From assembly GCA_023818645.1 (NCBI GenBank), contig JAMWCJ010000001.1:9584-73583 (forward strand): 64,000 nucleotides of DNA. Reading direction: 5' to 3'. Within the stretch, counting starts at the first letter, position 1. The number at the start of each line of letters is the position of its first letter. This document shows, one piece after another, positions 1 to 64,000 of the stretch. The notes beneath the pieces were generated by a model that saw only the letters and a list, made by a program, of their open reading frames with translations, ran no database searches and was not told the DNA's origin. Source of the DNA: Candidatus Omnitrophota bacterium (GTDB lineage Bacteria > Ratteibacteria > UBA8468 > B48-G9 > JAFGKM01). The position numbers were made by a program, and so were the translations under genes.

Positions 1-1
1 T

Positions 2-799
2 ACTCTTGAAAAACTCAGTATTGGAAATTTTGTTTTTTTAGTAAATTCTCTTGGTTGTAAGAATTGTAAATTTAAGTATACAGAATATATAAAAGGATAT
101 CTTAAAAAAATTGTTGATAAACTTTGTAACGATTGTAAACTAAGGGTTAAAGTTAATCCATTAAGAGTTTTTGATTGTAAAAATTATTCCTGCCATCAAT
201 CAATTGAAAATATACCTTCAATTTTTGATTTTTTGTGTGACGAATGTAAAGAACATTTTGATTTATTAGCAAATTTTTTGAAGAAAAATAATATAAATTT
301 CAAGATAGAACATAAACTTGTAAGAGGGCTTGATTATTATACCAAAACAGTTTTTGAGGTGTTTTGTAAAAATCAAGATATCGCAATTGCAGGCGGTGGA
401 AGATATGATTATCTTGTTAAAGAAATGGGTGGTCCTGATATACCTGCTGTTGGATTTGCAGTAGGTCTTGATAGAGTAGTCGCTTTACTAAATCAAGAAA
501 AAAGACAGAAAGATGAAAGTATTTATTTTATTTTACTTGGAGAACAAGCAAAAATAAAAGGATTTGATATAATGAGAGAACTTATAGAAAATAAAATAAA
601 AGTTGAAGCGGATTATGAAGAAAGATCAATAAGTGAACATTTAAGAATTGCAAACAAATATGGTAAAAAATTGTGTTTAATTTTAGGGGAAAATGAAATA
701 AAAAAAGGAGTTGTTGTTATTAAAAATATGGAGACAGGTATTCAAGAAGAAATAAAAGAAAAGGAAATTGTAAAAAAATTAAGAGAGAGGTTGAAATGA
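2..799 (+). CDS. hisS: Histidyl-tRNA synthetase, C-terminal portion (5' end lies upstream of the window)
   Basis: The reading frame is open from nt 2 (the ORF-track Met at 233 is internal). It contains the class II core-to-anticodon-binding region: GLDYYTKTVFEV, AGGGRYD, GFAVGLDR. A Cys-rich insertion (CKNCKF..CNDC..CHQ..CDEC) precedes it. The stop overlaps the aspS start as ATGA. Confidence 0.85.
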   Translation, partial: TLEKLSIGNFVFLVNSLGCKNCKFKYTEYIKGYLKKIVDKLCNDCKLRVKVNPLRVFDCKNYSCHQSIENIPSIFDFLCDECKEHFDLLANFLKKNNINFKIEHKLVRGLDYYTKTVFEVFCKNQDIAIAGGGRYDYLVKEMGGPDIPAVGFAVGLDRVVALLNQEKRQKDESIYFILLGEQAKIKGFDIMRELIENKIKVEADYEERSISEHLRIANKYGKKLCLILGENEIKKGVVVIKNMETGIQEEIKEKEIVKKLRERLK

Positions 800-2565
800 T
801 CAGAACACATACCTGTAATGAATTATCAAGAAAAAATATTGGTGAAAAAGTAAAATTGTGTGGTTGGGTTCATTCAATCAGAGACCATGGAAATTTAAAG
901 TTTATTGATTTAAGAGATAGATATGGAATTACACAAATTGTTTGTTCTCCTGAAGAAGTGTCAGAACAAATTTGGAACAAATTGAAAGAACTTAAAAATG
1001 AGTTTGTTATTTCTGTTGAAGGTTTTGTTGTTGGAAGGCCAGAAGAAACTATAAATAAAAAGATTGATACAGGTGAAATTGAAGTTAAACTTATAGATTT
1101 TGTAGTTTTAAATGAAAGCAAAAATTTACCTTTTGAAATTGAGGAAAAAGAAAAAATAAATGAGACCTTACGACTTAAATATAGATATATTGATATGAGA
1201 AAATCAGGTTTACAGAAAAATTTAATAAAAAGGTCTGATTTTTTGTTCTATGTAAGAGAATTTTTAAAGAAGGAGAACTTTGTGGAGATTGAAACACCTA
1301 TTTTAACAAAAAGTACTCCAGAAGGTGCAAGGGATTTTATTGTTCCTTCAAGATTAAATCCTGGAAAGTTTTATGCATTACCACAATCACCACAACTTTT
1401 TAAACAGATTTTAATGATAGGTGGCTTTGACAGGTATTATCAGATAGCAAAATGTTTCAGAGACGAGGATTTAAGGGCTGATAGACAGCCTGAGTTTACA
1501 CAGATTGATATTGAAATGTCTTTTATTGAAGAAGAAGATATTATTTCAATGGTTGAAAATCTTTTGAAATATGCAATTGAAAAAACCTTTGAAATCAAAG
1601 TTGAAATCCCTTTTAAAAAAATATCTTACAATAATGCAATTGAAAAGTATGGAACAGATACGCCAGATATGAGATTAAATATAGAATTTGTTGACTTAAC
1701 AAAAGTTTTTGAAAAAAGTGAAATTAGAATTTTCACGGAAATTATTGAAAAGAAAGGTGTAATTAAGGGATTTTTTATAAAAGATGGAGAGAAAATTTCT
1801 TTAAAAAATATTGAGGAATATAATGAATTTGTCAAAAATTCGGGTGGTAATGGAATTGGATGGATAAGATTTAAGGGAGAAGAGATTCAGAGTCCATTAA
1901 AAAAATTTCTTTTAGAAGATATAGTAAGTGAAATTAAAAATTTATCACCTTATAAAACATCCAGTGAAGTTTTGTTATTTTTAGGTGGAGAAAAAAAGTG
2001 GGTGAATGAAACTCTTAAAAATTTAATTGATAAAATTAAAGAAAAATTGATTGAGCAGAAAGAGCAATTTTCTTTTGTTTGGATTGTTGATTTCCCACTT
2101 TTTGAATATAATCTTGAAGAAAAAAGAATTCAATCTGTTCATCATCCTTTTACATCTCCTAAAATAGACGATATTAAAATTCTTGAGATAGAACCTTTAA
2201 AAGTAAAATCAAGAGCATACGATATTGTTCTGAATGGTATAGAAATTGGTGGAGGAAGTATAAGAATAAACAAAAGAGAAATTCAAGAAAAGATTTTTAA
2301 GATTATTGGACTTGAAGAAAAAATTTATTTAGAGAGATTTGGGTTTTTACTTGAAGCGCTTGAATATGGTGCCCCTCCTCATGGAGGAATTGCTATTGGA
2401 CTTGATAGATTATTAATGATTTTGCTTGGAGAAGAAAGTATCAGGGAAACAATTGCTTTCCCGAAAACACAGAAAGGGGTATGTCTTTTAACCGACGCTC
2501 CTGGTGATGTAGAATATAATTTACTAAAAGAAAATAAAATTAGAATTGACATTTCTGAAAAATAA
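796..2565 (+). CDS. aspS: Aspartyl-tRNA synthetase
   Basis: 589 aa. Class IIb motifs: FRDEDLRADRQPEFTQIDIEMSF, GGGSIRI, GLDRLLMIL. N-terminal OB fold (MIRTHTCNEL). Confidence 0.95.
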   Translation: MIRTHTCNELSRKNIGEKVKLCGWVHSIRDHGNLKFIDLRDRYGITQIVCSPEEVSEQIWNKLKELKNEFVISVEGFVVGRPEETINKKIDTGEIEVKLIDFVVLNESKNLPFEIEEKEKINETLRLKYRYIDMRKSGLQKNLIKRSDFLFYVREFLKKENFVEIETPILTKSTPEGARDFIVPSRLNPGKFYALPQSPQLFKQILMIGGFDRYYQIAKCFRDEDLRADRQPEFTQIDIEMSFIEEEDIISMVENLLKYAIEKTFEIKVEIPFKKISYNNAIEKYGTDTPDMRLNIEFVDLTKVFEKSEIRIFTEIIEKKGVIKGFFIKDGEKISLKNIEEYNEFVKNSGGNGIGWIRFKGEEIQSPLKKFLLEDIVSEIKNLSPYKTSSEVLLFLGGEKKWVNETLKNLIDKIKEKLIEQKEQFSFVWIVDFPLFEYNLEEKRIQSVHHPFTSPKIDDIKILEIEPLKVKSRAYDIVLNGIEIGGGSIRINKREIQEKIFKIIGLEEKIYLERFGFLLEALEYGAPPHGGIAIGLDRLLMILLGEESIRETIAFPKTQKGVCLLTDAPGDVEYNLLKENKIRIDISEK

Positions 2566-2599
2566 TGATAATCTTTTTATAAAAAATTTGGAGGGAAAA

Positions 2600-3352
2600 A
2601 TGAAAAAAGATTTGTTACTTTTGATCGTTTTTTTACTTTTAAGTGGCTGTGCTATGTATCAAACCAAAAAAGAGATAGAGCCAAAGAAATCTTTTGAAGA
2701 AATGGTTGATATTAAATTAAAACAAGCATTAGCAATAGCAGAAACATCGCTTGAAATTAGCAAAAATGCTGAAAAACTATCAATAGAGGCATTAAATACA
2801 AGTAATCAGGCAAAGGCAAATTCTGAAGTTGCAATAAAAAAGGTAGATGAAGCAATAGCAGCAACAAATCAAGTGAAAAAATTTACTGAAAGCGAAGTCC
2901 AGAAAGCAATAGAAGCAGCAAATAAAGCATCACAAGAAGCAGTTAAAGCAGCGAATGAAGCATCTCAAAAAGCGATAGATAAAGCAACAGAAGCAATAAA
3001 TACAGCGAATGAAGCATCTCAAAAAGCGATAGATAAAGCAACAGAAGCAAGTGAAAAAGCAATCAAAGCAGCAAATGAGGCAAGTGAAAGAGCAATTGCA
3101 GTTGCAAATCAAACAATTGCAGAAATTAATAAATTAAGAGCAACTATCCAGATGAAACCTCAAGAACCAATAATAGAAGAAGAACCAAAATATGGGAAAT
3201 ATTATGTAATTCAGAAGGGGGATACATTAAAAAAGATTGCTTATAAATTTTATAATGATATCTCAAAATGGCGAATAATATACGAGGCAAATAAAAAGAT
3301 TATAAAAAATCCTGAGAATTTAACTCCTGGTGTAAAAATATACATCCCTTAA
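2600..3352 (+). CDS. Lipoprotein with alanine/lysine-rich repetitive helical region and C-terminal LysM domain
   Basis: GGAGGG lies 5 nt before the ATG at 2600 (the ORF-track start at 2546 overlaps aspS and is unlikely). Signal peptide plus lipobox LLSGC. Internal tandem 18-aa repeats (ANEASQKAIDKATEA..). C-terminal LysM-like YYVIQKGDTLKKIAYKFYND..W..I...N. Confidence 0.6.
   Translation: MKKDLLLLIVFLLLSGCAMYQTKKEIEPKKSFEEMVDIKLKQALAIAETSLEISKNAEKLSIEALNTSNQAKANSEVAIKKVDEAIAATNQVKKFTESEVQKAIEAANKASQEAVKAANEASQKAIDKATEAINTANEASQKAIDKATEASEKAIKAANEASERAIAVANQTIAEINKLRATIQMKPQEPIIEEEPKYGKYYVIQKGDTLKKIAYKFYNDISKWRIIYEANKKIIKNPENLTPGVKIYIP
2951..3050. repeat. Two perfect 46-bp direct repeats with a 54-bp period, in-frame inside the lipoprotein gene
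   Basis: gcgaatgaagcatctcaaaaagcgatagataaagcaacagaagcaa occurs at 2951-2996 and again at 3005-3050. Confidence 0.9.
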
Positions 3353-3354
3353 AA

Positions 3355-4368
3355 ATGATTGTTAAAAAACAGATTGAGATTTCAAATGAAGAAGCCCAAT
3401 TCCTTTATGGAATAAGAGATGAAAATCTTGAATTTATTGAAAATTTATTTGGGATAGAAATTTTTGCAAGAGGAAATTTACTTACTTTTAAAGGAGAGAA
3501 CGAAAAAGTAGAAAAAGCATTAAAACTTCTAAACCAGATTTTAAAAAATAGAGGGAAAAAGAGATCTATTACAAAGAACGATATTCTTATTACTATAAAT
3601 GAAAAAGAAATAAAAGAGAAAGAAGAAACAGAAAAAGAGCAAATAAAAAAAGAAAATCTTATATGGATAAATTCAAAAAAAGATTTTGTAATTCCAAAAA
3701 CTCCAACACAAAGAAAATATGTTGAAGCAATACGAAAATATGACCTTGTGATAGGGATAGGACCAGCAGGTACAGGAAAAACATATCTTGCTGTTGCTTG
3801 TGGAATAGAAGCAATAAAAAAGGGGTATTTTCAGAGGATTGTTCTTACAAGACCTGCTCTTGAAGCAGGAGAACGACTTGGATTTTTGCCAGGAGACCTT
3901 GAAGAAAAAATTAAGCCATATCTTCAACCAATTTATGATGCTATTTTTGATTTGATGAAATATGAGGAACTTAGGAGATGGCAGGAAAGGAAGATTATAG
4001 AAATTATTCCACTTGCTTATATGAGAGGAAGAACTTTAAGTAATGCTTTTATAATTCTTGATGAAGCACAAAATACAAGTTTTGCCCAAATGAAGATGTT
4101 TTTAACTCGTCTTGGCATTGATTCAAAAATTGTTATAACAGGCGATATAACTCAAATTGATCATCCACTATCCTCTACTACTTCAGGACTTGTTGAGGTT
4201 CAAAAAATTTTATCAAATATAAGAGGAATTAAATTTATTTATTTTACTAATAGAGATGTTGTGAGACATAAACTTGTTAAGAAAATAATAAATGCTTATG
4301 AAAAATATTATAAATTAAGAGATGGAAATAGAAATCATACAGAAAGTGAGGAAAATAAAAATAAATAA
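3355..4368 (+). CDS. phoH: PhoH/YbeZ-family ATPase with N-terminal KH-like domain
   Basis: Walker A GPAGTGKTYLAVA and the ILDEAQN box. It sits in the conserved phoH-ybeY-dgkA gene order. Confidence 0.9.
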   Translation: MIVKKQIEISNEEAQFLYGIRDENLEFIENLFGIEIFARGNLLTFKGENEKVEKALKLLNQILKNRGKKRSITKNDILITINEKEIKEKEETEKEQIKKENLIWINSKKDFVIPKTPTQRKYVEAIRKYDLVIGIGPAGTGKTYLAVACGIEAIKKGYFQRIVLTRPALEAGERLGFLPGDLEEKIKPYLQPIYDAIFDLMKYEELRRWQERKIIEIIPLAYMRGRTLSNAFIILDEAQNTSFAQMKMFLTRLGIDSKIVITGDITQIDHPLSSTTSGLVEVQKILSNIRGIKFIYFTNRDVVRHKLVKKIINAYEKYYKLRDGNRNHTESEENKNK

Positions 4369-4726
4369 AGAATTTTTGAAAAATAAATTGGATAAACTAA
4401 AACAGGTTATTAACCCTCCACCAAAAAAGATCATAGTTTACTTAGTTAACAATAAAACAATAAAAAACCTGAATAGAAGATTTTTTAAAAAAAATATTCC
4501 TACTGATATTATCTCTTTTAAATATTCAAGAAATTTTGGAGAATTGATTATCTCAATTGAACAATGTAATGAGAATGCTCAAATTTATAAACATTCAATT
4601 GAAAAAGAACTTATTTATGTAATAATTCACGGTATCCTGCATTTAAAGGGTTATAAAGATTATAAAGAAAAAGAGAGAAACGAAATGTTTTCTGTTCAAG
4701 ATAGAATTTTTAGTTTGATTATATAA
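4322..4726 (+). CDS. ybeY: rRNA maturation endoribonuclease YbeY
   Basis: Zinc-binding HGILHLKGYKDY (the H..HG.LHL.GY.H signature) and PTDIISF. The ORF-track start overlaps phoH by 47 nt, so the true start may be a later non-ATG codon. Confidence 0.8.
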   Translation: MEIEIIQKVRKIKINKEFLKNKLDKLKQVINPPPKKIIVYLVNNKTIKNLNRRFFKKNIPTDIISFKYSRNFGELIISIEQCNENAQIYKHSIEKELIYVIIHGILHLKGYKDYKEKERNEMFSVQDRIFSLII

Positions 4727-4728
4727 AA

Positions 4729-5445
4729 ATGAAAAATAAAAAAAATTCTTCAATAGTTGAAAGTTTTGACTCTGCTTTTAAAGGATTGTTATATGTTTTT
4801 AAAAGAGAAAGAAATTTTAAAATTCATATTTTTATGGGTCTTGTTGCAATTCTATTATCTCTTTTTTTTCATGTCCCATTTACCGAAACTTTAATAATTA
4901 TCGTTTTTATTTCGCTTGTAATTGTTTCTGAAATAATAAATACTACAATTGAAATCCTCTCGGAAAATATTGATGAAGAAAAGTGTAATATTATAAAAAC
5001 AGTTAAAGACATTTCTGCTTCTGCTGTTTTAATATCTTCTATCTTTGCTTTTATAGGAGGTTATTTAATTTTTATAAAATTTTTTCCAATTGGTTTTAGA
5101 AATATCTTTGAAAATATTGCAAGATCTTCTTGGTATTTTACATTTTTTATACTTATGATTGTGCTATTTTTAACAATTATTTTAAAAGTTTTGACTGGAA
5201 AGAGTTTTTCTTTAGTAGGTGGTATGCCAAGTATTCACAGTGGGATTGCTTTTAGTATTTGGACTGCAATTTCTTTTTTTACATTTAAAGAATATCCTGT
5301 AATTTCGCCTCTTGTTTTTTTACTTGCTTTCTGGGTTGCTCAAAGTAGAATAACAAAAAAAATTCATACTATTGAAGAAGTAATTATCGGTGGAATAATA
5401 GGAATAGTCATCACCATATTACTTTTTCAAATCTTCTGGAGGTGA
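4729..5445 (+). CDS. dgkA: Fusion of DgkA-type diacylglycerol/undecaprenol kinase (N-terminal) with a PAP2-superfamily phosphatase-like membrane domain (C-terminal)
   Basis: Residues 1-120 align with prokaryotic DgkA (RNFKIH; VSEIINTTIEILSENID matching E. coli IVEILNSAIEAVVD; ASAVLISS). Residues 130-238 carry PAP2-like motifs PSIHSG (compare PSGH) and SRITKKIHTIEEV (compare SR.....H...D). Confidence 0.7.
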   Translation: MKNKKNSSIVESFDSAFKGLLYVFKRERNFKIHIFMGLVAILLSLFFHVPFTETLIIIVFISLVIVSEIINTTIEILSENIDEEKCNIIKTVKDISASAVLISSIFAFIGGYLIFIKFFPIGFRNIFENIARSSWYFTFFILMIVLFLTIILKVLTGKSFSLVGGMPSIHSGIAFSIWTAISFFTFKEYPVISPLVFLLAFWVAQSRITKKIHTIEEVIIGGIIGIVITILLFQIFWR

Positions 5446-5448
5446 AAA

Positions 5449-6003
5449 ATGAAGACATTAAAGAAACATTTTATTTCTGGAATAATTTTTATAATTCCTG
5501 TTTCTCTTTCTATATGGATTTTATTTAAAGTATTTATTTTTTTAGAAAATATACTTGGAAATTTTTTTAAGAAGTTTTTCCCCAATATATACACACCCGG
5601 GATTGGATTAATTTCTTTAATTCTTCTTATTTTATTTGTTGGTTTTCTTGCAAATAATTTTTTAGGCAAAAAAATCCTTAAATTAATAGAATCTCTTTTT
5701 GAAAATACACCATTTTTAAATAAAATTTTTTCTTTTTTAAAAAGTATTATTCAGCAAATTACAGAAGATAAAAAACAAGTATTCAAAGGAGTAGTAAGAA
5801 TTAAATTGCCAAATGATTCATATACAATAGGATTTATTACAAGAGAAGAAATGGAAAGTAAAAATATTTATGTTTTTGTTCCAACAGTCCCTAATATAAG
5901 CACGGGATTTATTATAGTAATACCACAAGAAAAGGTTGAAAGATTGGATATATCAACAGAAAATGCTTTAAAATTAATTATTTCTATGGGAATTTTTAAA
6001 TAG
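5449..6003 (+). CDS. DUF502-like membrane protein
   Basis: Two N-terminal TM helices, then a soluble domain with V(R/K)I.LP....Y.IGF.T. The layout is as recalled for DUF502. This is a family assignment from memory. Confidence 0.5.
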   Translation: MKTLKKHFISGIIFIIPVSLSIWILFKVFIFLENILGNFFKKFFPNIYTPGIGLISLILLILFVGFLANNFLGKKILKLIESLFENTPFLNKIFSFLKSIIQQITEDKKQVFKGVVRIKLPNDSYTIGFITREEMESKNIYVFVPTVPNISTGFIIVIPQEKVERLDISTENALKLIISMGIFK

Positions 6004-6007
6004 TAAA

Positions 6008-6748
6008 ATGCCTCCAATCCTGACCGAAGGTTTTGTTTTAAAAAAAATTAATTTCAGAGAGACAAGCGTAATACTAACACTATTCACAAAAGAATTTGGC
6101 AAAATCAAAGGTATTTTGAAAGGAGTTAGAAAAGAAAAAAGCAAGATACCTCCTTTAACTTTTAGCGAAGGAGCATATATTTCAACTTTTATCTATAAAA
6201 GAAAATCAGAATTAAATCTTTTAAGTTCACCAAGTTTAATCAACTTTTTTTATTTTGAAGACAAATTATCTTTTACTATATTTCTTTATATTTTAAAACT
6301 TATAGATCTTTTTACTCCTGAGTTACAAAAAGAAGAAAATATTTTTTATCTTATAGAACACACTGTAGAAAGTTTGAAACAGAATAAGAAAAAATATATA
6401 GTTTTTCTTTTCTTTAAGATAAAATTTATAGAATTTCTTGGATATGGAATAAAAGTTGATAGTTGTAGTTTGTGTGGAAAAGAGAGTAAAAAATATTTTT
6501 TTTCCCCAAAAAAAGGAGGCCTTCTATGTGAAAAATGTAGAAAAGAAGATTTAAATTGTGTTAAAATATCTAACAAGTTAATTTCAATAATAAGGTTTAT
6601 TAAAAGGGTTTATTTAAAAAATTTTGAGTTTCTGAAGATTAGTAAAAAAGACGCAGAAAAAATAAATTATCTCTGTAATTTAGTTTTTTATTATCATTCA
6701 AATTTAGATTTTATATGGTGGAGAAATGAGAAAAATATATTCCGATGA
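6008..6748 (+). CDS. recO: DNA repair protein RecO
   Basis: The N-terminal OB fold begins LTEGFVLKKINFRETSVIL. Zinc finger CSLCGK...CEKCR. Confidence 0.8.
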   Translation: MPPILTEGFVLKKINFRETSVILTLFTKEFGKIKGILKGVRKEKSKIPPLTFSEGAYISTFIYKRKSELNLLSSPSLINFFYFEDKLSFTIFLYILKLIDLFTPELQKEENIFYLIEHTVESLKQNKKKYIVFLFFKIKFIEFLGYGIKVDSCSLCGKESKKYFFSPKKGGLLCEKCRKEDLNCVKISNKLISIIRFIKRVYLKNFEFLKISKKDAEKINYLCNLVFYYHSNLDFIWWRNEKNIFR

Positions 6749-7565
6749 AATTGTTGAAAAGTTATCTGAAACTATTATAGAGATTAATTATAAACTTCCA
6801 AAAGAAATAAAAAATTGTATTAAAACTGCTTATATGAATGAAACTGAAAAGTATTCTAAGAAATATTTGGATATTATACTAAAAAATATTGAAATTGCCG
6901 AAAAAAAAAGAATACCAATCTGTCAAGATACAGGACTTACTATTGTCTTTGTAGAAATAGGAATGGATATAAAAATAGAGAAAGGTAAATACAAAAATTT
7001 AGAAGAGATAATAAATAAAGGTGTTGAGATAGGTAGTAAAAAAGGATTTTTAAGAAATTCAATTGTGAGTGCAATAGAAAGAAAAAACACAGGAAGCAAT
7101 ACTCCTTGTGTTATTCATTTCCTTTTAAATGATAGTAATAAATTAAAATTTACAATAATTGCAAAGGGTTTTGGTTCAGAGAACAAAAGTAGAATAAAAA
7201 TGTTAAAACCATCTGAAGGAAAAAAAGGAATAGAAAATTTTATAATTGAAACGGTTAAAAAAGCAGGTAGTTTCCCTTGTCCTCCTTTATTTATTGGTGT
7301 TGGGATTGGAGGCTCTTTTGAAAAAGCGGCAATTCTCTCAAAATATGCTTTAAGTAGGATAGGTAAGGAAGATTCTAAATATAGGAACTGGGAAAAAGAA
7401 ATTATTTTTAAAATAAATAAACTAAAAATAGGACCATCTGGTTTTGGTGGCAATATTACTGCACTTGATTTAAAAATTGAAACATATCCAACACATATCG
7501 CAGGATTACCTGTTGCAGTAAACTTATGCTGTTGGGCGCATAGAATAGGTAGTTTTGAAATATGA
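6726..7565 (+). CDS. Fe-S hydro-lyase alpha subunit (class I fumarate hydratase / L(+)-tartrate dehydratase alpha type)
   Basis: PICQDTGLTIVFVEIG motif. It is paired with a beta-subunit gene overlapping by 4 nt. Confidence 0.8.
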   Translation: MRKIYSDEIVEKLSETIIEINYKLPKEIKNCIKTAYMNETEKYSKKYLDIILKNIEIAEKKRIPICQDTGLTIVFVEIGMDIKIEKGKYKNLEEIINKGVEIGSKKGFLRNSIVSAIERKNTGSNTPCVIHFLLNDSNKLKFTIIAKGFGSENKSRIKMLKPSEGKKGIENFIIETVKKAGSFPCPPLFIGVGIGGSFEKAAILSKYALSRIGKEDSKYRNWEKEIIFKINKLKIGPSGFGGNITALDLKIETYPTHIAGLPVAVNLCCWAHRIGSFEI

Positions 7566-8092
7566 AAAATATATATTTCCCTTTGAAAAAAGAGAAGGAT
7601 TTAGAGAAATTAAAAGTTGGTGATTATGTTTTAATAAGTGGTAAGATTCTTACAGCAAGGGATGCAGCACATAAAAAACTAATTGATGATATAAAGAAAG
7701 GAAAAAGTATCCCTTTAAATATAAAAAACGCTTTAATTTACTATACAGGCCCTTCACCTGCTCCTCCTGGTAAAATAGTTGGTTCAATTGGACCAACGAC
7801 AAGTGAAAGAATGGATAATCTAACAATTCCATTGTTAAAATTAGGATTGAAAGCAACGATGGGAAAAGGTGAAAGAAGTGAAAAGATTGTTAAGAGTTGT
7901 AAAATTTTCAAAGCAGTTTATTTTATTACTTATGGCGGATGTGGTGCTTATTTAAATCAATTTGTCAAAGGAATAAAACTTTTATGTTTTGAAGAACTTG
8001 GACCTGAAGGTATTTACGAACTTGAGGTTATTAATTTCCCTGCAATAGTAGGTATTGATATTTATGGGAATAATTTTTATAAATTTAGATAG
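7562..8092 (+). CDS. Fe-S hydro-lyase beta subunit (class I fumarate hydratase / tartrate dehydratase beta type)
   Basis: GKILTARDAAHKKL and the rest of the 176-aa length fit the C-terminal domain of the FumA/TtdB family. Confidence 0.8.
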   Translation: MKNIYFPLKKEKDLEKLKVGDYVLISGKILTARDAAHKKLIDDIKKGKSIPLNIKNALIYYTGPSPAPPGKIVGSIGPTTSERMDNLTIPLLKLGLKATMGKGERSEKIVKSCKIFKAVYFITYGGCGAYLNQFVKGIKLLCFEELGPEGIYELEVINFPAIVGIDIYGNNFYKFR

Positions 8093-8106
8093 GTATAATT
8101 TAAGTA

Positions 8107-8180
8107 GCGGCCATAGTTCAATTGGATAGAACATCGGGTTGCGGACCCGAGGGTTGCCCGTTCAAGTCGGGCTGGCCGCA
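8107..8180 (+). tRNA. tRNA-Arg, anticodon GCG as read
   Basis: Hand-folded cloverleaf. Acceptor stem GCGGCCA/TGGCCGC, D stem GTTC/GAAC, anticodon stem TCGGG/CCCGA with loop TTGCGGA, T stem GCCCG/CGGGC with loop TTCAAGT, discriminator A. No CCA is encoded. Confidence 0.8.
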
Positions 8181-8185
8181 ATTTT

Positions 8186-8261
8186 CGGGGCGTAGCTCAG
8201 TCTGGTTAAGAGCGCTTGGTTCGGGACCAAGAGGTCTCCGGTTCAAATCCGGACGCCCCGA
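8186..8261 (+). tRNA. tRNA-Pro, anticodon CGG
   Basis: Acceptor stem CGGGGCG/CGCCCCG with C1:G72 (typical of bacterial tRNA-Pro). Anticodon loop TTCGGGA. T loop TTCAAAT. A T-run follows the gene. Confidence 0.85.
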
Positions 8262-8275
8262 TTTTTTAAAATAAG

Positions 8276-8767
8276 TTATGAGTTTGTAGTTAATTTTCTA
8301 AGTTTTTCTTTATAATATTTTTTTTCTTCTTCAGTGGCATAATCAATAATTAAAATTCCGTTTAAATGGTCAATTTCATGTTGAAAACACCTTGCCAATA
8401 AATCTTTACCATCAATTATTATCTCTTTCCCATCTTCGTTTATGCCTTTAACAGTAACTATTTTATTCCTACTGATTGAAAAGTAGATTTCAGGAAAACT
8501 TAAACAACCTTCAAGATCCATTTCTATTTCTTTTTTATCTACAATTTCAGGGTTTATAACTGTTATTAAATTCTCTCTTTCTTTATCATAAGCAATAAAA
8601 ATTCTTTTCAAAACACCAACCTGGTTTGCAGCAAGTCCAATTCCTTTTACAGAAACTAATGTCTCTTTCATTGATTTTATAAGTTTTCTAATTTTGTCAT
8701 CAATATTTTTAACTTCTTCCGCTCTTTTTCTTAAAATATTTTCTCCATATTTTCTTATTTTTCTCAT
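8276..8767 (-). CDS. def: Peptide deformylase
   Basis: GIGLAANQVG, EGCLSFP and QHEIDHLNG, the three PDF motifs. Confidence 0.9.
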   Translation of the reverse strand: MRKIRKYGENILRKRAEEVKNIDDKIRKLIKSMKETLVSVKGIGLAANQVGVLKRIFIAYDKERENLITVINPEIVDKKEIEMDLEGCLSFPEIYFSISRNKIVTVKGINEDGKEIIIDGKDLLARCFQHEIDHLNGILIIDYATEEEKKYYKEKLRKLTTNS

Positions 8768-8768
8768 T

Positions 8769-10064
8769 TTAACAAATCACTTTTGTTCCAAGATATTTTT
8801 TAACAATTTTTATTGCACAGTATTTACCACACATTGTACAAACATCTTTATTTTTTAAAGGGAACTTATTTCTTAATTTTTTAAATTTTTCTTTATCAAG
8901 AGCAATTTTCATCTCTTCTTCCCATCTTCTTTCCGTTCTTGCAATATCCATTGAAAAATCAAGTTCTTTTATATTTTTGATCCCTTTCCCAATATCTCCT
9001 GCATGTGCAGCAATTTTTGCAGCAATAACACCTTCTTTTACTTCTTCAATTCCTGGTAATGAAAGATGTTCACTTGGAGTAACATAACATAAAAAATCAG
9101 CCCCCTTCCATGCAGCAATTGCTCCACCAATTGCGGAAGTAATGTGGTCATAGCCAGGCGCAATGTCACAAACAATTGGTCCAAGAACATAAAAAGGTGC
9201 ATTATGACAGATCTTTTTTTCAAGTTGAACATTCGTTTCTATTTCATTAATTGGAATATGTCCTGGGCCTTCTATTATAACCTGAACATTATTTTCCCAT
9301 GCATATTTTGTTAATTCTCCAAGTGTAAGTAATTCTTCAATTTGAGCACTATCTGTGGAATCTATAATTCCACCTGGTCTTAATCCATCCCCTAAACTTA
9401 AAACAAGGTCATATTTTTTTGCAATTTCTAATAATCTGTCATAATTTTTATATAGAGGATTTTCTTTTTCGTTTGATATCATCCAAGAGATTAAAAATGC
9501 TCCTCCTCTACTTACAACAAGCGATTTTCTTGGGTTTTTTCTTAATCTTTCAATACTTTTTAAATTCAATCCACAATGGACAGTAATAAAACTTACTCCA
9601 TCTTGTGCATGTTTTTCAATAATTTCAAAAATTTTATCCTCATCCATTTTTATTATTGCACCCTTTTTATGTATTGCTTCTATTGCTGCTTGATATATTG
9701 GAACTGTACCTACCGGAACATTACTTTTTTCTATTATTTTCTTTCTTATTTTGTCTATATCTCCACTCGTACTTAAATCCATTACTGTATCTGTTCCATA
9801 TTTCTCTGCAATTTTTAATTTCTCTATTTCTAATGAGATGTCACATACTTCAGGAGATGTTCCTATATTTGCATTTACTTTTGTTTTTGTGCCTTCACCA
9901 ACCCCTAAATATTTTCCTCTGTGTTTTAAAATTATAACTTTACCTTCTGCAACTTTTTTTGCCAGTTCTTCAGGATTTATATCTTCTTCTTTTGCAATTT
10001 TTTTTACTGCTCCACTAACAATCCCTTTTTTTGCAATATCTTTTTCAAGCATAATACTTTTCAT
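8769..10064 (-). CDS. thiC: Phosphomethylpyrimidine synthase ThiC
   Basis: 431 aa. TVHCG motif and the C-terminal CX2CX4C cluster motif (CTMCGKYCA). Its start overlaps the ilvD stop. Confidence 0.9.
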
Positions 10065-11716
10065 TTGAGAATTCCTCCTGTGTTGGCAGAATGGACAAGT
10101 TTTGAATATTTTTCAAGAACTCCTTTTAAATCCTTTTTTAATATCTTAATTTCTTTTTTCCTTCTTCTCATTTCTTCTTCATCTATACGGACTTCAATTC
10201 TTCTTGAAGGAATATCTATTTCAATTATATCTCCATCTTTTACATAAGCAATTGGACCACCTTCTGCTGCTTCAGGACTTATATGTCCAACACATGGTCC
10301 CCTTGTACCACCTGAGAATCTTCCGTCTGTAATTAAAGCAATTTTTTCTTCAAGTCCCTTTCCGCTTATTACAGATGTTATTGATAACATTTCTCTCATT
10401 CCAGGACCACCTTTTGGTCCTTCATATCTTATAACTATTACCCCTTCTTTTATTTTACCTTTAACAACTTCTTTCATAGCGTCTTCTTCTGAATTAAATA
10501 CAATTGCTTTTCCTATAAATCTTTTCATATTTTCTTTAACCGCTGACTGTTTTACAACTGCACCATTTGGAGCAAGGGATCCTTTTAAAATTGCTATTCC
10601 ACCTTCTTTCATATAAGGGTTTTCAATATCTCTAATAACATTTCTATCGTAAACTTCTGCTTTTTCAATGATTTCTCCAATTTTTTCACCCGAGACAGTT
10701 AAACATTCTTTTTCAATTAATCCTTTTTTGCTTAATTCTTTCATCACTGCAGGAATACCACCGGCATTATCTAAATCTTGTAAATGCTGTCCGGAAGCAG
10801 GAGAAAATTTACATATATTTGGAGTTATCTTACTTAACTGGTCAAAAATTTCAAGTTCAAGTTTAATTTGACCTTCATTTGCAATTGCTGGAAGATGTAA
10901 AACAGTATTTGTTGACGCACCAATTGCCATATCAACAACAATTGCATTCTTGAAACTTTCAAATCTTATAATATCTAACGGTTTAATATTCTTTTTAACA
11001 AGTTCAACAACTTTCATTCCTGTAAATTTTGCTAATCTAATTCTTCGTGCATCTACTGCAGGTATCGTTCCATTTCCAGGTAAAGCCAGACCTAATGCTT
11101 CTGAAAGACAATTCATTGAGTTTGCTGTAAACATTCCTGCACAACTTCCAGCACCAGGACATGCTCTTTCTTCTATAATTTTAAGTTGTTCTTCTGTTAT
11201 TTCTCCTTCTAAAAATCTTCCCACTCCTTCAAAAACACTTATTAAATCAAGTTCCTTTTTATCTGGCAAAAATCCACATAACATAGGCCCCCCACTTATA
11301 AAAATTCCAGGGATATTTAATCTTAAAAGAGCCATTAACATCCCAGGAACAATTTTATCACAACTTGCTACCACAACTATTCCGTCAAATTGATGTGCCT
11401 CTGCCATTATTTCAATACTATCTGCAATTATATCTCTTGAGACCAAACTATATTTCATTCCTTGATGTCCCATTGCTATTCCATCACAAACTCCGATAGT
11501 TCTAAATTCAATTGGAGTTCCACCTGCGATTCTAATTCCTGCTTTAACCGCTTCTGTAATTTTATCAAGATGTATATGCCCTGGGATTATCTCATTTCCA
11601 GAATTTGCAACTCCTATTATTGGATTTTTTATTTCTTCATCTGTGAGTCCAATTGCTTTTAACAAACTTCTATGGGGAGCTTTTAAATAGCCCTTTTTTA
11701 TATTATCACTTCTCAT
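10061..11716 (-). CDS. ilvD: Dihydroxy-acid dehydratase
   Basis: [19 protein letters not shown]...[10 protein letters not shown], and N-terminal [19 protein letters not shown]. The likely start is the ATG at 11716, preceded by GGAGGG. The ORF-track TTG at 11728 is 4 codons upstream. Confidence 0.9.
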
Positions 11717-11790
11717 TTTTCCCTCCAACTTTAATTAAATAAAAAAGAAATTATCTGTTTTCATTAACCAGTAAATCTTAATCAATAAAG

Positions 11791-11819
11791 ATGATACTGT
11801 AAAAATCTTTATATGTCAA
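11791..11819 (-). promoter_or_regulatory. Putative sigma-70-type promoter for the ilvD-thiC-def operon
   Basis: On the minus strand: TTGACA (11814-11819), a 17-nt spacer, then TATCAT (11791-11796). It lies about 70 nt upstream of the ilvD ATG. No TPP-riboswitch-sized leader precedes thiC. Confidence 0.35.
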
Positions 11820-11824
11820 TTAAT

Positions 11825-13003
11825 TCAAAACTTTGTAAGTATGATAGGTAGATGAATTAAAGATTTTTCAAATTTATTTTCAATCTCTCCTTCATTTGTT
11901 CCCCAGAAGTATAAAAGTCCATTTTTAAGTAATACAACAGAATAACATCCAGAAGCAGAAATAAGATAAGCATCTTTAAATAATTCTTTTCCATTGAAAA
12001 CTCTTATTGGGAAATTTACTTTTTTTAAAATCATATTTCCAAGTTGTCCAAATCTATTTCCACCAAAAACATAAACAGTTCCATCTTTAGTTAAAACAAT
12101 TGTATGATTTCTTCCACCAGAAACCTCAACAACATCTTTTAAATATCCATCCCCATTTTCTCCTTTTACTAAAACTGGTATATTTCTGTCTTTATAAGTT
12201 CCATTTCCAAGTTGTCCGCTCCAGTTTTTACCCCAAGCATATAAATTTCCATACTTATCTACTGCAAGTGAATGGAAAGCACCACATGAAATTTTTTCTA
12301 TATTTTTTATATTTTTCACTTTAACAGGATAAAATCTATTTTTATAAGTTCCATCTCCAAGTTGTCCAAATTCATTGTCCCCCCATGCCCATACAGTTCC
12401 ATCTTTCTTTAATGCAAGAATATGAAAAGCACCTGCTTTTATATCTATTATATCTTTCAAATATTTCATCTCTGTTTTAACTGGGAGGGGATAATTTCTA
12501 TTTATTGTTGAACCATCTCCAAGTTGACCATATTTATTATCCCCCCAAGTCCATACAGTTCCATCTTTTTTTAATGCAACTGAGAAATCCCATCCACTTG
12601 CAATTTTTATTACTTCATTGAAAATTTTTCCATCTTTATATCTTACAAAAACAGGGAAATTTGAACTTCTATTTGTTAAATTTCCAAGTTGTCCAGATAT
12701 ATTTCCTCCCCATGTTAAAATAAATCCATTTTTATGTAATACGATTGAATGTATATCCCCTGCTCCAATTTCAATTATATCTTTTAAATATTCTTTATCA
12801 TTTAACTTGACTTTTACAGGTCTACTTACATTCCTATTATTTCCATTGCCTATTTGACCTGATTTGTTCCATCCAAAAGCCAATACATATCCATCTTGAG
12901 TTAAAATTAATGTATGTGATTTACCACTTACAATCTTCAGTATCTTTTCCGAAAAAGCAAAATTATAAAACACAAATAGAAATATCAGAAACTTTTTTCT
13001 CAT
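11825..13003 (-). CDS. Secreted RCC1-repeat (seven-bladed beta-propeller) protein
   Basis: N-terminal signal peptide. Seven repeats of W G.N..GQLG(N/D)G. Each is followed by P..V and a hydrophobic blade. Confidence 0.75.
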   Translation of the reverse strand: MRKKFLIFLFVFYNFAFSEKILKIVSGKSHTLILTQDGYVLAFGWNKSGQIGNGNNRNVSRPVKVKLNDKEYLKDIIEIGAGDIHSIVLHKNGFILTWGGNISGQLGNLTNRSSNFPVFVRYKDGKIFNEVIKIASGWDFSVALKKDGTVWTWGDNKYGQLGDGSTINRNYPLPVKTEMKYLKDIIDIKAGAFHILALKKDGTVWAWGDNEFGQLGDGTYKNRFYPVKVKNIKNIEKISCGAFHSLAVDKYGNLYAWGKNWSGQLGNGTYKDRNIPVLVKGENGDGYLKDVVEVSGGRNHTIVLTKDGTVYVFGGNRFGQLGNMILKKVNFPIRVFNGKELFKDAYLISASGCYSVVLLKNGLLYFWGTNEGEIENKFEKSLIHLPIILTKF

Positions 13004-13023
13004 ACTTTAAATTAGACATAATT

Positions 13024-14145
13024 TTAAAATGGTAGGTTTAGTTTTAAAAGATAACTTCTTCTATAGTTTTCGTGGATGGAATCAAATGTAATGATATCTT
13101 CACTTTCCCATCTTGGATGTAAATCACATCTTATAGAACCTGTAATTTCTGGAGATGAATAAAATTTACCTATGATTACTTCTTCATCTCTTTCAATATT
13201 GAATATTTTAAGATATCTATAATTTTCAATAGGATATGTGTCATATAGAATAAATCTTTTATTTTTTGAATAAGAACAATGACCATCAATTTTTTGAATT
13301 TTTTCACTCAATTTTTTGATTTTTCCTGTTTTATCCTCTACTATCCAAAATCCTTTTTCTCCTTTTATTTCTGACCAAACTATTATTTCCTTTTCATCTT
13401 TCCAATCAAAATGAGAAATTAAATAAGAATCAATTAAATCATAAATTTCCTTCCCTTCTAAGTCACTTGTTATAAATCTTGTTTTAAATGGCTCGTCAAA
13501 TTTAGCCTTCCATCTGTTTACAAAACAAAATCTTGTTCCATCTTTATTAAATAAAGTATGATTAAACCATCCATAAGATTGATTTATTCCCTTTTCTTTT
13601 CTAAATTCAAGCATTTTAGCAAGAGGAATTATCAATTTTTTATTATTTTTCTCTATATCAACAAAATAAATACCATCATTTTCAGGCCACTTTTCTTTTT
13701 CGTATTTATCCTCTACCCCTACATAACCATATCCAGGCCTCCATTTAGCAAGTCGTGAAAAATTTAAACTTAAAGCAATTTTCTTCTCTGGGTATATACA
13801 ACTTATAGGACTATCAACTATTTTAGATTTTCCATCTTCTATATTATAGATTTTTGAAAAAAACTCTTTTTCTATCCTCACATTATAAATTATCTCTTGA
13901 TCAGATAACCATGAAATCATACAACCCTGTTGAAAATTCCAGGAATATGTCTCATCAAGTTTTTGATATTTTTTAGTTTTTATTTCTCCTATCCATATTT
14001 CTGCTTTATCATTTTCCTGTGGATCTCTATTTTGAAACGCAACTTTTAAAAATAGGAAATATTTTTTATCATAACTTAATTGTTTTTTATCATAATACCC
14101 AAAAAAGCATATAGTATTTTCAGGTGTTAATGGTAATACCACCAT
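13024..14145 (-). CDS. Oligogalacturonide-lyase-like beta-propeller protein (tentative)
   Basis: N-terminal LTPENTICFFGYYDKK..YFLF resembles the LTPPDVTCHRNYFYQKCFTRDGSKLLF segment I recall in Ogl. C-terminal CDLHPRWESEDIITFDS resembles Ogl HPHPSFTPDDKHVLFTSD. The assignment is from memory only. Confidence 0.45.
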   Translation of the reverse strand: MVVLPLTPENTICFFGYYDKKQLSYDKKYFLFLKVAFQNRDPQENDKAEIWIGEIKTKKYQKLDETYSWNFQQGCMISWLSDQEIIYNVRIEKEFFSKIYNIEDGKSKIVDSPISCIYPEKKIALSLNFSRLAKWRPGYGYVGVEDKYEKEKWPENDGIYFVDIEKNNKKLIIPLAKMLEFRKEKGINQSYGWFNHTLFNKDGTRFCFVNRWKAKFDEPFKTRFITSDLEGKEIYDLIDSYLISHFDWKDEKEIIVWSEIKGEKGFWIVEDKTGKIKKLSEKIQKIDGHCSYSKNKRFILYDTYPIENYRYLKIFNIERDEEVIIGKFYSSPEITGSIRCDLHPRWESEDIITFDSIHENYRRSYLLKLNLPF

Positions 14146-14327
14146 TTCTGTTTATTTTTTGTTTTTAAATCTATGTTTAAAACTCTTTATATTTTTATAT
14201 CTTATTTCTTATTTGTCAAAATCAAGACATCTTTCTGGAATTTATCATTATTTGTACTTTTACAAAAAAGTTATTTTGAAAAGATAGGATTTTATAATAA
14301 AATAATAATTGATATTGGAGAAAAGAG

Positions 14328-14780
14328 ATGGAAAATTTAAAAAAGTTAAAAATTATTTCAATCTTATTTTTTTTATATCCCTTACTTTTGGTTTTAATAG
14401 GAAAAATACTGATTTTAAATGGTTTTTCTTGTCTTGTAGTTAATTATGAAGAAAATGAAAAGATAAAAATTCTTATGAATGCCTTTTATTTTTTAGGACT
14501 TGCTATTTTCTTTTTCTGTGGTGGCCTTTCCGACTGGATATCCAAGAAACTATTTTCAAATAAAAAGAATGTTTTTGAAAAAAATCAAGCGTACTTTCTT
14601 TATATAATTTTAATGTTCTCTTTTTTAAATATAATTTCTACCTGTGGTTTTGTTGGATTTTTAATATGTGGAAATTTTGCATGGCTTGTTACTTTTTCTT
14701 TAATTAATTTTTTATCTTTGTTTTCATATTTCCCAACAGAAAAAAGATATAAAAGGAAGATTGAAATGTTTTATAAATAA
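14328..14780 (+). CDS. Hypothetical small integral membrane protein
   Basis: 150 aa with 4 predicted TM helices and no recognisable motif. Confidence 0.3.
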   Translation: MENLKKLKIISILFFLYPLLLVLIGKILILNGFSCLVVNYEENEKIKILMNAFYFLGLAIFFFCGGLSDWISKKLFSNKKNVFEKNQAYFLYIILMFSFLNIISTCGFVGFLICGNFAWLVTFSLINFLSLFSYFPTEKRYKRKIEMFYK

Positions 14781-14781
14781 G

Positions 14782-14853
14782 AGCGGGATACGGGATTTGA
14801 ACCCGCGACTTCGAGCTTGGGAAGCTCGCACTCTACCACTGAGTTAATCCCGC
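14782..14853 (-). tRNA. tRNA-Gly, anticodon CCC
   Basis: The reverse complement folds as GCGGGAT/ATCCCGC acceptor stem, ACTC/GAGT D stem, CGAGC/GCTCG anticodon stem with loop TTCCCAA, and GCGGG/CCCGT T stem with loop TTCAAAT. 72 nt. Confidence 0.85.
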
Positions 14854-14948
14854 TTATATATATTTTTACTCCAATTTTTAAAAAAATCAACTTTGAAATT
14901 GACTTTTTAATACCTTTTTGTTATAATTTTTTAAGGAAAGGGGAATAA

Positions 14949-15773
14949 ATGGAAGAATTGACAAGACTTAAAAATATTATTGTTTTTAAAGATGCAGAAA
15001 TAAAAAATCTTAAGAATGAAATTGAAAAACTTAAAAATATTATTTCTTTTTTTCCGGGAATTATTGTTATTCTTGATAAATATGGATTGATTGAATTTAT
15101 AAATAAAGAAGGGGTGGAAATCCTTCATTATTCGTCAGAAGAAGAATTAATAGGAAAAAATTGGTTTGATAAATGTATTCCTGAAAATATAAGAGACAGT
15201 TTAAAATTCGTTTTTAATAAAATTATAGAAGGACACATAGAAGAATCTAAGTATTATGAAAATTTAGTTGAGACAAAAATTAAAACATTGAAATTAATTG
15301 GATGGAGAAATTCATATATAAAAGATGAAAAAGGTAATATTTCAAAAACAATAAGTTATGGAATTGAAATTTCAAAAGAGAGTTTTGAGAAACAGAAGAT
15401 TGGTGATTATATAAAAATTTTTGATATTCTACCAGAAGCGATTCATATAATAGATAGAGAGTTTAAGATTCTTTTTTTCAATAAGGTTTTTGAGAAATGG
15501 AATAAAATTCTTGGATTTACTACCGATGTTATTGGGAAAAAACTTTTTGATATTTTTCCATTCCTCCCTGAAAAAGTGAAAGAAGAATATGAAAAAGTAT
15601 TTAACACTGGTGATATTTTGATAACAAAGGAAAAAAATTTTATTTCAGGTAAAGAGATTCTAACAGAAACAAGAAAAATACCAATTTTTGAAAAAGAAAA
15701 AGTAATTAATGTCATTACATTTATCAGAGAAATAGCAGATACCCTTAAAAATTATGAAGATAATATTTTGTGA
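14949..15773 (+). CDS. Stand-alone tandem PAS-domain protein (N-terminal coiled coil, no output domain)
   Basis: Two PAS-like folds are recognisable, each with a central ..G..L....N.. segment. There is no kinase, GGDEF or HTH domain. Confidence 0.55.
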   Translation: MEELTRLKNIIVFKDAEIKNLKNEIEKLKNIISFFPGIIVILDKYGLIEFINKEGVEILHYSSEEELIGKNWFDKCIPENIRDSLKFVFNKIIEGHIEESKYYENLVETKIKTLKLIGWRNSYIKDEKGNISKTISYGIEISKESFEKQKIGDYIKIFDILPEAIHIIDREFKILFFNKVFEKWNKILGFTTDVIGKKLFDIFPFLPEKVKEEYEKVFNTGDILITKEKNFISGKEILTETRKIPIFEKEKVINVITFIREIADTLKNYEDNIL

Positions 15774-16921
15774 ATTTTTTTTAGTTCTTTTCTAATTTCT
15801 ATTTTTTGTGGACATTTTTCTTCACACTGCCCACATTCAACACATGCATCTGCTTTTTTTCTTTCTTCTTTTCCTTCTGTTCCTATTTTTATATAATTTT
15901 CTTTATATTTTTTAGAACCCAATAGGATATATTGGTTATATAATTGAAAGATATATGGAATTGGAATATTTTGAGGACAGGGAAGACAATATCTACAAGA
16001 AGTACAGGGAATTTCTCCAAGTTTTTTTCTTTCCTTTATTATATTTTCTATAACTTTAATTTCTTCTTCATTTAAAAATTTCTCTGAACTTGCTATTTTT
16101 ACATTCTCTTCTACCATTTCTAAACTATTCATCCCTGAAAGGGCTATGGAGACATTTTTATTTGCAAAGACAAATTTAAAAGCAATTTCAACTGGATTCC
16201 TATATTTTTTTTTGAAAATATTCATTAAATAAGGAAAATCAGAAAGTCGTCCACCCCCAACCGGTCCCATAACCGCAACTCCGATTCCTTTTTTTGAAAC
16301 ATATTCAATACTTTCTTCATTGCTTCTATCAAGTATATTATATTGACATAAAATAGTTTCAAATATGTCAACCTGTTCTATAATTTTTTTCATATATTCT
16401 GGTTTATCATGAAAAGAAAAAGATATGTGCTTGATTATTCCTTCTTCTTTCGCTTTCAATGCTTCATCAATCAAATCTAATTTTAAAACTTTTTCCTGAA
16501 AACTTTGCCAGTTCAATGAATGAAAATGGTAAAAGTCAATATAATCAACATCAAGTTTCTTTAATTGTTCTTCAAGTATTCTTCTATAATCATCTTTTTT
16601 CTCTATTTGCCATAAAGGAGATTTAGTTGATAAATATATTTTATTCCTCCATCCTTTAATCGCTCTCCCCACAATAATTTCGCTTTTTTGTTCACAATAT
16701 CCATAAGCAGTATCAATATAATTTATACCAAGTTCAAACCCTCTTCTAATGATTTTTATTGATAATTCTTCGTCAATTGTTCTAACTCCATTTATTTCTT
16801 TTGTTGGCAATCTCATTGCTCCAAATCCAAGAATTGAAACATATTTTCCTGTTTTTCCAAATTTTCGGTAAAGCATCTTTTCCTCCATTTTTAAAATTTG
16901 TTGTGTGTAATAATAAGTCAA
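15752..16921 (-). CDS. Aldo/keto reductase fused to a C-terminal 4Fe-4S ferredoxin-like domain
   Basis: AKR N-terminus LYRKFGKTGKYVSILGFGAMRL. C-terminal cysteine clusters CTSCRYCLPCP and CVECGQCEEKCP. The true start is probably Met-12 or Met-16 of the ORF-track protein. Confidence 0.8.
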   Translation of the reverse strand: MTYYYTQQILKMEEKMLYRKFGKTGKYVSILGFGAMRLPTKEINGVRTIDEELSIKIIRRGFELGINYIDTAYGYCEQKSEIIVGRAIKGWRNKIYLSTKSPLWQIEKKDDYRRILEEQLKKLDVDYIDFYHFHSLNWQSFQEKVLKLDLIDEALKAKEEGIIKHISFSFHDKPEYMKKIIEQVDIFETILCQYNILDRSNEESIEYVSKKGIGVAVMGPVGGGRLSDFPYLMNIFKKKYRNPVEIAFKFVFANKNVSIALSGMNSLEMVEENVKIASSEKFLNEEEIKVIENIIKERKKLGEIPCTSCRYCLPCPQNIPIPYIFQLYNQYILLGSKKYKENYIKIGTEGKEERKKADACVECGQCEEKCPQKIEIRKELKKIHKILSS

Positions 16922-16947
16922 ATAATTTGTAAAAATTTTAAAATTAT

Positions 16948-17583
16948 TTATTCTTTATAGAATCTCTCTATATATGAGACAACTTCTTCTGGTTGGTCAA
17001 AAACTTTAAAAATTTTTAAATCTTTTTTATCAATATATTTTCTTTTTAAAAGAACCTCTTTTAACCAATCAATAAATCCATCCCAGTAAGCCCTATCCAT
17101 AAGGACAACAGGAAATTTGTGAATTCTTTTTGTTTGTATAAGTGTTATTGCTTCTGTAAATTCATCAAGAGTCCCAAAGCCACCAGGAAATATAATGAAG
17201 CCCTTTGTATATTTAACAAACATAACTTTTCTTGTAAAAAAATATCTAAAAGAAATGAGAGTTTTTATATAGGGATTAGGTTTTTGTTCCATTGGTAATT
17301 CTATGTTAAGTCCTACAGATTCACCACCACCTAAAAGTGCTCCTTTGTTTGCTGCTTCCATAATTCCAGGACCACCACCAGTTATTATTGTATAACCTTT
17401 TTCAGCGAGTAATTTTGCCGTTATTACTGCCTTTTTATACCAGGGATTATTTTCTTTTATTCTTGCAGAACCCCATATAGTAATGGCTTTATTTATTTTT
17501 TCAAGTGTCTCAAAACCATCAACAAACTCTGCCATAATTCTAAAAATTCTCCATGATTCTTCTTCATATCTGTTCTTTTTCAT
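16948..17583 (-). CDS. LOG-family (TIGR00730) nucleotide 5'-monophosphate nucleosidase / lysine-decarboxylase-like protein
   Basis: TIITGGGPGIMEAANKGA and PGGFGTLDE motifs. Confidence 0.85.
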   Translation of the reverse strand: MKKNRYEEESWRIFRIMAEFVDGFETLEKINKAITIWGSARIKENNPWYKKAVITAKLLAEKGYTIITGGGPGIMEAANKGALLGGGESVGLNIELPMEQKPNPYIKTLISFRYFFTRKVMFVKYTKGFIIFPGGFGTLDEFTEAITLIQTKRIHKFPVVLMDRAYWDGFIDWLKEVLLKRKYIDKKDLKIFKVFDQPEEVVSYIERFYKE

Positions 17584-18859
17584 CTTTAATTTCCTCTACA
17601 ATTAAAACTAAACCTTTAATATCAATAACTTTTATTTTTCTATCTTTTTCAATCTTCCCTTTTAAACTTCTACCCTTCCAGTATTCTCCATGGACAAAAA
17701 CCATTCCTTCTGGATTTAATTCAGTTATAGTTTTCCCTTCTTCTCCAATTAATCCTTCTTTGCCAGTTATTACTTTTTTTCTTTTAGTTCTTAATGTAAA
17801 CCATATAATAAACCAGATAAATCCACCTGTTAAAATACTTGTCAAAATAATAGAGATAATTGGAATTTTAATTTCTGATGTTTTTTTGAATAACATTAAT
17901 GAACCAAGAATGAAAGTAATAATTCCAGAAGTAATAAAAATTCCAAAAGTTGGAGTCATTGCTTCTATTATAAAGAAAATAAAACTTAAGATAATTAGTA
18001 TTAAACCAGCCAAATTTATAGGCAATGTATGTAGCCCAAAGAAAGCAAGAATTAAAGCAATTGTTCCAACAATCCCTGGTATCCCAAAACCAGGATGAGA
18101 AAATTCAAGTATTATTCCCCATATTCCTAATATAAGCAAAAGATAAGCAATGTTGGGGTCAGATATAAATTTCAAAATTCTATCCTTAAATTCAGGTTTT
18201 GCTTCTTTAATTTTAACATTTTTCGTATTTAGCACTATTTCTTTCTCATTTATTTTAATTACTTTCCCATCTATTTTTTTAAGTAAATCATTTATATCTT
18301 TTGCTTTTAAGTCAATTACTTTTTCTTTAAGTGCTTCCTCTTCTGTAGACGAAAGACTTTCTTTAACAGCTTTTTCTGCCCATTTTTCATTTCTGCCTCT
18401 GTATTTTGCAATTGTTTTAATAAAACTTACAGTGTCATTTACAATCTTCTCTTCCATTTTACTGTCTTGTTCTCCACCTGTAAGGGTAACTGGATGAGCA
18501 GCACCTATATTTGTAGCAGGAGCCATCGCAAGAATATGACAGGATAAGGCAATAAATGTTCCAGCAGAAGCACATTGAGAACCGCTTGGGTAAACAAAGC
18601 CAACTATTGGAATTTCTGATGAAAGTATCTCCTGGACTATTTTTCTTGTTGAAGAAAGTAAACCACCGGGTGTATCTATTGTTATTAGAACAAAGTCAAC
18701 TTTATTTTTTTTTGCTAAAGATATAGTATTTTTAATCTGATAATAGGTCACAGGACCAATTGCTCCATCTATATTTAAAAGATATCCTTCATTACCTTTT
18801 AAAGAATTTTTAAAGATTAAAACATATAAAATGAAAATCAATATCTTTCTTTTTCTCAT
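17564..18859 (-). CDS. NfeD-like membrane-bound ClpP-class serine protease
   Basis: N-terminal ClpP-like domain (PSGSQCASAGTFIA), then multiple TM helices and a C-terminal OB-fold NfeD domain. The likely start is MRKRKILIF at 18859, abutting the upstream gene. The ORF-track start at 18922 would overlap by 67 nt. Confidence 0.8.
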   Translation of the reverse strand: MRKRKILIFILYVLIFKNSLKGNEGYLLNIDGAIGPVTYYQIKNTISLAKKNKVDFVLITIDTPGGLLSSTRKIVQEILSSEIPIVGFVYPSGSQCASAGTFIALSCHILAMAPATNIGAAHPVTLTGGEQDSKMEEKIVNDTVSFIKTIAKYRGRNEKWAEKAVKESLSSTEEEALKEKVIDLKAKDINDLLKKIDGKVIKINEKEIVLNTKNVKIKEAKPEFKDRILKFISDPNIAYLLLILGIWGIILEFSHPGFGIPGIVGTIALILAFFGLHTLPINLAGLILIILSFIFFIIEAMTPTFGIFITSGIITFILGSLMLFKKTSEIKIPIISIILTSILTGGFIWFIIWFTLRTKRKKVITGKEGLIGEEGKTITELNPEGMVFVHGEYWKGRSLKGKIEKDRKIKVIDIKGLVLIVEEIKDEKEQI

Positions 18860-19941
18860 TTTACAAATATATTGGGCCTTAAAAACTCTCCTTGTTCTGT
18901 TTCTATTTTTAATAAAGGCCAATTTCTATCCTCTGTTATGATAATCGGTTTTTCTTCAGTTGTGATAATTGTATCCTCTGATTTTGTTCCTGTTATTGAT
19001 GGATTCCAAGCAAATGCCTGATTTTCTGTTATAATTTCTTTTCGTTCTTTTGTTGCTCTGAAATATCTTGTCATATAACCTGTAGGTCCACCCTGATGAT
19101 GTTTCTTCCATTCATCGCCATATCCTGTCTTTTCATACATTTCAATTCCTTTAGAAAAAATTTCGCCTATCGTCCTTCCTTTACAAGTTGAACCTATAAA
19201 TACAGAATCAATTTTACAAACTGCAAGATGTTTTTTCTTTAATTCTTCAGGGAGTTTACCAAAATAGATAAGTCGGGATAAAGAAACTATTAAACCATAT
19301 TTCCTTGCACATAAAACCACCATAACAGATTTTTTTACTCTTTTTTCTTTTGGAACTGGGTGTCTATATCTTTTAATCCGTTCATCAGAAGCAATCAAAA
19401 CAACAACAGGAACTATATTTCTCTTCCATAAACTTTCACTTAATTTCCCACATATTTCTATTTCTTTATCCCCTGGTTTTATCTCTTTGCAGATATTAGT
19501 TACTATTTTTGATATTTCTCTTCCAATCTTTTTATATCTTTCAGTTTCTTCACGTAAAAGTGGAAAATGTAATTTCTCAATATTTAATGGAATATAATTA
19601 TCATAAAATATATCTGAACCAACCTTTGCGTTCGTAATTTCTTTTATCTTCTCATCAAATTTTTCCTCATACCAATTTTTAATGATTGGTTCAAAATTAA
19701 AATTCTTAAGTTCCTCATCAGAAATTCTGGGATATTCTATATTATTTGTAAGGTAAAAAATTTTCTTCTTTGTTACAAGTAATTTACAAACCCCTGTTTC
19801 TGTGTGAAGCCCAACATAATTTATCTTTCCACCTGTAAACCAGGCAAAATTACTAACTTTGTTCAATAAAACTCCTTCTAACTTCTCCTCATCTAATATT
19901 TTTTTTATTCTCTCCCATTTAATAAGTATTTCTTTTTCCAT
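18856..19941 (-). CDS. M24-family (creatinase/Xaa-Pro peptidase, pita-bread fold) protein, possibly with altered metal site
   Basis: N-terminal creatinase-like domain. The C-terminus HHQGGPTGY....AFAWNPSITG...EDTIITTEEKPIIIT parallels the M24 HGLGHGVG...FTIEPGIY...EDTVLVTEDG tail. The usual EPG glutamate ligand reads NPS here. Confidence 0.5.
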   Translation of the reverse strand: MEKEILIKWERIKKILDEEKLEGVLLNKVSNFAWFTGGKINYVGLHTETGVCKLLVTKKKIFYLTNNIEYPRISDEELKNFNFEPIIKNWYEEKFDEKIKEITNAKVGSDIFYDNYIPLNIEKLHFPLLREETERYKKIGREISKIVTNICKEIKPGDKEIEICGKLSESLWKRNIVPVVVLIASDERIKRYRHPVPKEKRVKKSVMVVLCARKYGLIVSLSRLIYFGKLPEELKKKHLAVCKIDSVFIGSTCKGRTIGEIFSKGIEMYEKTGYGDEWKKHHQGGPTGYMTRYFRATKERKEIITENQAFAWNPSITGTKSEDTIITTEEKPIIITEDRNWPLLKIETEQGEFLRPNIFVK

Positions 19942-20035
19942 ATGATATAATTATTGTCCAATTTTTATTTTTTTTCAAGTTAACCCATTGTTTCATTAAA
20001 AATCTATATGAAATTTTATCGTTGCCTCATTATAC

Positions 20036-20086
20036 TACAAAACCTCAATCCCACCTACGAGGTGGCCGGTGGGGATCGTTGAGAAT
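20036..20086 (-). terminator. Putative rho-independent terminator downstream of the maf-rlmD gene
   Basis: The only GC-rich island in this intergenic gap. Inverted repeat CCTCAATCCCACC...GGTGGGGATCGTTGAGA. On the minus strand it is followed by GGTTTTG. Confidence 0.45.
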
Positions 20087-20105
20087 CAAAGTTTCTCCAA
20101 ACCTC

Positions 20106-22028
20106 TTAATAAGATTTATATTCAAGGATAGTTAAAGATTCTAAATGAGAAGTGTGAGGGAAAAAGTCAAACAAAAATATTTTTTTTATTGAATATCCAT
20201 TTCCTTTGAATTCTTTTAAGTCCCTTGCAAGGGTTGAAGGATTACAAGAAACATATATAATATTCGGAATCTTGTTTTTTGATATTTTGTTTATAATTTT
20301 TGAACTTAATCCATTCCTCGGTGGGTCAACTATTAAATAATCACAATCTACAAGAATTTCTTTTTTATTTAAAAACTTTTCAACTCTTTCAGCAAAGAAA
20401 ATACAATTGTTAATATAATTTTCTCTACAGTTTTCATTAGCAGTTTGAATATTTGCAATATCCCAGTCAACACCAATTACTTCTTTTGCTTTTTTTGAAA
20501 TAGATATTTCTATTGGCCCCGTTCCACAATATAAACCAATTATCTTACTTCCAGTATCAATATTCTCAAAAATTTTCTGATATAAAATTTCTGCAGATTT
20601 TGTATTTGGCTGGAAAAAAGTATTTGGATAAATTCTGAAAGATAAATTATTGATAATCTCTTCAATATAAGGTTGTCCATATAACAACTTTCCCCTTTCA
20701 TATGCCACAACATCTGCAATCTGATCATTTTCAACCCAATATATACTTTTTATCTCTTTAACTTGTTCTGTCAGTAAATCGACTAACTTACTTAAATCTA
20801 AATTAATCCCACTTTTTGTTACAATAATTACCATCATTTTATTATTATTTTTACTTTCCTTTACTACAAGATGTCTTAAAACACCTTTTTTTGTAAATGG
20901 ATCATAAGGTTGTAATTTTATAGAATTAAAAAAATCACTAACTATTGGAAAAATTTTTTCTACTTTTTTGCTAAAAATTAAACATCTTTTTAAAGGTACT
21001 ACTTCTTTTTTATATTTCTTATATGGTAAACTCCTTTCCCTCAATCCAACAACAATTCTGCTATTTTCAACTCCAAATGCAAATTCCATTTTATTTCTGT
21101 AAAAAAAGATTAAAGGAGATTGAAAAAAATTCTCCACTTTTATTTCCTGTTCAAATTGCCCAATTTTCTTCAAACAATTCAAAAAATATTCTTTTTTAAG
21201 TTCTAACTGCTTTTCATAAACTAAATTCTGAAAAGAACAGCCACCGCATAAACCAAAATGTTCACACTCTGGATTTATTCTAAAATCAGATTTCTTTTCA
21301 ATTTCTATAATCTCACCAAAAGAATAATTTTTTAACTCTTTAGAAACTTTAACTTTTAACCTGTCTCCAACGATCCCGCCTGGAACAAATATTACAAGAT
21401 TATTATATCTTCCTATTCCCCAATTATTTGGGAAAGCAAAATCGTAAATTTCAACAGATATTTCATTTGAAAGAAACCTATCAAGTAATTTCTTCAATTT
21501 TCCAGTAGGCAATCCCACAACATTATCAAAATTGCCATCAATTTCTTCAACAAAATTATCTTTCACATTCTGTATTGCATAAGCACCCGCCTTATCAAAA
21601 AAATTTTCTTTTTTCAAATATTCTTCTATTTCCTGCTCGCTTAATTTTTTAAATTTTACATAACTTATTTCATAATCAGTCAAAAGTTTCTCCTGGTCTT
21701 TTCTGTAAATTGCAATACCTGTTATAACTTTGTGTTTTGTTCCTGATAATCTTTTTAAAATTTGTTTTGCTTCTTCGTAATCCTTTGGTTTACCTATAAT
21801 TTCATCGTTTAAACTGACAATTGTATCTGCTCCTATGACAATTTTATCAGGATTTTCTTTTGCAATCGCTTCTGCCTTTCCAATGGCACAAAGAACTGCA
21901 TATTTTACAGGATCTTCCTCCTTTACACTCCTTTCATCAAAATTACTCTCAATTACGTCAAATCCTTTACATATTTTTTTAAACAATTCTTTCCTTCTCT
22001 CAGATTTTGTCGCAAGTATAATTTTCAT
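20106..22028 (-). CDS. Single-polypeptide fusion: Maf-family nucleoside-triphosphate pyrophosphatase (N-terminal) plus TRAM/RlmD(RumA)-type 23S rRNA m5U methyltransferase (C-terminal)
   Basis: Residues 1-190 are Maf (MKIILATKSERRKELF...IGADTIV...GKP.D.EEA...SG..H.V.TG). A TRAM-like barrel follows. Then the Fe-S Cys cluster CEHFGLCGGCSFQN, the SAM motif DPPRNG, and the catalytic VSCNPSTLARD. Confidence 0.8.
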   Translation of the reverse strand: MKIILATKSERRKELFKKICKGFDVIESNFDERSVKEEDPVKYAVLCAIGKAEAIAKENPDKIVIGADTIVSLNDEIIGKPKDYEEAKQILKRLSGTKHKVITGIAIYRKDQEKLLTDYEISYVKFKKLSEQEIEEYLKKENFFDKAGAYAIQNVKDNFVEEIDGNFDNVVGLPTGKLKKLLDRFLSNEISVEIYDFAFPNNWGIGRYNNLVIFVPGGIVGDRLKVKVSKELKNYSFGEIIEIEKKSDFRINPECEHFGLCGGCSFQNLVYEKQLELKKEYFLNCLKKIGQFEQEIKVENFFQSPLIFFYRNKMEFAFGVENSRIVVGLRERSLPYKKYKKEVVPLKRCLIFSKKVEKIFPIVSDFFNSIKLQPYDPFTKKGVLRHLVVKESKNNNKMMVIIVTKSGINLDLSKLVDLLTEQVKEIKSIYWVENDQIADVVAYERGKLLYGQPYIEEIINNLSFRIYPNTFFQPNTKSAEILYQKIFENIDTGSKIIGLYCGTGPIEISISKKAKEVIGVDWDIANIQTANENCRENYINNCIFFAERVEKFLNKKEILVDCDYLIVDPPRNGLSSKIINKISKNKIPNIIYVSCNPSTLARDLKEFKGNGYSIKKIFLFDFFPHTSHLESLTILEYKSY

Positions 22029-23164
22029 AAAAGCCCCTTTATTTTATGAATTCTGTTCCACCTTAAATAATCATAATAATTCCATCCAAAAAAACTATCT
22101 TCTTTATTACCTTGGGCAAGTTCTGTAATTCCACACTCTGCATTTTTACATTTAAGACAATCACCTTTACAAATAAATGGATAAAACTTATTACCTTTTC
22201 TGAAATAAATAGGTACATCTATTCCTTCACAATTATTGCTGCTCATAAATTCTTTATTTAAACCTATTATTTTACCATTTTTTTTCTCATATTCCATACA
22301 TAGCGCAAAGGAAATTTTAAATTTATCGCATATCTCCCTTAAAAATGAAAAAATATTTTTTCTGTAATTTATATGTGCATGCAACCACATTCCAATCTTC
22401 TCACAATAAAGATTTTCTATTTTTTGTCTTATTTTATGTCCGAACTCAAATTGGATATGGGTTAAAATATCACTCTTTATTGTAATTGGGATATCCATAA
22501 CGCTCGCAATAATATGTTTTGCTCCACTATCAACTGCTTTTTTAATCAGTAAAATCAAATCTTTTTTATTATCTGTGATAAATGGTATTATAGGGTCAAT
22601 TCTACAAACACAATGTATACCATTTTTAGACAAATTTTCAATATTTTTAAAAAGTTGTTTGGTCTTTGCTCCTTTTTTCATCAATCTTTGTCTTATCATT
22701 TCATAAGGTGTTAAAATTGTAATCTGACCAAAAGAATGGGGATTTACTTTTATTTTTTCTATTATATTATCTGGAATTTTCTCTTTTGTCACAAACTCAA
22801 TAGGAATATTTTTTTCAATAAATAGTTCAATTGTTTTTTCTGAAATATGATAAATATTTTCAAGTGACTGAAATGGCTCTGTTACAGGTGAAAGATAACC
22901 ACAGAAAGTAAGATTTATATTTTCAATCTGTTCTTTTAAATTTTCAACAAAATTTTCATAAACAAAAATGATTTTTTCTTTTCTTGCTCTTTGAAAATTA
23001 CCTGGATAACTTAAAGCATAACAGAAAAAACAACCAACTTCACAGCCAATATAAGGATTTAGAAGTATTCTTTCAGATACACATTCTCTTTTTCCTGGAT
23101 ACCAGTTATGTATTTTCTTTTCAGATTTAACCTTTATATGAGGTAGTATTTTGCTATTTAACAT
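22025..23164 (-). CDS. Radical-SAM protein of the SPL / DNA-repair-photolyase (SplB, COG1533-like) family
   Basis: NPYIGCEVGCFFCYA (CX3CX2C just after NPY, as in the SPL family). C-terminal Cys-rich CKGDCLKCKNAECG. Overlaps maf-rlmD by 4 nt. Confidence 0.6.
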   Translation of the reverse strand: MLNSKILPHIKVKSEKKIHNWYPGKRECVSERILLNPYIGCEVGCFFCYALSYPGNFQRARKEKIIFVYENFVENLKEQIENINLTFCGYLSPVTEPFQSLENIYHISEKTIELFIEKNIPIEFVTKEKIPDNIIEKIKVNPHSFGQITILTPYEMIRQRLMKKGAKTKQLFKNIENLSKNGIHCVCRIDPIIPFITDNKKDLILLIKKAVDSGAKHIIASVMDIPITIKSDILTHIQFEFGHKIRQKIENLYCEKIGMWLHAHINYRKNIFSFLREICDKFKISFALCMEYEKKNGKIIGLNKEFMSSNNCEGIDVPIYFRKGNKFYPFICKGDCLKCKNAECGITELAQGNKEDSFFGWNYYDYLRWNRIHKIKGLL

Positions 23165-23201
23165 TTTTGATTTTTAGTTCCTATTTGTATATAATTAAAA
23201 T

Positions 23202-24416
23202 ATGCAGTTACTATTAATTATAAACTTTGTCTTGATGTTAATTATTATACTACTTTTACTATTTAAAAGAGAAACAGATACAAAAGATATTATTTTAAAA
23301 CAGGATGAAATAAAGGAAAAAATACTTGGAATTTCTAAGGAATTGTCTGAAAATCTTTTAAATACAAGACATCTTTTAAATCAGGAAATAATAAATATCT
23401 TGAAGAATACAGAAATGTTAATACTTGACCAGGTAAATAAAACAATTTCTACCTTAGGAACAACAGATACAAACTTACAACAAAGAATGGAAAATTTAAG
23501 AACTCAATTACACCAGACATTAACAGATACTGTAAAAAATCTAACAAATTCTATAAATTCAGCCACAACTCACCTAACTTCAAATCTTGATACAAAACTT
23601 GAACAACTAAATAAAAGATTTGCTGATACTACTGGATTAATAACAGATCTAAATTTAAAAGTTGGCCAACTGAGTAAATCAGCAGAAGAGTTAAGAAAAT
23701 TAAATGAAGAACTTAAAACTGCTTTAACAAGTCCAAAACTTGGTGGAAATATAGGAGAACAAATACTTGAGAACATGTTGAAAAATATATTACCAAAAGA
23801 AGTATATAAATTGCAGTACTTTATATCTCCTGGAAATACAGTTGATGCTGCAATATTTATTGAGAACAAATTTATTCCAATTGATGCAAAATTTCCTGTT
23901 ATGTCTTATAAAAGAATGGTAAATTCAAAGGAAGAAGAGTATGAAAAAAACAAGCAGGAATTTATAAAAGTTGTGAAAGATCATATAGATAAAATTTCAA
24001 AATATATACAACCAGAAAGAGGATCATTTAATTTTGCCTTTATGTATATTCCAAGTGAACCAATTTTTTATAGTTTATTGATAAGTGAAGATAAAGACGG
24101 AACTTCAATTTTCAACTATTCATGGTCTGAAAAAAGAGTTTTACCTGTTTCCCCTCAGAGTTTATTCGCATATTTAAATATAATTCTGCTTGGTTTAAAA
24201 GGTAAAATTATAGAAAAAAATGCTGAATATATACTTAAAGCATTTGAAGGAATGGGTAAAATTTTTGATAACTTAAGAGATTCTTTTGAAAAATCATTTA
24301 AACAGTTGAAATATACAAGTTCAAACTTTGAGGATGCGAAAAATCTACTTGATAAATTTGAATCAGAGTTCAGAAATTTACAAAAAATTAAAATTGAAAA
24401 ATTAGAAGAAAAATAA
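23202..24416 (+). CDS. rmuC: DNA recombination protein RmuC
   Basis: N-terminal TM helix, long coiled coil, and a C-terminal nuclease-like domain with FMYIPSE. Immediately upstream of mutS. Confidence 0.6.
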   Translation: MQLLLIINFVLMLIIILLLLFKRETDTKDIILKQDEIKEKILGISKELSENLLNTRHLLNQEIINILKNTEMLILDQVNKTISTLGTTDTNLQQRMENLRTQLHQTLTDTVKNLTNSINSATTHLTSNLDTKLEQLNKRFADTTGLITDLNLKVGQLSKSAEELRKLNEELKTALTSPKLGGNIGEQILENMLKNILPKEVYKLQYFISPGNTVDAAIFIENKFIPIDAKFPVMSYKRMVNSKEEEYEKNKQEFIKVVKDHIDKISKYIQPERGSFNFAFMYIPSEPIFYSLLISEDKDGTSIFNYSWSEKRVLPVSPQSLFAYLNIILLGLKGKIIEKNAEYILKAFEGMGKIFDNLRDSFEKSFKQLKYTSSNFEDAKNLLDKFESEFRNLQKIKIEKLEEK

Positions 24417-24425
24417 ACTGAAAAA

Positions 24426-27005
24426 ATGGAAAATTATACACCAATGCTTAACCAATATCATAGTATAAAAAAAAATTATCCTAATTGCCTTTTATTTTTT
24501 CGCCTTGGTGACTTCTATGAGATGTTTTATGAAGATGCTAAAATCGCTTCAAAAATCCTTGACCTTGTTCTAACTTCAAAACCCGCTGGAAAAAGCGGGA
24601 AAATCCCTATGTGCGGTATACCATATCATGCTGCAGACAATTATATTTCAAAATTGATAAAAAATGGATATAAAGTTGCAATATGTGAGCAGGTTGAAGA
24701 CCCAAAAAAAGTAAAAGGGATTGTAAAAAGAGATGTAGTAAGGGTTTTGACGGCAGGAACATATATTGACGAAACAAATCCTGATGCAAAGTACCTTTTT
24801 TCATTATATTTAGATGATAATAATTTTGGTTATTCTTTTATAGAAAGTGGTGGATGCGTGATATATGCAAATCAAAGTGATGACAAAATAAAAATAATTG
24901 AGATTATCCATAAATTACCAGTTTATGAAATTATTTATCCATCGGATAAAAAAGAAAAAATAAATGAATTGTTTTCAAATCCTCTTTTAAAACTCAAAAA
25001 TGTAACTCTCACCGAAATTGATGACTGGCGCTTTAATTATGAAATCTCAAGAAAAAATATTCTTGAAACTTTTAAAATTAATAGTTTAAGTGGTTTTGGT
25101 ATTGAAAATCTTCAATATTCTCAAATGTCAATAGGTCCATTAATTGATTATTTAAAAGAAACAAATAAAAGTGAACTTTTCCATATTGACAGGATTTCAT
25201 TATATAAAAGCGATGAATTTGTCTATATTTCGCCTTCTGCCTTAAAAGGACTTGAAATTGAACAACTTATAAAAATTATTGATAAAACTGACACACCACT
25301 TGGAAAAAGGCTTTTAAAATACTGGGTTTTGCATCCTTTAACAGATATAAAAGAGATAGAAAAACGATTAAATATTGTTGAATATTTTATAAAAAACAAG
25401 GAATTAAAAGAAAAATTGAAAAAAATTCTTTCAGATATAAAAGATACGGAAAAATCACTAACAAAAATAAGTTATGGCTATGGTTCTGTAAAGGATATCA
25501 TAGAGATAAAAAAACTTGCAAATAAAGTAGAAAAAATTATTGAGTTTTCAGGAGAAATTTTTGAAAAATTTGATTATTTTGAGATTGAGGATATTCCTGA
25601 TTTGAGAGATTTACTTAATCAGGCAATTGATGAAAATATACCATCTGTTAACTTTGAAGGGAAGATTATAAAAAAGGGATTTAATCAGGAAATTGATAGA
25701 TTGAGGGAAATAAAGGAAAATAGTGAAAATTATTTGGCAAAGTATCAAAAAGAGGAAATTGAAAGAACAGGAATAAGTTCTTTAAAAATTGGTTTTAATA
25801 AAGTTTTTGGATATTACATTGAAATTACAAAGGCAAATTTAAAACTTGTTCCGCCTGATTATATAAGAAAACAAACGCTTGTGAATGCTGAAAGATTTAC
25901 GACTGCAAAATTAAAAGAATTTGAACAGGAGATCTTATCAGCAGAAGAGAAAATAATAAGTATTGAAAATGAAATATTGGAGAAAATAAAGCAGGAAATA
26001 TTGAAAAACTCACATAAAATAAATTTGATAAATGAAACTATTGCAAAATTAGATGTCTTACTATCTTTTTCTGAACTTGCAATTGAAAATAATTACATAA
26101 AACCAATTGTTGATAAAAGCACAACAATTGAAATAAAACAAGGAAGACATCCAATAGTAGAAAAGTTTACAGAAAATTTTATTCCAAATGATACACTGAT
26201 AGATACTTTAGAAAATTATCTTTTAATTATAACAGGTCCAAATATGGCTGGAAAATCAACATATATAAGACAGGTTGCTTTAATAGTTTTACTTGCTCAA
26301 ATCGGTTGTTTTATACCTGCAAAATATGGAAGAATTGGTTATGTTGATAAAATCTTTACAAGAATTGGAGCACAGGATGAATTAATAAAAGGTTATAGTA
26401 CTTTTATGGTAGAAATGCTTGAAACAGCAGAGATATTGAATAATTTAACTGAAAGAAGTTTAATAGTTATAGATGAAATAGGTAGAGGAACAAGCACATA
26501 TGATGGTTTTTCTCTTGCATGGAGTGTTGCAGAATATTTACAAAGAAAGAAAGTAAGAACACTTTTTGCTACTCATTTTCATGAAATAACTGCGCTCGGG
26601 AAATATAAAGGAGTGAAAAATTATAATGTAGTAGTAAAGAAATATGGAGATGAAATAATCTTTCTTCATAAAATTATGGAAGGTGCAACAGATGAAAGTT
26701 ATGGAATTTATGTTGCTAAACTTGCAGGGATCCCTGAAAATGTTCTAAAAAGAGCAAATGAAATTCTTACAAAACTTGAACTTGAAGGGACTATAAAAGA
26801 TAAAATTATTGGAGAAATTGAAATTGAACATCCATCCCTTTTTTCTTTTGAAGAAAAAAGTAAGATTGAAGAATTGAAGAATGAAATTAAAAATCTTGAA
26901 ACAATAAAAAATGAAATTAAAAATCTTGAAATTGACACGCTCACACCTATTGCCGCTCTTCTAAAACTTAAAGAACTTAAAGAAAAAATAAATGGGAAAA
27001 GTTAA
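24426..27005 (+). CDS. mutS: DNA mismatch repair protein MutS
   Basis: Walker A GPNMAGKSTYIRQ and DEIGRGTSTYDG. The N-terminal mismatch-binding domain includes FYE.F (GDFYEMF). Confidence 0.95.
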   Translation: MENYTPMLNQYHSIKKNYPNCLLFFRLGDFYEMFYEDAKIASKILDLVLTSKPAGKSGKIPMCGIPYHAADNYISKLIKNGYKVAICEQVEDPKKVKGIVKRDVVRVLTAGTYIDETNPDAKYLFSLYLDDNNFGYSFIESGGCVIYANQSDDKIKIIEIIHKLPVYEIIYPSDKKEKINELFSNPLLKLKNVTLTEIDDWRFNYEISRKNILETFKINSLSGFGIENLQYSQMSIGPLIDYLKETNKSELFHIDRISLYKSDEFVYISPSALKGLEIEQLIKIIDKTDTPLGKRLLKYWVLHPLTDIKEIEKRLNIVEYFIKNKELKEKLKKILSDIKDTEKSLTKISYGYGSVKDIIEIKKLANKVEKIIEFSGEIFEKFDYFEIEDIPDLRDLLNQAIDENIPSVNFEGKIIKKGFNQEIDRLREIKENSENYLAKYQKEEIERTGISSLKIGFNKVFGYYIEITKANLKLVPPDYIRKQTLVNAERFTTAKLKEFEQEILSAEEKIISIENEILEKIKQEILKNSHKINLINETIAKLDVLLSFSELAIENNYIKPIVDKSTTIEIKQGRHPIVEKFTENFIPNDTLIDTLENYLLIITGPNMAGKSTYIRQVALIVLLAQIGCFIPAKYGRIGYVDKIFTRIGAQDELIKGYSTFMVEMLETAEILNNLTERSLIVIDEIGRGTSTYDGFSLAWSVAEYLQRKKVRTLFATHFHEITALGKYKGVKNYNVVVKKYGDEIIFLHKIMEGATDESYGIYVAKLAGIPENVLKRANEILTKLELEGTIKDKIIGEIEIEHPSLFSFEEKSKIEELKNEIKNLETIKNEIKNLEIDTLTPIAALLKLKELKEKINGKS

Positions 27006-28698
27006 TTTTTTACCTGAAGAAGTTATAAGTAAAATAGCAGGTGGTGAAGTAATAGAGAGTCCTGCATCTGTTTTAAAAGAACTTATTGAAAATTCAATTG
27101 ATGCAAATAGTAAAAAAATTGAAATTAAAATAGAAAATTCAGGTAAAAAACTTATATATGTTAAAGATGATGGAGAAGGAATAGAAGCAGATGATATAGA
27201 AAAAATATTTGGAAGATATTCTACAAGTAAAATAAGAACAAAAGAAGACCTTTATAATATAAGAACACTTGGATTTCGCGGAGAAGCACTTTATAGTATT
27301 GGTGCTGTTGCTGATGTAATTTTAAAAAGTAAAACAAAAAATAGTGATATTGGAAAAGAGATTCATATAAGGGGTGGAAAAAAATTAAGTATAAAAGAAT
27401 GTGCTATGCATGATGGAACAATTTTAGAGGTAAGAGAATTATTTTTTAATATACCAGCAAGAAGAAAATTTTTAAAATCAGATATTACTGAATTTAGAAA
27501 AGTTTTTAATATTTTTATTCAATATGCAATAGGTTTTCCAGAGATAAATTTTATATTTGAAAATGAAAACAAAACAATTTTAAATCTAATCCCATCTGAA
27601 AATTATTTAAAAAGATTTTGCGAGATTTTAAACCTAAACGAAGACTATTTGATATACAGACAAAAAAAAATTGAAAATATTGACCTTGAAATAATTATAG
27701 GTGATATTAATTTAAAAAGGCCACAAAAAAATATGCAGTTTATTTTTGTAAATAGAAGACCTGTGTATAATTATATCCTTTCTTCAGCAATAAATAATTT
27801 TTACCAATCATTTTTTTCATCTGAATTCTTTCCTGTATTTGCTGTTTATTTACAAATTGCAAATCAAAATATAGATGTGAATATACATCCTACAAAGAGA
27901 GAAGTAAAAATTAAAGATGAAGATCGGATAGCAAAGAAAATTATTGATATAATTAATGAAATTTTGAAAGAAGGAAAAATCAAAAAAATTGAAGCGGAGA
28001 GGAAATATTTAGGACAGAAAGAAAAAGTAAGAATAAATGAAAAAATAAAAGAAGAAAATAATTTAATCTTTCAAACTAAAAAAACAGAAGAAAAAGAAAT
28101 CTATGAATTATTTAAGGAGGAGAAAATAAAAGTAATTTTAAGAGAAAAATTAAAAAGGAGTTGTTTTATTGGAGTTTTTAAATCTAAATATTTAATTTTT
28201 GAATCAGATGATTCTCTATTAATAGTTGACCAGCATGCAGTGATGGAAAGAATTAACTATGAAATCTTTATTAATCAGATTGAAAAAGGAAAAATTCAGA
28301 TACAGCAGATTTTAACTCCAATTATTATTGAACTTAATTATGAAGAAATGATAATCTGGGAGAAAACAGCGAAAATTTTAGAAAGATTTGGGTTCCTTAC
28401 AACAAGATGGAGTGAAAATAAAATAGCAATACATGGATACCCTTCATTGATAAAGGATATAGAGTTTGCAATAAGAAATATTTTAGATGAAAAAGACATA
28501 AAAAAATATGATAAAGAAGAGGTTTCAAAAAGAGCATGTAGAGTTTCAATTATGGCAGGAGAAAAAATTACAGACAAAGAGGCAAAATATTTAATTGAGA
28601 AATTGGCAAAGTGTAAAAATCCTTTCGTTTGTCCCCATGGAAGACCAATAATAATAGAGTTAACAGAGAATTTTCTTGATAGACAGTTTTTAAGATAG
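26992..28698 (+). CDS. mutL: DNA mismatch repair protein MutL
   Basis: GHKL ATPase N-terminus LPEEVISKIAGGEVIESPASVLKELIENSIDA. Overlaps the mutS stop. Confidence 0.9.
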   Translation: MGKVNFLPEEVISKIAGGEVIESPASVLKELIENSIDANSKKIEIKIENSGKKLIYVKDDGEGIEADDIEKIFGRYSTSKIRTKEDLYNIRTLGFRGEALYSIGAVADVILKSKTKNSDIGKEIHIRGGKKLSIKECAMHDGTILEVRELFFNIPARRKFLKSDITEFRKVFNIFIQYAIGFPEINFIFENENKTILNLIPSENYLKRFCEILNLNEDYLIYRQKKIENIDLEIIIGDINLKRPQKNMQFIFVNRRPVYNYILSSAINNFYQSFFSSEFFPVFAVYLQIANQNIDVNIHPTKREVKIKDEDRIAKKIIDIINEILKEGKIKKIEAERKYLGQKEKVRINEKIKEENNLIFQTKKTEEKEIYELFKEEKIKVILREKLKRSCFIGVFKSKYLIFESDDSLLIVDQHAVMERINYEIFINQIEKGKIQIQQILTPIIIELNYEEMIIWEKTAKILERFGFLTTRWSENKIAIHGYPSLIKDIEFAIRNILDEKDIKKYDKEEVSKRACRVSIMAGEKITDKEAKYLIEKLAKCKNPFVCPHGRPIIIELTENFLDRQFLR

Positions 28699-28702
28699 AT
28701 TT

Positions 28703-29329
28703 TTATTTAAAAACAAATCCTGTCTCTTTTGCCCATAAAAGCAAATCAAGTTCAGATGGTTTAATATTAATTTTTTTTGAAAATTCAATAAATTTTTTTT
28801 CAATTTCAAGATATTTTTTTTGAGACAATCTCTCTGGAATCTCTTCTATAATATTATACATTTTTAAATTTTTTAAAATATGCCTATCAAGAATTGCAAT
28901 ATTATCTCCAAGGCCTATATTTCTTAAAAAGTGACTTGTCTCTTTCATCCCAAAGCCCTTTATTTTTTTAACAAGAAATTTTCTAAGAGCATGGATATCT
29001 TTGGTATTTTTTATATAATCTTTTAAATTTTCTCGAAAAAATTCTTTTCTTGCCTCAATTATATAGTTTGCTTTCTTCTTGTTAAATCTAATTTTTTTCA
29101 AATTTTCAGCAATCTGTTTTTCTGTCCCATAAAAAAGTAAATTTTGATTTATTAACATCTCTATTGTTTGCCAGCAAATTTCTGCTTTTGTTTGTGGAGT
29201 TAAAAGACAGAAACATAATTCAGCAAAAATTTCTTTATCATCCTTTTTTTCGCTAAATTCTTTCAATCTATTTCTAATTTCAAACTTAAATTTTTTATAA
29301 ACTTCTTTAAGTTCTTTTATATTTTCCAT
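28703..29329 (-). CDS. ogg: 8-oxoguanine DNA glycosylase/AP lyase, short Ogg2-type (HhH-GPD)
   Basis: 208 aa. Helix-hairpin-helix GFGMKETSHFLRNIG followed by ILDRH (Asp of the GPD motif). Confidence 0.7.
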   Translation of the reverse strand: MENIKELKEVYKKFKFEIRNRLKEFSEKKDDKEIFAELCFCLLTPQTKAEICWQTIEMLINQNLLFYGTEKQIAENLKKIRFNKKKANYIIEARKEFFRENLKDYIKNTKDIHALRKFLVKKIKGFGMKETSHFLRNIGLGDNIAILDRHILKNLKMYNIIEEIPERLSQKKYLEIEKKFIEFSKKINIKPSELDLLLWAKETGFVFK

Positions 29330-29350
29330 TTAAATAAAATTAAATAAAAA

Positions 29351-29473
29351 TGTCTCTGGCAACACCTACTCTCCCACCTCCTCGCGAAGGCAGTACCATC
29401 GGCGTCGGGAGGCTTAACGACCGTGTTCGGGATGGGAACGGGTGTTGCCCTCCCGCTATGGTTGCCAGAGACA
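29351..29473 (-). rRNA. rrf: 5S ribosomal RNA
   Basis: The reverse complement contains the universal 5S motifs CCCGAACACGG, GTTAAGC, GCCGATGGTACTG and GGGAGAGTAGG. The terminal helix TGTCTCTGGCAAC/GTTGCCAGAGACA pairs perfectly. The ORF-track entries 29317..29508(-) and 29350..29568(+) are artefacts of this RNA. Confidence 0.85.
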
Positions 29474-29478
29474 TTATA

Positions 29479-29508
29479 ATTATACCCTATTTTATTTCTC
29501 TCTGTCAA
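29479..29508 (-). promoter_or_regulatory. Near-consensus sigma-70 promoter driving the 5S rRNA gene
   Basis: On the minus strand: TTGACA (29503-29508), an 18-nt spacer, then TATAAT (29479-29484). The start is predicted within about 5 nt of the mature 5S 5' end. A T-rich tract follows the 3' end. Confidence 0.55.
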
Positions 29509-29540
29509 GTCCTCCTAAAAATACCTATAAGGTGTAAAAT

Positions 29541-33536
<3,996 letters not shown>

Positions 33537-33581
33537 ATTTTATAGTTTAAAACCAAGAGAAAAAAATGTAAAATTTTATAA

Positions 33582-34436
33582 ATGGAAAATTTAATAAATA
33601 TATACAACAAAATTTATAAAGTGATAAAAGATGAATTTGAGTTTGAAAATCAAATAAAAAGGATTTATTTATTTAATGAAATCAGGAAAGTTGCATTTCT
33701 ATCTCTTCCTCCTCACTGCACTTCTCTTTTAATCATTCTACCAGGAGCAGGTTTTAATAAAAAAACAGAGAGATTACTGTATAAAAATTTTCAGTATTTA
33801 TTAAAAGACAATATTGGTATATGTATTTATATTTTAAATGACGGGAATTTAAATAAAGAAGATTATATTTTTTTTGAATATTTTAAAGAAAAAATTGGAG
33901 AAATTAGGGGATTAGTTAAATATATAAAAGATGAGTTAAAAATAAGAGATATAAATCTTTTAGGAATAAGTTTTGGGGGGATAATCGGTTTTATTGTTAC
34001 AGCATTGGAAAAAGACATCAAAAAATCTATCTTTTTCATCTCTGGTGTAAATTTAGAATTTATTACATGGAGAAGTTTACTTCGTTTTAAGTTAAAAAAA
34101 GAGTGTAAAAGAAATGTTTGTAAAAAGATGCATAAAATTTATAAAAATCTGATAAAAAATAATCTTTACGATGAAATATTAAATCTTCCAAAAAAATGTT
34201 TTCTTTACGAACCCCTTACATATATAAATAATCTGAGAGATAGAAAAATACTGATGATAAATGGGATTTTTGATATGATAGTGCCATTTTACTGTGCGTT
34301 AGAAGTAAAAAAATGGTTAAAAAATATAAAAATTTTATGGTATCCATCAACTCATTTAACATTTAAATTTTTCTTTCCTATTGTAAAAAAGAGAGTTTTA
34401 AATTTTTTGAAAAATGAAAATATACACAGGAATTGA
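33582..34436 (+). CDS. Alpha/beta-hydrolase-fold protein (putative esterase)
   Basis: Nucleophile elbow GISFGG preceded by IILPGAGFN. 284 aa. Confidence 0.45.
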   Translation: MENLINIYNKIYKVIKDEFEFENQIKRIYLFNEIRKVAFLSLPPHCTSLLIILPGAGFNKKTERLLYKNFQYLLKDNIGICIYILNDGNLNKEDYIFFEYFKEKIGEIRGLVKYIKDELKIRDINLLGISFGGIIGFIVTALEKDIKKSIFFISGVNLEFITWRSLLRFKLKKECKRNVCKKMHKIYKNLIKNNLYDEILNLPKKCFLYEPLTYINNLRDRKILMINGIFDMIVPFYCALEVKKWLKNIKILWYPSTHLTFKFFFPIVKKRVLNFLKNENIHRN

Positions 34437-34755
34437 CATAACTGAAATTGAAAGATTTAAAAAGGCATATGAAAAATATAAAGAAAAATTTCTTAAAAAA
34501 ATCTTTTTTAATGATGAACTTGAATTTTTAAAAGGAAACCTGTTAAAGATGTGTATTTCTTTTTCTTTTAAAGAAGCAATCTGGAAAACACTACCAGAAC
34601 AAATCCAGCAGAAATTACTTTTCAAAGATATAAAAATTGGATGGGACAAAGGCAATCCTTTTTTATTAGAAATAATAGAAAATTATGAAATTGTCTTTTC
34701 TTATTCAACAACTGAAAAATATGTAGTCGCTTTTGTTTTATTGATTGAACCCTGA
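34414..34755 (+). CDS. acpS: Holo-[acyl-carrier-protein] synthase (4'-phosphopantetheinyl transferase)
   Basis: 113 aa. N-terminal GIDITEIERF and FSFKEA.WK match the AcpS GIDIVEI..FAAKEA..KA pattern. Confidence 0.65.
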   Translation: MKIYTGIDITEIERFKKAYEKYKEKFLKKIFFNDELEFLKGNLLKMCISFSFKEAIWKTLPEQIQQKLLFKDIKIGWDKGNPFLLEIIENYEIVFSYSTTEKYVVAFVLLIEP

Positions 34756-35934
34756 ATTGACAATTAATTGATATGTATCAAAAGCAATTCTTAATTCCTC
34801 ATTTGTAGGAATAACAAAAATTTTAACTTGAGAAGAATCTTTACTTATTTCTCCTTCTTTTCCTACAATTTCTTTATTCTTCTCTAAATCTAAAACAATG
34901 CCAAAAAGTTCCATATCATTCAAAGATTTTTCTCTCACAAGAGGAACATTTTCTCCAATCCCTCCTGTAAAAATAATGGCATCAACCTTACCAAGTACAG
35001 CCATATAACTACCAATATATTTTTTTAATCTATAACAGAACATATCAATTGCTAAAGTGACTTTTTCATCTTTATTATAAAGAGGTAATAAATTTCTAAA
35101 ATCATTTGAAACTTCAGAAATCCCGAGTAAACCACTTTTTTTATTTAATATTTCACTCACTTCAGAAATATCTAAATTTAATCGTTCTAAAAAATAGAGA
35201 ATAACTCCAGGATCCAAGTCACCAGACCTTGTTCCCATTATCAAACCTTCAAGAGGAGTTAATCCCATACTTGTATCAAACGACTTTCCATTTTTAATTG
35301 CTGTTATACTACATCCATTCCCAAGATGACAGGTAATTGCATTTAATTCATATTTACCTTTTCCCATAATTTCGGAGACCCTTCTTGCAACATACCTGTG
35401 AGAAGTCCCATGAAATCCATATTTTCTTATTTTATACTTTTCATAAAAACTATAAGGGATTGCATAAAGATTAGAAACTTTTGGTAATGTGGTATGAAAG
35501 GCAGTATCAAAAGCAGCAACCTGAGTAGATTTAGGGAAAATCTTAATACATCCTTTTATTCCTGATAAATTGTGTGGATTATGTAGTGGAGCAAGAAAAA
35601 TATAATCTTCAATTTTTTTTATTACATTTTCATCTATTATAACGCTCTTTTCAAAACCTTCTCCACCATGAACAACCCTATGCCCTACTCCTTTTATTTC
35701 CTCAATGTTTTTTATTTCATTTTCAAGAAGTGTATTCGCAATAAGTTCAAGTCCAATCTGATGGTTATCTATTTTTATTTTTTTTTCTAATTTTGTTTTT
35801 CCAATATATTTGAAAATAGAAATTTCTTCTCCAATTTTTTCTACACTCCCATAAGAAATAAGAGTTTCTTCAGGCATCTCAAATAACTTAAATTTTATAG
35901 AAGAACTACCACAATTGATAACAAGTATTTTCAT
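34738..35934 (-). CDS. ackA: Acetate (or short-chain acyl) kinase
   Basis: MKILVINCGSSSIKFKLF N-terminus and full ASKHA-fold length of 398 aa. Confidence 0.9.
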   Translation of the reverse strand: MKILVINCGSSSIKFKLFEMPEETLISYGSVEKIGEEISIFKYIGKTKLEKKIKIDNHQIGLELIANTLLENEIKNIEEIKGVGHRVVHGGEGFEKSVIIDENVIKKIEDYIFLAPLHNPHNLSGIKGCIKIFPKSTQVAAFDTAFHTTLPKVSNLYAIPYSFYEKYKIRKYGFHGTSHRYVARRVSEIMGKGKYELNAITCHLGNGCSITAIKNGKSFDTSMGLTPLEGLIMGTRSGDLDPGVILYFLERLNLDISEVSEILNKKSGLLGISEVSNDFRNLLPLYNKDEKVTLAIDMFCYRLKKYIGSYMAVLGKVDAIIFTGGIGENVPLVREKSLNDMELFGIVLDLEKNKEIVGKEGEISKDSSQVKIFVIPTNEELRIAFDTYQLIVNSGFNQ

Positions 35935-36179
35935 TTTTTCAAAAGGTATTCTTTAATAAATTCAACTGCATCACCAACTGTTTTTACATCAAGTGCCTTT
36001 TCTTCATCCATCTCTATACCAAATTCTTCTTCAAATGCTGCAACAAGTTCTAAACTTTGAACACTTTCAGCACCAAGATCTTCTACGAATTTATCTTTAA
36101 GTTCAATTTTATCTTTATCAATACCAAGAACCTCTGAAATTACTTTTTTCACTCTTTCAATTATTTCAGTATCATTCAT
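35931..36179 (-). CDS. acpP: Acyl carrier protein
   Basis: 82 aa. DLGAESVQSLELVAAFEEEFGIEMDEE matches [20 protein letters not shown], including the phosphopantetheinyl Ser. Overlaps ackA by 4 nt. Confidence 0.7.
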   Translation of the reverse strand: MNDTEIIERVKKVISEVLGIDKDKIELKDKFVEDLGAESVQSLELVAAFEEEFGIEMDEEKALDVKTVGDAVEFIKEYLLKK

Positions 36180-36187
36180 AAATCCTC

Positions 36188-37477
36188 CTATTTTGAAATT
36201 TTTCTACTTTTTTCAATATATGTTTTTCTTTCTGTTTCTGTCATCTCGTAAATATTTCTAATTGCTGCTTCCTCCTCTTTTAAAAGTTCTCTATTTCTTC
36301 TCTTCATTGAAATTCTTACTGTTTCCAAGGAAGATTCAAGTCCATAACCCTTCATAAATTTTCCATTTACAAACCATATAAATGAAGGAAAATATTTTGG
36401 AAGTATATTATTTGCTGTTATATTACACATTATACCAACTATTGTTCCAGTATTAAAAAGTGTTCCAATACTTGTTTTTGTATGGTCACCTATAAAAGAA
36501 CCGACCTTTAATTGTCCTGTATCCACTGGTTTACCATTTAAATATACGCTCACATTTGAATAATCATTTTTTAAATCGCTATTTGTTGTTAAAGCACCAA
36601 GATTTACAAATTCTCCTACATAACTATGGCCTATAAAACCATCATGATATTTGTTGGAATAGGAATGAAAAATGCTTTCTTCAACCTCTCCACCAATCCT
36701 GCAAACAGGTCCAAAACTATTCCCTTCTCTTATTTTTGCACCTGGCATAATCTGTGTATTTTCTCCTATATATGAAGGACCAATTATTACTGAAAAAGGA
36801 AAAATCTTCACTCCTTCATCTATATATACAGGACCTTCACTTACATCAATTACTACAGAAGGATAAATTTCTGCTGTAGAAGCAATAAAAACATCTTTTT
36901 CTGAACCATAAATGCATGCTTTATCAGAAAATTTTCCTAAAATTCCTGCTTTATTTCTTTTTTTAAATTCAAATTTTATCAATTGTAAGTTATAACAAAT
37001 TAAATCCCAAGGATATTTAATGATAGTAAAATCTGTCTTTTTCGTTTTTAAATTACTCAATAAATTTTTCAAAAACTCATCTATATCTCCATTCCAGTAT
37101 TTATTCACATTTTCTCTTTTTATCAAACCATAAACAATTTCATCATCTTTTATATATATCTCCTCTTCCTTTAAATCAAATTCCACATCTCTATCAATTA
37201 ACCATCTTCCATTTATAATTAAAACATCATCTTTTAAAAAGTCCTCTTCATTTACTTTATAATTAAACTTTTTCTTGCAAAGATCTTTCAAATAATCTCT
37301 TACAAACAAAATCACATCTCCTTCTGGTAAAATAGAAACAATTTTTTCTAAAATTGAGTTAAAACCACATCTCAATTCAAAAACTACCTTCAAATAAGAA
37401 ATAGGTGTAAGATTAATCCAATTTCTGTCTTCATAAATTAATATTTTCATATTTACTCCTTTTAATTCATTAAACAA
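36188..37477 (-). CDS. Left-handed beta-helix (hexapeptide-repeat) transferase with degenerate N-terminal nucleotidyltransferase-like domain (GlmU-like)
   Basis: The C-terminal half is a run of hexapeptide repeats (IGENTQIMPGAKIREGNSFGPVCRIGGEVEESIF...VGSFIGDHTKTSIGTLFNTGTIVG). The N-terminus lacks GXGTRL. Confidence 0.5.
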   Translation of the reverse strand: MFNELKGVNMKILIYEDRNWINLTPISYLKVVFELRCGFNSILEKIVSILPEGDVILFVRDYLKDLCKKKFNYKVNEEDFLKDDVLIINGRWLIDRDVEFDLKEEEIYIKDDEIVYGLIKRENVNKYWNGDIDEFLKNLLSNLKTKKTDFTIIKYPWDLICYNLQLIKFEFKKRNKAGILGKFSDKACIYGSEKDVFIASTAEIYPSVVIDVSEGPVYIDEGVKIFPFSVIIGPSYIGENTQIMPGAKIREGNSFGPVCRIGGEVEESIFHSYSNKYHDGFIGHSYVGEFVNLGALTTNSDLKNDYSNVSVYLNGKPVDTGQLKVGSFIGDHTKTSIGTLFNTGTIVGIMCNITANNILPKYFPSFIWFVNGKFMKGYGLESSLETVRISMKRRNRELLKEEEAAIRNIYEMTETERKTYIEKSRKISK

Positions 37478-38436
37478 GTAATAACAGTTGTAATAATTAT
37501 ATCTTTTACTTTTGCTCCTCTTGATAAATCACTCACTGGTTTTGCAAAACCCTGAAGAATAGGTCCATATGCTTCTGCATTTCCTAAATATTGAGTTATT
37601 TTATAAGCAATATTACCTGAATTTAAATCAGGGAAAATTAAAACATTTGCCTTACCTCCAACAGGTGAAAAATCCTTTATTTTTCTTCTTGCCACTTCTT
37701 CATTTATTGCTGAATCTACCTGAAATTCTCCATCAATATCAAATTCTTTATTTTTCTCTTTTGCTATTTTTACTGCCTTTTGAATTTTTTCTACCAATGG
37801 ATGAGAAGCAGAACCTTTTGTAGAAAAAGATAGAAAAGCAATTTTAGGGTTAGTTCCAATTAGTTTTTTATAATTTAATCCTGTTGTTATTCCTATTTCT
37901 GCAAGTTGATTTTCATCTGGTAGAATATTAACTGCACAATCTGCAAAAAAATAAATTCTCCCATCAGGCAAAACCATTATAAAGAAACTTGAAACTGTCT
38001 TTATTCCTTCAAGATATCCAACTGTAAGGGCTGCTGCTTGAATAACATTTGCAGTTGTATTTACTGCACCTGCAACCATAGAATCACAAATACCTGTATC
38101 AACGAGTAACCCTCCAAAGACGAGGGGTCTTTTTACCATTTTTTCTGCAATATTTTTATTTATATTTTTTCTATTTTCACAATATCTTTCTACAAGAGTA
38201 TTAAAAAGTTCAGAATTTTCAGGTTCAATTATTTCAATCTGCGAAATATTTGAAATTCCAAGATTTTTCCCAATTTCATAAATTTTTTCTTTTTTCCCAA
38301 TAAGAACAGGAAATACTATCTTTTCTTTTAACAATTCAGAAGCAGATAACAAAATTCTTTCATCTTCTCCTTCTGGAAAAACAACCTTTTTATTTAAACT
38401 TTTAACTTTTTCAATAAATTCCTGTATTTTATCCAT
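37462..38436 (-). CDS. pta: Phosphate acetyl/butyryl-transferase (short Pta/Ptb family)
   Basis: KVVFPEGEDERIL and SMVAGAVNTTANVIQAA motifs. 324 aa. This is not PlsX (no GGD.AP). Confidence 0.8.
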   Translation of the reverse strand: MDKIQEFIEKVKSLNKKVVFPEGEDERILLSASELLKEKIVFPVLIGKKEKIYEIGKNLGISNISQIEIIEPENSELFNTLVERYCENRKNINKNIAEKMVKRPLVFGGLLVDTGICDSMVAGAVNTTANVIQAAALTVGYLEGIKTVSSFFIMVLPDGRIYFFADCAVNILPDENQLAEIGITTGLNYKKLIGTNPKIAFLSFSTKGSASHPLVEKIQKAVKIAKEKNKEFDIDGEFQVDSAINEEVARRKIKDFSPVGGKANVLIFPDLNSGNIAYKITQYLGNAEAYGPILQGFAKPVSDLSRGAKVKDIIITTVITCLMN

Positions 38437-38438
38437 TT

Positions 38439-39233
38439 TTAAAATAATCTTAATCCTATTTTTTTTTCTGCTTCACTTGCAAATTTATAATATTCTTTTC
38501 TTTTTAATTTACTTGCTGCCTCTTCATCTAAAATAATAGTTACTTTTGGATGTAATTGTAACACAGAAGCAGAAATCTGAGAAGTTATTGGTCCTTCAAT
38601 CGCTTTCGCAACAATCTCTGCCTTTTTTTCTCCATTTGCAAGAAGTATAATTTCTTTTGCTTCAAGTATAGTCCCAACTCCCATTGTAATAGCAAATCTT
38701 GGAACATCTTCTATTTTATCAAAAAATCTTGAATTATCTTTGATTGTTTGTTCATCAAGAGCAACCAATCTTGTTCGAGAATTAAGGGAAGAACCAGGCT
38801 CATTAAAACCAATATGTCCATCCCCTCCAATTCCAACAACTTGTAAATCAATCCCACCTACTTTTTTAATCATATCTTCATACCATTCACAATATTGTTC
38901 TATTTTTTCAATTGGGACTTTTCCATCTGGTACATTTGTATTATCTTTTTTTATATTTATATGATTGAACAAATTAATATCCATAAAATATCTATAACTT
39001 TGAGGATGATCCGGAGAGAGTCCGTAGTATTCATCAAGGTTAAATGTAATAACTTTAGAAAAATCAAGTCCTTCTTCTTTATGCATTCTTATAAGTTCTT
39101 TATACAATCCAACAGGAGTACTTCCTGTTGCAAGTCCTAAAACACAATTTTCCTTTTTTTGTATTAAATCTTTAACTATTTTTGCTGCTTCTTTACTCAT
39201 TTCTTCATAATTCTTCTTTATTATCACTCGCAT
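38439..39233 (-). CDS. nagB: Glucosamine-6-phosphate deaminase
   Basis: MRVII..GLATGSTP..FNLDEYYGL. The likely start is MRVII at 39233, although the ORF-track Met is at 39266. Either way it overlaps the 3' end of rpsA. Confidence 0.85.
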   Translation of the reverse strand: MRVIIKKNYEEMSKEAAKIVKDLIQKKENCVLGLATGSTPVGLYKELIRMHKEEGLDFSKVITFNLDEYYGLSPDHPQSYRYFMDINLFNHINIKKDNTNVPDGKVPIEKIEQYCEWYEDMIKKVGGIDLQVVGIGGDGHIGFNEPGSSLNSRTRLVALDEQTIKDNSRFFDKIEDVPRFAITMGVGTILEAKEIILLANGEKKAEIVAKAIEGPITSQISASVLQLHPKVTIILDEEAASKLKRKEYYKFASEAEKKIGLRLF

Positions 39234-40566
39234 CTTCCCTCCCTTTTTTGTTTTTAAAATTTTCACCTAATTGTTTAAACCCTAAAGAAATTTTTCTATT
39301 TTCTGGGTCTATTTCAAGTATCATAACTTCTACTTTCTGCCCTTTTCTTAAAACTTCTGACGGATGCTTAATTGGATTGTCTGAAATATTTGAAATATGT
39401 AAAAGCCCATCAATCCCTTTTTCTAATTCTATAAAGGCACCAAAATCTGTTATATGATAAACTTTACCTGTAACAACACTTCCAACCGGATATTTCTTTT
39501 CAATTTCAGGCCATGGATTTGGTTCAAGTTGTCTTAAACTGAAAGAAATCTTTTTTTCATCTTTTTTAATGTCTATAACCTTAACTTTCAATGTATCTCC
39601 AGTCGTTACTATTTCTGAGGGATGTTTAATTCTTCCTGTCCATGAGAGTTCGGATATATGAAGAAGACCTTCAACCCCTTCTTCAAGTTTAATAAACACG
39701 CCATAATCTGTAATATTAACAACCTTACCTTCAACTATTGAACCAACTGGATATTTTTCTTCAACTTTATCCCAAGGATTTTGTGTCTTTTGTTTTAACC
39801 CAAAAGAAACGACTTGCTTATCCAAATTTATATCAAGAACAACAACTTCTATTTTCTCACCAATACTCAAAAGTTGAGAAGGATGACTTATTCTGCCCCA
39901 ACTCATATCATTTATGTGTAGAAGTCCTACAATGCCATGTTCTATTTCTATGAAAGCGCCATAATCTATAATATTTTTCACAACTCCTTTGACAAGTTGA
40001 TTCTTATTTAAACTTTTCAGATACTCTATTTTCTGCCTTTCTTTTTCTTCTTCTATATATTCTTTTCTTGAAACAACAATATTTTTTCTTAAAGTATCAA
40101 ATTTTAATATTTTAAAAAATGTTTTCATCCCTACATATTCGTTCGGGTTTTTAATCGTTAATACGTCTGTCTGAGAAGAAGGTAAAAAGGCAGTCACTCC
40201 AATATCAACTCTATAGCCCCCTTTAACTCTTTTAAATATAACGCCTTCAACAGGAATATTATTTTTAAATTTTTCTTCTAATTGTTCCCAACATAACATA
40301 ATATCTGCTTTTTCTTTTGACAATGGAATAAGTCCATTTGTATCAGGATCTAAAGATTCAATAACTACATAAACTTCCTCACCTTTTTTCAATTCATTCA
40401 TTCTACTTTTAAATTCTTCTTTCAAAACCACACCTTCTGATTTAAATCCAATATCAATAATGACCTCTTCTTTTATAACATCCACTATTCTACCTTTAAT
40501 TAATGAACCAGGTCTAAAACTTTCTATTTTTTCTTCTAAAATTTTATTAACATTTTCTTTTGCCAT
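39205..40566 (-). CDS. rpsA: 30S ribosomal protein S1 (four S1 domains)
   Basis: Four repeats of G.V..I.D(F/Y)GAF(V/I)...G..GL(L/I)H.S... Confidence 0.9.
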   Translation of the reverse strand: MAKENVNKILEEKIESFRPGSLIKGRIVDVIKEEVIIDIGFKSEGVVLKEEFKSRMNELKKGEEVYVVIESLDPDTNGLIPLSKEKADIMLCWEQLEEKFKNNIPVEGVIFKRVKGGYRVDIGVTAFLPSSQTDVLTIKNPNEYVGMKTFFKILKFDTLRKNIVVSRKEYIEEEKERQKIEYLKSLNKNQLVKGVVKNIIDYGAFIEIEHGIVGLLHINDMSWGRISHPSQLLSIGEKIEVVVLDINLDKQVVSFGLKQKTQNPWDKVEEKYPVGSIVEGKVVNITDYGVFIKLEEGVEGLLHISELSWTGRIKHPSEIVTTGDTLKVKVIDIKKDEKKISFSLRQLEPNPWPEIEKKYPVGSVVTGKVYHITDFGAFIELEKGIDGLLHISNISDNPIKHPSEVLRKGQKVEVMILEIDPENRKISLGFKQLGENFKNKKGREDASDNKEEL

Positions 40567-41427
40567 TTAGGCCACCTCCTTATATCCAAATTTTTTTAAA
40601 TATTCTATCACCTCTTTTATAAAAAAATCAGGTGTTGAAGTTCCTGAAACAATTCCTACATTATTAAAACTATTGAAATTTATTTTACTTAAATTTGAAA
40701 AATTTTCAACAAAAAAACAATATTTACATTCTTTTTTGCAAATTTCAAAAAGTTTTTTAGTATTTGAACTTTCCTTTCCACCGAGCACCAGAACCGCATC
40801 TACTTTTTTCGCTATCTCAATACTCTCTTTTTCTCTTTCTTCTGTAACTTTACAAATAGTATTTAAAACGAGTATCTCCTTTGTTTTAACCAATTTAATA
40901 ATATTTTTTACAATATCAAAATAATAATCAAAATTTAAAGTTGTCTGACTTACAACAGCGACTTTACTTGTTTTTTTGTATTTATATCTTAATATATCTA
41001 ACTTATTTTCTATTATTTTGATATCTTTCCCATAACCTTTTATCCCTAAAACTTCTGGATGATTTTTGTCACCGATAATTAAAATATTATAATCCATATT
41101 ACTTAAATCTTCAACTAAATAATGAATTTTTTTTACAAATGGACAGGTCATATCATAAATTTTAAAATTTGAATTTTTTAATTTTTTTATTTGATTTTTA
41201 GAAAGACCGTGAGACCTTATCAAAAAGTGTTTTTCTTTAATATCTTCTATTGAATTATAAACTTTAAGACCTTTTAATTTAAGTTTCTCCATTACAAGTG
41301 GATTATGAACGATGTCCCCAACTGTAGATAAGGATTTTAACTCATCAAGTAATTTTTCAGTTGCTTCAACTGCCCTTTTAACACCAAAACAAAAGCCAAC
41401 ATTTTTTGCAACAATTATTTTTTTCAT
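40567..41427 (-). CDS. ispH: 4-hydroxy-3-methylbut-2-enyl diphosphate reductase
   Basis: N-terminus KNVGFCFGVKRAVE. Conserved Cys/His positions present. Abuts rpsA, the common ispH-rpsA linkage. Confidence 0.9.
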   Translation of the reverse strand: MKKIIVAKNVGFCFGVKRAVEATEKLLDELKSLSTVGDIVHNPLVMEKLKLKGLKVYNSIEDIKEKHFLIRSHGLSKNQIKKLKNSNFKIYDMTCPFVKKIHYLVEDLSNMDYNILIIGDKNHPEVLGIKGYGKDIKIIENKLDILRYKYKKTSKVAVVSQTTLNFDYYFDIVKNIIKLVKTKEILVLNTICKVTEEREKESIEIAKKVDAVLVLGGKESSNTKKLFEICKKECKYCFFVENFSNLSKINFNSFNNVGIVSGTSTPDFFIKEVIEYLKKFGYKEVA

Positions 41428-42011
41428 TGAAGTTTTCTAATTTCCTCTATTACTCTTTTGCTTATTTCTTCATAACTTCCTTTGTCAAAATAAAGTGGTT
41501 TCCCAATTATCACTTCAATTTTTTTTAATCTTATAAATTTACTATTCATAGGTAATGCCTTATCTGTTCCTTTCAATCTCACAGGGATAACAGGAACTTT
41601 ACTTTTTAATGCAATAAGACCAATGCCTGGTTTCCCTTCTTTAATTAATCCATCTTTACTTCTTGTCCCTTCTGGGAAAAAAACAATACCTTCTCCTCTT
41701 TTTAAAACCTCTATTGCTTTTTTCAAAGATAAAGGCATTTTACTCTCTCTATCAAGAGGAATTGCTCCTAAAATTCTAACTAAGGAAGAAAGAATTTTTA
41801 TTTTAAAAAGAGAAGTTTTAGCCATATAGTATAGTTTTCTGGGACATGCATATCCAATTGTAGGTGGGTCGAGATAACTTAAATGATTAGAAGCAATAAT
41901 AAATCCTCCTTTTTTTGGAAAATTTTCTCTCCCTTTGATTTTAATTAAAAAAAAGAGATTATAAACATAAAAACCTATAAATTTTGATAAAAGATATAAA
42001 AAACTTCTCAT
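41424..42011 (-). CDS. plsC: 1-acyl-sn-glycerol-3-phosphate acyltransferase
   Basis: ASNHLSYLDPP (H.S..D) and FPEGTRS motifs. Confidence 0.8.
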   Translation of the reverse strand: MRSFLYLLSKFIGFYVYNLFFLIKIKGRENFPKKGGFIIASNHLSYLDPPTIGYACPRKLYYMAKTSLFKIKILSSLVRILGAIPLDRESKMPLSLKKAIEVLKRGEGIVFFPEGTRSKDGLIKEGKPGIGLIALKSKVPVIPVRLKGTDKALPMNSKFIRLKKIEVIIGKPLYFDKGSYEEISKRVIEEIRKLQ

Positions 42012-42370
42012 TTTATTAATTTTTCAATATCTTTAAAATTTTTGTTTTTCTTTAAAAAATCAAGGTCTTTATCTTTTTTAATATAACTCTTTTTATTAAA
42101 TCCAAGAGAAATAGCAATTTTTAGATTTTTTTCTGCTTTTTCTATATCTCCGAGTAATGAATAATCACATGCCAAATTATAATAAGAAACTGGATCTAAA
42201 TTTAACATTTCTCCAATTTTTTTATCAATTTTTAAAACATTTTTATAATCCTTTAAAGATATATATATATGAGATAATTGAAAAAGGACTTCAACGAAAT
42301 CGGGTTTTCTCTTTATTAATTTTTTATAAAAATCTTTTCTTTCAAGTATTCTTTTATTAATTTGTTTCAT
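42008..42370 (-). CDS. Small TPR-repeat protein
   Basis: 120 aa with two to three TPR-like helical pairs (W..LA..Y...G....A...Y..AL). Confidence 0.4.
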   Translation of the reverse strand: MKQINKRILERKDFYKKLIKRKPDFVEVLFQLSHIYISLKDYKNVLKIDKKIGEMLNLDPVSYYNLACDYSLLGDIEKAEKNLKIAISLGFNKKSYIKKDKDLDFLKKNKNFKDIEKLIK

Positions 42371-42540
42371 TTTAAGTAAATATAAAGAATTAAAGTTAAT
42401 ACAAAAAGAATAAAAAATATAAAAAACTTTAGTTTATATTTTTTTCCAATAAGTGTCTTTTTTGTAAACATATATCCAACAAAAGCATAAATTGAAAGCC
42501 CGAAGAAAAAACCAAGGAAAACACTAAATAATTTTGTCAT
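42367..42540 (-). CDS. Unannotated 57-aa two-TM membrane protein (not in ORF track)
   Basis: MTKLFSVFLGFFFGLSIYAFVGYMFTKKTLIGKKYKLKFFIFFILFVLTLILYIYLK. Its start overlaps the upstream stop as ATGA (42537-42540), and its stop overlaps the TPR start as ATGA (42367-42370). Confidence 0.3.
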   Translation of the reverse strand: MTKLFSVFLGFFFGLSIYAFVGYMFTKKTLIGKKYKLKFFIFFILFVLTLILYIYLK

Positions 42541-42797
42541 TTTTCTAATATATCTTTAACTAATGAAATCCCAACCACTTTTGATTTTAAAACTTTAACA
42601 CTTTTCCTATTCGGAATAATCCCATCTTTTTTTATCATCATTAAATATTCATGTTTACTCAAAGATGTTTCAGAAATATCAAAAGCATCTGCATCCTTTA
42701 AATAATAATAAGATTCATCTTCATCTACAAGTGTCCCTATATATATCCATGATGTTGAAGTATCAATCACTATTTTTTCGTTTTTATAATCTTTCAT
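42537..42797 (-). CDS. Hypothetical 86-aa protein translationally coupled to dtd
   Basis: No recognised motif. 4-nt overlaps at both ends. Confidence 0.35.
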   Translation of the reverse strand: MKDYKNEKIVIDTSTSWIYIGTLVDEDESYYYLKDADAFDISETSLSKHEYLMMIKKDGIIPNRKSVKVLKSKVVGISLVKDILEK

Positions 42798-43231
42798 TTT
42801 TCTAAAATTATAGTACAGGGACCATCATTATGAATCTCAACACACATTTTTTTCCCAAATTCTCCTTCAACTATTTTTATATCTGATTTCTTTATTTTCT
42901 CAATAAATTTATTATAAATTTTTTCAGCAATTTCTCCTTTCTCTGCCTGTGTAAAATCCGGTCTGTTTCCTCTTTTACAATCTCCATATAGAGTAAACTG
43001 TGAAACAACCATTAAATCTCCACCAATATCAACAACTGAATAATTCATTTTTCTATTCTCGTCCTCAAAGATTCTTAAAGATAAAATTTTTTTAATGATA
43101 TAATCAATTTTACTTTCATCATCCCCAACGCCTATGCCTAAAAAAACAACCAATCCTTTTCCAATTTTCCCTTTTTCTTTGTCTTCTATAAACAATTTTG
43201 CTTTTTTAACTCTTTGAATAACCACCCTCAT
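42794..43231 (-). CDS. dtd: D-aminoacyl-tRNA deacylase
   Basis: MRVVIQRV..A.......G.IG.GLVVFLGI and SQFTLYGD motifs. Confidence 0.9.
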   Translation of the reverse strand: MRVVIQRVKKAKLFIEDKEKGKIGKGLVVFLGIGVGDDESKIDYIIKKILSLRIFEDENRKMNYSVVDIGGDLMVVSQFTLYGDCKRGNRPDFTQAEKGEIAEKIYNKFIEKIKKSDIKIVEGEFGKKMCVEIHNDGPCTIILEK

Positions 43232-43254
43232 AATATTTTTTATAATATATCAAT

Positions 43255-43282
43255 TTGACAAAATTAACAAATTAAATATAAT
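43255..43282 (+). promoter_or_regulatory. Consensus sigma-70 promoter giving an essentially leaderless dapF mRNA
   Basis: TTGACA (43255-43260), a 16-nt spacer, TATAAT (43277-43282), then only 8 nt to the dapF ATG. There is no Shine-Dalgarno sequence. Confidence 0.4.
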
Positions 43283-43290
43283 TTTTAACT

Positions 43291-44085
43291 ATGGAATTTT
43301 TAAAAATTGCTGGTTCAGGTAATGACTTTGTAGTTGTTGATAATAGAAAGAATTTAATAAGAAATAAAAAATCATTGGCAATTAAATTATGTGATAGGAA
43401 ATTTGGAATTGGTGCAGACGGTTTACTCCTGCTTGAGAACTCCAAAAATGCTGACTTTAAAATGAGAATTTTCAATCCTGATGGAAGCGAAGCAGAAATG
43501 TGTGGAAATGGATTGAGATGTATTTTAAGATTTATCTATGAAAAATCAATTTCAAAAAAGAAAAATTTAAATATTGAAACAAAAGCAGGCATTCTTGAAG
43601 GTAAGATCAAAGGAAAAATTATAAAAGTAAGAATGAAAGTAGTAAATTCGCCAAAATTAAATATAGAAATCCCCATTGAAAATTTTAAGATAATTGGCAA
43701 TTTTGTAAATACAGGAGTTCCACATACTGTAATATTTGTTGATGATGTAGAAAAGGTAAATTTAGAAGAAATTGGACCAAAAATAAGATACAATAAAATT
43801 TTTGGAGAGAGTGGAACAAATGTTGATTGGGTTGAAATTGTAAAAAATGGGATTATAAGAATAAGGACTTATGAAAGAGGCGTTGAAGGAGAAACACTCT
43901 CTTGTGGAACTGGTGCTTGTGCATCTGCAATTATAACATCTATAAAAGAAAAATTTAAATCTCCTATATTTGTTATTACAAAAAGTAAAGAAATATTGAA
44001 AGTTTATTTTGATAAAGACTTTGAAAAAATTTACCTTGAAGGAAAAACCTTATTGACATTTAAGGGAATCTGGATTGGAAGTTGA
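43291..44085 (+). CDS. dapF: Diaminopimelate epimerase
   Basis: GSGNDFVVVD, CGNGLRC, and the second catalytic Cys in SCGTGACAS. Confidence 0.9.
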   Translation: MEFLKIAGSGNDFVVVDNRKNLIRNKKSLAIKLCDRKFGIGADGLLLLENSKNADFKMRIFNPDGSEAEMCGNGLRCILRFIYEKSISKKKNLNIETKAGILEGKIKGKIIKVRMKVVNSPKLNIEIPIENFKIIGNFVNTGVPHTVIFVDDVEKVNLEEIGPKIRYNKIFGESGTNVDWVEIVKNGIIRIRTYERGVEGETLSCGTGACASAIITSIKEKFKSPIFVITKSKEILKVYFDKDFEKIYLEGKTLLTFKGIWIGS

Positions 44086-46171
44086 AATTTTAATTCTTTT
44101 TTCTTTCATTTCTGGAATTCTCTTAAGCGATTATTTTCCATTTTATTATATTTTTTCAATTATACCACTGATTTTTTTACATAGGATTAATAAAAAATTT
44201 ATTGTCTTGTTTCTATTTTTTTTCATTTTAGGATTTTTTTTAACCGAGAAACATAAAAAAAATCAAAGAAAAGGAAAAATAGAATTTTCACAAATTTCTT
44301 TTATTGAAGGTGAAATTCTGGATATTAAAGAAAAAAAGTTTAAAAGAGAAATTAAATTGAAAATAAAAAAAATTTCTCCAATAGATAAAAATATAAATTA
44401 CAACAGCAAAGTTCTTTTAATAACAAAAAATCAAAATAAGTTTTTACTTGGACAGACATTGAAAATAAAAGATTTTCTTATAAGTCAAGTTAACCCACCA
44501 AAAAATCCCTTTGAATTTAATTATAAAAAATTTTTAGAAAGACAGGGGATTTATTACATAGTTGAAACTGATAATATTGAAGTAATTAAAGGAAAAAAGA
44601 ACTTAAAGATGTTGTCTTCTCTTATCCATAAAAAAATAGAAAAAAGAATTGAAAATTATATGAAATTTAATCCCGACAGTTCTGAATTTGTAAAACTCAT
44701 TACTATAGGAAGTGATGACCCTCCAGATTTTTTAATAGAAATTGGAATAAAAAGCGGTATATATCATTTATTTGTAATCTCGGGTATCCATGTTCTATTT
44801 TTATTTCTATTTTTCAAAATCCTCTTTATTCCTTTCCAGAAAGTAAATAATATTCATCCAAAATTTTTCCCTTCTTTACTTCTTTTTTTCTTATGGTTTT
44901 ATGCTTTTTTATGCGGATTTCGTATACCTGTGACAAGAGCAGTTTTAATGTTTTCTTTTTATCTTATTTTTGAAATTTTTGAGAGAAAAATTGAACCTTT
45001 AAAATCTCTAATTCTTGCAAGTTTTTCATTCCTTTTTATAAATCCTTATAATATATATTCTCTTTCTTTTCTATTATCTTTTTTGTCAACTTATGGAATT
45101 ATGATAATTCCAAAAAAATTAAATTTTAAAAAAAATTTTATAGCCACTTCGTGTATCTCTACTCTTTCAGCACAATTATTTATTTTGCCGGTAATCCTTT
45201 ATAACTTTGGTTTTTTTTATCCAACAGGAATAATAAACAATTTGATATTTACTCCTTATATTGGATTTTTAACAATAAACTCTTTTATTTCAATTTTTAT
45301 ACCTATTTTCTTTTTCCCTTTAAATTTTGCAACAGATATCTTTTTGAAACTTCTTACTTTTATATCAAATATTTCTTTTAAAGTAAATATTTATTTCCCA
45401 CTGTTTTTTGTGTTTATTTACTATTCTCTACTTTTCATTTTTTTCTTACCTGTGAGAAAAAAACTTAAACTTTTCTTTTTATTTTTAATACTCGCATCTT
45501 CAATTTTCCAATTTAATTTCAATAAAAATAAAAAGGTGGAAATCACTTTTTTCTCCTCAAAAAACCCCTTTGTTCTTATTGTTGATAAAGGAAAAGGGGC
45601 TTTAATTGTTTCAAACAAAATAGAAAACCCTTCTTTTTACAAAACTATACTTTTTAAAACACTAAAAAAGAAAAAAATTAAAATTGATAAAATTATTTTG
45701 ATTGGAAAGGGATTCTCAGAAAATCTAATTTTTATTTCAAAATATAGCCAGAAAATATATTTCCCACCTACAATCTTAAAGCCCTTTAATTATGAAAATT
45801 TTATAAATTATGACAAAGATAAACAAATCCCTTTTTCAGAGAATCTTGTTTTTTATTTCAAAGAGAAAAACCTGATAATTAAGAGTAATAACCTTAAAGT
45901 GTTATTAATCCTAAATGAAAACCTTAAAAATTCATTGATAAAAGATAAATATTTTCTTATATATCCAATTGAATTTGGGAAAAATAGGAAAAATGAACAG
46001 ATAATAAACGACCTTAAAAGTCCCTTTTTTATCCTCCAAAAAAATATAAGAAAATTTGAAAATTTAAAAAATTTATGTCAAAATTATTATTTAAATGTAT
46101 CAGCAGTTATTATAGATTTAAAAACAGGATTAATTGATTACTGGAAAGAAAATGGTAATAGAAAATATTGA
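44075..46171 (+). CDS. comEC: ComEC/Rec2-family DNA-uptake channel protein (no recognisable C-terminal metallo-beta-lactamase motif)
   Basis: Polytopic membrane core with the competence motif YHLFVISGIHV. The C-terminal 250 aa lack HxHxDH. Confidence 0.7.
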   Translation: MEVEILILFSFISGILLSDYFPFYYIFSIIPLIFLHRINKKFIVLFLFFFILGFFLTEKHKKNQRKGKIEFSQISFIEGEILDIKEKKFKREIKLKIKKISPIDKNINYNSKVLLITKNQNKFLLGQTLKIKDFLISQVNPPKNPFEFNYKKFLERQGIYYIVETDNIEVIKGKKNLKMLSSLIHKKIEKRIENYMKFNPDSSEFVKLITIGSDDPPDFLIEIGIKSGIYHLFVISGIHVLFLFLFFKILFIPFQKVNNIHPKFFPSLLLFFLWFYAFLCGFRIPVTRAVLMFSFYLIFEIFERKIEPLKSLILASFSFLFINPYNIYSLSFLLSFLSTYGIMIIPKKLNFKKNFIATSCISTLSAQLFILPVILYNFGFFYPTGIINNLIFTPYIGFLTINSFISIFIPIFFFPLNFATDIFLKLLTFISNISFKVNIYFPLFFVFIYYSLLFIFFLPVRKKLKLFFLFLILASSIFQFNFNKNKKVEITFFSSKNPFVLIVDKGKGALIVSNKIENPSFYKTILFKTLKKKKIKIDKIILIGKGFSENLIFISKYSQKIYFPPTILKPFNYENFINYDKDKQIPFSENLVFYFKEKNLIIKSNNLKVLLILNENLKNSLIKDKYFLIYPIEFGKNRKNEQIINDLKSPFFILQKNIRKFENLKNLCQNYYLNVSAVIIDLKTGLIDYWKENGNRKY

Positions 46172-46472
46172 AAAAATTAGAAAGGCAGAACAAGAAAGCG
46201 AAAAAATCATAAAAGATGCTGAAATGAAAGTAAAAGAAATCTTTGATACAATAAGTTTTGAACTTGAAAAAATAAGAAAAAATAATGAAAAAAAATTAGA
46301 AGAAGTGTTAAAAAAATATAGAAATGAAAAAGATACCGTAAAAAAAGAAAATATAGAAATTTTAGAAAAACAAAAGAAAAAGATTGAAATAGAGTTGAAT
46401 GAAAAGAGAAAAAAAATTGATGAGATTGCAAACAAAATCTGGGAAGGAATAAAAAAAGAAATTATGCAGTAA
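46134..46472 (+). CDS. Hypothetical K/E-rich coiled-coil protein
   Basis: 112 aa, heptad-like KE-rich sequence. Overlaps the comEC 3' end and converges on the GGDEF gene. An open frame of this length is unlikely by chance in AT-rich DNA, but there is no family signal. Confidence 0.3.
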   Translation: MITGKKMVIENIEKIRKAEQESEKIIKDAEMKVKEIFDTISFELEKIRKNNEKKLEEVLKKYRNEKDTVKKENIEILEKQKKKIEIELNEKRKKIDEIANKIWEGIKKEIMQ

Positions 46473-47655
46473 CAACTTTATTCCTTCCTGTTCTTTTTGC
46501 TTCATATAAAGCAGTATCTGCTTTTTTTATCAATTCTGAGTATGTTAATCCATCTTCTGGGAAAGAAGCAATACCAAAACTTATAGTCAAATCTCCATTC
46601 GGTTGATTTTCTTCATTAAGAAATTTAAATTCCTTAACAGCAATTCTCAATTTTTCACATATCTTTACAGCATTTTCTTTTGATGTCTCTGGGAAAATTA
46701 TAATAAACTCTTCACCTCCATATCTACCAACGATATCTGAACCTTTAACGCCTTTTTTTAATATATCTGCTACTGTTTTCAAAACATAATCACCAGTGGG
46801 ATGCCCATTATTATCGTTATAAAATTTAAAAAAATCAATATCACAAATTGCAACAGAAACAGGTCTATAATTTACCTGACTTTTTGTTAAAATTTCTGCA
46901 AAAAGTTTTTCAAAGTGTCTTCTATTATATAATTGAGTTAAACTATCTGTAATTGAAAGAATTTTTATTTTATCAAAAAGTTCTGTATTTTCAATCATCA
47001 AGGAGATAGGAACAGAGACCATCCTTAAAAGGTTCAAATCTCTAAATGTAAATTTTTTTTCTTCTTTAGAAAATACACCCAACATACCTACTACTTCCCT
47101 TTTTTGATATAAAGCACAAACTATAAATGATTTAACTCCATCATTAGCAAGAAGTTTATACTGAGGGAAAGAAGATACATTATTGACAAGAATTGGTCTT
47201 CCTTTAATAGATAATTCCTCTATTAATCCTTCAGGAAGCTTTATATTATCGCCTTTAATACTCATTTTATATCTATCCCCAAAAAGAGTAATAAGGACAA
47301 TTTCCTTTTTAAAAACATTTTTAATAGTAATTAATATCTTTTCAATAACATCATCAATAGTTATATCTTCTCCAAAAGTTTCTATTATTTCTGTAATAGT
47401 TGTTAAAAAGGTGGATTCTATTTTATAATCATTAATCATTAAATCTTTTCTTTCGTTTTCTCTTTGTAAAAACTCAATTTTATTTGAAATGTTAAATCCA
47501 CAAATAACATCCAAAACTATAATAACAGAAAGAAAAAGATTTAAGGAAATATAATAATATTCAGCAGGGAAAATCTTACCTGTTAAGTAGAGAATATTTA
47601 TGGAGATAAGAAAGAAAATTATAATTAAAAAAATAAAATTTCTAAAAAATCTCAT
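46462..47655 (-). CDS. Membrane-anchored GAF-GGDEF diguanylate cyclase
   Basis: RYGGEEF active-site motif and the upstream RxxD-like I-site region. N-terminal TM helices plus a GAF-like domain. Confidence 0.85.
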   Translation of the reverse strand: MRFFRNFIFLIIIFFLISINILYLTGKIFPAEYYYISLNLFLSVIIVLDVICGFNISNKIEFLQRENERKDLMINDYKIESTFLTTITEIIETFGEDITIDDVIEKILITIKNVFKKEIVLITLFGDRYKMSIKGDNIKLPEGLIEELSIKGRPILVNNVSSFPQYKLLANDGVKSFIVCALYQKREVVGMLGVFSKEEKKFTFRDLNLLRMVSVPISLMIENTELFDKIKILSITDSLTQLYNRRHFEKLFAEILTKSQVNYRPVSVAICDIDFFKFYNDNNGHPTGDYVLKTVADILKKGVKGSDIVGRYGGEEFIIIFPETSKENAVKICEKLRIAVKEFKFLNEENQPNGDLTISFGIASFPEDGLTYSELIKKADTALYEAKRTGRNKVVTA

Positions 47656-47662
47656 AAATTGG

Positions 47663-48019
47663 TTATCCTGTTTCTCCCTTTACGCGATTAACCAATAAAG
47701 CAAAATTCTCAGGATGGTTAAATGCAATGTCCGCAAGCATCTTTCTATTTAAATTTATACCATGTTTTTTAATCCTACTTATAAATTCACTATAAGAAAT
47801 TCCATTTGCTTTGCAGGCAGCAGAAATTCTACTTATCCATAATCTTCTAAAATCCCTTTTTTTCTTTCTTCTATGCATAAAAGCATAAGTTAAACCTTTT
47901 TCTGAAAATTCTTTTGCTCTTTTAAATAATTTTGACCTTCCTTGTCTATAACCTTTTGCTCTTTTTAAAACTTTTTTTCTTCTCTTTCTAGAACTGGGTG
48001 AATTTTTTGTTTTCGGCAT
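47663..48019 (-). CDS. rplT: 50S ribosomal protein L20
   Basis: KRAKGYRQGRSKLFKRA. Conserved infC-rpmI-rplT order. Confidence 0.9.
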   Translation of the reverse strand: MPKTKNSPSSRKRRKKVLKRAKGYRQGRSKLFKRAKEFSEKGLTYAFMHRRKKKRDFRRLWISRISAACKANGISYSEFISRIKKHGINLNRKMLADIAFNHPENFALLVNRVKGETG

Positions 48020-48042
48020 TTTATCTCCTTTTTTAAACGATT

Positions 48043-48243
48043 TTAACTGTAAGGTAACAATCTCTTCACTGTTTTTATATCTCCTTTATTCTTTAATACC
48101 TGTGCTTTTTTTATCCTTCTTTTCCTTTTTGAACTCTTTTTGGAAAGTAAATGACTGCCACCAGCACCATAATGAATTACTTTACCTGTTTTTGTAATTT
48201 TAAATCTTTTTGCCACCGATTTTTTTGTTTTAAGTTTTCCCAT
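48043..48243 (-). CDS. rpmI: 50S ribosomal protein L35
   Basis: MGKLKTKKSVAKRFKITKTGKV.. Confidence 0.85.
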   Translation of the reverse strand: MGKLKTKKSVAKRFKITKTGKVIHYGAGGSHLLSKKSSKRKRRIKKAQVLKNKGDIKTVKRLLPYS

Positions 48244-48799
48244 TTTTTTCTCCCTTTACATCTATTGGAATAAAGGTAACGCTTAACCTTACTCCTTCAA
48301 ATTTTGGTGCTCTATCTATCTTGCCATATGAAGAAAGTTCTTTTATTAACCTTTCAAGGAGAGTATAACCTCTTTCTTTATAAAGTATCTCTCTACCTTT
48401 AAAAAAAACACTAACTTTAACTTTATGCCCCTCTTTTAAGAAATTTTCAATATGTTGTTTTTTAAACTTATAGTCATGTTCACTTGTTTCAGGAGTAAAT
48501 CTTATTTCCTTCATCTGCATAACTTTTTGTTTTTTCTTTATCTCCTTTTCCTTTTTCTTCTGTTCATATAAAAATCTTTTAAAATCTAAAATCCTGCAAA
48601 CAGGCAAATTAGTATCTGGAACAATTTCAACTAAATCTAAATTCTTTTCTCTTGCAATATTTAAAGCATCTTTAACATCAAGAATCCCCAATTGATTTCC
48701 CATCTCATCTATAACCCTTATCTTTGGACCTTTAATCTGATAATTTATTCTATATCTTCTTTCCTTATTACTACCGATGGTTTCTCCTTTTATATAAAT
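48230..48799 (-). CDS. infC: Translation initiation factor IF-3, probably initiating at AUU
   Basis: The ORF-track protein begins inside the N-domain. Translating upstream in frame gives IKGETIGSNKERRYRINYQIKGPKIRVIDEMGNQLG, which matches the IF3 N-terminus (RINGEIRA.EVRLI..DGEQLG). The frame opens after a TAA, with ATT (48797-48799) or ATA (48791-48793) as the only possible starts. Confidence 0.85.
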   Translation of the reverse strand: MYIKGETIGSNKERRYRINYQIKGPKIRVIDEMGNQLGILDVKDALNIAREKNLDLVEIVPDTNLPVCRILDFKRFLYEQKKKEKEIKKKQKVMQMKEIRFTPETSEHDYKFKKQHIENFLKEGHKVKVSVFFKGREILYKERGYTLLERLIKELSSYGKIDRAPKFEGVRLSVTFIPIDVKGEKNGKT

Positions 48800-48914
48800 T
48801 TTAACTTAAATTCTTTCTTTTTTTAATCTACCTATTTTTATTTTACTATTTTTTAAAAAATTTGCAAATTTAATCTTATTTTTTTATCAATTAAAAAATG
48901 ATAAAATTTTAATA

Positions 48915-49871
48915 ATGAAAAATAAAATTTTTATATTTTTTTTAATAAAAAGCATACTTTGTTTTCCACAAAAAGAAAATTTTATAAACAGAACTGAATT
49001 TCTACTTGATACAATATTTAACATCCAAATAGAAAGAGTAGAAAATAGTGATACGCTATTAAACCAGGCCTTTGAATTGGTAAAAAAACTTGAAGATAAA
49101 TTAAGTATTTTTAAAGAAGATAGTGAAGTGTCAAAATTAAATAAGTATAAAAGATATAAAGTTTCTAACGAGGTTTTAGAAGTAATAAAAAAGTCAATAT
49201 ACATTTCAAAAATTACAGATGGTGCATTTGATATAACATGTAAAAAAATAATTGATTTATATAAGCACAAAAGTAAACAAAATATACTACCAACAGAAAA
49301 AGAAATAAATAAAGTATTGAAGGAAACGGGATGGAAAAAGATAAAGATAAAAGAAAATGAAATATTTTTATCAGATCTCGTAGAAATAGATCTTGGTGGA
49401 ATTGCAAAAGGTTTTATAGTTGATAAAGTGGCTGACTTCCTTAAATCTAAGGGAGTTAAAAATGGAATTATTAATGCTGGAGGAGATATTTATTGCTGGG
49501 GAACAAATCAGAGAAATAAAAAATGGAGAATAGGTATAGAAAACCCATTTGAAGCAGGAAAAATAATAAGAAGTTTTGAAACTACAGAAAAAGGTATAGC
49601 AACAAGTGGAAATTATAAAAGATATATAGATATAAAAGAAAAAAAAATTGGACATATAATAAATCCAAAAACTGGTCTTCCTATTGAAAGTTCTGTGGTA
49701 AGTGTAACTGTAATTGCTCCTGATTGTATGACTGCTGATGGACTTGCGACAGGGATTTTTGTTCTCGGAATTGAAAATGGATTAAATTTAGTTAATAACT
49801 TAAAAGATATTGAGTGCTTGATAATAGAAAAAAATAAAAAGATTTATAAATCTAAAAATTTTTTCTTTTAA
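48915..49871 (+). CDS. apbE: FAD:protein FMN transferase (ApbE family lipoprotein)
   Basis: Signal peptide. DLGGIAKGF motif, with the metal-binding T/S later. Confidence 0.8.
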   Translation: MKNKIFIFFLIKSILCFPQKENFINRTEFLLDTIFNIQIERVENSDTLLNQAFELVKKLEDKLSIFKEDSEVSKLNKYKRYKVSNEVLEVIKKSIYISKITDGAFDITCKKIIDLYKHKSKQNILPTEKEINKVLKETGWKKIKIKENEIFLSDLVEIDLGGIAKGFIVDKVADFLKSKGVKNGIINAGGDIYCWGTNQRNKKWRIGIENPFEAGKIIRSFETTEKGIATSGNYKRYIDIKEKKIGHIINPKTGLPIESSVVSVTVIAPDCMTADGLATGIFVLGIENGLNLVNNLKDIECLIIEKNKKIYKSKNFFF

Positions 49872-51129
49872 ATATTTCTGGTTTAAACAAGTAAAAAAAT
49901 GTTTCTCTTTCCCTTATTATTTTTATTTTTTTACCTTTTACAATAACTTCTGGTATCCTCAATCTTGTATTATAATTTGAAGACATTGAAAAACCATAAG
50001 CACCAGCACTCATAACAACTAAAAAATCACCTCTCTTTATATTTTCTGAAAATTCTCTATCTTTCCCAAGATAATCGCTTGTTTCACAGATTGGACCCAC
50101 CACATCAAACTTTATTTTTTTACCTACTTTTAAACAGAGAGGATAAATAAGATGGAAACTTCCATAAAGAGAAGGTCTTATAAGGTCATTCATTCCAGCA
50201 TCTACAATTATAAAATTTTTGGTCTTTTTCTTTTTCACATAAAGAACTTTTGTAATTAAAACACCTGAATTCCCAACTATAAATCTTCCAGGTTCAAGTA
50301 TGATTGTTTTTAAATTAAAGTTTTTCAATTCTTCTGTAATTTTTCTACCAAATTCTTCAATTGGTTGTATTTCATTTTCAATGTTATAAGGAATACCAAA
50401 TCCCCCTCCAATATCAAGAATTTCTGGATGAAATTTCGTTTTTTCACAGAATCTTTTAACTTTCTTAATTGCTTCAATATAAGGCAAAACTTCTTTGATT
50501 TGAGAACCAAGATGAAAATGTATTCCTTTAATTTCTACAAAATTAAATTTTCTTTTCAAAATTTTTTCGGCAAGTTCAAGGTCAATACCAAATTTATTTT
50601 CACTTCTTGAAGTCTTTATATAATGATGGGTATTAACATCTATGTCAAGATTCAATCTCAAATTAACATTTACTTTCTTTCTAAATTTTTGTCCAAACTT
50701 TTCAATTATTTCAATTTCTTCTTCATTTTCTATATTAAAACAAAATATATTTTTTCTAATAGCAAAGGCAATTTCTTCCTCTTTTTTGCCAACACCAGCA
50801 AAAACAATATCAGATGGTGAAAATCCAGCAATAAGTGCTTTTCTTAATTCTCCTTCTGAAACAACATCGGCACCAAGTCCATTTTCTTTTATTACTTTTA
50901 AAATAGAAAGATTGGAATTTGATTTTACTGAAAAACATATTTTAACAGGAAGATTGGAAAAAGCACTTTTTATTTTATTTATTTGATTGATAAGAAAATT
51001 ATAACTATATACATAAATAGGAGTACCAAATCTTTCAACGATTTTTTTACCTTCTATTTCCTCAATATAGAAACTCCCTTTTCTAAACTTATAATAAGGT
51101 CCAAAGATTTTTCCAATTTCTTTTTCCAT
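49852..51129 (-). CDS. lysA: Diaminopimelate decarboxylase (fold-III PLP decarboxylase)
   Basis: GTPIYVY, PLP-lysine region CFSVKSNSN, EPGRFIVGNSGVLITKV. The ORF-track start overlaps the argH 3' end by 76 nt, so the true start may be a downstream non-ATG codon. Confidence 0.75.
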   Translation of the reverse strand: MEKEIGKIFGPYYKFRKGSFYIEEIEGKKIVERFGTPIYVYSYNFLINQINKIKSAFSNLPVKICFSVKSNSNLSILKVIKENGLGADVVSEGELRKALIAGFSPSDIVFAGVGKKEEEIAFAIRKNIFCFNIENEEEIEIIEKFGQKFRKKVNVNLRLNLDIDVNTHHYIKTSRSENKFGIDLELAEKILKRKFNFVEIKGIHFHLGSQIKEVLPYIEAIKKVKRFCEKTKFHPEILDIGGGFGIPYNIENEIQPIEEFGRKITEELKNFNLKTIILEPGRFIVGNSGVLITKVLYVKKKKTKNFIIVDAGMNDLIRPSLYGSFHLIYPLCLKVGKKIKFDVVGPICETSDYLGKDREFSENIKRGDFLVVMSAGAYGFSMSSNYNTRLRIPEVIVKGKKIKIIRERETFFYLFKPEIFKRKNF

Positions 51130-52478
51130 CTTCCAATCTCCCTTTTTACATTTATTGAAGATGTTCCTCCATCTGATATTTTTACATTTACTGAAGATTC
51201 AAAGTTTAAAATTTTGAAAATGTCATTTTCAAAAACTTGTGAAAATTTTTTAAACTCATCCAAAGTTAAAGAAAAAAAGGTTTTATTATTTTCTATACAG
51301 TAATTCACAATATTTCCGACTATAATATATGCTTCTCTAAATGGTTTCCCCTTTTTCACAAGATATTCAGCAATGTCTGTAGAAAGAGTGAAAGACGAAA
51401 TTTTATTTTTTATTATTTCTTTATTAAATTCAATTTTTGGAACAACTTTTGATATAATTTTTAAAATTGACTTTGTTATTTCTATAATTTCAAATAATGG
51501 TTTTTTATCTTCCTGAAGGTCTCTATTATATGAAAGGGGCAAACCTTTAACAAGAGTTAATAGCCCAGTAAAAAGACCAATACAACTTGAAGTTTTACCT
51601 CTAATTAACTCAAAAACATCTGGATTTTTTTTATGAGGCATTAAACTTGAACCAGTACAATATCTATCAGGCAGTTTGACAAAATCAATCTCATCCATAT
51701 TCCATATTATTAAATCCTGACTAAAAGAAGAAAGATGAATAAGTGTAAGAACACAGCAGAATACTACTTCAATTAAAAAATCTCTATCAGAAACAGTGTC
51801 TAAACTATTTTTTGAAATTGCTGGAAAGTTTAAAAGTTTAGCAGTATATTCTCTATCTATCGGTAGAGATGTTCCAGCACAAGCACCTACTCCAAGAGGA
51901 AAAATATTAACTCTTTTATAAGATTCCAAAAATCTCTCTTTATCTCTTTCTAATTTTTCAATATAAGCAAGAAAATAATGCGACAGTAATACAGGTTGAC
52001 TTTGTTTTAAATGAGTATATGAAGAAATTATTATATCAAAACATTCTTCACTCTTTTTAAGAAAACAATTCTGTAAAGATATTATTTGTTTTATTAAATA
52101 AATAATCTCATCTCGTAGAAAAAGTTTTTCATCAAGAACTATTTGATCATTCCTTGACCTTGCTGTATGTAATTTCTCCCCTGTTTTACCTATAAGTTCA
52201 ATCAATCTTCTTTCCACAACTGTGTGAATATCTTCATCGGTTGGTAAAAATTTCAATTTATTTTCATTTATTTCTTTCTTTATCTTTTTAAGACCATCCA
52301 AAATTTCTTCTTTTTCTTTTTTTGTTATTAACCCAACTTTAAAAAGCATTTTCACATGAGCAATACTTCCTTCAATATCATAAATTGCAAGTTTTTTATC
52401 TATATCAATTGACTTTGTAAAATCAATAATGTCCTTCTCTGCCTTTTCTTTAAATCTTCCTTCCCACATATATTTCAT
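51054..52478 (-). CDS. argH: Argininosuccinate lyase
   Basis: TARSRNDQ and GSSLMPHKKNPD signatures of the fumarase/aspartase superfamily, ArgH type. Confidence 0.9.
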   Translation of the reverse strand: MKYMWEGRFKEKAEKDIIDFTKSIDIDKKLAIYDIEGSIAHVKMLFKVGLITKKEKEEILDGLKKIKKEINENKLKFLPTDEDIHTVVERRLIELIGKTGEKLHTARSRNDQIVLDEKLFLRDEIIYLIKQIISLQNCFLKKSEECFDIIISSYTHLKQSQPVLLSHYFLAYIEKLERDKERFLESYKRVNIFPLGVGACAGTSLPIDREYTAKLLNFPAISKNSLDTVSDRDFLIEVVFCCVLTLIHLSSFSQDLIIWNMDEIDFVKLPDRYCTGSSLMPHKKNPDVFELIRGKTSSCIGLFTGLLTLVKGLPLSYNRDLQEDKKPLFEIIEITKSILKIISKVVPKIEFNKEIIKNKISSFTLSTDIAEYLVKKGKPFREAYIIVGNIVNYCIENNKTFFSLTLDEFKKFSQVFENDIFKILNFESSVNVKISDGGTSSINVKREIGRWKKKLEKSLDLIISLEKGVSILRK

Positions 52479-52549
52479 TTTTAACCTCTTGTTTTTTTAT
52501 TTTATCAGAAGTATTATAATAAATCAAAGAATTAAAAAAATTAAAATTT

Positions 52550-54427
52550 ATGGAAAGAGAACTTATAATTGTTGAATCACCAACGAAGGCAAAAACAATC
52601 AGTGGTATACTTGGAAATAAATATTTAGTATTTCCTACTATGGGGCATATAAGAGACCTTCCAGAAAACGAATTTGGAATTAATATTGATGATAATTTTT
52701 CGCCTAAATATGTTATTATCCCTGGTAAAAAGAAAATTGTAGAAAAATTAAAAAACCTTGCTAAAAATTCTACCAATATATATCTTGCAACTGATGAAGA
52801 CCGAGAAGGTGAAGCAATTGCGTGGCATGTTGTCTGTTTAATCGATAAAAAAATTGAAGAAGCAAAGAGAGTGACTTTTCACGAAATTGTCCCAGAGGCA
52901 ATAAAAAAAGCATTTCTAAATCCAAGACAGATATCTATTGAACTTGTTAACGCCCAACAAGCAAGAAGAATTCTTGATAGAATAGTTGGCTATAAGATAA
53001 GTCCTATACTTGGTAAACATCTTGAAATTGGTTTATCCGCAGGGAGAGTTCAATCTGTGGCTTTAAAACTTATTGTAGAAAGAGAAAAAGAAATTGAAAA
53101 TTTTGTTCCCGAGATTTACTTTGTTATAAGATGCGAAGTTGAAAAAAATGGAGAAAAGATAATCTTTAATCTGATCAAAATTGAAGAAATTTCTGTTGGA
53201 AAAGAAAGAATAAAAGACGAGCAAAAAGTTGATGAAATTATAGAAAAACTAAAACAGGGGAAATTGATTATTAGTGAAAAAGAAGAAATGATAAAGAAGT
53301 TAAGTTCGGTCCCACCTTTTATAACAAGCACATTACAACAGGAAGCAATAAATATTTTAAATTTCTCTTCTACAAAAACAATGTTTATTGCTCAGCAACT
53401 TTATGAAGGGATTAAGATTGAAGATAAAAATATTGGACTTATTACATATATGAGAACTGATTCGCCTTCTGTAGCAAAATCAGCACAAAATCAGGCATTA
53501 AAATTCATTAAAGAAAACTTTGGAGAAAACTATTTACCAGAAAAACCAAATATTTATTACTCAAAATCAAAAGTTTCCCAGGAAGCACACGAAGCAATAA
53601 GACCAACTTCTGTATATAGAACACCAGAAAAAATAAAAAAGTATTTAACCCAGGACCAATTTAAACTTTATGAATTAATATGGAGAAGATTCCTTGCAAG
53701 TCAAATGGCCCCAGCAATAATAAAAAATATCAAAGTTTTTGCGTTCAATGATATTTATTTATTTGAAACAGAAAGAGATTTTATCGTTTTTGATGGTTTT
53801 TTAAGATTATGGCCACTTAAAATTGAAAAAGGCAATCCAATTATAGAAAAATTTGAGAAAGGCGAGGAATTAAATGTTATAAAGTATTTAAAGGAAAAGA
53901 AACAAACGCAACCACCTCCAAGATATACTGAAAGTACATTGATTAAAACTCTTGAAAAATATGGAATAGGAAGACCATCTACTTATGCTCCCACAATTTC
54001 AACTTTATATGAAAGAAATTATGTTAAAAGAGAAAAAAAGTTTCTTGTTCCACTGAAAATGGGAAAAATTGTTTATGAAATATTGAACAAATTTTTTCCT
54101 GAAATAATAGAAATAAATTTCACAGCCAAAATGGAAGAAGACCTTGACAAAATAGCAAACGGAGAAAAAAATTGGATAGAGGTGCTCAAAGAATTTTATA
54201 ATAGTTTCAAATTATCTCTTGAAAAAGCAAATGAAATAATAAACAGAGATGTTCTAAACAAAATTATAATTGGAGACAAAAAGTGCCCGCTCTGTAATGG
54301 AGAACTAACTATAATAAAAGGCAAATACGGAATTTTTATTGGTTGTTCTAATTATCCCAATTGTAAATATAAAGAAAGGATAAGAGAAAATGTTAATAAT
54401 TCCAGCAATAGATCTAAAAAAAGGTGA
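52550..54427 (+). CDS. topA: DNA topoisomerase I
   Basis: TOPRIM motifs (IIVESPTKAKTI, ATDEDREGEAIAWH). Catalytic Tyr region. C-terminal Zn ribbon CPLCNG...CSNYPNCKY. Confidence 0.95.
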   Translation: MERELIIVESPTKAKTISGILGNKYLVFPTMGHIRDLPENEFGINIDDNFSPKYVIIPGKKKIVEKLKNLAKNSTNIYLATDEDREGEAIAWHVVCLIDKKIEEAKRVTFHEIVPEAIKKAFLNPRQISIELVNAQQARRILDRIVGYKISPILGKHLEIGLSAGRVQSVALKLIVEREKEIENFVPEIYFVIRCEVEKNGEKIIFNLIKIEEISVGKERIKDEQKVDEIIEKLKQGKLIISEKEEMIKKLSSVPPFITSTLQQEAINILNFSSTKTMFIAQQLYEGIKIEDKNIGLITYMRTDSPSVAKSAQNQALKFIKENFGENYLPEKPNIYYSKSKVSQEAHEAIRPTSVYRTPEKIKKYLTQDQFKLYELIWRRFLASQMAPAIIKNIKVFAFNDIYLFETERDFIVFDGFLRLWPLKIEKGNPIIEKFEKGEELNVIKYLKEKKQTQPPPRYTESTLIKTLEKYGIGRPSTYAPTISTLYERNYVKREKKFLVPLKMGKIVYEILNKFFPEIIEINFTAKMEEDLDKIANGEKNWIEVLKEFYNSFKLSLEKANEIINRDVLNKIIIGDKKCPLCNGELTIIKGKYGIFIGCSNYPNCKYKERIRENVNNSSNRSKKR

Positions 54428-55221
54428 AATAGTTCGACTTTATAAAGGGAGATTTGATAAAATTTCTTATTATGACTATGAGATCGAAAATCTGGTAAGA
54501 GATTATTTGAAAGCAGGTGTTAAAAGAATTCATATTGTTTTTCTATATGGTGCCAAAACAGGTGAAATTGAAAAAGAAGAAATAAATAAGATTAAAAATA
54601 TAATTGAAATTAAAAAAGTTAGCAATAGAGATGACTGCGAAATTCAAATTGGTGGAGGGATAAGAAGAAAACAGCAAATAGAAAAATTTTTAAATTTAGG
54701 AATTAATTATATAATTATAGGAACTGCGTTTTTAATTCCTCTGGCTTTAAGTGAAGGATATAGTATTCAAGATATAAAATTTTTTTATCAAAAAAGCGGC
54801 AAGAACTTAGATATAGAAAAAGAGTTTCCTGAATTTGAACTGATTGATTGGCTTGAACCTGAAATTAAAGAAAAAATTATAATATCTGTTGATTACTTCA
54901 AAGATGAAATCACTTTGAGCGGATGGGAAGTAACTTTACCTTTGAAACCCTCCTATGTAATAAAAAAATTTATAGAAAGGGGATTTAAAAGGTTTCTTAT
55001 AACAAATATTGAAAGAGATGGAACTCTTGAGGGAATTGATTTTAAAAATATCAGTAAGATTATGAAAGAAATTGGTAAGTTTAGAGAAGATATAAAAGAA
55101 ATAATAGTTGCTGGAGGCATTTCAAAAGAAAATGATATACTTTTACTAAATTCCTTACCATATAGTCCAACAGGAGTTATAATAGGAAAAGCCTTATATC
55201 AAAAAAAATTGGATTTAAAAA

Positions 55222-55250
<29 letters not shown>
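54390..55250 (+). CDS. HisA/HisF-family (beta/alpha)8-barrel protein, HisA-like, with an internal insertion
   Basis: N-terminus MLIIPAIDLKKGEIVRLYKG matches HisA IPAIDL..G..VRL. C-terminal phosphate-binding VAGGISKENDI and GVIIGKALY. About 40 aa longer than canonical HisA. No other his genes are nearby. Confidence 0.6.
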
Positions 55251-58145
<2,895 letters not shown>

Positions 58146-58156
<11 letters not shown>

Positions 58157-58682
58157 TTATAAATCTTTTGTATTTTTTTAAATAACTTATTACATCTCCT
58201 TCTTTAATAATATTCATTAAAAAATCAGGAATTTTTGTAGTTTTTATCTCTATATTTTTTGTTATATTTTTTATTATTCCTTCAAGTGGATATACTTCTA
58301 TTTCATCTCCATTTTCTATTTTTTCCGTATCTCCTTCAATTAAAAGTAATCCATTATTAATACCATTCCGATAAAATATCCTTGCAAAACTTTTAGCAAT
58401 CACTCCTGGAATTCCTGCATATTTTATTACAAGTGGTGCCTGTTCTCTACTACTACCACAACCAAAATTGCTTCCTGCAACAATAAAATCTCCTCTTTTA
58501 ACTTTTTTATAAAATTCAGGTTCAATATCTTCCATTAAATGTTTAGCAAGTTCATTCATATCAAGTGTTTTAAATTTATACTTACCCGAAATTATATAGT
58601 CAGTATTAATATTATCTCCAAATTTATGACATCTACCTTTTAAAACCATTTGTTCCCCTTTTAAGCACATAATTTTTACCAT
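58146..58682 (-). CDS. leuD: Aconitase-family swivel small subunit (LeuD / homoaconitase small subunit type)
   Basis: [22 protein letters not shown], typical of type-2 short LeuD. No large-subunit gene is adjacent. Confidence 0.7.
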
Positions 58683-58756
58683 AAATTTTAAAATAATTCA
58701 AATTGAAATTGAAAATAAAAAAAGATAAAATTAATAAAAAGGAAAGGAGGAAAAAA

Positions 58757-59455
58757 ATGAACATTCTTGCGATTGGAGCACATCCTGACGATCTTGAAAT
58801 TTTATGTGGTGGAACCCTTGCAAAATACTCAAAAAATGGACATAAAGTTTTTATGGCTCATTTATGTAATGGAGACAAAGGAGGAAAAAATATTACACCT
58901 ACTGAACTATCAAATATTAGAGATCGAGAAGCAAAAAAAGCAGCAAGTTTAATAGAAGCAGAAGTTTTAGGGCCAATTGCTTCTGACCTTGAACTTTATA
59001 ATACAAAAGAAATGAGAGAAAAAGTTATAGATATTATTAGATATGCAAAACCAGATATTATAATTACACATTCACCGGATGATTATATGCCAGACCATGT
59101 AATAACAGGACAACTTGTTTTTGATGCTTCATTTACTTCAACTTTACCAAATTATAAGACCAAATATCCAGCCCATGAACTTATTGTCCCAATTTTTTAT
59201 ATGGATACAATTGTTGGACTTAAATTTCAACCCACACATTATGTAGATATAACTGATTTTTTTGAAATTAAAAAACAGATGCTTTTATGTCATGAAAGTC
59301 AATATAAATGGATAAAAGGACACCATCTTTCAGACCCCTTAAATATCATTGAAACGATGGCAAAATTTAGAGGTCTGCAATGTGGAGTCCTTTATGCAGA
59401 AGGTTTTAGATCTGAAAATGTCTGGGGAAGAGTAAGACCTGTTGAATTAATCTAA
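58757..59455 (+). CDS. PIG-L/LmbE-family N-acetylglucosaminyl deacetylase
   Basis: ILAIGAHPDDLEILCGGT (the HPDD.E zinc motif). AGGAGG lies 7 nt before the ATG at 58757. The ORF-track start at 58703 is upstream of the RBS. Confidence 0.75.
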   Translation: MNILAIGAHPDDLEILCGGTLAKYSKNGHKVFMAHLCNGDKGGKNITPTELSNIRDREAKKAASLIEAEVLGPIASDLELYNTKEMREKVIDIIRYAKPDIIITHSPDDYMPDHVITGQLVFDASFTSTLPNYKTKYPAHELIVPIFYMDTIVGLKFQPTHYVDITDFFEIKKQMLLCHESQYKWIKGHHLSDPLNIIETMAKFRGLQCGVLYAEGFRSENVWGRVRPVELI

Positions 59456-59464
59456 ATGTGATAA

Positions 59465-60316
59465 ATGAAAAAAATTCTGATAACTGGTGGGAATGGATTA
59501 GTTGGAACTTATTTAAAAAAAATCTTAAATAGAGAAAATTATTCTATATTTGCCTTTGGTAAAGAACATTTAAATATAATTGATAGTGAAAAAACCTATA
59601 AAATTTTTAAGGATTTAAAACCAGAAATAGTTATTCATCTTGCAGCATTAACAGATGTTGATTTTTGTGAAAAAAATCCTGAAACAACATTTTTGATAAA
59701 TTCTAAAGGTACAGAAAATATTTCAAAATTATCGATTGACTTTAAATGTTTTTTAATTTATTTAAGCACTGATTTTATATTTGATGGTATGAAAGGTTCT
59801 CCATATTCAGAAGAAGATAAACCTAATCCAATAAATATCTATGGAAAAAGTAAACTACTTGGAGAAAAATATATTATAAACAATTGTGAAAAATATTTAA
59901 TAATAAGAACTTCCAGAATCTTTGGTAAAGGAGGAAAAAATTTTAGCAGTAGATTAAGAGAAATAATGAAACAAAAAAAAGAAATAGTTTTAACAACAGA
60001 CCTAATAAACTCTCCTACCTATGCATCATCTCTTGCAGAATGTATCTTAAAGTTGATAGAAAAGGAATTTTGTGGTATTATAAATGTTTGTAACGAGGGC
60101 TGGTGTTCTTTCTTTGAATTTGGACTTAAAATGAAAGAAATATTAAATTTAAATTTAAAAATTAAAGGGATAAGTTTTAATGAATTTTTAAGAATTTATA
60201 AAGATATTGCTCCAAGGCCAAAATTTTCACCTTTGTCGATTGACTTACTGAATTCTTTAAATATAAAAGTTGATTCCTGGGAAAGAGGTCTTGAGAAATT
60301 TTTAAAAGAGTACTAA
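59465..60316 (+). CDS. NAD(P)-dependent sugar-nucleotide reductase/epimerase (RmlD / dTDP-4-dehydrorhamnose reductase-like)
   Basis: Rossmann N-terminus KILITGGNGLVG and catalytic YGKSK (Y...K). 283 aa. Confidence 0.65.
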   Translation: MKKILITGGNGLVGTYLKKILNRENYSIFAFGKEHLNIIDSEKTYKIFKDLKPEIVIHLAALTDVDFCEKNPETTFLINSKGTENISKLSIDFKCFLIYLSTDFIFDGMKGSPYSEEDKPNPINIYGKSKLLGEKYIINNCEKYLIIRTSRIFGKGGKNFSSRLREIMKQKKEIVLTTDLINSPTYASSLAECILKLIEKEFCGIINVCNEGWCSFFEFGLKMKEILNLNLKIKGISFNEFLRIYKDIAPRPKFSPLSIDLLNSLNIKVDSWERGLEKFLKEY

Positions 60317-60319
60317 AAA

Positions 60320-61285
60320 ATGAAAAAAATAAAAGTTGGTTTTATTGGATGTGGTGGTTTTGCAAATATGGTTTACTATCCATCTTTAACTGAAATGGAT
60401 GATGTTGAAATTGTTGCGATATGTGATATTAATCAGGAAAAACTTAATAATACAGGCAAAAAATATAATATAGAGAAAAGATATACAGATTATAGAAAAA
60501 TGATAGAAGAAAATGAGTTAGATGCAGTTTATATAATTATGCCACCTCACCACTTATATGACATTGTTATAGATGTTTTAAAAAGGAAATTAAATGTATA
60601 TATAGAAAAGCCTCCAGGAATTACTTTATTTCAGATAAAAAATATGGCGAATTTTGCGATTAAAAACAATTGTAAAACAATGGTTGGTTTTAATAGAAGA
60701 TTTATTCCTTTATTGAGAAAAGTAAAAGAAATTGTTGAAAAGAAAGGCCCTATTATTCAAGCAGTTTCAACTTTTTACAAAAATATGTATCCTAATTTTC
60801 TTTACTATAACGGAGCAATTGATATATTAACATCCGATGCTATTCACTCAGTTGATGTTTTAAGATGGCTATGTGGAGAAGCAAAAAATGTAAAAAGTAT
60901 CATAAAGTCATATTATTCCGATACGCCAAATGCTTTTAATGCAATAATTGAATTTGAAAAAGGAGCCACTGGAATTTTATTGACAAACTGGACTGTTGGG
61001 AAAAGATTTCACACCTTTGAACTACATTCCTTAGGTATTTCTGCTTTTGTTAACTGTGATGATAAAGCACTTATATATGAAGATAATAATGAAAAACCGG
61101 AGATTATATCAACTTTTGATGTTGCTAAAAGTAATCAACTTTATAAGTTTTATGGATATTATGATGAAAATAAATATTTTATTACCTGTATAAAAGAAAA
61201 CAAACAACCAGAATGCAATTTCTATGATTCAATTAAAACAATGGAACTTGTTGAACAAATTTATAAAAACAATATTTCTTCTTAG
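60320..61285 (+). CDS. Gfo/Idh/MocA-family NAD(P)-dependent oxidoreductase
   Basis: KVGFIGCGGFANMVYYPSL N-terminus and the EKP motif (YIEKPPG). Confidence 0.75.
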   Translation: MKKIKVGFIGCGGFANMVYYPSLTEMDDVEIVAICDINQEKLNNTGKKYNIEKRYTDYRKMIEENELDAVYIIMPPHHLYDIVIDVLKRKLNVYIEKPPGITLFQIKNMANFAIKNNCKTMVGFNRRFIPLLRKVKEIVEKKGPIIQAVSTFYKNMYPNFLYYNGAIDILTSDAIHSVDVLRWLCGEAKNVKSIIKSYYSDTPNAFNAIIEFEKGATGILLTNWTVGKRFHTFELHSLGISAFVNCDDKALIYEDNNEKPEIISTFDVAKSNQLYKFYGYYDENKYFITCIKENKQPECNFYDSIKTMELVEQIYKNNISS

Positions 61286-61299
61286 AATGGAGGCGAAAA

Positions 61300-62118
61300 A
61301 TGAAAGAATTTGAAAGAGTTCAAGAAAGTACAGAGTTCATTAAGAGTAAAGTTAAAATTAAACCTGAAATTGGAATAATTTTAGGAACTGGATTGGGTGC
61401 TCTTGCAGATAGAATAGAAGAAAAAATAATTATTCCCTATAAAGAAATACCCCACTTCCCAGTTTCAACTGTAGAAACACACCTTGGAAATTTAGTTTTG
61501 GGAAGAATTGGGAATAAAAATGTAGTTGCAATGCAAGGAAGATTTCATTTGTATGAAGGATATAATCCATATCAAATTGTTTTTCCAATAAGGGTTATGA
61601 AATTGCTTGGAATAAATATATTGATTGAGTCAAATGCTGCTGGTGGTTTAAATCCTCTTTATAAAAAGGGCGACCTTGTTATAATAGTTGACCATATAAA
61701 TCTTACTGGACAAAATCCCCTTGTCGGAGAAAATGACGAAAGGTTTGGACCAAGATTCCCTGATATGTCTTGTCCTTATTCTAACGAACTTATTGAAATA
61801 ACTGAAAGGGTTAGTATTGAAGAAAAAATACCTTTAAAAAAAGGTGTTCTTGTTGGACTTCTTGGGCCTAATCTTGAAACTAAAGCAGAATACAGATTTT
61901 TAAAGATAATAGGTGCAGATATGGTATGTATGTCAACTGTTATAGAGGTTATTGCAGCGGTTCATCTCGGGCTTAAAATACTTGGGATTTCTGTTATTAC
62001 TGATTTATGTTTACCTGATGCATTAAAACCGGTTTCATTTGAAGAAATAGTTGAAGTTGCAAATTCTGCTGAACCTAAATTGACAAAAATAATAGAAAAA
62101 GTTATAATAAATCTATGA
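61300..62118 (+). CDS. Purine nucleoside phosphorylase (PunA/MTAP trimeric PNP-I family)
   Basis: GIILGTGLG and ADMVCMSTVIEV (compare GADMVGMSTVPEV). Confidence 0.8.
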   Translation: MKEFERVQESTEFIKSKVKIKPEIGIILGTGLGALADRIEEKIIIPYKEIPHFPVSTVETHLGNLVLGRIGNKNVVAMQGRFHLYEGYNPYQIVFPIRVMKLLGINILIESNAAGGLNPLYKKGDLVIIVDHINLTGQNPLVGENDERFGPRFPDMSCPYSNELIEITERVSIEEKIPLKKGVLVGLLGPNLETKAEYRFLKIIGADMVCMSTVIEVIAAVHLGLKILGISVITDLCLPDALKPVSFEEIVEVANSAEPKLTKIIEKVIINL

Positions 62119-62270
62119 AAAAAGAAATAAAAACTAAAACAAAAACTAAACCTAAAATAACAATTAGATGTAGAAAATGTTTTATGGTTGATACCTATAT
62201 AATAGAAGAAGGCAAAGAAATAAAATGTAAGCATTGCGGTTCTAAAATTTATACGATAGATGCTATTTAA
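62115..62270 (+). CDS. Unannotated 51-aa zinc-ribbon protein (not in ORF track)
   Basis: MKKEIKTKTKTKPKITIRCRKCFMVDTYIIEEGKEIKCKHCGSKIYTIDAI. CxxC...CxxC. Its ATG overlaps the PNP stop as ATGA. Confidence 0.35.
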   Translation: MKKEIKTKTKTKPKITIRCRKCFMVDTYIIEEGKEIKCKHCGSKIYTIDAI

Positions 62271-62300
62271 ATTTTAAAAAGGTAAGGAGGTGAATTATAA

Positions 62301-62477
62301 TTGGTAAATAATACAAATTTTGAGAAGATATTTAGACAATTTAAAAGGGAGGTAGAAAGAGAAGGGATAATAAAAGAAATAAAAGCAAGAGAATTTTATG
62401 AAAAACCAAGTGAAATAAGAAAAAGAAAAAAGGTAAGAAAATATAGACCTCATTTAAACTTCCCTAAAACTAAATAA
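62301..62477 (+). CDS. rpsU: 30S ribosomal protein S21 with TTG start (not in ORF track)
   Basis: AAGGAGG (62284-62290), 10 nt, TTG. The translation (M)VNNTNFEKIFRQFKREVEREGIIKEIKAREFYEKPSEIRKRKKVRKYRPHL matches S21 (F.RFKR..E..G...E...RE.YEKP...RKR). An in-frame TAA immediately precedes the TTG. Confidence 0.8.
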   Translation: MVNNTNFEKIFRQFKREVEREGIIKEIKAREFYEKPSEIRKRKKVRKYRPHLNFPKTK

Positions 62478-62478
62478 A

Positions 62479-63441
62479 ATGGCTTCTTTGATATATACAA
62501 TCTCTTTGAATTCAAGTATAGATTTTTCTTTTTATTTAGATAATATTGTAGATGAAGATATCAATAGAATAAAAAAAATAAGAGTTGACCCGGGTGGAAA
62601 AGGTATAAATGTTTCAAGGATGTTAAAAAAACTTGGAGAAAATTCAATTGCAATAACTTTTCTTGGAAAAGATAATGGAAAATTTTATGAAAAATTACTT
62701 AAAAAAGAAAAGATTAAAATTATACCTATTCTAATTAAAGGTAATTTAAGAAATATTTATAATTTCATATCAAAAAATAGAGTTTTAAGATTCAATGAAA
62801 AAGGGCCTTTAATAAGCAAAAAAGAATTGGATAAATTTTGGGATATATTATTAGATTTAGATTTCAAGAAAGGTGACTTTATAGTTATGTCAGGTAGTAT
62901 TCCCCCTGGCATCAAAGATAATATTTATGCTGAAATTATTAAGAAAACAAGAAAATTTAAAGTTTTTCCTGTAGTTGATGCTGATGGAAATATCTTGAGA
63001 GAAAGTATTAAGGAAAAACCTTTTATAATAAAACCTAATTTAAATGAACTTGAAAGATGTTTTGAAACAAAGATTGAAAAATTTGATACATTAAAAAATA
63101 TATGCATTTCTCTGATAAATTCAGGTATTCAAATCATTCTTATAACACTTGGAAAAGATGGTGCAATATTATTTACAAAACAAAATCTACTTTATTCAAA
63201 ACCACCAGAGATAGATTTCAAAAGTAGCATTGGATGTGGAGATGCTTTCTTATCCGGTTTTTTATATAAATTAAAATATAAGAAAAACTATGAAGAATGT
63301 TTAAAATTTGCAGTTGCCTGTGGAACAAGTAAGGCTGAAAAAGAAGGAACAAAAATGCCTTCAAATTACCGAATAAAACAAATTATAAAATATGTAAAAA
63401 TTTATGAAAACCCTACTCGCATACCTCTCTTAAAATCCTGA
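62479..63441 (+). CDS. PfkB-family sugar kinase (1-phosphofructokinase / tagatose-6-phosphate kinase type)
   Basis: N-terminal DPGGKGINV and C-terminal GCGDAF motifs. 320 aa. Confidence 0.8.
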   Translation: MASLIYTISLNSSIDFSFYLDNIVDEDINRIKKIRVDPGGKGINVSRMLKKLGENSIAITFLGKDNGKFYEKLLKKEKIKIIPILIKGNLRNIYNFISKNRVLRFNEKGPLISKKELDKFWDILLDLDFKKGDFIVMSGSIPPGIKDNIYAEIIKKTRKFKVFPVVDADGNILRESIKEKPFIIKPNLNELERCFETKIEKFDTLKNICISLINSGIQIILITLGKDGAILFTKQNLLYSKPPEIDFKSSIGCGDAFLSGFLYKLKYKKNYEECLKFAVACGTSKAEKEGTKMPSNYRIKQIIKYVKIYENPTRIPLLKS

Positions 63442-63989
63442 TTTTGTCTTATCCCAAAGATTAAAAAGATAAATCCACCTATTAAACTATTTAAAACTAC
63501 AGTTATAAGGACTAAAACAGAAAGTGCATAGGCATTTTGTTTACCAATAAAATCAGAAAATAAAAATATATATGTATATTCCCTAATCCCAAGTCCACCA
63601 AGAGAAGGAATTAAGGTAGATGTCCAGATTAAAGGAATAAATATAAAGAAAATTAAAATATTTAGATTATCTTTAATAATTGAAAGACCTATAATATACT
63701 GAGAGAAAATGGAGAGAATCTGTAAAAAAAAACTCAATAGAATTGCAATTTTAAGGTTTTGTTTATTTTCTGTAAAATAAAAATTAATTGCATTATATAA
63801 ACTCAAAAGTTTTTTATCTAAAAATTGAGGAATAATTTTTTTTATCCTTGAATATAAAAATGAAGCAAATTTTCTTTTTGAAAAAAAGTAGAAAGAAAAA
63901 ATAAGTAAAGAGAAAAAGATTAAAATTAAATAACAAGCAATTTTTCCATCACCTCTATAAAACAAAATAGAAATCGTTCCCATTGTCAT
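63402..63989 (-). CDS. C-terminal part of a polytopic membrane protein of the UPF0104 / lysylphosphatidylglycerol-synthase-TM (flippase-like) family; 5' end probably beyond the window
   Basis: C-terminal PSLGGLGIREYTY motif (compare PGGLGVRE) and multiple TM helices. The Met at 63989 is probably internal. Confidence 0.45.
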   Translation of the reverse strand: MTMGTISILFYRGDGKIACYLILIFFSLLIFSFYFFSKRKFASFLYSRIKKIIPQFLDKKLLSLYNAINFYFTENKQNLKIAILLSFFLQILSIFSQYIIGLSIIKDNLNILIFFIFIPLIWTSTLIPSLGGLGIREYTYIFLFSDFIGKQNAYALSVLVLITVVLNSLIGGFIFLIFGIRQNQDFKRGMRVGFS

Positions 63990-64000
63990 TACAGATAAAG

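What the first reader, a model, noticed from the sequence alone, without database searches (positions are those of the whole stretch)
20106..23164. Maf pyrophosphatase fused in-frame to an m5U rRNA methyltransferase, coupled to an SPL-type radical-SAM gene
A single 640-aa ORF joins a complete Maf domain to a complete TRAM plus RlmD/RumA-type methyltransferase. The methyltransferase carries the Fe-S Cys cluster, DPPRNG and the VSCNP nucleophile. Maf/YhdE proteins are reported to hydrolyse dTTP/UTP and modified nucleotides including m5UTP. RlmD makes m5U in 23S rRNA. The fusion therefore physically links the writer of a modified base to an enzyme proposed to destroy its free triphosphate form, a possible house-cleaning couple. 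The gene overlaps by 4 nt an upstream radical-SAM protein of the spore-photoproduct-lyase/DNA-repair-photolyase family. The pair is divergently arranged from rmuC-mutS-mutL, making a nucleic-acid quality-control neighbourhood. I do not recall this fusion being described.
Basis: partly seen in the sequence, partly recalled or inferred. Interest (0 to 1): 0.7.

Follow-up and report, generated by a model that had tools for sequence, protein, structure and literature searches.

The report
Recurrent Maf–m5U RNA methyltransferase fusion
The 640-aa gene is a genuine fusion of a nucleotide-cleaning enzyme (Maf) to an RNA uracil-5 methyltransferase; the same pairing has arisen at least twice in bacteria, which suggests Maf clears the free methyl-uridine nucleotides that such methyltransferases ultimately generate.

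Summary
ORF 20106-22028(-) encodes a complete YhdE-type Maf (aa 1-186) joined without a linker to a complete TRAM plus Fe-S RumA/RlmD-family m5U RNA methyltransferase.

It is not a frameshift artefact. At least 120 protein clusters from independent assemblies share the architecture, down to 35-43% identity. The junction length is fixed, and the catalytic residues of both halves are 95-100% conserved.

A second, independent fusion in the opposite order (TRAM-MTase-Maf) forms a family of similar size in Chloroflexota, also with both active sites intact. Coriobacteriia keep separate rlmD-like and maf genes in one conserved same-strand cluster. This convergence supports a functional link between the m5U writer and the m5UTP-preferring pyrophosphatase, but the biochemistry is untested.

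- The radical-SAM partner and the rmuC-mutS-mutL neighbourhood occur only in the closest relatives (3 of 11 fusion loci).
- SPL membership of the radical-SAM protein is not shown.
- The methylation site (U1939, U747 or tRNA U54) is undetermined.

Public databases label these proteins simply "RlmD" or "Maf". I found no paper describing the fusion. The nearest precedent is the eukaryotic ASMTL Maf-methyltransferase fusion.

The parts
20106..22028 (-). maf::rumA-family fusion gene (640 aa plus stop codon)
   Evidence: ORF. Domain matches. Identical to NCBI MCM8784657.1.
21471..22028 (-). Maf domain (aa 1-186), YhdE subfamily nucleoside-triphosphate pyrophosphatase
   Evidence: PF02545 at 186 bits, full length. 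Signature residues S9, R12, E32, K51, D68, K80 and subfamily residues R11, T69, Q153 are 97-100% conserved in 120 homologues, using the motif definitions in PMC3899018. The model matches B. subtilis Maf 4heb with TM 0.88 and 42% identity.
21429..21476 (-). Domain junction (aa 185-200), with no linker
   Evidence: In the AF2 model, helix 175-186 runs directly into strand 189-198 with pLDDT 82-89. The F185-to-P200 distance is 15 residues in 112 of 120 homologues.
21306..21464 (-). TRAM RNA-binding domain (aa 189-241)
   Evidence: PF01938 at 29.9 bits against a cutoff of 21.
20109..21305 (-). Fe-S central domain plus SAM-dependent uracil-C5 methyltransferase catalytic domain (aa 242-640)
   Evidence: TIGR00479 at 311 bits. 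C255, C261, C264, C349, Q473, DPPRxG 568-573, C595 and E630 are invariant. Foldseek gives RlmCD 5xj2 TM 0.93 and RumA 1uwv/2bh2 TM 0.88-0.90.
22025..23164 (-). Upstream radical-SAM gene (379 aa), probably translationally coupled. It is a lineage-specific partner, not part of the conserved unit.
   Evidence: PF04055 at 37.4 bits against a cutoff of 29.5. CxxxCxxC at C41/C45/C48 is conserved in 3 orthologues. phrog_9252 'DNA repair photolyase' at 129 bits. Present only in the window, L084 and L085.
22025..22028 (-). ATGA stop/start overlap between the rSAM gene and the fusion gene
   Evidence: Sequence read. The same overlap occurs in L084 and L085.
23202..29329 (.). Context only: divergent rmuC-mutS-mutL (+) followed by ogg (-)
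   Evidence: Pfam. The synteny is kept only in L084 and L085; rmuC alone is kept in L086.

Best explanation
The gene encodes one bifunctional polypeptide.

N-terminal half. This is a catalytically competent YhdE-type Maf nucleoside-triphosphate pyrophosphatase (NTP to NMP plus PPi). Characterised members prefer m5UTP, and also accept pseudo-UTP, m5CTP, dTTP, UTP and CTP.

C-terminal half. This is a RumA/RlmD-family RNA methyltransferase containing a [4Fe-4S] cluster. It uses SAM, the nucleophile C595 and the base E630 to make 5-methyluridine in rRNA or tRNA. The exact site is undetermined.

Proposed logic (inferred, not shown). When m5U-containing RNA is degraded, m5U nucleotides are released. 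They can be re-phosphorylated to m5UTP and mis-incorporated at random by RNA polymerase. Fusing the writer to the m5UTP-preferring pyrophosphatase guarantees that the two are inherited and expressed together in equal amounts. No substrate channelling is implied, because the methyltransferase product is a polymer, not a free nucleotide.

The radical-SAM gene upstream is a local operon partner in the Ratteibacteria-like subclade only.

Confidence by part: about 0.9 that this is a real, active two-enzyme fusion; about 0.45 that m5U-nucleotide sanitation is the selective reason for it.
For: - Both domains match their profiles end to end and above curated cutoffs.
- All Maf signature and YhdE-subfamily residues, and all RumA Fe-S and catalytic residues, are 95-100% conserved in 120 type-A proteins.
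- The AF2 model is confident (pLDDT 89.9, pTM 0.75) and has no linker. Fold matches go to RlmCD, RumA and B. subtilis Maf.
- The junction length is fixed.
- An independent reverse-order family (TRAM-MTase-Maf) accounts for 116 of 119 listed relatives of P0158, mostly Chloroflexota/Dehalococcoidia, including contigs of 2-3.5 Mb. It retains the same residues.
- The type-B MTase half belongs to a different RumA-family branch: at most 34% identity to type A, whereas stand-alone MTases reach 51%. Type B forms an exclusive clade in 200 of 200 bootstraps.
- Coriobacteriia keep rlmD-like, DJ-1/PfpI and maf as separate genes on one strand.
- Published biochemistry: m5UTP gives the lowest KM and the highest kcat/KM for YhdE-type Maf proteins (PMC3899018).
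- Published physiology: 5mU from RNA turnover is converted to 5mUTP and mis-incorporated into mRNA in Arabidopsis nsh1 mutants (PMC10415118).
Against: - No activity has been measured for this protein or for any member of the fusion families.
- Fusion gives no kinetic advantage to a writer/sanitiser pair, so co-regulation alone could explain it.
- Maf proteins and m5U are both nearly universal, yet they are unlinked in most genomes. None of the 43 MTase-only and 25 Maf-only loci I examined had the partner within about 8 kb.
- Most bacteria with a single Maf carry the YhdE type, so finding that subtype here discriminates only weakly.
- In E. coli, the detected in-vivo substrates of YhdE were dTTP and UTP; modified NTPs were below the detection limit (PMC3899018).
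- Type A is not an exclusive clade in the MTase tree (0 of 200 bootstraps), so fissions or several fusions must have occurred, and the linkage is evidently dispensable.
Confidence: 0.5

Rival explanations
1. Co-regulation only. Maf and the rRNA/tRNA methyltransferase were neighbours in ancestral growth-related operons and fused by loss of a stop codon. Each half does its ordinary job: general pyrimidine-NTP control for Maf, and ribosome or tRNA maturation for the MTase. There is no m5U-specific relationship.
For: - Fusion offers no channelling benefit.
- Stand-alone MTases interleave with type-A fusions in the tree, so the linkage is easily lost.
- Most genomes keep the two genes apart.
- The in-vivo E. 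coli data point to dTTP and UTP as YhdE substrates (PMC3899018).
Against: - The same two families were joined at least twice, in opposite orders and from different MTase branches. They are also clustered as separate genes in Coriobacteriia. That is more than expected for unrelated housekeeping genes.
- Apart from one NUDIX singleton, I saw no comparable fusion of this MTase to other housekeeping enzymes among 507 retrieved relatives.
Confidence: 0.3
2. The Maf domain serves the methyltransferase in cis, for example as a dimerisation module or as a nucleotide-sensing or uridine-binding regulatory domain, and its hydrolytic activity is secondary.
For: - The type-A junction is rigid and linker-free, and pTM 0.75 suggests a defined arrangement between the domains.
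- YhdE works as a dimer, according to the title and abstract of PMC4529217.
Against: - Every catalytic and substrate-binding Maf residue, including the general base D68, is conserved at 97-100% in type A, and D is present in 118 of 118 type-B proteins. That argues for retained catalysis.
- Type B joins the domains through a variable linker of 18-47 residues and in the opposite order. This is hard to reconcile with a specific inter-domain mechanism.
Confidence: 0.08
3. The rSAM gene, the fusion and the divergent rmuC-mutS-mutL-ogg cluster form one nucleic-acid quality-control module.
For: - The 4-nt ATGA overlap with an SD-like sequence suggests translational coupling.
- The whole block is conserved at 86% and 65% protein identity.
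- The rSAM matches a PHROG family labelled 'DNA repair photolyase'.
Against: - The rSAM is absent from 8 of 11 fusion loci, and mutS/mutL/ogg are also absent from 8 of 11.
- Type-B loci instead sit between thioredoxin and tatA-tatC genes.
- The rSAM has no demonstrable SPL membership.
- The shared synteny is explained by the close relatedness of the three genomes.
Confidence: 0.1
4. Assembly or frameshift artefact that joins separate maf and rlmD genes.
For: None found.
Against: - At least 120 clusters from NCBI, JGI, ENA and Logan assemblies share the architecture.
- The junction is in register in all 11 loci examined at the DNA level.
- The junction region is predicted as a continuous structure.
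Confidence: 0.01

Closest known systems
YhdE-subfamily Maf proteins (E. coli YhdE, B. subtilis Maf BSU28050; PMC3899018)
   Same: Full-length Maf fold. The S-R-E-K-D-K signature and the R-T-Q subfamily motif are present. 42% identity to B. subtilis Maf, with the model matching at TM 0.88.
   Different: It is not a stand-alone 190-aa protein. It is fused without a linker to an RNA methyltransferase. Its activity is untested.
RumA/RlmD, RlmCD and archaeal RumA-like m5U methyltransferases (PDB 1uwv/2bh2, 5xj1/5xj2, 2jjq, 8z62)
   Same: TRAM, central and Rossmann-fold architecture. Catalytic Cys, Glu and the DPPR motif are present. It has a four-Cys Fe-S site like RumA and P. abyssi PAB0719. TM 0.86-0.93.
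   Different: It carries an N-terminal Maf domain. The strict RlmD equivalog model is not met. The best sequence and fold matches are enzymes with different targets (tRNA U54; U747 plus U1939), so the site cannot be assigned. Unlike RlmCD, it keeps the Fe-S cysteines (alignment).
Eukaryotic ASMTL (N-terminal YhdE-like Maf fused to a methyltransferase domain)
   Same: An N-terminal YhdE-type Maf covalently fused to a SAM-dependent methyltransferase. Tchigvintsev et al. already suggested a functional relationship between Maf proteins and methyltransferases.
   Different: The ASMTL methyltransferase is ASMT-like (small-molecule O-methyltransferase class) and was still functionally unassigned in 2024 (PMC11514484). 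Here the partner is an RNA uracil-C5 methyltransferase whose product base is the Maf domain's best known substrate, so the link is chemically specific.
Reverse-order TRAM-MTase-Maf proteins of Chloroflexota/Dehalococcoidia
   Same: The same two enzyme types, both with intact active sites.
   Different: Opposite domain order, a variable linker of 18-47 aa, a different RumA-family branch, and a different genomic context (thioredoxin, tatA-tatC).

Membership tests
Maf (PF02545 / TIGR00172) | Full-length profile match above the curated cutoff | tested here: met
   PF02545 at 186 bits (cutoff 27), covering profile positions 1-186 of 187. TIGR00172 at 173.8 bits (cutoff 117.15).
Maf (PF02545 / TIGR00172) | S-R-E-K-D-K signature, including the catalytic Asp (PMC3899018) | tested here: met
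   S9, R12, E32, K51, D68 and K80 are present and 97-100% conserved in 120 homologues.
YhdE subfamily of Maf | R-T-Q motif (as opposed to W-Q-E in YceF) | tested here: met
   R11, T69 and Q153 are 97-100% conserved. Type B has R in 117, T/S in 118 and Q in 118 of 118 proteins.
YhdE subfamily of Maf | Pyrophosphatase activity on m5UTP, pseudo-UTP, dTTP and UTP | not testable with these tools
   Requires an enzyme assay.
RumA/RlmD family m5U RNA methyltransferase (TIGR00479) | TRAM, central and MTase domains matched above cutoff | tested here: met
   TIGR00479 at 311 bits against a cutoff of 183.55, aa 204-630. TRAM PF01938 at 29.9 bits against a cutoff of 21.
RumA/RlmD family m5U RNA methyltransferase (TIGR00479) | Four-Cys [4Fe-4S] site, nucleophilic Cys, general-base Glu, DPPR SAM/uracil motif | tested here: met
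   C255, C261, C264, C349, C595, E630 and D568-R571 are invariant. The residue roles are assigned from established knowledge of RumA and by alignment to RumA-family chains in the PDB.
RlmD sensu stricto (23S rRNA U1939) | Match to the strict equivalog model, or evidence of site specificity | tested here: not met
   NF009639 at 226 bits against a cutoff of 458. PDB scores are 183 for the tRNA-U54 enzyme 2jjq, 180 for RlmCD, 173 for the U747 enzyme 8z62, and 132 for E. coli RumA. The site is unresolved.
Spore-photoproduct lyase (SPL), for the upstream rSAM | Radical-SAM CxxxCxxC core | tested here: met
   C41-x3-C45-x2-C48 is conserved in 3 orthologues. PF04055 at 37.4 bits against a cutoff of 29.5.
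Spore-photoproduct lyase (SPL), for the upstream rSAM | Specific similarity to bona fide SPL (an SPL model or a solved SPL structure) | tested here: not met
   No SPL model appears among the NCBIfam hits. The best is the PA0069 family at 71 bits against a cutoff of 360. No PDB hit with the single sequence or with a 3-sequence profile at E<=1 or E<=10. The only support is phrog_9252, labelled 'DNA repair photolyase', at 129 bits. The fold test failed because the single-sequence model had pLDDT 33.7.
ASMTL-type Maf-methyltransferase fusion | N-terminal YhdE-like Maf fused to a methyltransferase | tested here: met
   (the ASMTL Maf domain 2p5x scores 92.6 bits).
ASMTL-type Maf-methyltransferase fusion | C-terminal domain of the ASMT/O-methyltransferase class | tested here: not met
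   The C-terminal half is RumA-type. The resemblance is therefore analogous, not homologous.

The most novel reading that the evidence does not exclude
The convergent fusions (Maf-MTase, MTase-Maf, and possibly a third origin), together with the Coriobacteriia gene cluster, are Rosetta-stone evidence about what YhdE-type Maf proteins are for. On this reading, their physiological job across all life is to clear the m5U nucleotides released by turnover of methylated RNA. Each cell that writes m5U would then need a dedicated sanitiser for the free triphosphate. That would settle the long-open question of Maf function, and would suggest by analogy what the orphan methyltransferase domain of human ASMTL relates to.
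Probability: 0.3. Interest if true: 0.7.

Novelty: new variant of a known kind. Interest (0 to 1): 0.5.

Why it matters
Maf proteins are nearly universal, yet their physiological substrate remains debated. Candidates include cell-division arrest through dTTP/UTP depletion and house-cleaning of modified NTPs.

A protein that covalently joins the m5UTP-preferring Maf subtype to an enzyme that writes m5U is a natural experiment pointing at m5U nucleotides as the relevant substrate, especially because evolution built it at least twice, in both orders. It also provides compact, single-polypeptide systems in which to test that idea.

The finding exposes a systematic annotation gap as well. Hundreds of bifunctional proteins are named only 'RlmD' or only 'Maf', so the other activity is missed in metabolic reconstructions of Omnitrophota, Margulisbacteria/Saganbacteria, Aminicenantes and Chloroflexota.

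Tried and rejected
1. Frameshift or misassembly: rejected because the fusion recurs.
2. rSAM and DNA-repair genes as part of a conserved module: rejected as a family-wide property, since they occur in 3 of 11 loci.
3. SPL identity of the rSAM. Sequence and profile searches against the PDB found nothing. PADLOC found nothing. The single-sequence AF2 model was unusable at pLDDT 33.7, so no fold search was run.
4. NUDIX-TRAM-MTase (P0236) as convergent support. It is a singleton on one 12.8-kb contig. None of its 119 listed relatives has a NUDIX domain, and its closest relative has no nudix gene upstream. I did not use it as evidence.
The taxon statements therefore rest on source-given names and are incomplete. 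Because loci were ranked by similarity to the whole fusion, no enrichment statistic for maf-rlmD adjacency can be derived from them.
6. The promoter/terminator scan was uninformative: 21 promoter-like sites against 22.1 expected by chance, and no terminator-like site.
7. The first bootstrap attempts failed with a KeyError and then a time-out. I redid them with numpy distances. These are NJ trees with Kimura distances, and deep nodes are weakly resolved.
Its D70/T71/Q153 numbering agrees with PMC3899018, and the domain matches real PDB Maf chains.


Full report
**1. The observation**

The ORF list shows a 640-aa ORF at 20106..22028 on the minus strand and a 379-aa ORF at 22025..23164 on the same strand. 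The two overlap by 4 nt. The sequence reads AAGGGGCTTTTATGAAA, so the upstream stop codon TGA overlaps the downstream ATG, and an SD-like AAGGGG lies 5 nt before that ATG. This arrangement is typical of translational coupling.

Pfam places three domains in the 640-aa protein:
- a complete Maf domain at aa 2-184 (profile positions 1-186 of 187, 186 bits);
- a TRAM domain at aa 189-241;
- the tRNA_U5-meth_tr catalytic domain at aa 444-636.

NCBIfam gives TIGR00479 (rumA) over aa 204-630 at 311 bits (cutoff 183.55) and TIGR00172 (maf) at 174 bits (cutoff 117).

The neighbours are confirmed by Pfam. RmuC (23202-24416), MutS (24426-27005) and MutL (26992-28698) lie on the plus strand, divergent from the pair. 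An Ogg glycosylase gene follows on the minus strand (28703-29329).

**2. Not an artefact**

The identical protein is deposited as MCM8784657.1, from a 'Candidatus Omnitrophica/Omnitrophota' MAG. PGAP names it simply RlmD. The closest relative, at 86% identity, is labelled Ca. Ratteibacteria.

All 120 best hits in the 5.8-billion-protein collection are 601-673 aa long and carry both PF02545 and PF05958. Identity goes down to 43%. They come from NCBI, JGI, ENA and Logan assemblies, and source names include Omnitrophica, Ratteibacteria, Margulisiibacteriota, Saganbacteria/WOR-1, Aminicenantes/Saccharicenans and 'Acidobacteria'.

An exhaustive HMMER scan of 1.84 billion 50%-identity representatives adds full-length members down to 35% identity.

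At the DNA level, in 11 fusion loci the Maf segment ends and the MTase segment begins at the same position.

**3. Both halves look active**

Tchigvintsev et al. (PMC3899018) define three motifs: the Maf signature S-R-E-K-D-K, the YhdE-subfamily motif R-T-Q, and the YceF motif W-Q-E.

In the window protein these correspond to S9, R12, E32, K51, D68 and K80 for the signature, and R11, T69 and Q153 for the YhdE motif. All are 97-100% conserved across the 120 homologues.

In the MTase half, the following are invariant or nearly so:
- the four Fe-S cysteines;
- Q473;
- the DPPRxG motif;
- the nucleophile C595;
- the general base E630.

An AlphaFold2 model built from a 20-sequence alignment is confident, with mean pLDDT 89.9 and pTM 0.75. 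It shows the last Maf helix (175-186) running straight into the first TRAM strand (189-198), with no disordered linker.

Foldseek matches for the model:

| Part of model | PDB match | TM-score |
|---|---|---|
| MTase | S. pneumoniae RlmCD | 0.93 |
| MTase | E. coli RumA | 0.88-0.90 |
| MTase | P. horikoshii U747 enzyme | 0.87 |
| MTase | P. abyssi tRNA-U54 enzyme | 0.86-0.87 |
| Maf | B. subtilis Maf (42% identity) | 0.88 |

No solved chain covers both parts.

The distance between the conserved F185 and P200 is 15 residues in 112 of 120 proteins.

**4. What cannot be assigned**

The methylation site is open. The strict RlmD equivalog model NF009639 scores 226 bits against a cutoff of 458. By sequence, the best solved relatives are:

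| Enzyme | Target | Bits |
|---|---|---|
| P. abyssi PAB0719 (2jjq) | tRNA U54 | 183 |
| S. pneumoniae RlmCD | U747 and U1939 | 180 |
| 8z62 | U747 | 173 |
| E. coli RumA | U1939 | 132 |

'RlmD' should therefore be read as 'RumA-family m5U RNA methyltransferase'.

**5. The surroundings are lineage-specific**

The block ogg-mutL-mutS-rmuC, divergent from rSAM and the fusion, is conserved in relatives at 86% and 65% identity (L084 and L085). It includes the same 4-nt overlap.

At 55% identity (L086), only rmuC remains next to the fusion.

Seven more distant loci have neither the rSAM nor the repair genes. These are L001 (WOR-1), L003 (Saccharicenans), L004, L005, L087 (Margulisiibacteriota), L088 and L089.

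The rSAM coupling and the 'quality-control neighbourhood' are therefore shared synteny among close relatives. They are not a property of the fusion.

The rSAM itself:
- It has the CxxxCxxC motif and passes the Pfam Radical_SAM cutoff.
- PGAP calls it a hypothetical protein.
- Its NCBIfam hits (PA0069 family at 71 bits against a cutoff of 360, and Rv2578c family) are far below cutoff.
- It matches nothing in the PDB, even as a profile, and nothing in PADLOC.
- It does match a PHROG family labelled 'DNA repair photolyase' (129 bits). That supports membership of the broad, uncharacterised group that carries this name, but not of bona fide spore-photoproduct lyases.

**6. New evidence: the same pairing arose again**

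Among the representatives, P0158 and P0252 carry the domains in the opposite order, TRAM-MTase-Maf. A homologue search with P0158 shows that this is a large family:
- 116 of the 119 other listed clusters have both domains.
- Sources name them 'RlmD' or 'Maf family nucleotide pyrophosphatase'.
- They come from Chloroflexi/Dehalococcoidia, including contigs of 2-3.5 Mb.

Two of these loci sit between a thioredoxin gene and tatA-tatC.

This type-B family retains the same residues:
- YhdE-type Maf residues: R in 117, T or S in 118, Q in 118 and the catalytic D in 118 of 118 proteins;
- the RumA Fe-S cysteines, nucleophile and base: each in 118 of 118.

Its linker is variable, at 18-47 residues.

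The type-A MTase half is far closer to stand-alone MTases (up to 51% identity, 409 bits) than to type-B MTase halves (at most 34%, 176 bits). In a neighbour-joining tree, type B is an exclusive clade in 200 of 200 bootstraps. The two orders are therefore independent fusions, drawn from different branches of the RumA family.

Within type A, stand-alone MTases interleave with the fusions (0 of 200 bootstraps for exclusivity). In the Maf tree:
- the 15 'core' type-A Maf halves form one clade (100 of 200);
- P0130, P0131 and P0133 fall elsewhere, in both trees, and have different junction lengths.

The simplest reading is one old fusion with later fissions, plus possibly a third independent fusion. 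The trees are too weakly resolved to be sure.

Separately, Coriobacteriia keep an rlmD-like gene, a DJ-1/PfpI gene and maf as separate genes on one strand. The loci come from Collinsella, Eggerthellaceae, Ca. Coprousia and an unclassified Coriobacteriales genome.

**7. Mechanism**

Inferred with high confidence from sequence conservation, though not assayed: a two-enzyme polypeptide with an active-looking YhdE-type Maf and an active-looking Fe-S RumA-type m5U methyltransferase.

Established elsewhere:
- YhdE-type Maf proteins hydrolyse dTTP, UTP and CTP, and prefer m5UTP, which gives the lowest KM and the highest kcat/KM (PMC3899018).
- In Arabidopsis nsh1 mutants, 5mU released by RNA turnover is phosphorylated to 5mUTP and appears in mRNA. 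Human RNA polymerase II uses 5mUTP almost as well as UTP in vitro (PMC10415118).

Inferred: the fusion ties the writer of m5U to the enzyme that removes the free triphosphate, so the two are inherited and expressed together. Channelling is not expected.

Arguments against:
- Most genomes keep the two genes apart.
- The linkage has evidently been lost repeatedly.
- In E. coli, only dTTP and UTP changes were detectable in vivo.

I put about 0.9 on 'real, bifunctional, both halves active' and about 0.45 on 'm5U-nucleotide sanitation is the reason'. The main rival, at about 0.3, is neutral or co-regulatory fusion of growth-related housekeeping genes.

**8. Relation to what is known**

Both domains are textbook families. 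[quoted passage not shown]

The ASMTL methyltransferase is ASMT-like and was still unassigned in 2024 (PMC11514484).

Six full-text searches found no description of a bacterial Maf-RumA/RlmD fusion. The library does not hold most subscription journals, so absence is not proof.

I therefore rate this as a new variant of a known kind: an undescribed but database-abundant architecture, whose convergent origins add real evidence to an open question.

**9. Verdict**

Interest is 0.5. This is not a new kind of system. It is a clean, recurrent Rosetta-stone link that makes the physiological role of Maf proteins directly testable, and it reveals a widespread annotation gap.

Noticed in passing
P0158 family; loci L092:5001-6905 and L093:5001-6845: Reverse-order TRAM-MTase-Maf fusion family in Chloroflexota/Dehalococcoidia, with at least 116 clusters. 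Both active sites are intact. In the two loci examined it is flanked by a divergent thioredoxin gene and by tatA-tatC downstream, with 4-nt overlaps. Sources name it inconsistently as 'RlmD' or 'Maf'.
   Followed up: yes
P0130, P0131, P0133 (representative search): Maf-MTase proteins at 35-37% identity. They fall outside the core type-A clade in both the Maf tree and the MTase tree, and their junction lengths differ. They may be a third independent fusion.
   Followed up: partly
L046:7908-10556 (Collinsella aerofaciens); also L047-L050, L055, L056, L058, L075: Coriobacteriia keep an rlmD-like gene, a DJ-1/PfpI gene and maf on the same strand as separate genes. This linkage of the two enzymes is independent of any fusion.
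   Followed up: partly
L090:4001-5770 (P0236): A single NUDIX-TRAM-m5U-MTase protein (589 aa) on one 12.8-kb Logan contig from a Chlamydiae-like organism, with a UDG gene nearby at L090:1170-1823. None of its 119 listed relatives has a NUDIX domain, and its closest relative has no nudix gene upstream. It could be a rare analogous fusion or an artefact.
   Followed up: yes
window 20109-21470 (MTase half): The MTase half scores 344 bits, over nearly its full length, against phrog_11787, which is labelled 'DNA methyltransferase'. RumA-like uracil-C5 methyltransferases therefore also occur in phage genomes, under a probably misleading name.
   Followed up: no
L003:5411-6004 and L003:8621-9808 (Ca. 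Saccharicenans): In this Aminicenantes locus a phosphoribosyltransferase-domain gene overlaps the start of the fusion by 4 nt, in place of the rSAM. A TruD pseudouridine synthase gene lies just downstream.
   Followed up: no
L086:7978-8451; L088:4194-4694; L003:9830-10504: Isoprenoid genes recur near the fusion in three distant loci: ispF (YgbB) in L086 and L088, and ispD in L003. M23 peptidase genes recur in L087 and L088. This is probably residual synteny and remains unexplained.
   Followed up: no
window 23165-23201: Only 37 bp separate the divergent starts of the rSAM gene and rmuC. A TTGATT-17-TATAAT match at 23167-23195 ends 7 nt before the rmuC ATG, which would imply a near-leaderless transcript. 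Such matches are at chance frequency in this AT-rich DNA.
   Followed up: partly
window 13024-14145 (-): A 373-aa ORF with no Pfam match at E<=1e-4. Its neighbours are a double-PAS protein (14949-15773), an aldo/keto reductase with a 4Fe-4S dicluster tail (15752-16921), a LOG/'lysine decarboxylase'-family protein (16948-17583) and an NfeD membrane protein (17564-18922).
   Followed up: no
window 18856-19941 (-): The gene downstream of the fusion, after a 164-nt gap, is an M24/creatinase-type peptidase homologue with weak Pfam scores (27 and 26 bits). It was not found in any of the other fusion loci, so it is not part of the unit.
   Followed up: partly

Follow-up and report, generated by a model that had tools for sequence, protein, structure and literature searches.

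This locus raises the question of whether a 5S rRNA gene lying between xerD and ogg is genuine and, if it is, how it could be transcribed away from 16S and 23S genes. The stretch of DNA that was analyzed, 64 kb in full length, is referred to here as the window. A preliminary description had read a gene of about 123 nt with a paired terminal helix on the minus strand, and the covariance-model scan bore out its identity, strand, and extent, as follows:

29354 to 29469, minus strand: 5S rRNA gene (Rfam RF00001), full-length covariance-model match of 98.1 bits
29461 to 29473, minus strand: 5′ arm of the terminal helix (13 bp), made of a UGUC extension and canonical helix I, invariant in the aligned lineages
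29351 to 29363, minus strand: 3′ arm of the terminal helix (13 bp), from sequence reading and folding

The match compares with a gathering score of 38 (E value, 3.7e-20), covers model positions 1 to 120 of 120, and contains only two non-canonical pairs. In this alignment, the three-way junction with helices I to V and the conserved loop motifs are all present. Including the 4-bp helix extension, the gene runs from 29473 to 29351 (minus strand) as a GC-rich segment with UGUCUCUGGCAAC as its first bases and GUUGCCAGAGACA as its last, and the GC content of the match is 62%, versus approximately 27% for the genome. The RNA with its flanks folds with a closing helix of 13 to 14 bp (z-score of -5.6 against shuffles), which was recovered by both single-sequence and alignment folding; RNAalifold, run on four near-identical 5S sequences, returned no covariation signal. 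Three mechanical ORFs of 63, 44, and 72 amino acids overlap the gene and are spurious, two such products having been pointed out before, and gene callers placed no ORFs over the 5S in the contigs of relatives; annotators should mask all three. The 5S gene is genuine.

The claim that no 16S or 23S gene accompanies it within 64 kb also held, since Rfam at the gathering threshold gave no SSU or LSU match in the whole window. The only other RNA genes detected there under the same threshold were tRNA-Arg, tRNA-Pro, and tRNA-Gly. The DNA free of 16S and 23S extends for 29.3 kb on one side of the 5S and for 34.5 kb on the other, and the immediate upstream space has no room for a 23S gene, being occupied by the coding sequences of xerD and ligA. 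Both rRNA genes were likewise absent from the loci retrieved for relatives with the 5S as their center (±6 to 10 kb), and the word orphan is used here for these two scopes, the 64-kb window and ±6 to 10 kb in relatives. The protein-coding genes flanking the 5S are as follows:

29541 to 30407, minus strand: xerD tyrosine recombinase (TIGR02225, 333.3 bits against a cutoff of 329.6)
28703 to 29329, minus strand: ogg, N-glycosylase/DNA lyase (PF22175, 194 bits; NCBIfam equivalog NF002305)

The ligA gene upstream of xerD encodes an NAD-dependent LigA, and the xerD start overlaps the ligA stop by 4 nt, with the xerD stop at 29541 to 29543. All of ligA, xerD, 5S, and ogg are on the minus strand, with mutS and mutL running toward them from the opposite side. 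The possibility that xerD is the integrase of an island inserted at the 5S was considered and rejected on the basis of its XerD equivalog score and because the gene stays with ligA where the 5S is absent.

A near-consensus promoter had been proposed directly upstream of the 5S, and the sequence there indeed reads TTGACA-18-TATAAT (29508 to 29479), with the following elements:

29503 to 29508, minus strand: -35 hexamer TTGACA, part of a 12/12 consensus site, invariant in all aligned relatives including L095
29479 to 29484, minus strand: -10 hexamer TATAAT, part of the same 12/12 site, with a conserved GG before it
29470 to 29472, minus strand: predicted transcription start, placed by geometry 7 to 9 nt past the -10 hexamer

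This 12/12 match was the top site in a 2.3-kb scan (28300 to 30600). The -10 hexamer ends approximately 5 to 6 nt before the terminal helix, and a second TATAAT abuts it (29473 to 29478, minus strand). The predicted start falls inside the 4-bp extension of helix I, 0 to 3 nt upstream of Rfam model position 1. The discriminator between the -10 hexamer and position +1 is AT-rich, unlike that of the classical stringently controlled rRNA promoters of E. coli. When both strands of the window were searched for TTGACA-N16-18-TATAAT, three sites were found, versus a mean of 0.11 in dinucleotide shuffles, which never reached three. The two other perfect sites, located at 43255 to 43291 and 62080 to 62116 (both plus strand), comprise a TTGACA-16-TATAAT that ends 8 nt before the ATG of dapF and a TTGACA-17-TATAAT that ends 7 nt before the ATG of a 58-amino-acid zinc-ribbon ORF; the ORF that follows the latter resembles ribosomal protein S21 by eye only. 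With distances of 7 to 8 nt to an ATG, perfect sites therefore sit where starts are expected, and their geometry suggests leaderless starts at these two promoters.

Relatives carrying the 5S were reached through Ogg homologues of 62 to 78% identity. The order ligA-xerD-5S-ogg recurs in nine independent assemblies (the window, L081 to L085, L089, L093, and L095) deposited at NCBI, JGI, and ENA. Adjacency of 5S and ogg extends to 12 assemblies including the window; in L086, L087, and L096, the contig ends just upstream of or within the 5S. Regions encoding rRNA are often misassembled in metagenomes, and an error of assembly or binning might have joined a 5S fragment to unrelated DNA. Since both junctions recur in nine independent assemblies obtained from different samples and pipelines, such an artefact can be excluded for practical purposes.

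Sequences were compared across five lineages, i.e., the window, L081 (GCA_046296715.1), the L082 group (L082 to L085 form one lineage of 17 contigs), the L086 group, and L095. The 5S genes of these lineages differ at 2 to 7 of 124 positions and score 94.7 to 97.9 bits in the relatives. Their 94 to 98% identity, compared to 62 to 93% for the flanking proteins, indicates purifying selection on the 5S; LigA is 87 to 93% identical to that of the window in the four lineages where it is readable (it is missing from L086), and Ogg is 62 to 78% identical. In L095, a double change in helix III converts a U-A pair to G-C and is compensatory. The -10 hexamer is TATAAT in all lineages except L081, where it is TAAAAT, the preceding GG is kept, and the -35/-10 spacer measures 17 to 18 nt with a free sequence. 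The UGUC/GACA extension of the helix is invariant across the five lineages, as is TTTTT[A/G]TTT after the helix in relatives. Invariant signals next to a free spacer are the pattern expected from selection on a working promoter, RNA, and 3′ signal.

These data bear on the idea that the gene is a decaying 5S pseudogene or the leftover of a broken rRNA operon. A relic of a mobile element adjoins the 5S, and the locus lies at a point where the gene order of relatives differs, as might be expected of debris. Yet the model is matched over its whole length (98 bits, two non-canonical pairs), the 5S remains 94 to 98% identical where Ogg has drifted to 62 to 78%, helix III is kept paired by a compensatory change, and no 23S remnant was found nearby, and we therefore hold decay to be highly improbable.

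The same comparison indicates that the promoter is more than a lucky match, since the five lineages share the same -35 hexamer and almost the same -10 hexamer while the spacer varies freely. The 5S gene, judged from motif and conservation, has its own promoter. One could suppose instead that the 5S is cut by nucleases from ligA-xerD mRNA that reads through, the hexamers being chance occurrences in an AT-rich genome. The four genes follow one another closely on one strand, and weak promoter-like sites are indeed frequent in the 2.3-kb region (21 found versus 11.7 expected). However, only 0.11 perfect 12/12 sites are expected per window, and the two hexamers are conserved across lineages while the spacer and the upstream DNA change. 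Moreover, L086 and L087 carry a transposase remnant in place of xerD upstream and still have an intact promoter and 5S, and an mRNA-level promoter would hardly suffice for ribosomal amounts of 5S. Supply from the upstream mRNA is thus very unlikely, and a dedicated promoter is the reading that we retain.

The short spacer in front of this promoter appears to have a history of its own:

29509 to 29540, minus strand: 32-nt spacer from the xerD stop to the -35 hexamer, resembling the 3′ end of the transposase remnant of L086 and L087

The DNA immediately ahead of the 5S promoter is a decayed transposase remnant in L086 (1 to 522) and L087 (1 to 614). It resembles the integrase-core (rve) type by eye, contains many stop codons, and shows the C-terminal motif ...YNFNRPKQCLGYLTPIE; the reading frame, with ...EYNFNRPKQCLGYLTPIEILEEKKSLDK as its last residues, extends across the -35 hexamer. 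The L086 and L087 contigs each stop within the remnant, which suggests a multi-copy insertion sequence. The window spacer aligned locally with the last 30 nt of the remnant with a score of 26, which was reached by a fraction of 0.001 of shuffles. In a sub-lineage, the edge just upstream of the promoter was probably the target of an insertion sequence, most of which has been deleted in the window genome. The promoter predates this insertion event, given that L082 and L095 have the promoter without the relic.

On the other side of the gene, the T-rich tract that had been noted 3′ of the 5S was found at 29350 to 29342, followed closely by ogg:

29342 to 29350, minus strand: T-tract TTTTTATTT, a proposed leaky terminator, directly abutting the terminal helix
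29330 to 29349, minus strand: tandem duplication in the 5S-ogg spacer, two exact copies of the 10-mer TTTTATTTAA

A terminator scan of 28300 to 30600 returned no canonical terminator hairpin, and the arrangement differs from an intrinsic terminator in the usual sense, i.e., a short GC-rich hairpin with a loop of 3 to 8 nt followed by a U-run. Unlike such a hairpin, helix I closes a three-way junction of approximately 110 nt. Helix I and the U-run would be at best a non-canonical terminator, in which a 13-bp helix closes the whole 5S. The start codon of ogg lies 21 nt past the 5S helix (ATG at 29329), compared to 14 to 17 nt in relatives, leaving no room for a promoter, and the T-tract is consequently likely to be an incomplete stop. 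Helix I and the U-tract together would then probably act as a leaky terminator. The preliminary description had called the gene a free-standing, independently transcribed unit; the independent start stands, backed by the conserved promoter, while the 3′ end is perhaps not fully free-standing, with ogg starting so close by.

The ogg start codon is well supported by its alignment across all relatives and by the NCBIfam model, which spans residues 2 to 208. No Shine-Dalgarno motif precedes it. The longer distance in the window, 21 nt rather than the single-copy length seen in relatives, results from the tandem duplication of TTTTATTTAA. Only these 14 to 21 nt of non-5S DNA lie upstream of ogg, too little for a promoter. 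A separate ogg promoter within the 5S 3′ end or the T-tract was considered and rejected as the main route: the candidate TTGCCA at 29362 to 29357 had either the wrong spacing or no A at position 2, was not conserved in relatives, and was accompanied by no site of ≥9/12 in the scan. A weak start from a -10 element only may still occur.

In relatives without the 5S (L094, L097, and L098), ogg overlaps the end of a small Zn_ribbon_8 gene (FmdB-like, CxxC...CxxC), at 2184 to 3096 in L094, about 5870 to 6750 in L097, and 1 to 833 in L098. L094 is the MAG of L004 and L098 is that of L003. Upstream of the Zn_ribbon_8 gene, there is a promoter-like TTGACA-17-TAAATT in L097 and a weaker TTGACT site in L094; the L098 contig ends inside the gene, so that the upstream DNA is absent. 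No Zn_ribbon_8 homologue was found in the 64-kb window. This overlap, with a promoter-like site in front in L097 and L094, implies that ogg regularly relies on the preceding unit. Read-through from the 5S across a leaky terminator would be the simplest route to ogg expression, a proposal for which we see about equal grounds for belief and doubt. If ogg is truly fed in this way, the locus would tie a repair gene to rRNA synthesis in an unusual manner.

In the mechanism that we propose, RNA polymerase with the housekeeping sigma factor would start from TTGACA-18-TATAAT, approximately 7 to 9 nt beyond the -10 hexamer. This position falls within the opening bases of the 13-bp terminal helix and would leave almost no 5′ leader. 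Once the 3′ arm has been made, the closed helix I followed by UUUUUAUUU would act as the terminator, giving a 5S unit of approximately 125 to 135 nt from start to stop. The released RNA would be a few U residues longer than mature 5S and could be trimmed by exonucleases. Such a near-mature primary transcript would need little or no endonucleolytic processing. Termination would probably be incomplete, and ogg would be included in the transcripts that continue past the stop. We propose that a stable RNA of this genome can use its closing helix and the U-run behind it as a terminator, and the tRNA-Arg/tRNA-Pro pair of the window shares this layout. The transcription start, the terminator function, and the read-through into ogg are elements that we infer from sequence. 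Taken as a whole, we are confident that the locus is an unlinked functional 5S gene, which very likely would be transcribed independently into a near-mature primary transcript, probably with a leaky helix I/U-tract stop and read-through into ogg.

Whether this is the main 5S gene of the cell is a separate matter. A metagenome collection was scanned with a 36-mer from the conserved 5S core. An earlier 40-mer pattern containing CATAGCGGG gave no matches in metagenomes, as most relatives have CATGGCGGG at that position. The 36-mer returned clade-type 5S in the xerD-5S-ogg context only, from a collection that missed the known clade loci L083 and L085, and the 23S-linked matches all came from unrelated, GC-richer taxa. 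The locus might be an extra 5S copy beside a normal 16S-23S-5S operon elsewhere, rather than the only or main 5S of the cell. Orphan 5S genes beside complete operons are documented in Francisella tularensis, which has three operons plus an orphan 5S (PMC2737636), and in Helicobacter pylori 26695, where the orphan 5S is beside a variable plasticity zone (PMC1245399). Furthermore, MAGs commonly have no rRNA operons, and their absence from binned contigs carries little information. The metagenome scan speaks weakly against an extra copy, given the missed loci, and the strong purifying selection on the gene combined with a perfect promoter argues for heavy use. An extra copy is still a real possibility, although we lean away from it, and we infer that the locus is the working 5S gene of the cell. 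The orphans of F. tularensis and H. pylori 26695 likewise lie away from any 23S but are extras beside operon-linked 5S genes, whereas the window locus is syntenic and strongly conserved across a clade of an uncultured phylum. That the gene is the only 5S of this clade, a minimal, leaderless, self-terminating unit without endonucleolytic maturation that doubles as the promoter and 5′ leader of ogg, is a bolder proposal that we consider doubtful. If it is true, 8-oxoguanine repair capacity would be tied to the activity of an rRNA promoter via terminator read-through.

For LigA and Ogg, the closest proteins are encoded by MAGs that bear the name Candidatus Ratteibacteria or Candidatus Omnitrophica. 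According to a preprint, public databases often list Ratteibacteria genomes under Omnitrophica, and the group belongs with the PVC phyla (10.1101/2023.11.21.568195). Among 80 LigA loci of species-representative genomes, no 5S was detected by nhmmer and blastn, or by Rfam on eight of them. An arrangement unique to this genome, as these loci had suggested, was overturned by the Ogg-based comparison; the representatives are outgroups with other gene orders, which accounts for the lack of 5S among them. The closest four of the 80 loci keep DUF763-ligA-xerD, and after xerD there is a lolE-like permease in L002 (4047-) and L004 (6453-) and other genes in L003 (6026-). Neighbors of at least three kinds were seen after xerD: 5S-ogg, a lolE-like permease operon, and a small membrane protein with a radical-SAM-like gene, the last judged MiaB-like by eye. 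As read from these gene orders, the 3′ side of xerD is a recurrent rearrangement point and the upstream DUF763-ligA-xerD is stable.

The closest outgroups, L003/L098 and L004/L094, have no 5S at the locus. Compared to the window, genomes without the 5S show 84 to 85% identity in LigA and 78% in MutS, versus 87 to 93% and 80 to 91%, respectively, for those bearing it. With the 5S-less genomes being slightly more distant, xerD-5S-ogg looks like a derived arrangement that arose in one clade and has been kept since, and its location appears recent on the scale of the phylum given that the closest outgroups do not have the 5S here. In L097, a protein with zf_Rg, DEAD, Toprim, and Topoisom_bac domains, which fit reverse gyrase, is encoded approximately 2.3 kb downstream. 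This reverse gyrase-like protein hints that at least some of these organisms are thermophiles, and thermophily would fit GC-rich stable RNAs in an AT-rich genome.

Compared to the 5S of a canonical rrn operon, as in E. coli rrnB or in L088, L090, and L092, the window gene belongs to the same RNA family and shares its fold and the logic of a sigma-70-type promoter. It differs in having no 16S or 23S upstream and in a promoter that abuts the gene with no leader, so that no precursor would need to be cut out of a 30S-type transcript. A GAGCC...GGCTC hairpin with a T-run follows the 5S of L088, L090, and L092 at 25 to 40 nt downstream, whereas the T-tract of the window comes right after helix I and a protein gene begins 21 nt after the 5S. 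A partly similar layout was seen in L091 (Ga0209062_1000238, 1 to 700), where a 5S has its own TTGACA-17-TATACT promoter and a long flanking stem followed by T7. However, that gene comes after 16S-tRNA-tRNA with no 23S between, has a leader of approximately 70 nt and a long processing stem, and belongs to a GC-rich unrelated organism.

In Leptospira and Thermoplasma, rRNA genes are fully scattered, and the likeness to the window is a 5S transcribed separately from 16S and 23S, here in a different phylum. Brewer et al. (2020, ISME J 14:597), in surveying unlinked rRNA genes, reportedly dealt with 16S-23S linkage and not 5S. In eukaryotes, RNA polymerase III begins the 5S transcript at the mature 5′ end or right beside it and finishes in a T-run just past the terminal helix, so that little processing is needed; the promoter there is an internal control region rather than -35 and -10 hexamers, and the comparison concerns the way of working, with no mechanistic homology. 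A literature search found no published description of rRNA gene organization in Ratteibacteria or Omnitrophota. Stand-alone 5S genes were already known, so that existing knowledge is not overturned, and the compact promoter-RNA-T-tract layout and the possible coupling to ogg are the only mildly unusual aspects. The locus documents rRNA gene layout in a little-known uncultured phylum, and an orphan 5S embedded between single-copy genes offers such MAGs an rRNA marker that can be binned.

Similarly compact units were observed elsewhere in the window. At the tRNA-Arg/tRNA-Pro pair (8094 to 8262, plus strand), 7 nt lie between the end of GGTATAAT and the mature 5′ end of tRNA-Arg, 4 nt separate the two genes, and TTTTTT (T6) directly follows the acceptor stem/discriminator base of tRNA-Pro; neither gene encodes CCA. 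If its transcript is nearly leaderless, tRNA-Arg would require little trimming by RNase P at the 5′ end. A -10 hexamer 6 to 8 nt before the ATG, with no Shine-Dalgarno sequence, was seen for the genes at 43255 to 43291, 62080 to 62116, 23202, 33582, and 48915 (plus strand), and a Shine-Dalgarno-like 4-mer precedes about half of the 54 long ORFs in the window. The combination of a close -10 hexamer and a missing Shine-Dalgarno sequence makes leaderless mRNAs seem common in this genome. Together with the compact 5S and tRNA units, these apparent leaderless mRNAs suggest that the lineage trims its transcription units to a minimum.

Follow-up and report, generated by a model that had tools for sequence, protein, structure and literature searches.

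The 64-kb window analysed here (the whole stretch of 64,000 nucleotides) contains genes for a left-handed-beta-helix (LbH) transferase and an acyl carrier protein (ACP) placed between pta and ackA, with nagB and acpS at their sides, and the question is what such a combination does. What was originally predicted is an N-acylation that uses ACP, perhaps of an amino sugar, and is tied to acetyl phosphate. The gene run belongs to an uncharacterised module of wide distribution, which occurs in many phyla of bacteria and in some archaea, and a full-text literature search found no description of it. We propose that the module core consists of an ACP-dependent LbH acyltransferase and a dedicated carrier protein, the use of ACP being inferred.

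Gene content and organisation of the locus

All six genes, nagB, pta, LbH, acp, ackA and acpS, are present at the locus, as identified with curated HMMs (Table 1). The 4-nt overlap of acp and ackA that had been predicted is correct, the sequence being ATGA with the ackA start over the acp stop. The 16-nt overlap claimed for pta and LbH, however, rests on TTG 37477 as the start codon, and the ATG at 37450 is favoured. Since this ATG has an AAGGAG ribosome-binding site 6 nt before it, and the database homologues are all about 420 aa long and start with MK.., LbH is taken to be 420 aa long and to follow pta after an 11-nt gap. As for acpS, it does adjoin ackA as described, but the two genes are convergent rather than divergent, with 3' ends overlapping by 18 nt. 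A GTG at 39266 as the nagB start gives the 275 aa previously reported; judging from the sequence, the most likely start is the ATG at 39233, with a GGGAGGG ribosome-binding site in front. With this start, the first 29 nt of nagB lie within the end of rpsA, and the gene run therefore extends upstream into rpsA-ispH-plsC. This is the housekeeping setting of the module in the source lineage, which we read from the gene layout as co-transcribed. In DNA of 27% G+C such as this, scanning 33.4-43.4 kb for promoters and terminators told us little, with 76 promoter-like sites where 57 were expected and 3 terminator-like sites where 2.5 were. No fab genes were seen in the 64-kb window, as judged by eye.

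Table 1. Genes of the module in the window
Gene	Product	Position	Strand	Profiles
nagB	glucosamine-6-phosphate deaminase, 264 aa	38439-39233	-	TIGR00502, NF001684
pta	phosphotransacetylase-family enzyme, module-specific subtype, 324 aa	37462-38436	-	TIGR00651, PF01515
LbH	GlmU-like left-handed-beta-helix acyltransferase, 420 aa	36188-37450	-	TIGR03991, PF13562, PF00132
acp	module-type acyl carrier protein, 82 aa	35931-36179	-	TIGR00517, PF00550
ackA	acetate kinase, 398 aa	34738-35934	-	TIGR00016
acpS	holo-ACP synthase, 113 aa	34414-34755	+	PF01648

The LbH protein

A domain search identified the LbH protein as a GlmU relative, with the length corrected from 429 to 420 aa: it matches TIGR03991 (alt_bact_glmU) at 361.2 bits (cutoff 225.3) over residues 10-410 of the 429-aa ORF and PF13562 (NTP_transf_4) at 78.7 bits (cutoff 27), and it also matches PF00132 (Hexapep), with no match to PF00483 or PF12804. 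It consists of a degenerate nucleotidyltransferase-like N-terminal domain, an LbH domain and a C-terminal three-helix domain (AlphaFold2 model, pLDDT 86). The nucleotidyltransferase signature, a Gly-rich loop GxGT/SR plus PK, was not found in the N-terminus, which reads MKILIYEDRNWINLTPISYLKVVFELRCG (family consensus IFEDxKWxNLxPLxYxRPVFELRCG). Since this signature is absent, LbH is not a bifunctional GlmU, and the case named beforehand as a possible refutation, a GlmU paralogue with an intact nucleotidyltransferase motif, is excluded.

ST0452 is a sugar-1-phosphate nucleotidylyltransferase/amino-sugar-1-phosphate N-acetyltransferase that uses acetyl-CoA. This archaeal GlmU-type protein from Sulfolobus tokodaii (PDB 2ggo, 5z09), in which a nucleotidyltransferase-fold domain is likewise followed by an LbH domain, was the best match of LbH both in sequence (E 6.7e-23 over the LbH domain) and in structure (E 2.5e-13, TM 0.5-0.6, using the model). 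Its catalytic His308 aligns with the invariant H269 of LbH, so that the acetyltransferase His is kept, and further conserved positions align too. However, the two proteins share only about 20% identity, and the match of LbH to TIGR03992 (archaeal GlmU; 106.7 bits, under the cutoff of 292.1) is confined to residues 214-358. Unlike ST0452, LbH has neither the Gly-rich NTP loop at the N-terminus nor the RPK-motif Lys, possesses an extra 70-residue helical C-terminal domain, and is encoded by a gene linked to that of an ACP. Invariant LbH residues without a counterpart in ST0452 are C250 (in at least 90% of sequences), E257, H275, D292, Y297 and D322; R384, R385 and R408 of the three-helix domain are also invariant. 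Bacterial GlmU shares the LbH acetyltransferase domain, with weak HMM matches over the same region (TIGR01173, bifunctional GlmU, 26.6 bits, under the cutoff of 366.85), but its LxxGxGTRM...PK signature is missing from LbH.

LpxD is an LbH enzyme that N-acylates the 2-amino group of glucosamine from acyl-ACP, and is built of an N-terminal nucleotide-binding domain, an LbH domain and a C-terminal helical ACP-recognition domain. The predicted structure of LbH appears to follow this three-part plan. The C-terminal three-helix domain resembles the ACP-recognition domain, and docking of ACP there is inferred by analogy. LbH does not belong to the LpxD/LpxA families, scoring only 23.6 bits against TIGR01853 (LpxD; cutoff 242.5) and 16.3 bits against TIGR01852 (cutoff 231). 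Moreover, LpxD transfers long hydroxyacyl chains from fatty-acid synthesis, whereas here the neighbouring genes suggest acetyl, and the module is also found in archaea, organisms that have no lipid A.

The LbH family comprises 1,896 clusters at 50% identity (E <=1e-30) and is annotated as GlmU or 'putative sugar nucleotidyl transferase'. Its function is probably different from that of GlmU, being carrier-protein-dependent and without a uridylyltransferase motif. A second homologue search for cultured carriers, using a Pirellulales member as query, returned metagenomic relatives only. DUF4954 proteins inside two of the loci described below were considered as LbH relatives and found to be unrelated (profile comparison probability 14%).

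Partner proteins

Pta scored 326.3 bits against TIGR00651 (cutoff 311.2) and 350 bits against PF01515. It has kept the catalytic DLSRG...D motif, and SDLSRGAKVKD is conserved in all module Ptas. In the M. thermophila enzyme the catalytic residues are Ser309, Arg310 and Asp316, and the CoA site includes Arg87 and Arg133 (PMC6461089). The equivalent of Arg87 is retained in the module Pta. Since the canonical SGAxHSTxDTVRPALQ segment reads AGAVNTTANVIQAAAL in the window protein, the equivalent of Arg133 is Gln, as in most bacterial module Ptas, while archaeal copies have Arg or Lys. On the alignment alone this substitution may be a suggestive marker of ACP use, though not a universal one.

AckA scored 511 bits against TIGR00016 (cutoff 293) and 430 bits to the T. 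maritima acetate kinase 2iir, and NagB 334.9 bits against TIGR00502 (cutoff 236.9) and 357 bits against NF001684 (cutoff 326). The ACP (TIGR00517, 79.8 bits, cutoff 70.45; PF00550, 53 bits) has the attachment site DLGAESVQS, the Ser of which is conserved in all module ACPs, and the signature DLGAES[VI]QS..ELVAAFEEEF.IEMDE is common to it and to the ACPs that follow LbH in other phyla. AcpS matched Pfam ACPS (PF01648) at 40.3 bits (cutoff 25) and stayed under the TIGR00516 cutoff (44.5 against 59.8 bits).

Conservation of the module across genomes

The gene order was compared in 80 genome loci around LbH homologues (numbered with the prefix L) from more than 10 bacterial phyla and several archaeal lineages; 73 were assessable for ACP, and the 40 flanked by 4 kb or more on each side were used for neighbour counts. 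The arrangement in the window turned out to be conserved, LbH/ACP and their partners recurring in these 80 loci across many phyla and two domains, and because the same genes surround the LbH homologues, the clustering is not due to chance. A first count gave 56 of 73 loci with ACP immediately after LbH, a number that rises to about 59-60 once L010, L073, L080 and a fragment in L045 are added; about 13 of the 73 have no ACP within 6 kb of LbH. Of the 40 fully flanked loci, 28 have NagB no more than 4 kb from LbH, 28 have Pta, 24 have AckA, and 26 have either Pta plus AckA or an ADP-forming acyl-CoA synthetase (ACD). At least four different gene orders occur, and the flanking genes are otherwise heterogeneous. 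The identity matrices of LbH, Pta and AckA correlate (r = 0.90-0.93), which we read as evolution as a unit.

Some partners are replaced. ACD is present instead of pta/ackA in seven loci (L037, L039, L053, L054, L060, L063 and L070), usually beside an ACP gene, and an SIS-type GlmD/NagB-II-like deaminase takes the place of NagB in Thermofilaceae. Archaeal-type GlmM (TIGR03990, 462 bits vs 439), which connects 6-P and 1-P sugars, is encoded in five loci. ACP is present in 9/9 and AcpS in 7/9 of the archaeal loci, one of which (L041) is flanked by an archaeal ribosomal protein L10/P0 gene; to our knowledge, archaea generally lack ACP-dependent lipid synthesis. LbH and ACP are fused in a 520-aa protein (P0249/P0390) with NTP_transf_4, Hexapep and PP-binding domains, seen in three independent assemblies of one lineage. 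A long 'ACP' ORF in L068, considered as a second fusion, proved to be an upstream ORF extension. The module is also found in Brocadiaceae-labelled MAGs (L062 and L078).

The company of GlmM and an enzyme forming glucosamine-6-P mirrors glmS-glmM-glmU, but in the module NagB or the SIS-type deaminase stands in the place of GlmS, and there is an ACP in addition, along with an ATP-linked acetate enzyme. GlmS, AMP-forming acetyl-CoA synthetase and uridylyltransferase are not part of the module in these loci, the exception being a GlmU-like gene in L037, and no aminotransferase recurs among the neighbours. With nagA-nagB operons the module shares NagB and, in some loci, ROK/NagC-type regulators; unlike in those operons, NagA was found in none of the loci, and the position next to NagB is occupied by LbH, ACP and Pta/AckA.

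Proposed function and alternatives

The gene pairing points to carrier-protein-dependent acetylation (or de-acetylation) of amino sugars. The reading that we favour, tentatively and at somewhat short of an even chance, is that acetate is activated at the expense of ATP onto the dedicated ACP, after which LbH N-acetylates glucosamine phosphate; there are no biochemical data. AcpS would produce holo-ACP, and AckA would convert acetate and ATP to acetyl phosphate. The module Pta would pass acetyl on to ACP, at its phosphopantetheine thiol, instead of or besides CoA, and in some lineages a single ADP-forming synthetase would perform both the AckA and the Pta step. NagB would form glucosamine-6-P from fructose-6-P and ammonium, and GlmM would convert it to glucosamine-1-P. 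LbH, by way of its conserved His, would then acetylate the 2-amino group with acetyl-ACP as the donor, and the resulting GlcNAc-phosphate would serve for UDP-GlcNAc. For the Pta step, PlsX provides a precedent: it interconverts acyl-ACP thioester and acyl phosphate and belongs to the same structural clan as PTA_PTB, and the module Pta would carry out the PlsX reaction in the reverse direction. The window enzyme itself is of the PTA_PTB/Pta family, not PlsX, and its use of ACP is inferred.

The ACP-dependent N-acylation originally suggested is supported by the conservation of the LbH-ACP pair, its fusion, the non-homologous replacements and the archaeal ACP and AcpS. Acyl-ACP as the donor of LbH is backed just indirectly, by ACP adjacency and the fusion. 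That ACP carries acetyl and is loaded by Pta or ACD is likewise an inference, against which it can be said that the scores of Pta and AckA are those of ordinary members of their families and that the Arg133-to-Gln change in Pta is not universal. Inferred, too, are the acceptor and the anabolic direction. Against the latter, NagB, GlmD-like enzymes, Pta-AckA and ACD are best known in the catabolic direction, and a dedicated carrier is not evidently needed when acetyl-CoA is present. The favoured reading is further weakened by the roughly 13 of 73 loci without a nearby ACP, and by the lack of GlmS, AMP-forming acetyl-CoA synthetase and uridylyltransferase in the module apart from the GlmU-like gene in L037.

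The need for a dedicated ACP and a dedicated Pta would be accounted for if the module worked in reverse as an energy-conserving NagA substitute, which we consider unlikely though not ruled out: LbH would shift the N-acetyl group of GlcNAc-1-P to ACP, Pta plus AckA or ACD would yield acetate and ATP, and GlmM with NagB/GlmD would drain glucosamine phosphate to fructose-6-P and ammonia, pulling the unfavourable transfer. The accessory enzymes are all of catabolic or reversible type, through two non-orthologous replacements; NagA adjoins NagB nowhere; ROK/NagC-like regulators occur in L033, L054 and L055, and a GH4 hydrolase and a heparinase-like gene in single loci; and the carriers are mostly anaerobic sediment heterotrophs and archaea, the latter presumably owning a GlmU already. 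However, we estimate from textbook values that amide-to-thioester transfer costs about +22 to +30 kJ/mol, and that ATP formation needs intracellular acetate at about <=10 micromolar and a GlcN-1-P/GlcNAc-1-P ratio of about 0.001; a private carrier pool, kept almost wholly de-acetylated, would be what enables this uphill transfer. The module is also present in MAGs from anaerobic digesters (L014), where acetate is high, and in the Brocadiaceae-labelled MAGs, and its translational coupling to rpsA in the window suggests constitutive expression. Another possibility, unlikely though by no means negligible, is that LbH/ACP acylates a different acceptor or uses a non-acetyl acyl group, for example with a UDP-amino sugar made with the help of a GFO/IDH/MocA oxidoreductase, NagB and the acetate enzymes serving only in precursor supply. 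Such oxidoreductases are the commonest other neighbours (5/131 flanking proteins) and adjoin the fusion gene, LbH-ACP stands alone in L052, L057, L066 and L067, LbH has the invariant residues that ST0452 is without, and ACD family members take many acids; but the sugar enzymes that recur are GlmM and either NagB or the SIS-type counterpart of NagB, AckA is an acetate kinase of canonical type, and no aminotransferase recurs nearby.

It seems rather improbable that LbH is simply an alternative acetyl-CoA-dependent GlmU acetyltransferase with an ordinary Pta-AckA and an ACP whose role is unrelated or merely regulatory. TIGR03991 is named a GlmU hypothetical equivalog and IMG labels the family GlmU, Pta and AckA look canonical, and GlmM and NagB are among the neighbours, but this does not fit with ACP adjacency in about 80% of loci in two domains, co-transfer of AcpS into archaea, the natural LbH-ACP fusion or the missing nucleotidyltransferase signature. 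Inherited synteny without functional meaning, with acp as the housekeeping AcpP of a genome lacking a fab cluster, is strongly disfavoured and hardly tenable: although the ACP exceeds the AcpP equivalog cutoff and its gene shares a transcription unit with plsC, the four or more gene orders in over 10 phyla and archaea, the heterogeneous flanks, the module ACPs' own signature and the fusion protein all argue against it.

Implications

The favoured hypothesis can be tested directly with five small soluble proteins. If the module ran in reverse, it would represent substrate-level phosphorylation from an N-acetyl group, with a logic like that of the arginine deiminase pathway, and the pta-ack genes from which acetogenesis has been inferred for hydrothermal Bathyarchaeia would be amino-sugar module genes. 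The bacterial-type pta-ack of these archaea (B24, B26-2) has been described as acetate-forming and horizontally acquired (PMC8407382). Since the Bathyarchaeia pta-ack genes sit inside the module at L041 and L074, that inference may need revisiting. Acetylation or de-acetylation through the carrier protein, if true, would be the first acetyl-ACP-type route for either reaction of amino sugars, and would mean that ACP and AcpS have a function in archaea.

Gene arrangement in the window

In the window, DNA of about 27% G+C, a minus-strand run of plsC, ispH and rpsA is followed by nagB, pta, LbH (encoding a GlmU-like left-handed-beta-helix acyltransferase), acp (acyl carrier protein, ACP) and ackA, with acpS on the plus strand. 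Curated HMMs agree with the identities originally read for nagB, pta, acp, ackA and acpS. Three points of the original prediction had to be redrawn. LbH had been thought to overlap pta by 16 nt; since an AAGGAG site lies 6 nt 5' of ATG 37450 and the homologues are all about 420 aa with the N-terminus MK.., LbH most likely begins there, leaving an 11-nt spacer after pta. Likewise, acpS is not divergent as had been supposed, and converges on ackA with an 18-nt overlap of the 3' ends. The 4-nt overlap of acp and ackA (ATGA) was confirmed. The third change is to the nagB start, most likely ATG 39233, which is preceded by GGGAGGG and gives a 29-nt overlap with the end of rpsA; therefore the transcription unit extends upstream.

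Features of the window and of related loci (L numbers, genome loci with LbH relatives)
Source	Feature	Coordinates	Strand	HMM match, bits (cutoff)	Size
Window	plsC	41424-42011	minus
Window	ispH	40567-41427	minus
Window	rpsA	39205-40566	minus
Window	nagB		minus	TIGR00502, 335 (237)
Window	pta		minus	TIGR00651, 326 (311)
Window	LbH	36188-37450	minus	TIGR03991, 361 (225)	420 aa
Window	acp		minus	TIGR00517, 79.8 (70.45)
Window	ackA		minus	TIGR00016, 511 (293)
Window	acpS		plus	Pfam ACPS, 40 (25)
Window	alpha/beta-hydrolase	33582-34436	plus	Abhydrolase_1, weak	284 aa
Window	DUF763 protein	32427-33536	minus	DUF763, 375
Window	5S rRNA	29354-29469	minus	98
Window	PIG-L/LmbE-type cluster	58703-61285	plus
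L001	LbH-ackA region lacking acp	5974-7869
L010	heparinase II/III-like lyase	3233-5254
L035	DUF4954 protein	739-2649			637 aa
L035	family-4 glycoside hydrolase	5188-6492
L037	GlmU-like protein	3739-5259		GlmU models, 182 (under cutoffs)	507 aa
L046	DUF4954 protein	3803-5980			726 aa
L060	module-type acp	7463-7717
L060	module-type acp	11386-11631
L082	GFO/IDH/MocA oxidoreductase	11685-13007

The alpha/beta-hydrolase gene shares 23 nt with the acpS start, and the two genes are conserved together in related Omnitrophota/Ratteibacteria loci (L001-L005); in this lineage the hydrolase might work with the carrier protein as a thioesterase or esterase. The adjoining DUF763 gene keeps its position in L001, L002 and L005. 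The 5S rRNA gene stands between a DNA-glycosylase-like and a xerD-like ORF and, as no 16S or 23S rRNA gene was found in the 64-kb window, is apparently unlinked from an rRNA operon. A GlcNAc-deacetylase-like gene of the PIG-L/LmbE type, followed by genes for an RmlD-like reductase and a Gfo/Idh/MocA oxidoreductase (translations judged by eye), may form a second amino-sugar-modifying cluster.

The LbH protein

LbH belongs to a catalogued but uncharacterised family, matching the hypothetical equivalog TIGR03991 ('alt_bact_glmU') over its full length as well as Pfam NTP_transf_4 (PF13562) and Hexapep, and lies outside GlmU proper, the ST0452-type GlmU and LpxD. Its scores were 26.6 bits as a bacterial GlmU (cutoff 367) and 107 bits as an archaeal GlmU (cutoff 292), and those for LpxD and LpxA were both far under cutoffs. 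The family profile matches the LbH domain of Sulfolobus tokodaii ST0452 (E 6.7e-23), which is also the best structural neighbour (E 2.5e-13, TM 0.5-0.6, 20% identity) of the AlphaFold2 model (pLDDT 86, pTM 0.86). In the HMMER alignment the invariant H269 corresponds to ST0452 His308, the residue reported as essential for acetyltransferase activity of that enzyme, the alignment numbering being consistent with this. Many more polar residues of the LbH domain are invariant across the family, and the acyltransferase active site is retained.

The fold of the N-terminal domain is that of a nucleotidyltransferase, but the signature is lacking: GlmU-type enzymes carry a Gly-rich GxGT/SR loop and a PK motif, whereas the family has IFEDxKWxNLxPLxYxRPVFELRCG at this position. 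The intact nucleotidyltransferase motif that would have spoken against the original prediction is thus missing. Because the signature is absent and the general nucleotidyltransferase Pfam models gave no match to LbH, we infer from sequence that it is not a canonical uridylyltransferase. Three helices (370-419) with invariant R384, R385 and R408 follow the beta-helix, an arrangement that recalls the domain with which LpxD recognises ACP.

Conservation and linkage of the module

Scanning one genome per species gave at least 561 loci with an LbH relative, the best 80 of which (43-88% identity) were kept. Their bacterial sources are Omnitrophota, Ratteibacteria, TA06, Planctomycetota (including Phycisphaerae and Brocadiaceae-labelled MAGs), Poribacteria, Latescibacterota, KSB1, Zhuqueibacterota, Elusimicrobia, Desantisbacteria, Aerophobetes, Abditibacteriales, Desulfobacteraceae and Cytophagia-labelled MAGs; 9 are archaeal (Thermofilaceae, Thermoproteales, Bathyarchaeota B24 and B26-2, Hadarchaeota, Thaumarchaeota/Nitrososphaeria and one unclassified archaeon). 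When their ORFs were searched with the window proteins and all ORFs were clustered, the recurrent families were LbH (77 loci), ACP (62), NagB (51), Pta (45), AckA (39) and AcpS (13). Downstream sequence was sufficient in 73 loci, and in 56 of these ACP directly follows LbH on its strand; a profile rescan added ACP in L010, L073 and L080 and a fragment in L045. In the 40 loci whose flanks reach 4 kb or more in both directions, NagB was present in 28, Pta in 28, AckA in 24, and either Pta and AckA or an ADP-forming acyl-CoA synthetase (ACD) in 26.

The linkage recurs across phyla and in archaea, but the gene order itself is not conserved: nagB-pta-LbH-acp-ackA is the order of the window's lineage and pta-ackA-LbH-acp that of many others, with nagB before the core, after it or inverted. 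Since the orders differ and the other flanking genes are heterogeneous (the commonest Pfam family occurs 5 times among 131 flanking proteins), the clustering reflects selection for linkage, not inherited synteny. The identity matrices of LbH, Pta and AckA correlate (r = 0.90-0.93), as would follow from joint movement of the whole module. L001, the closest genome relative (87% identity), has no ACP ORF between LbH and a shortened ackA, possibly through deletion or misassembly.

In seven loci without pta and ackA (L037, L039, L053, L054, L060, L063 and L070) the cluster contains an ACD of about 700 aa (CoA_binding_2, Succ_CoA_lig and ATP-grasp_5; TIGR02717, 554 bits), usually adjoining an ACP gene, as a non-homologous replacement of the acetate enzymes. 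L060, from Planctomycetota, carries a module-type ACP gene after LbH and a second after ACD. The Thermofilaceae loci have, in place of NagB, a 349-aa SIS-domain protein resembling the isomerase half of GlmS and the GlmD/NagB-II deaminases. An archaeal-type phosphoglucosamine mutase (GlmM; TIGR03990, 462 bits, cutoff 439) is encoded in five loci.

ACP is present in 9 of the 9 archaeal loci and AcpS in 7, and the archaeal copies of LbH, ACP, Pta and AckA have other archaeal copies as nearest relatives. The L041 contig is truly archaeal, as its flank encodes ribosomal protein L10/P0.

When 1.84 billion cluster representatives were searched, 1,896 LbH-family clusters reached E <=1e-30, and among the top matches was one natural LbH-ACP fusion of 520 aa. 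Its C-terminal 80 residues form a PP-binding/ACP domain (38.5 bits, cutoff 20.8) with the motif ELGFESID, and the gene occurs in three independent assemblies, in one of them on a 385-kb contig.

Partner and neighbouring proteins

The module ACPs share the signature DLGAES[VI]QS.ELVAAFEEEF.IEMDE, which differs from both E. coli and B. subtilis AcpP, and always have the attachment Ser. In the module Ptas the catalytic DLSRG...D motif is intact, but the SGAxHSTxDTVRPALQ segment shows systematic differences. At the position of M. thermophila Arg133, a CoA-site residue affecting Km (PMC6461089), the window and most bacterial module Ptas have Gln and the archaeal ones Arg or Lys; this change is suggestive only. 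AckA is canonical.

The commonest non-module neighbour of LbH-ACP is a GFO/IDH/MocA oxidoreductase (L019, L020, L049 and L071). In L082 it lies directly 3' of the fusion gene, followed by DUF6807 and 3-keto-disaccharide-hydrolase-like genes. Two loci of different phyla (L035 and L046) have, between nagB and pta/LbH, a gene for a large DUF4954 protein with weak LbH similarity; profile comparison did not relate these proteins specifically to the LbH family. The glycoside hydrolase between acp and ackA in L035 (Latescibacterota) and the lyase after ackA in L010 hint, as single cases, at polysaccharide catabolism. The L037 GlmU-like protein, encoded directly 3' of the module LbH, has a canonical nucleotidyltransferase domain and is a candidate for the uridylyltransferase partner otherwise missing from the module.

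Possible function of the module

A dedicated ACP is linked to LbH genetically and, in one lineage, joined to it physically. Whatever protein family supplies them, two functions accompany LbH-ACP: the interconversion of an acetyl thioester with acetate and ATP, and that of glucosamine-6-P with fructose-6-P and ammonia. Everything said here of donor, acceptor and direction is inferred, on the basis of comparative genomics and a structure prediction. The original prediction proposed ACP-dependent N-acylation, and the reading that we find best, although we would give it somewhat less than even chances, is anabolic, with acetate passing through ACP to amino-sugar N-acetylation by LbH. Holo-ACP would be loaded with acetate at the expense of ATP by AckA and Pta, or by ACD alone; loading by AckA/Pta would amount to the PlsX reaction in reverse, with PlsX as the precedent. 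NagB and GlmM would supply glucosamine-1-P, and LbH would make GlcNAc-1-P. This reading is supported by the analogy with glmS-glmM-glmU, the housekeeping operon setting in the window's lineage, the finding that Brocadiaceae-labelled MAGs also have the module, and strongly favourable energetics. However, the enzymes consistently recruited are of catabolic type (NagB, GlmD-like, Pta-AckA and ACD), neither GlmS nor an AMP-forming synthetase was ever recruited among the loci, no uridylyltransferase travels with the module except for the GlmU-like gene of L037, and a private carrier is left without a reason.

In the opposite direction, the N-acetyl group would pass to ACP, then to acetyl phosphate and ATP, the module replacing NagA. 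Such a flow would account for all components of the module and explain why NagA is absent from every locus, but it meets a thermodynamic obstacle: going by textbook free energies, we estimate that acetate would have to be at about 10 micromolar or below and glucosamine-1-P strongly depleted, and we consider this flow unlikely.

No description of the module as a whole (ACP, AcpS, Pta-AckA or ACD, NagB or SIS-type deaminase, and GlmM) was found in the literature. The bacterial-type pta-ack genes of hydrothermal Bathyarchaeia have been treated as horizontally acquired acetate-forming genes (PMC8407382). Those of B24 and B26-2 lie inside the module (L041 and L074), and their interpretation may have to be revised.
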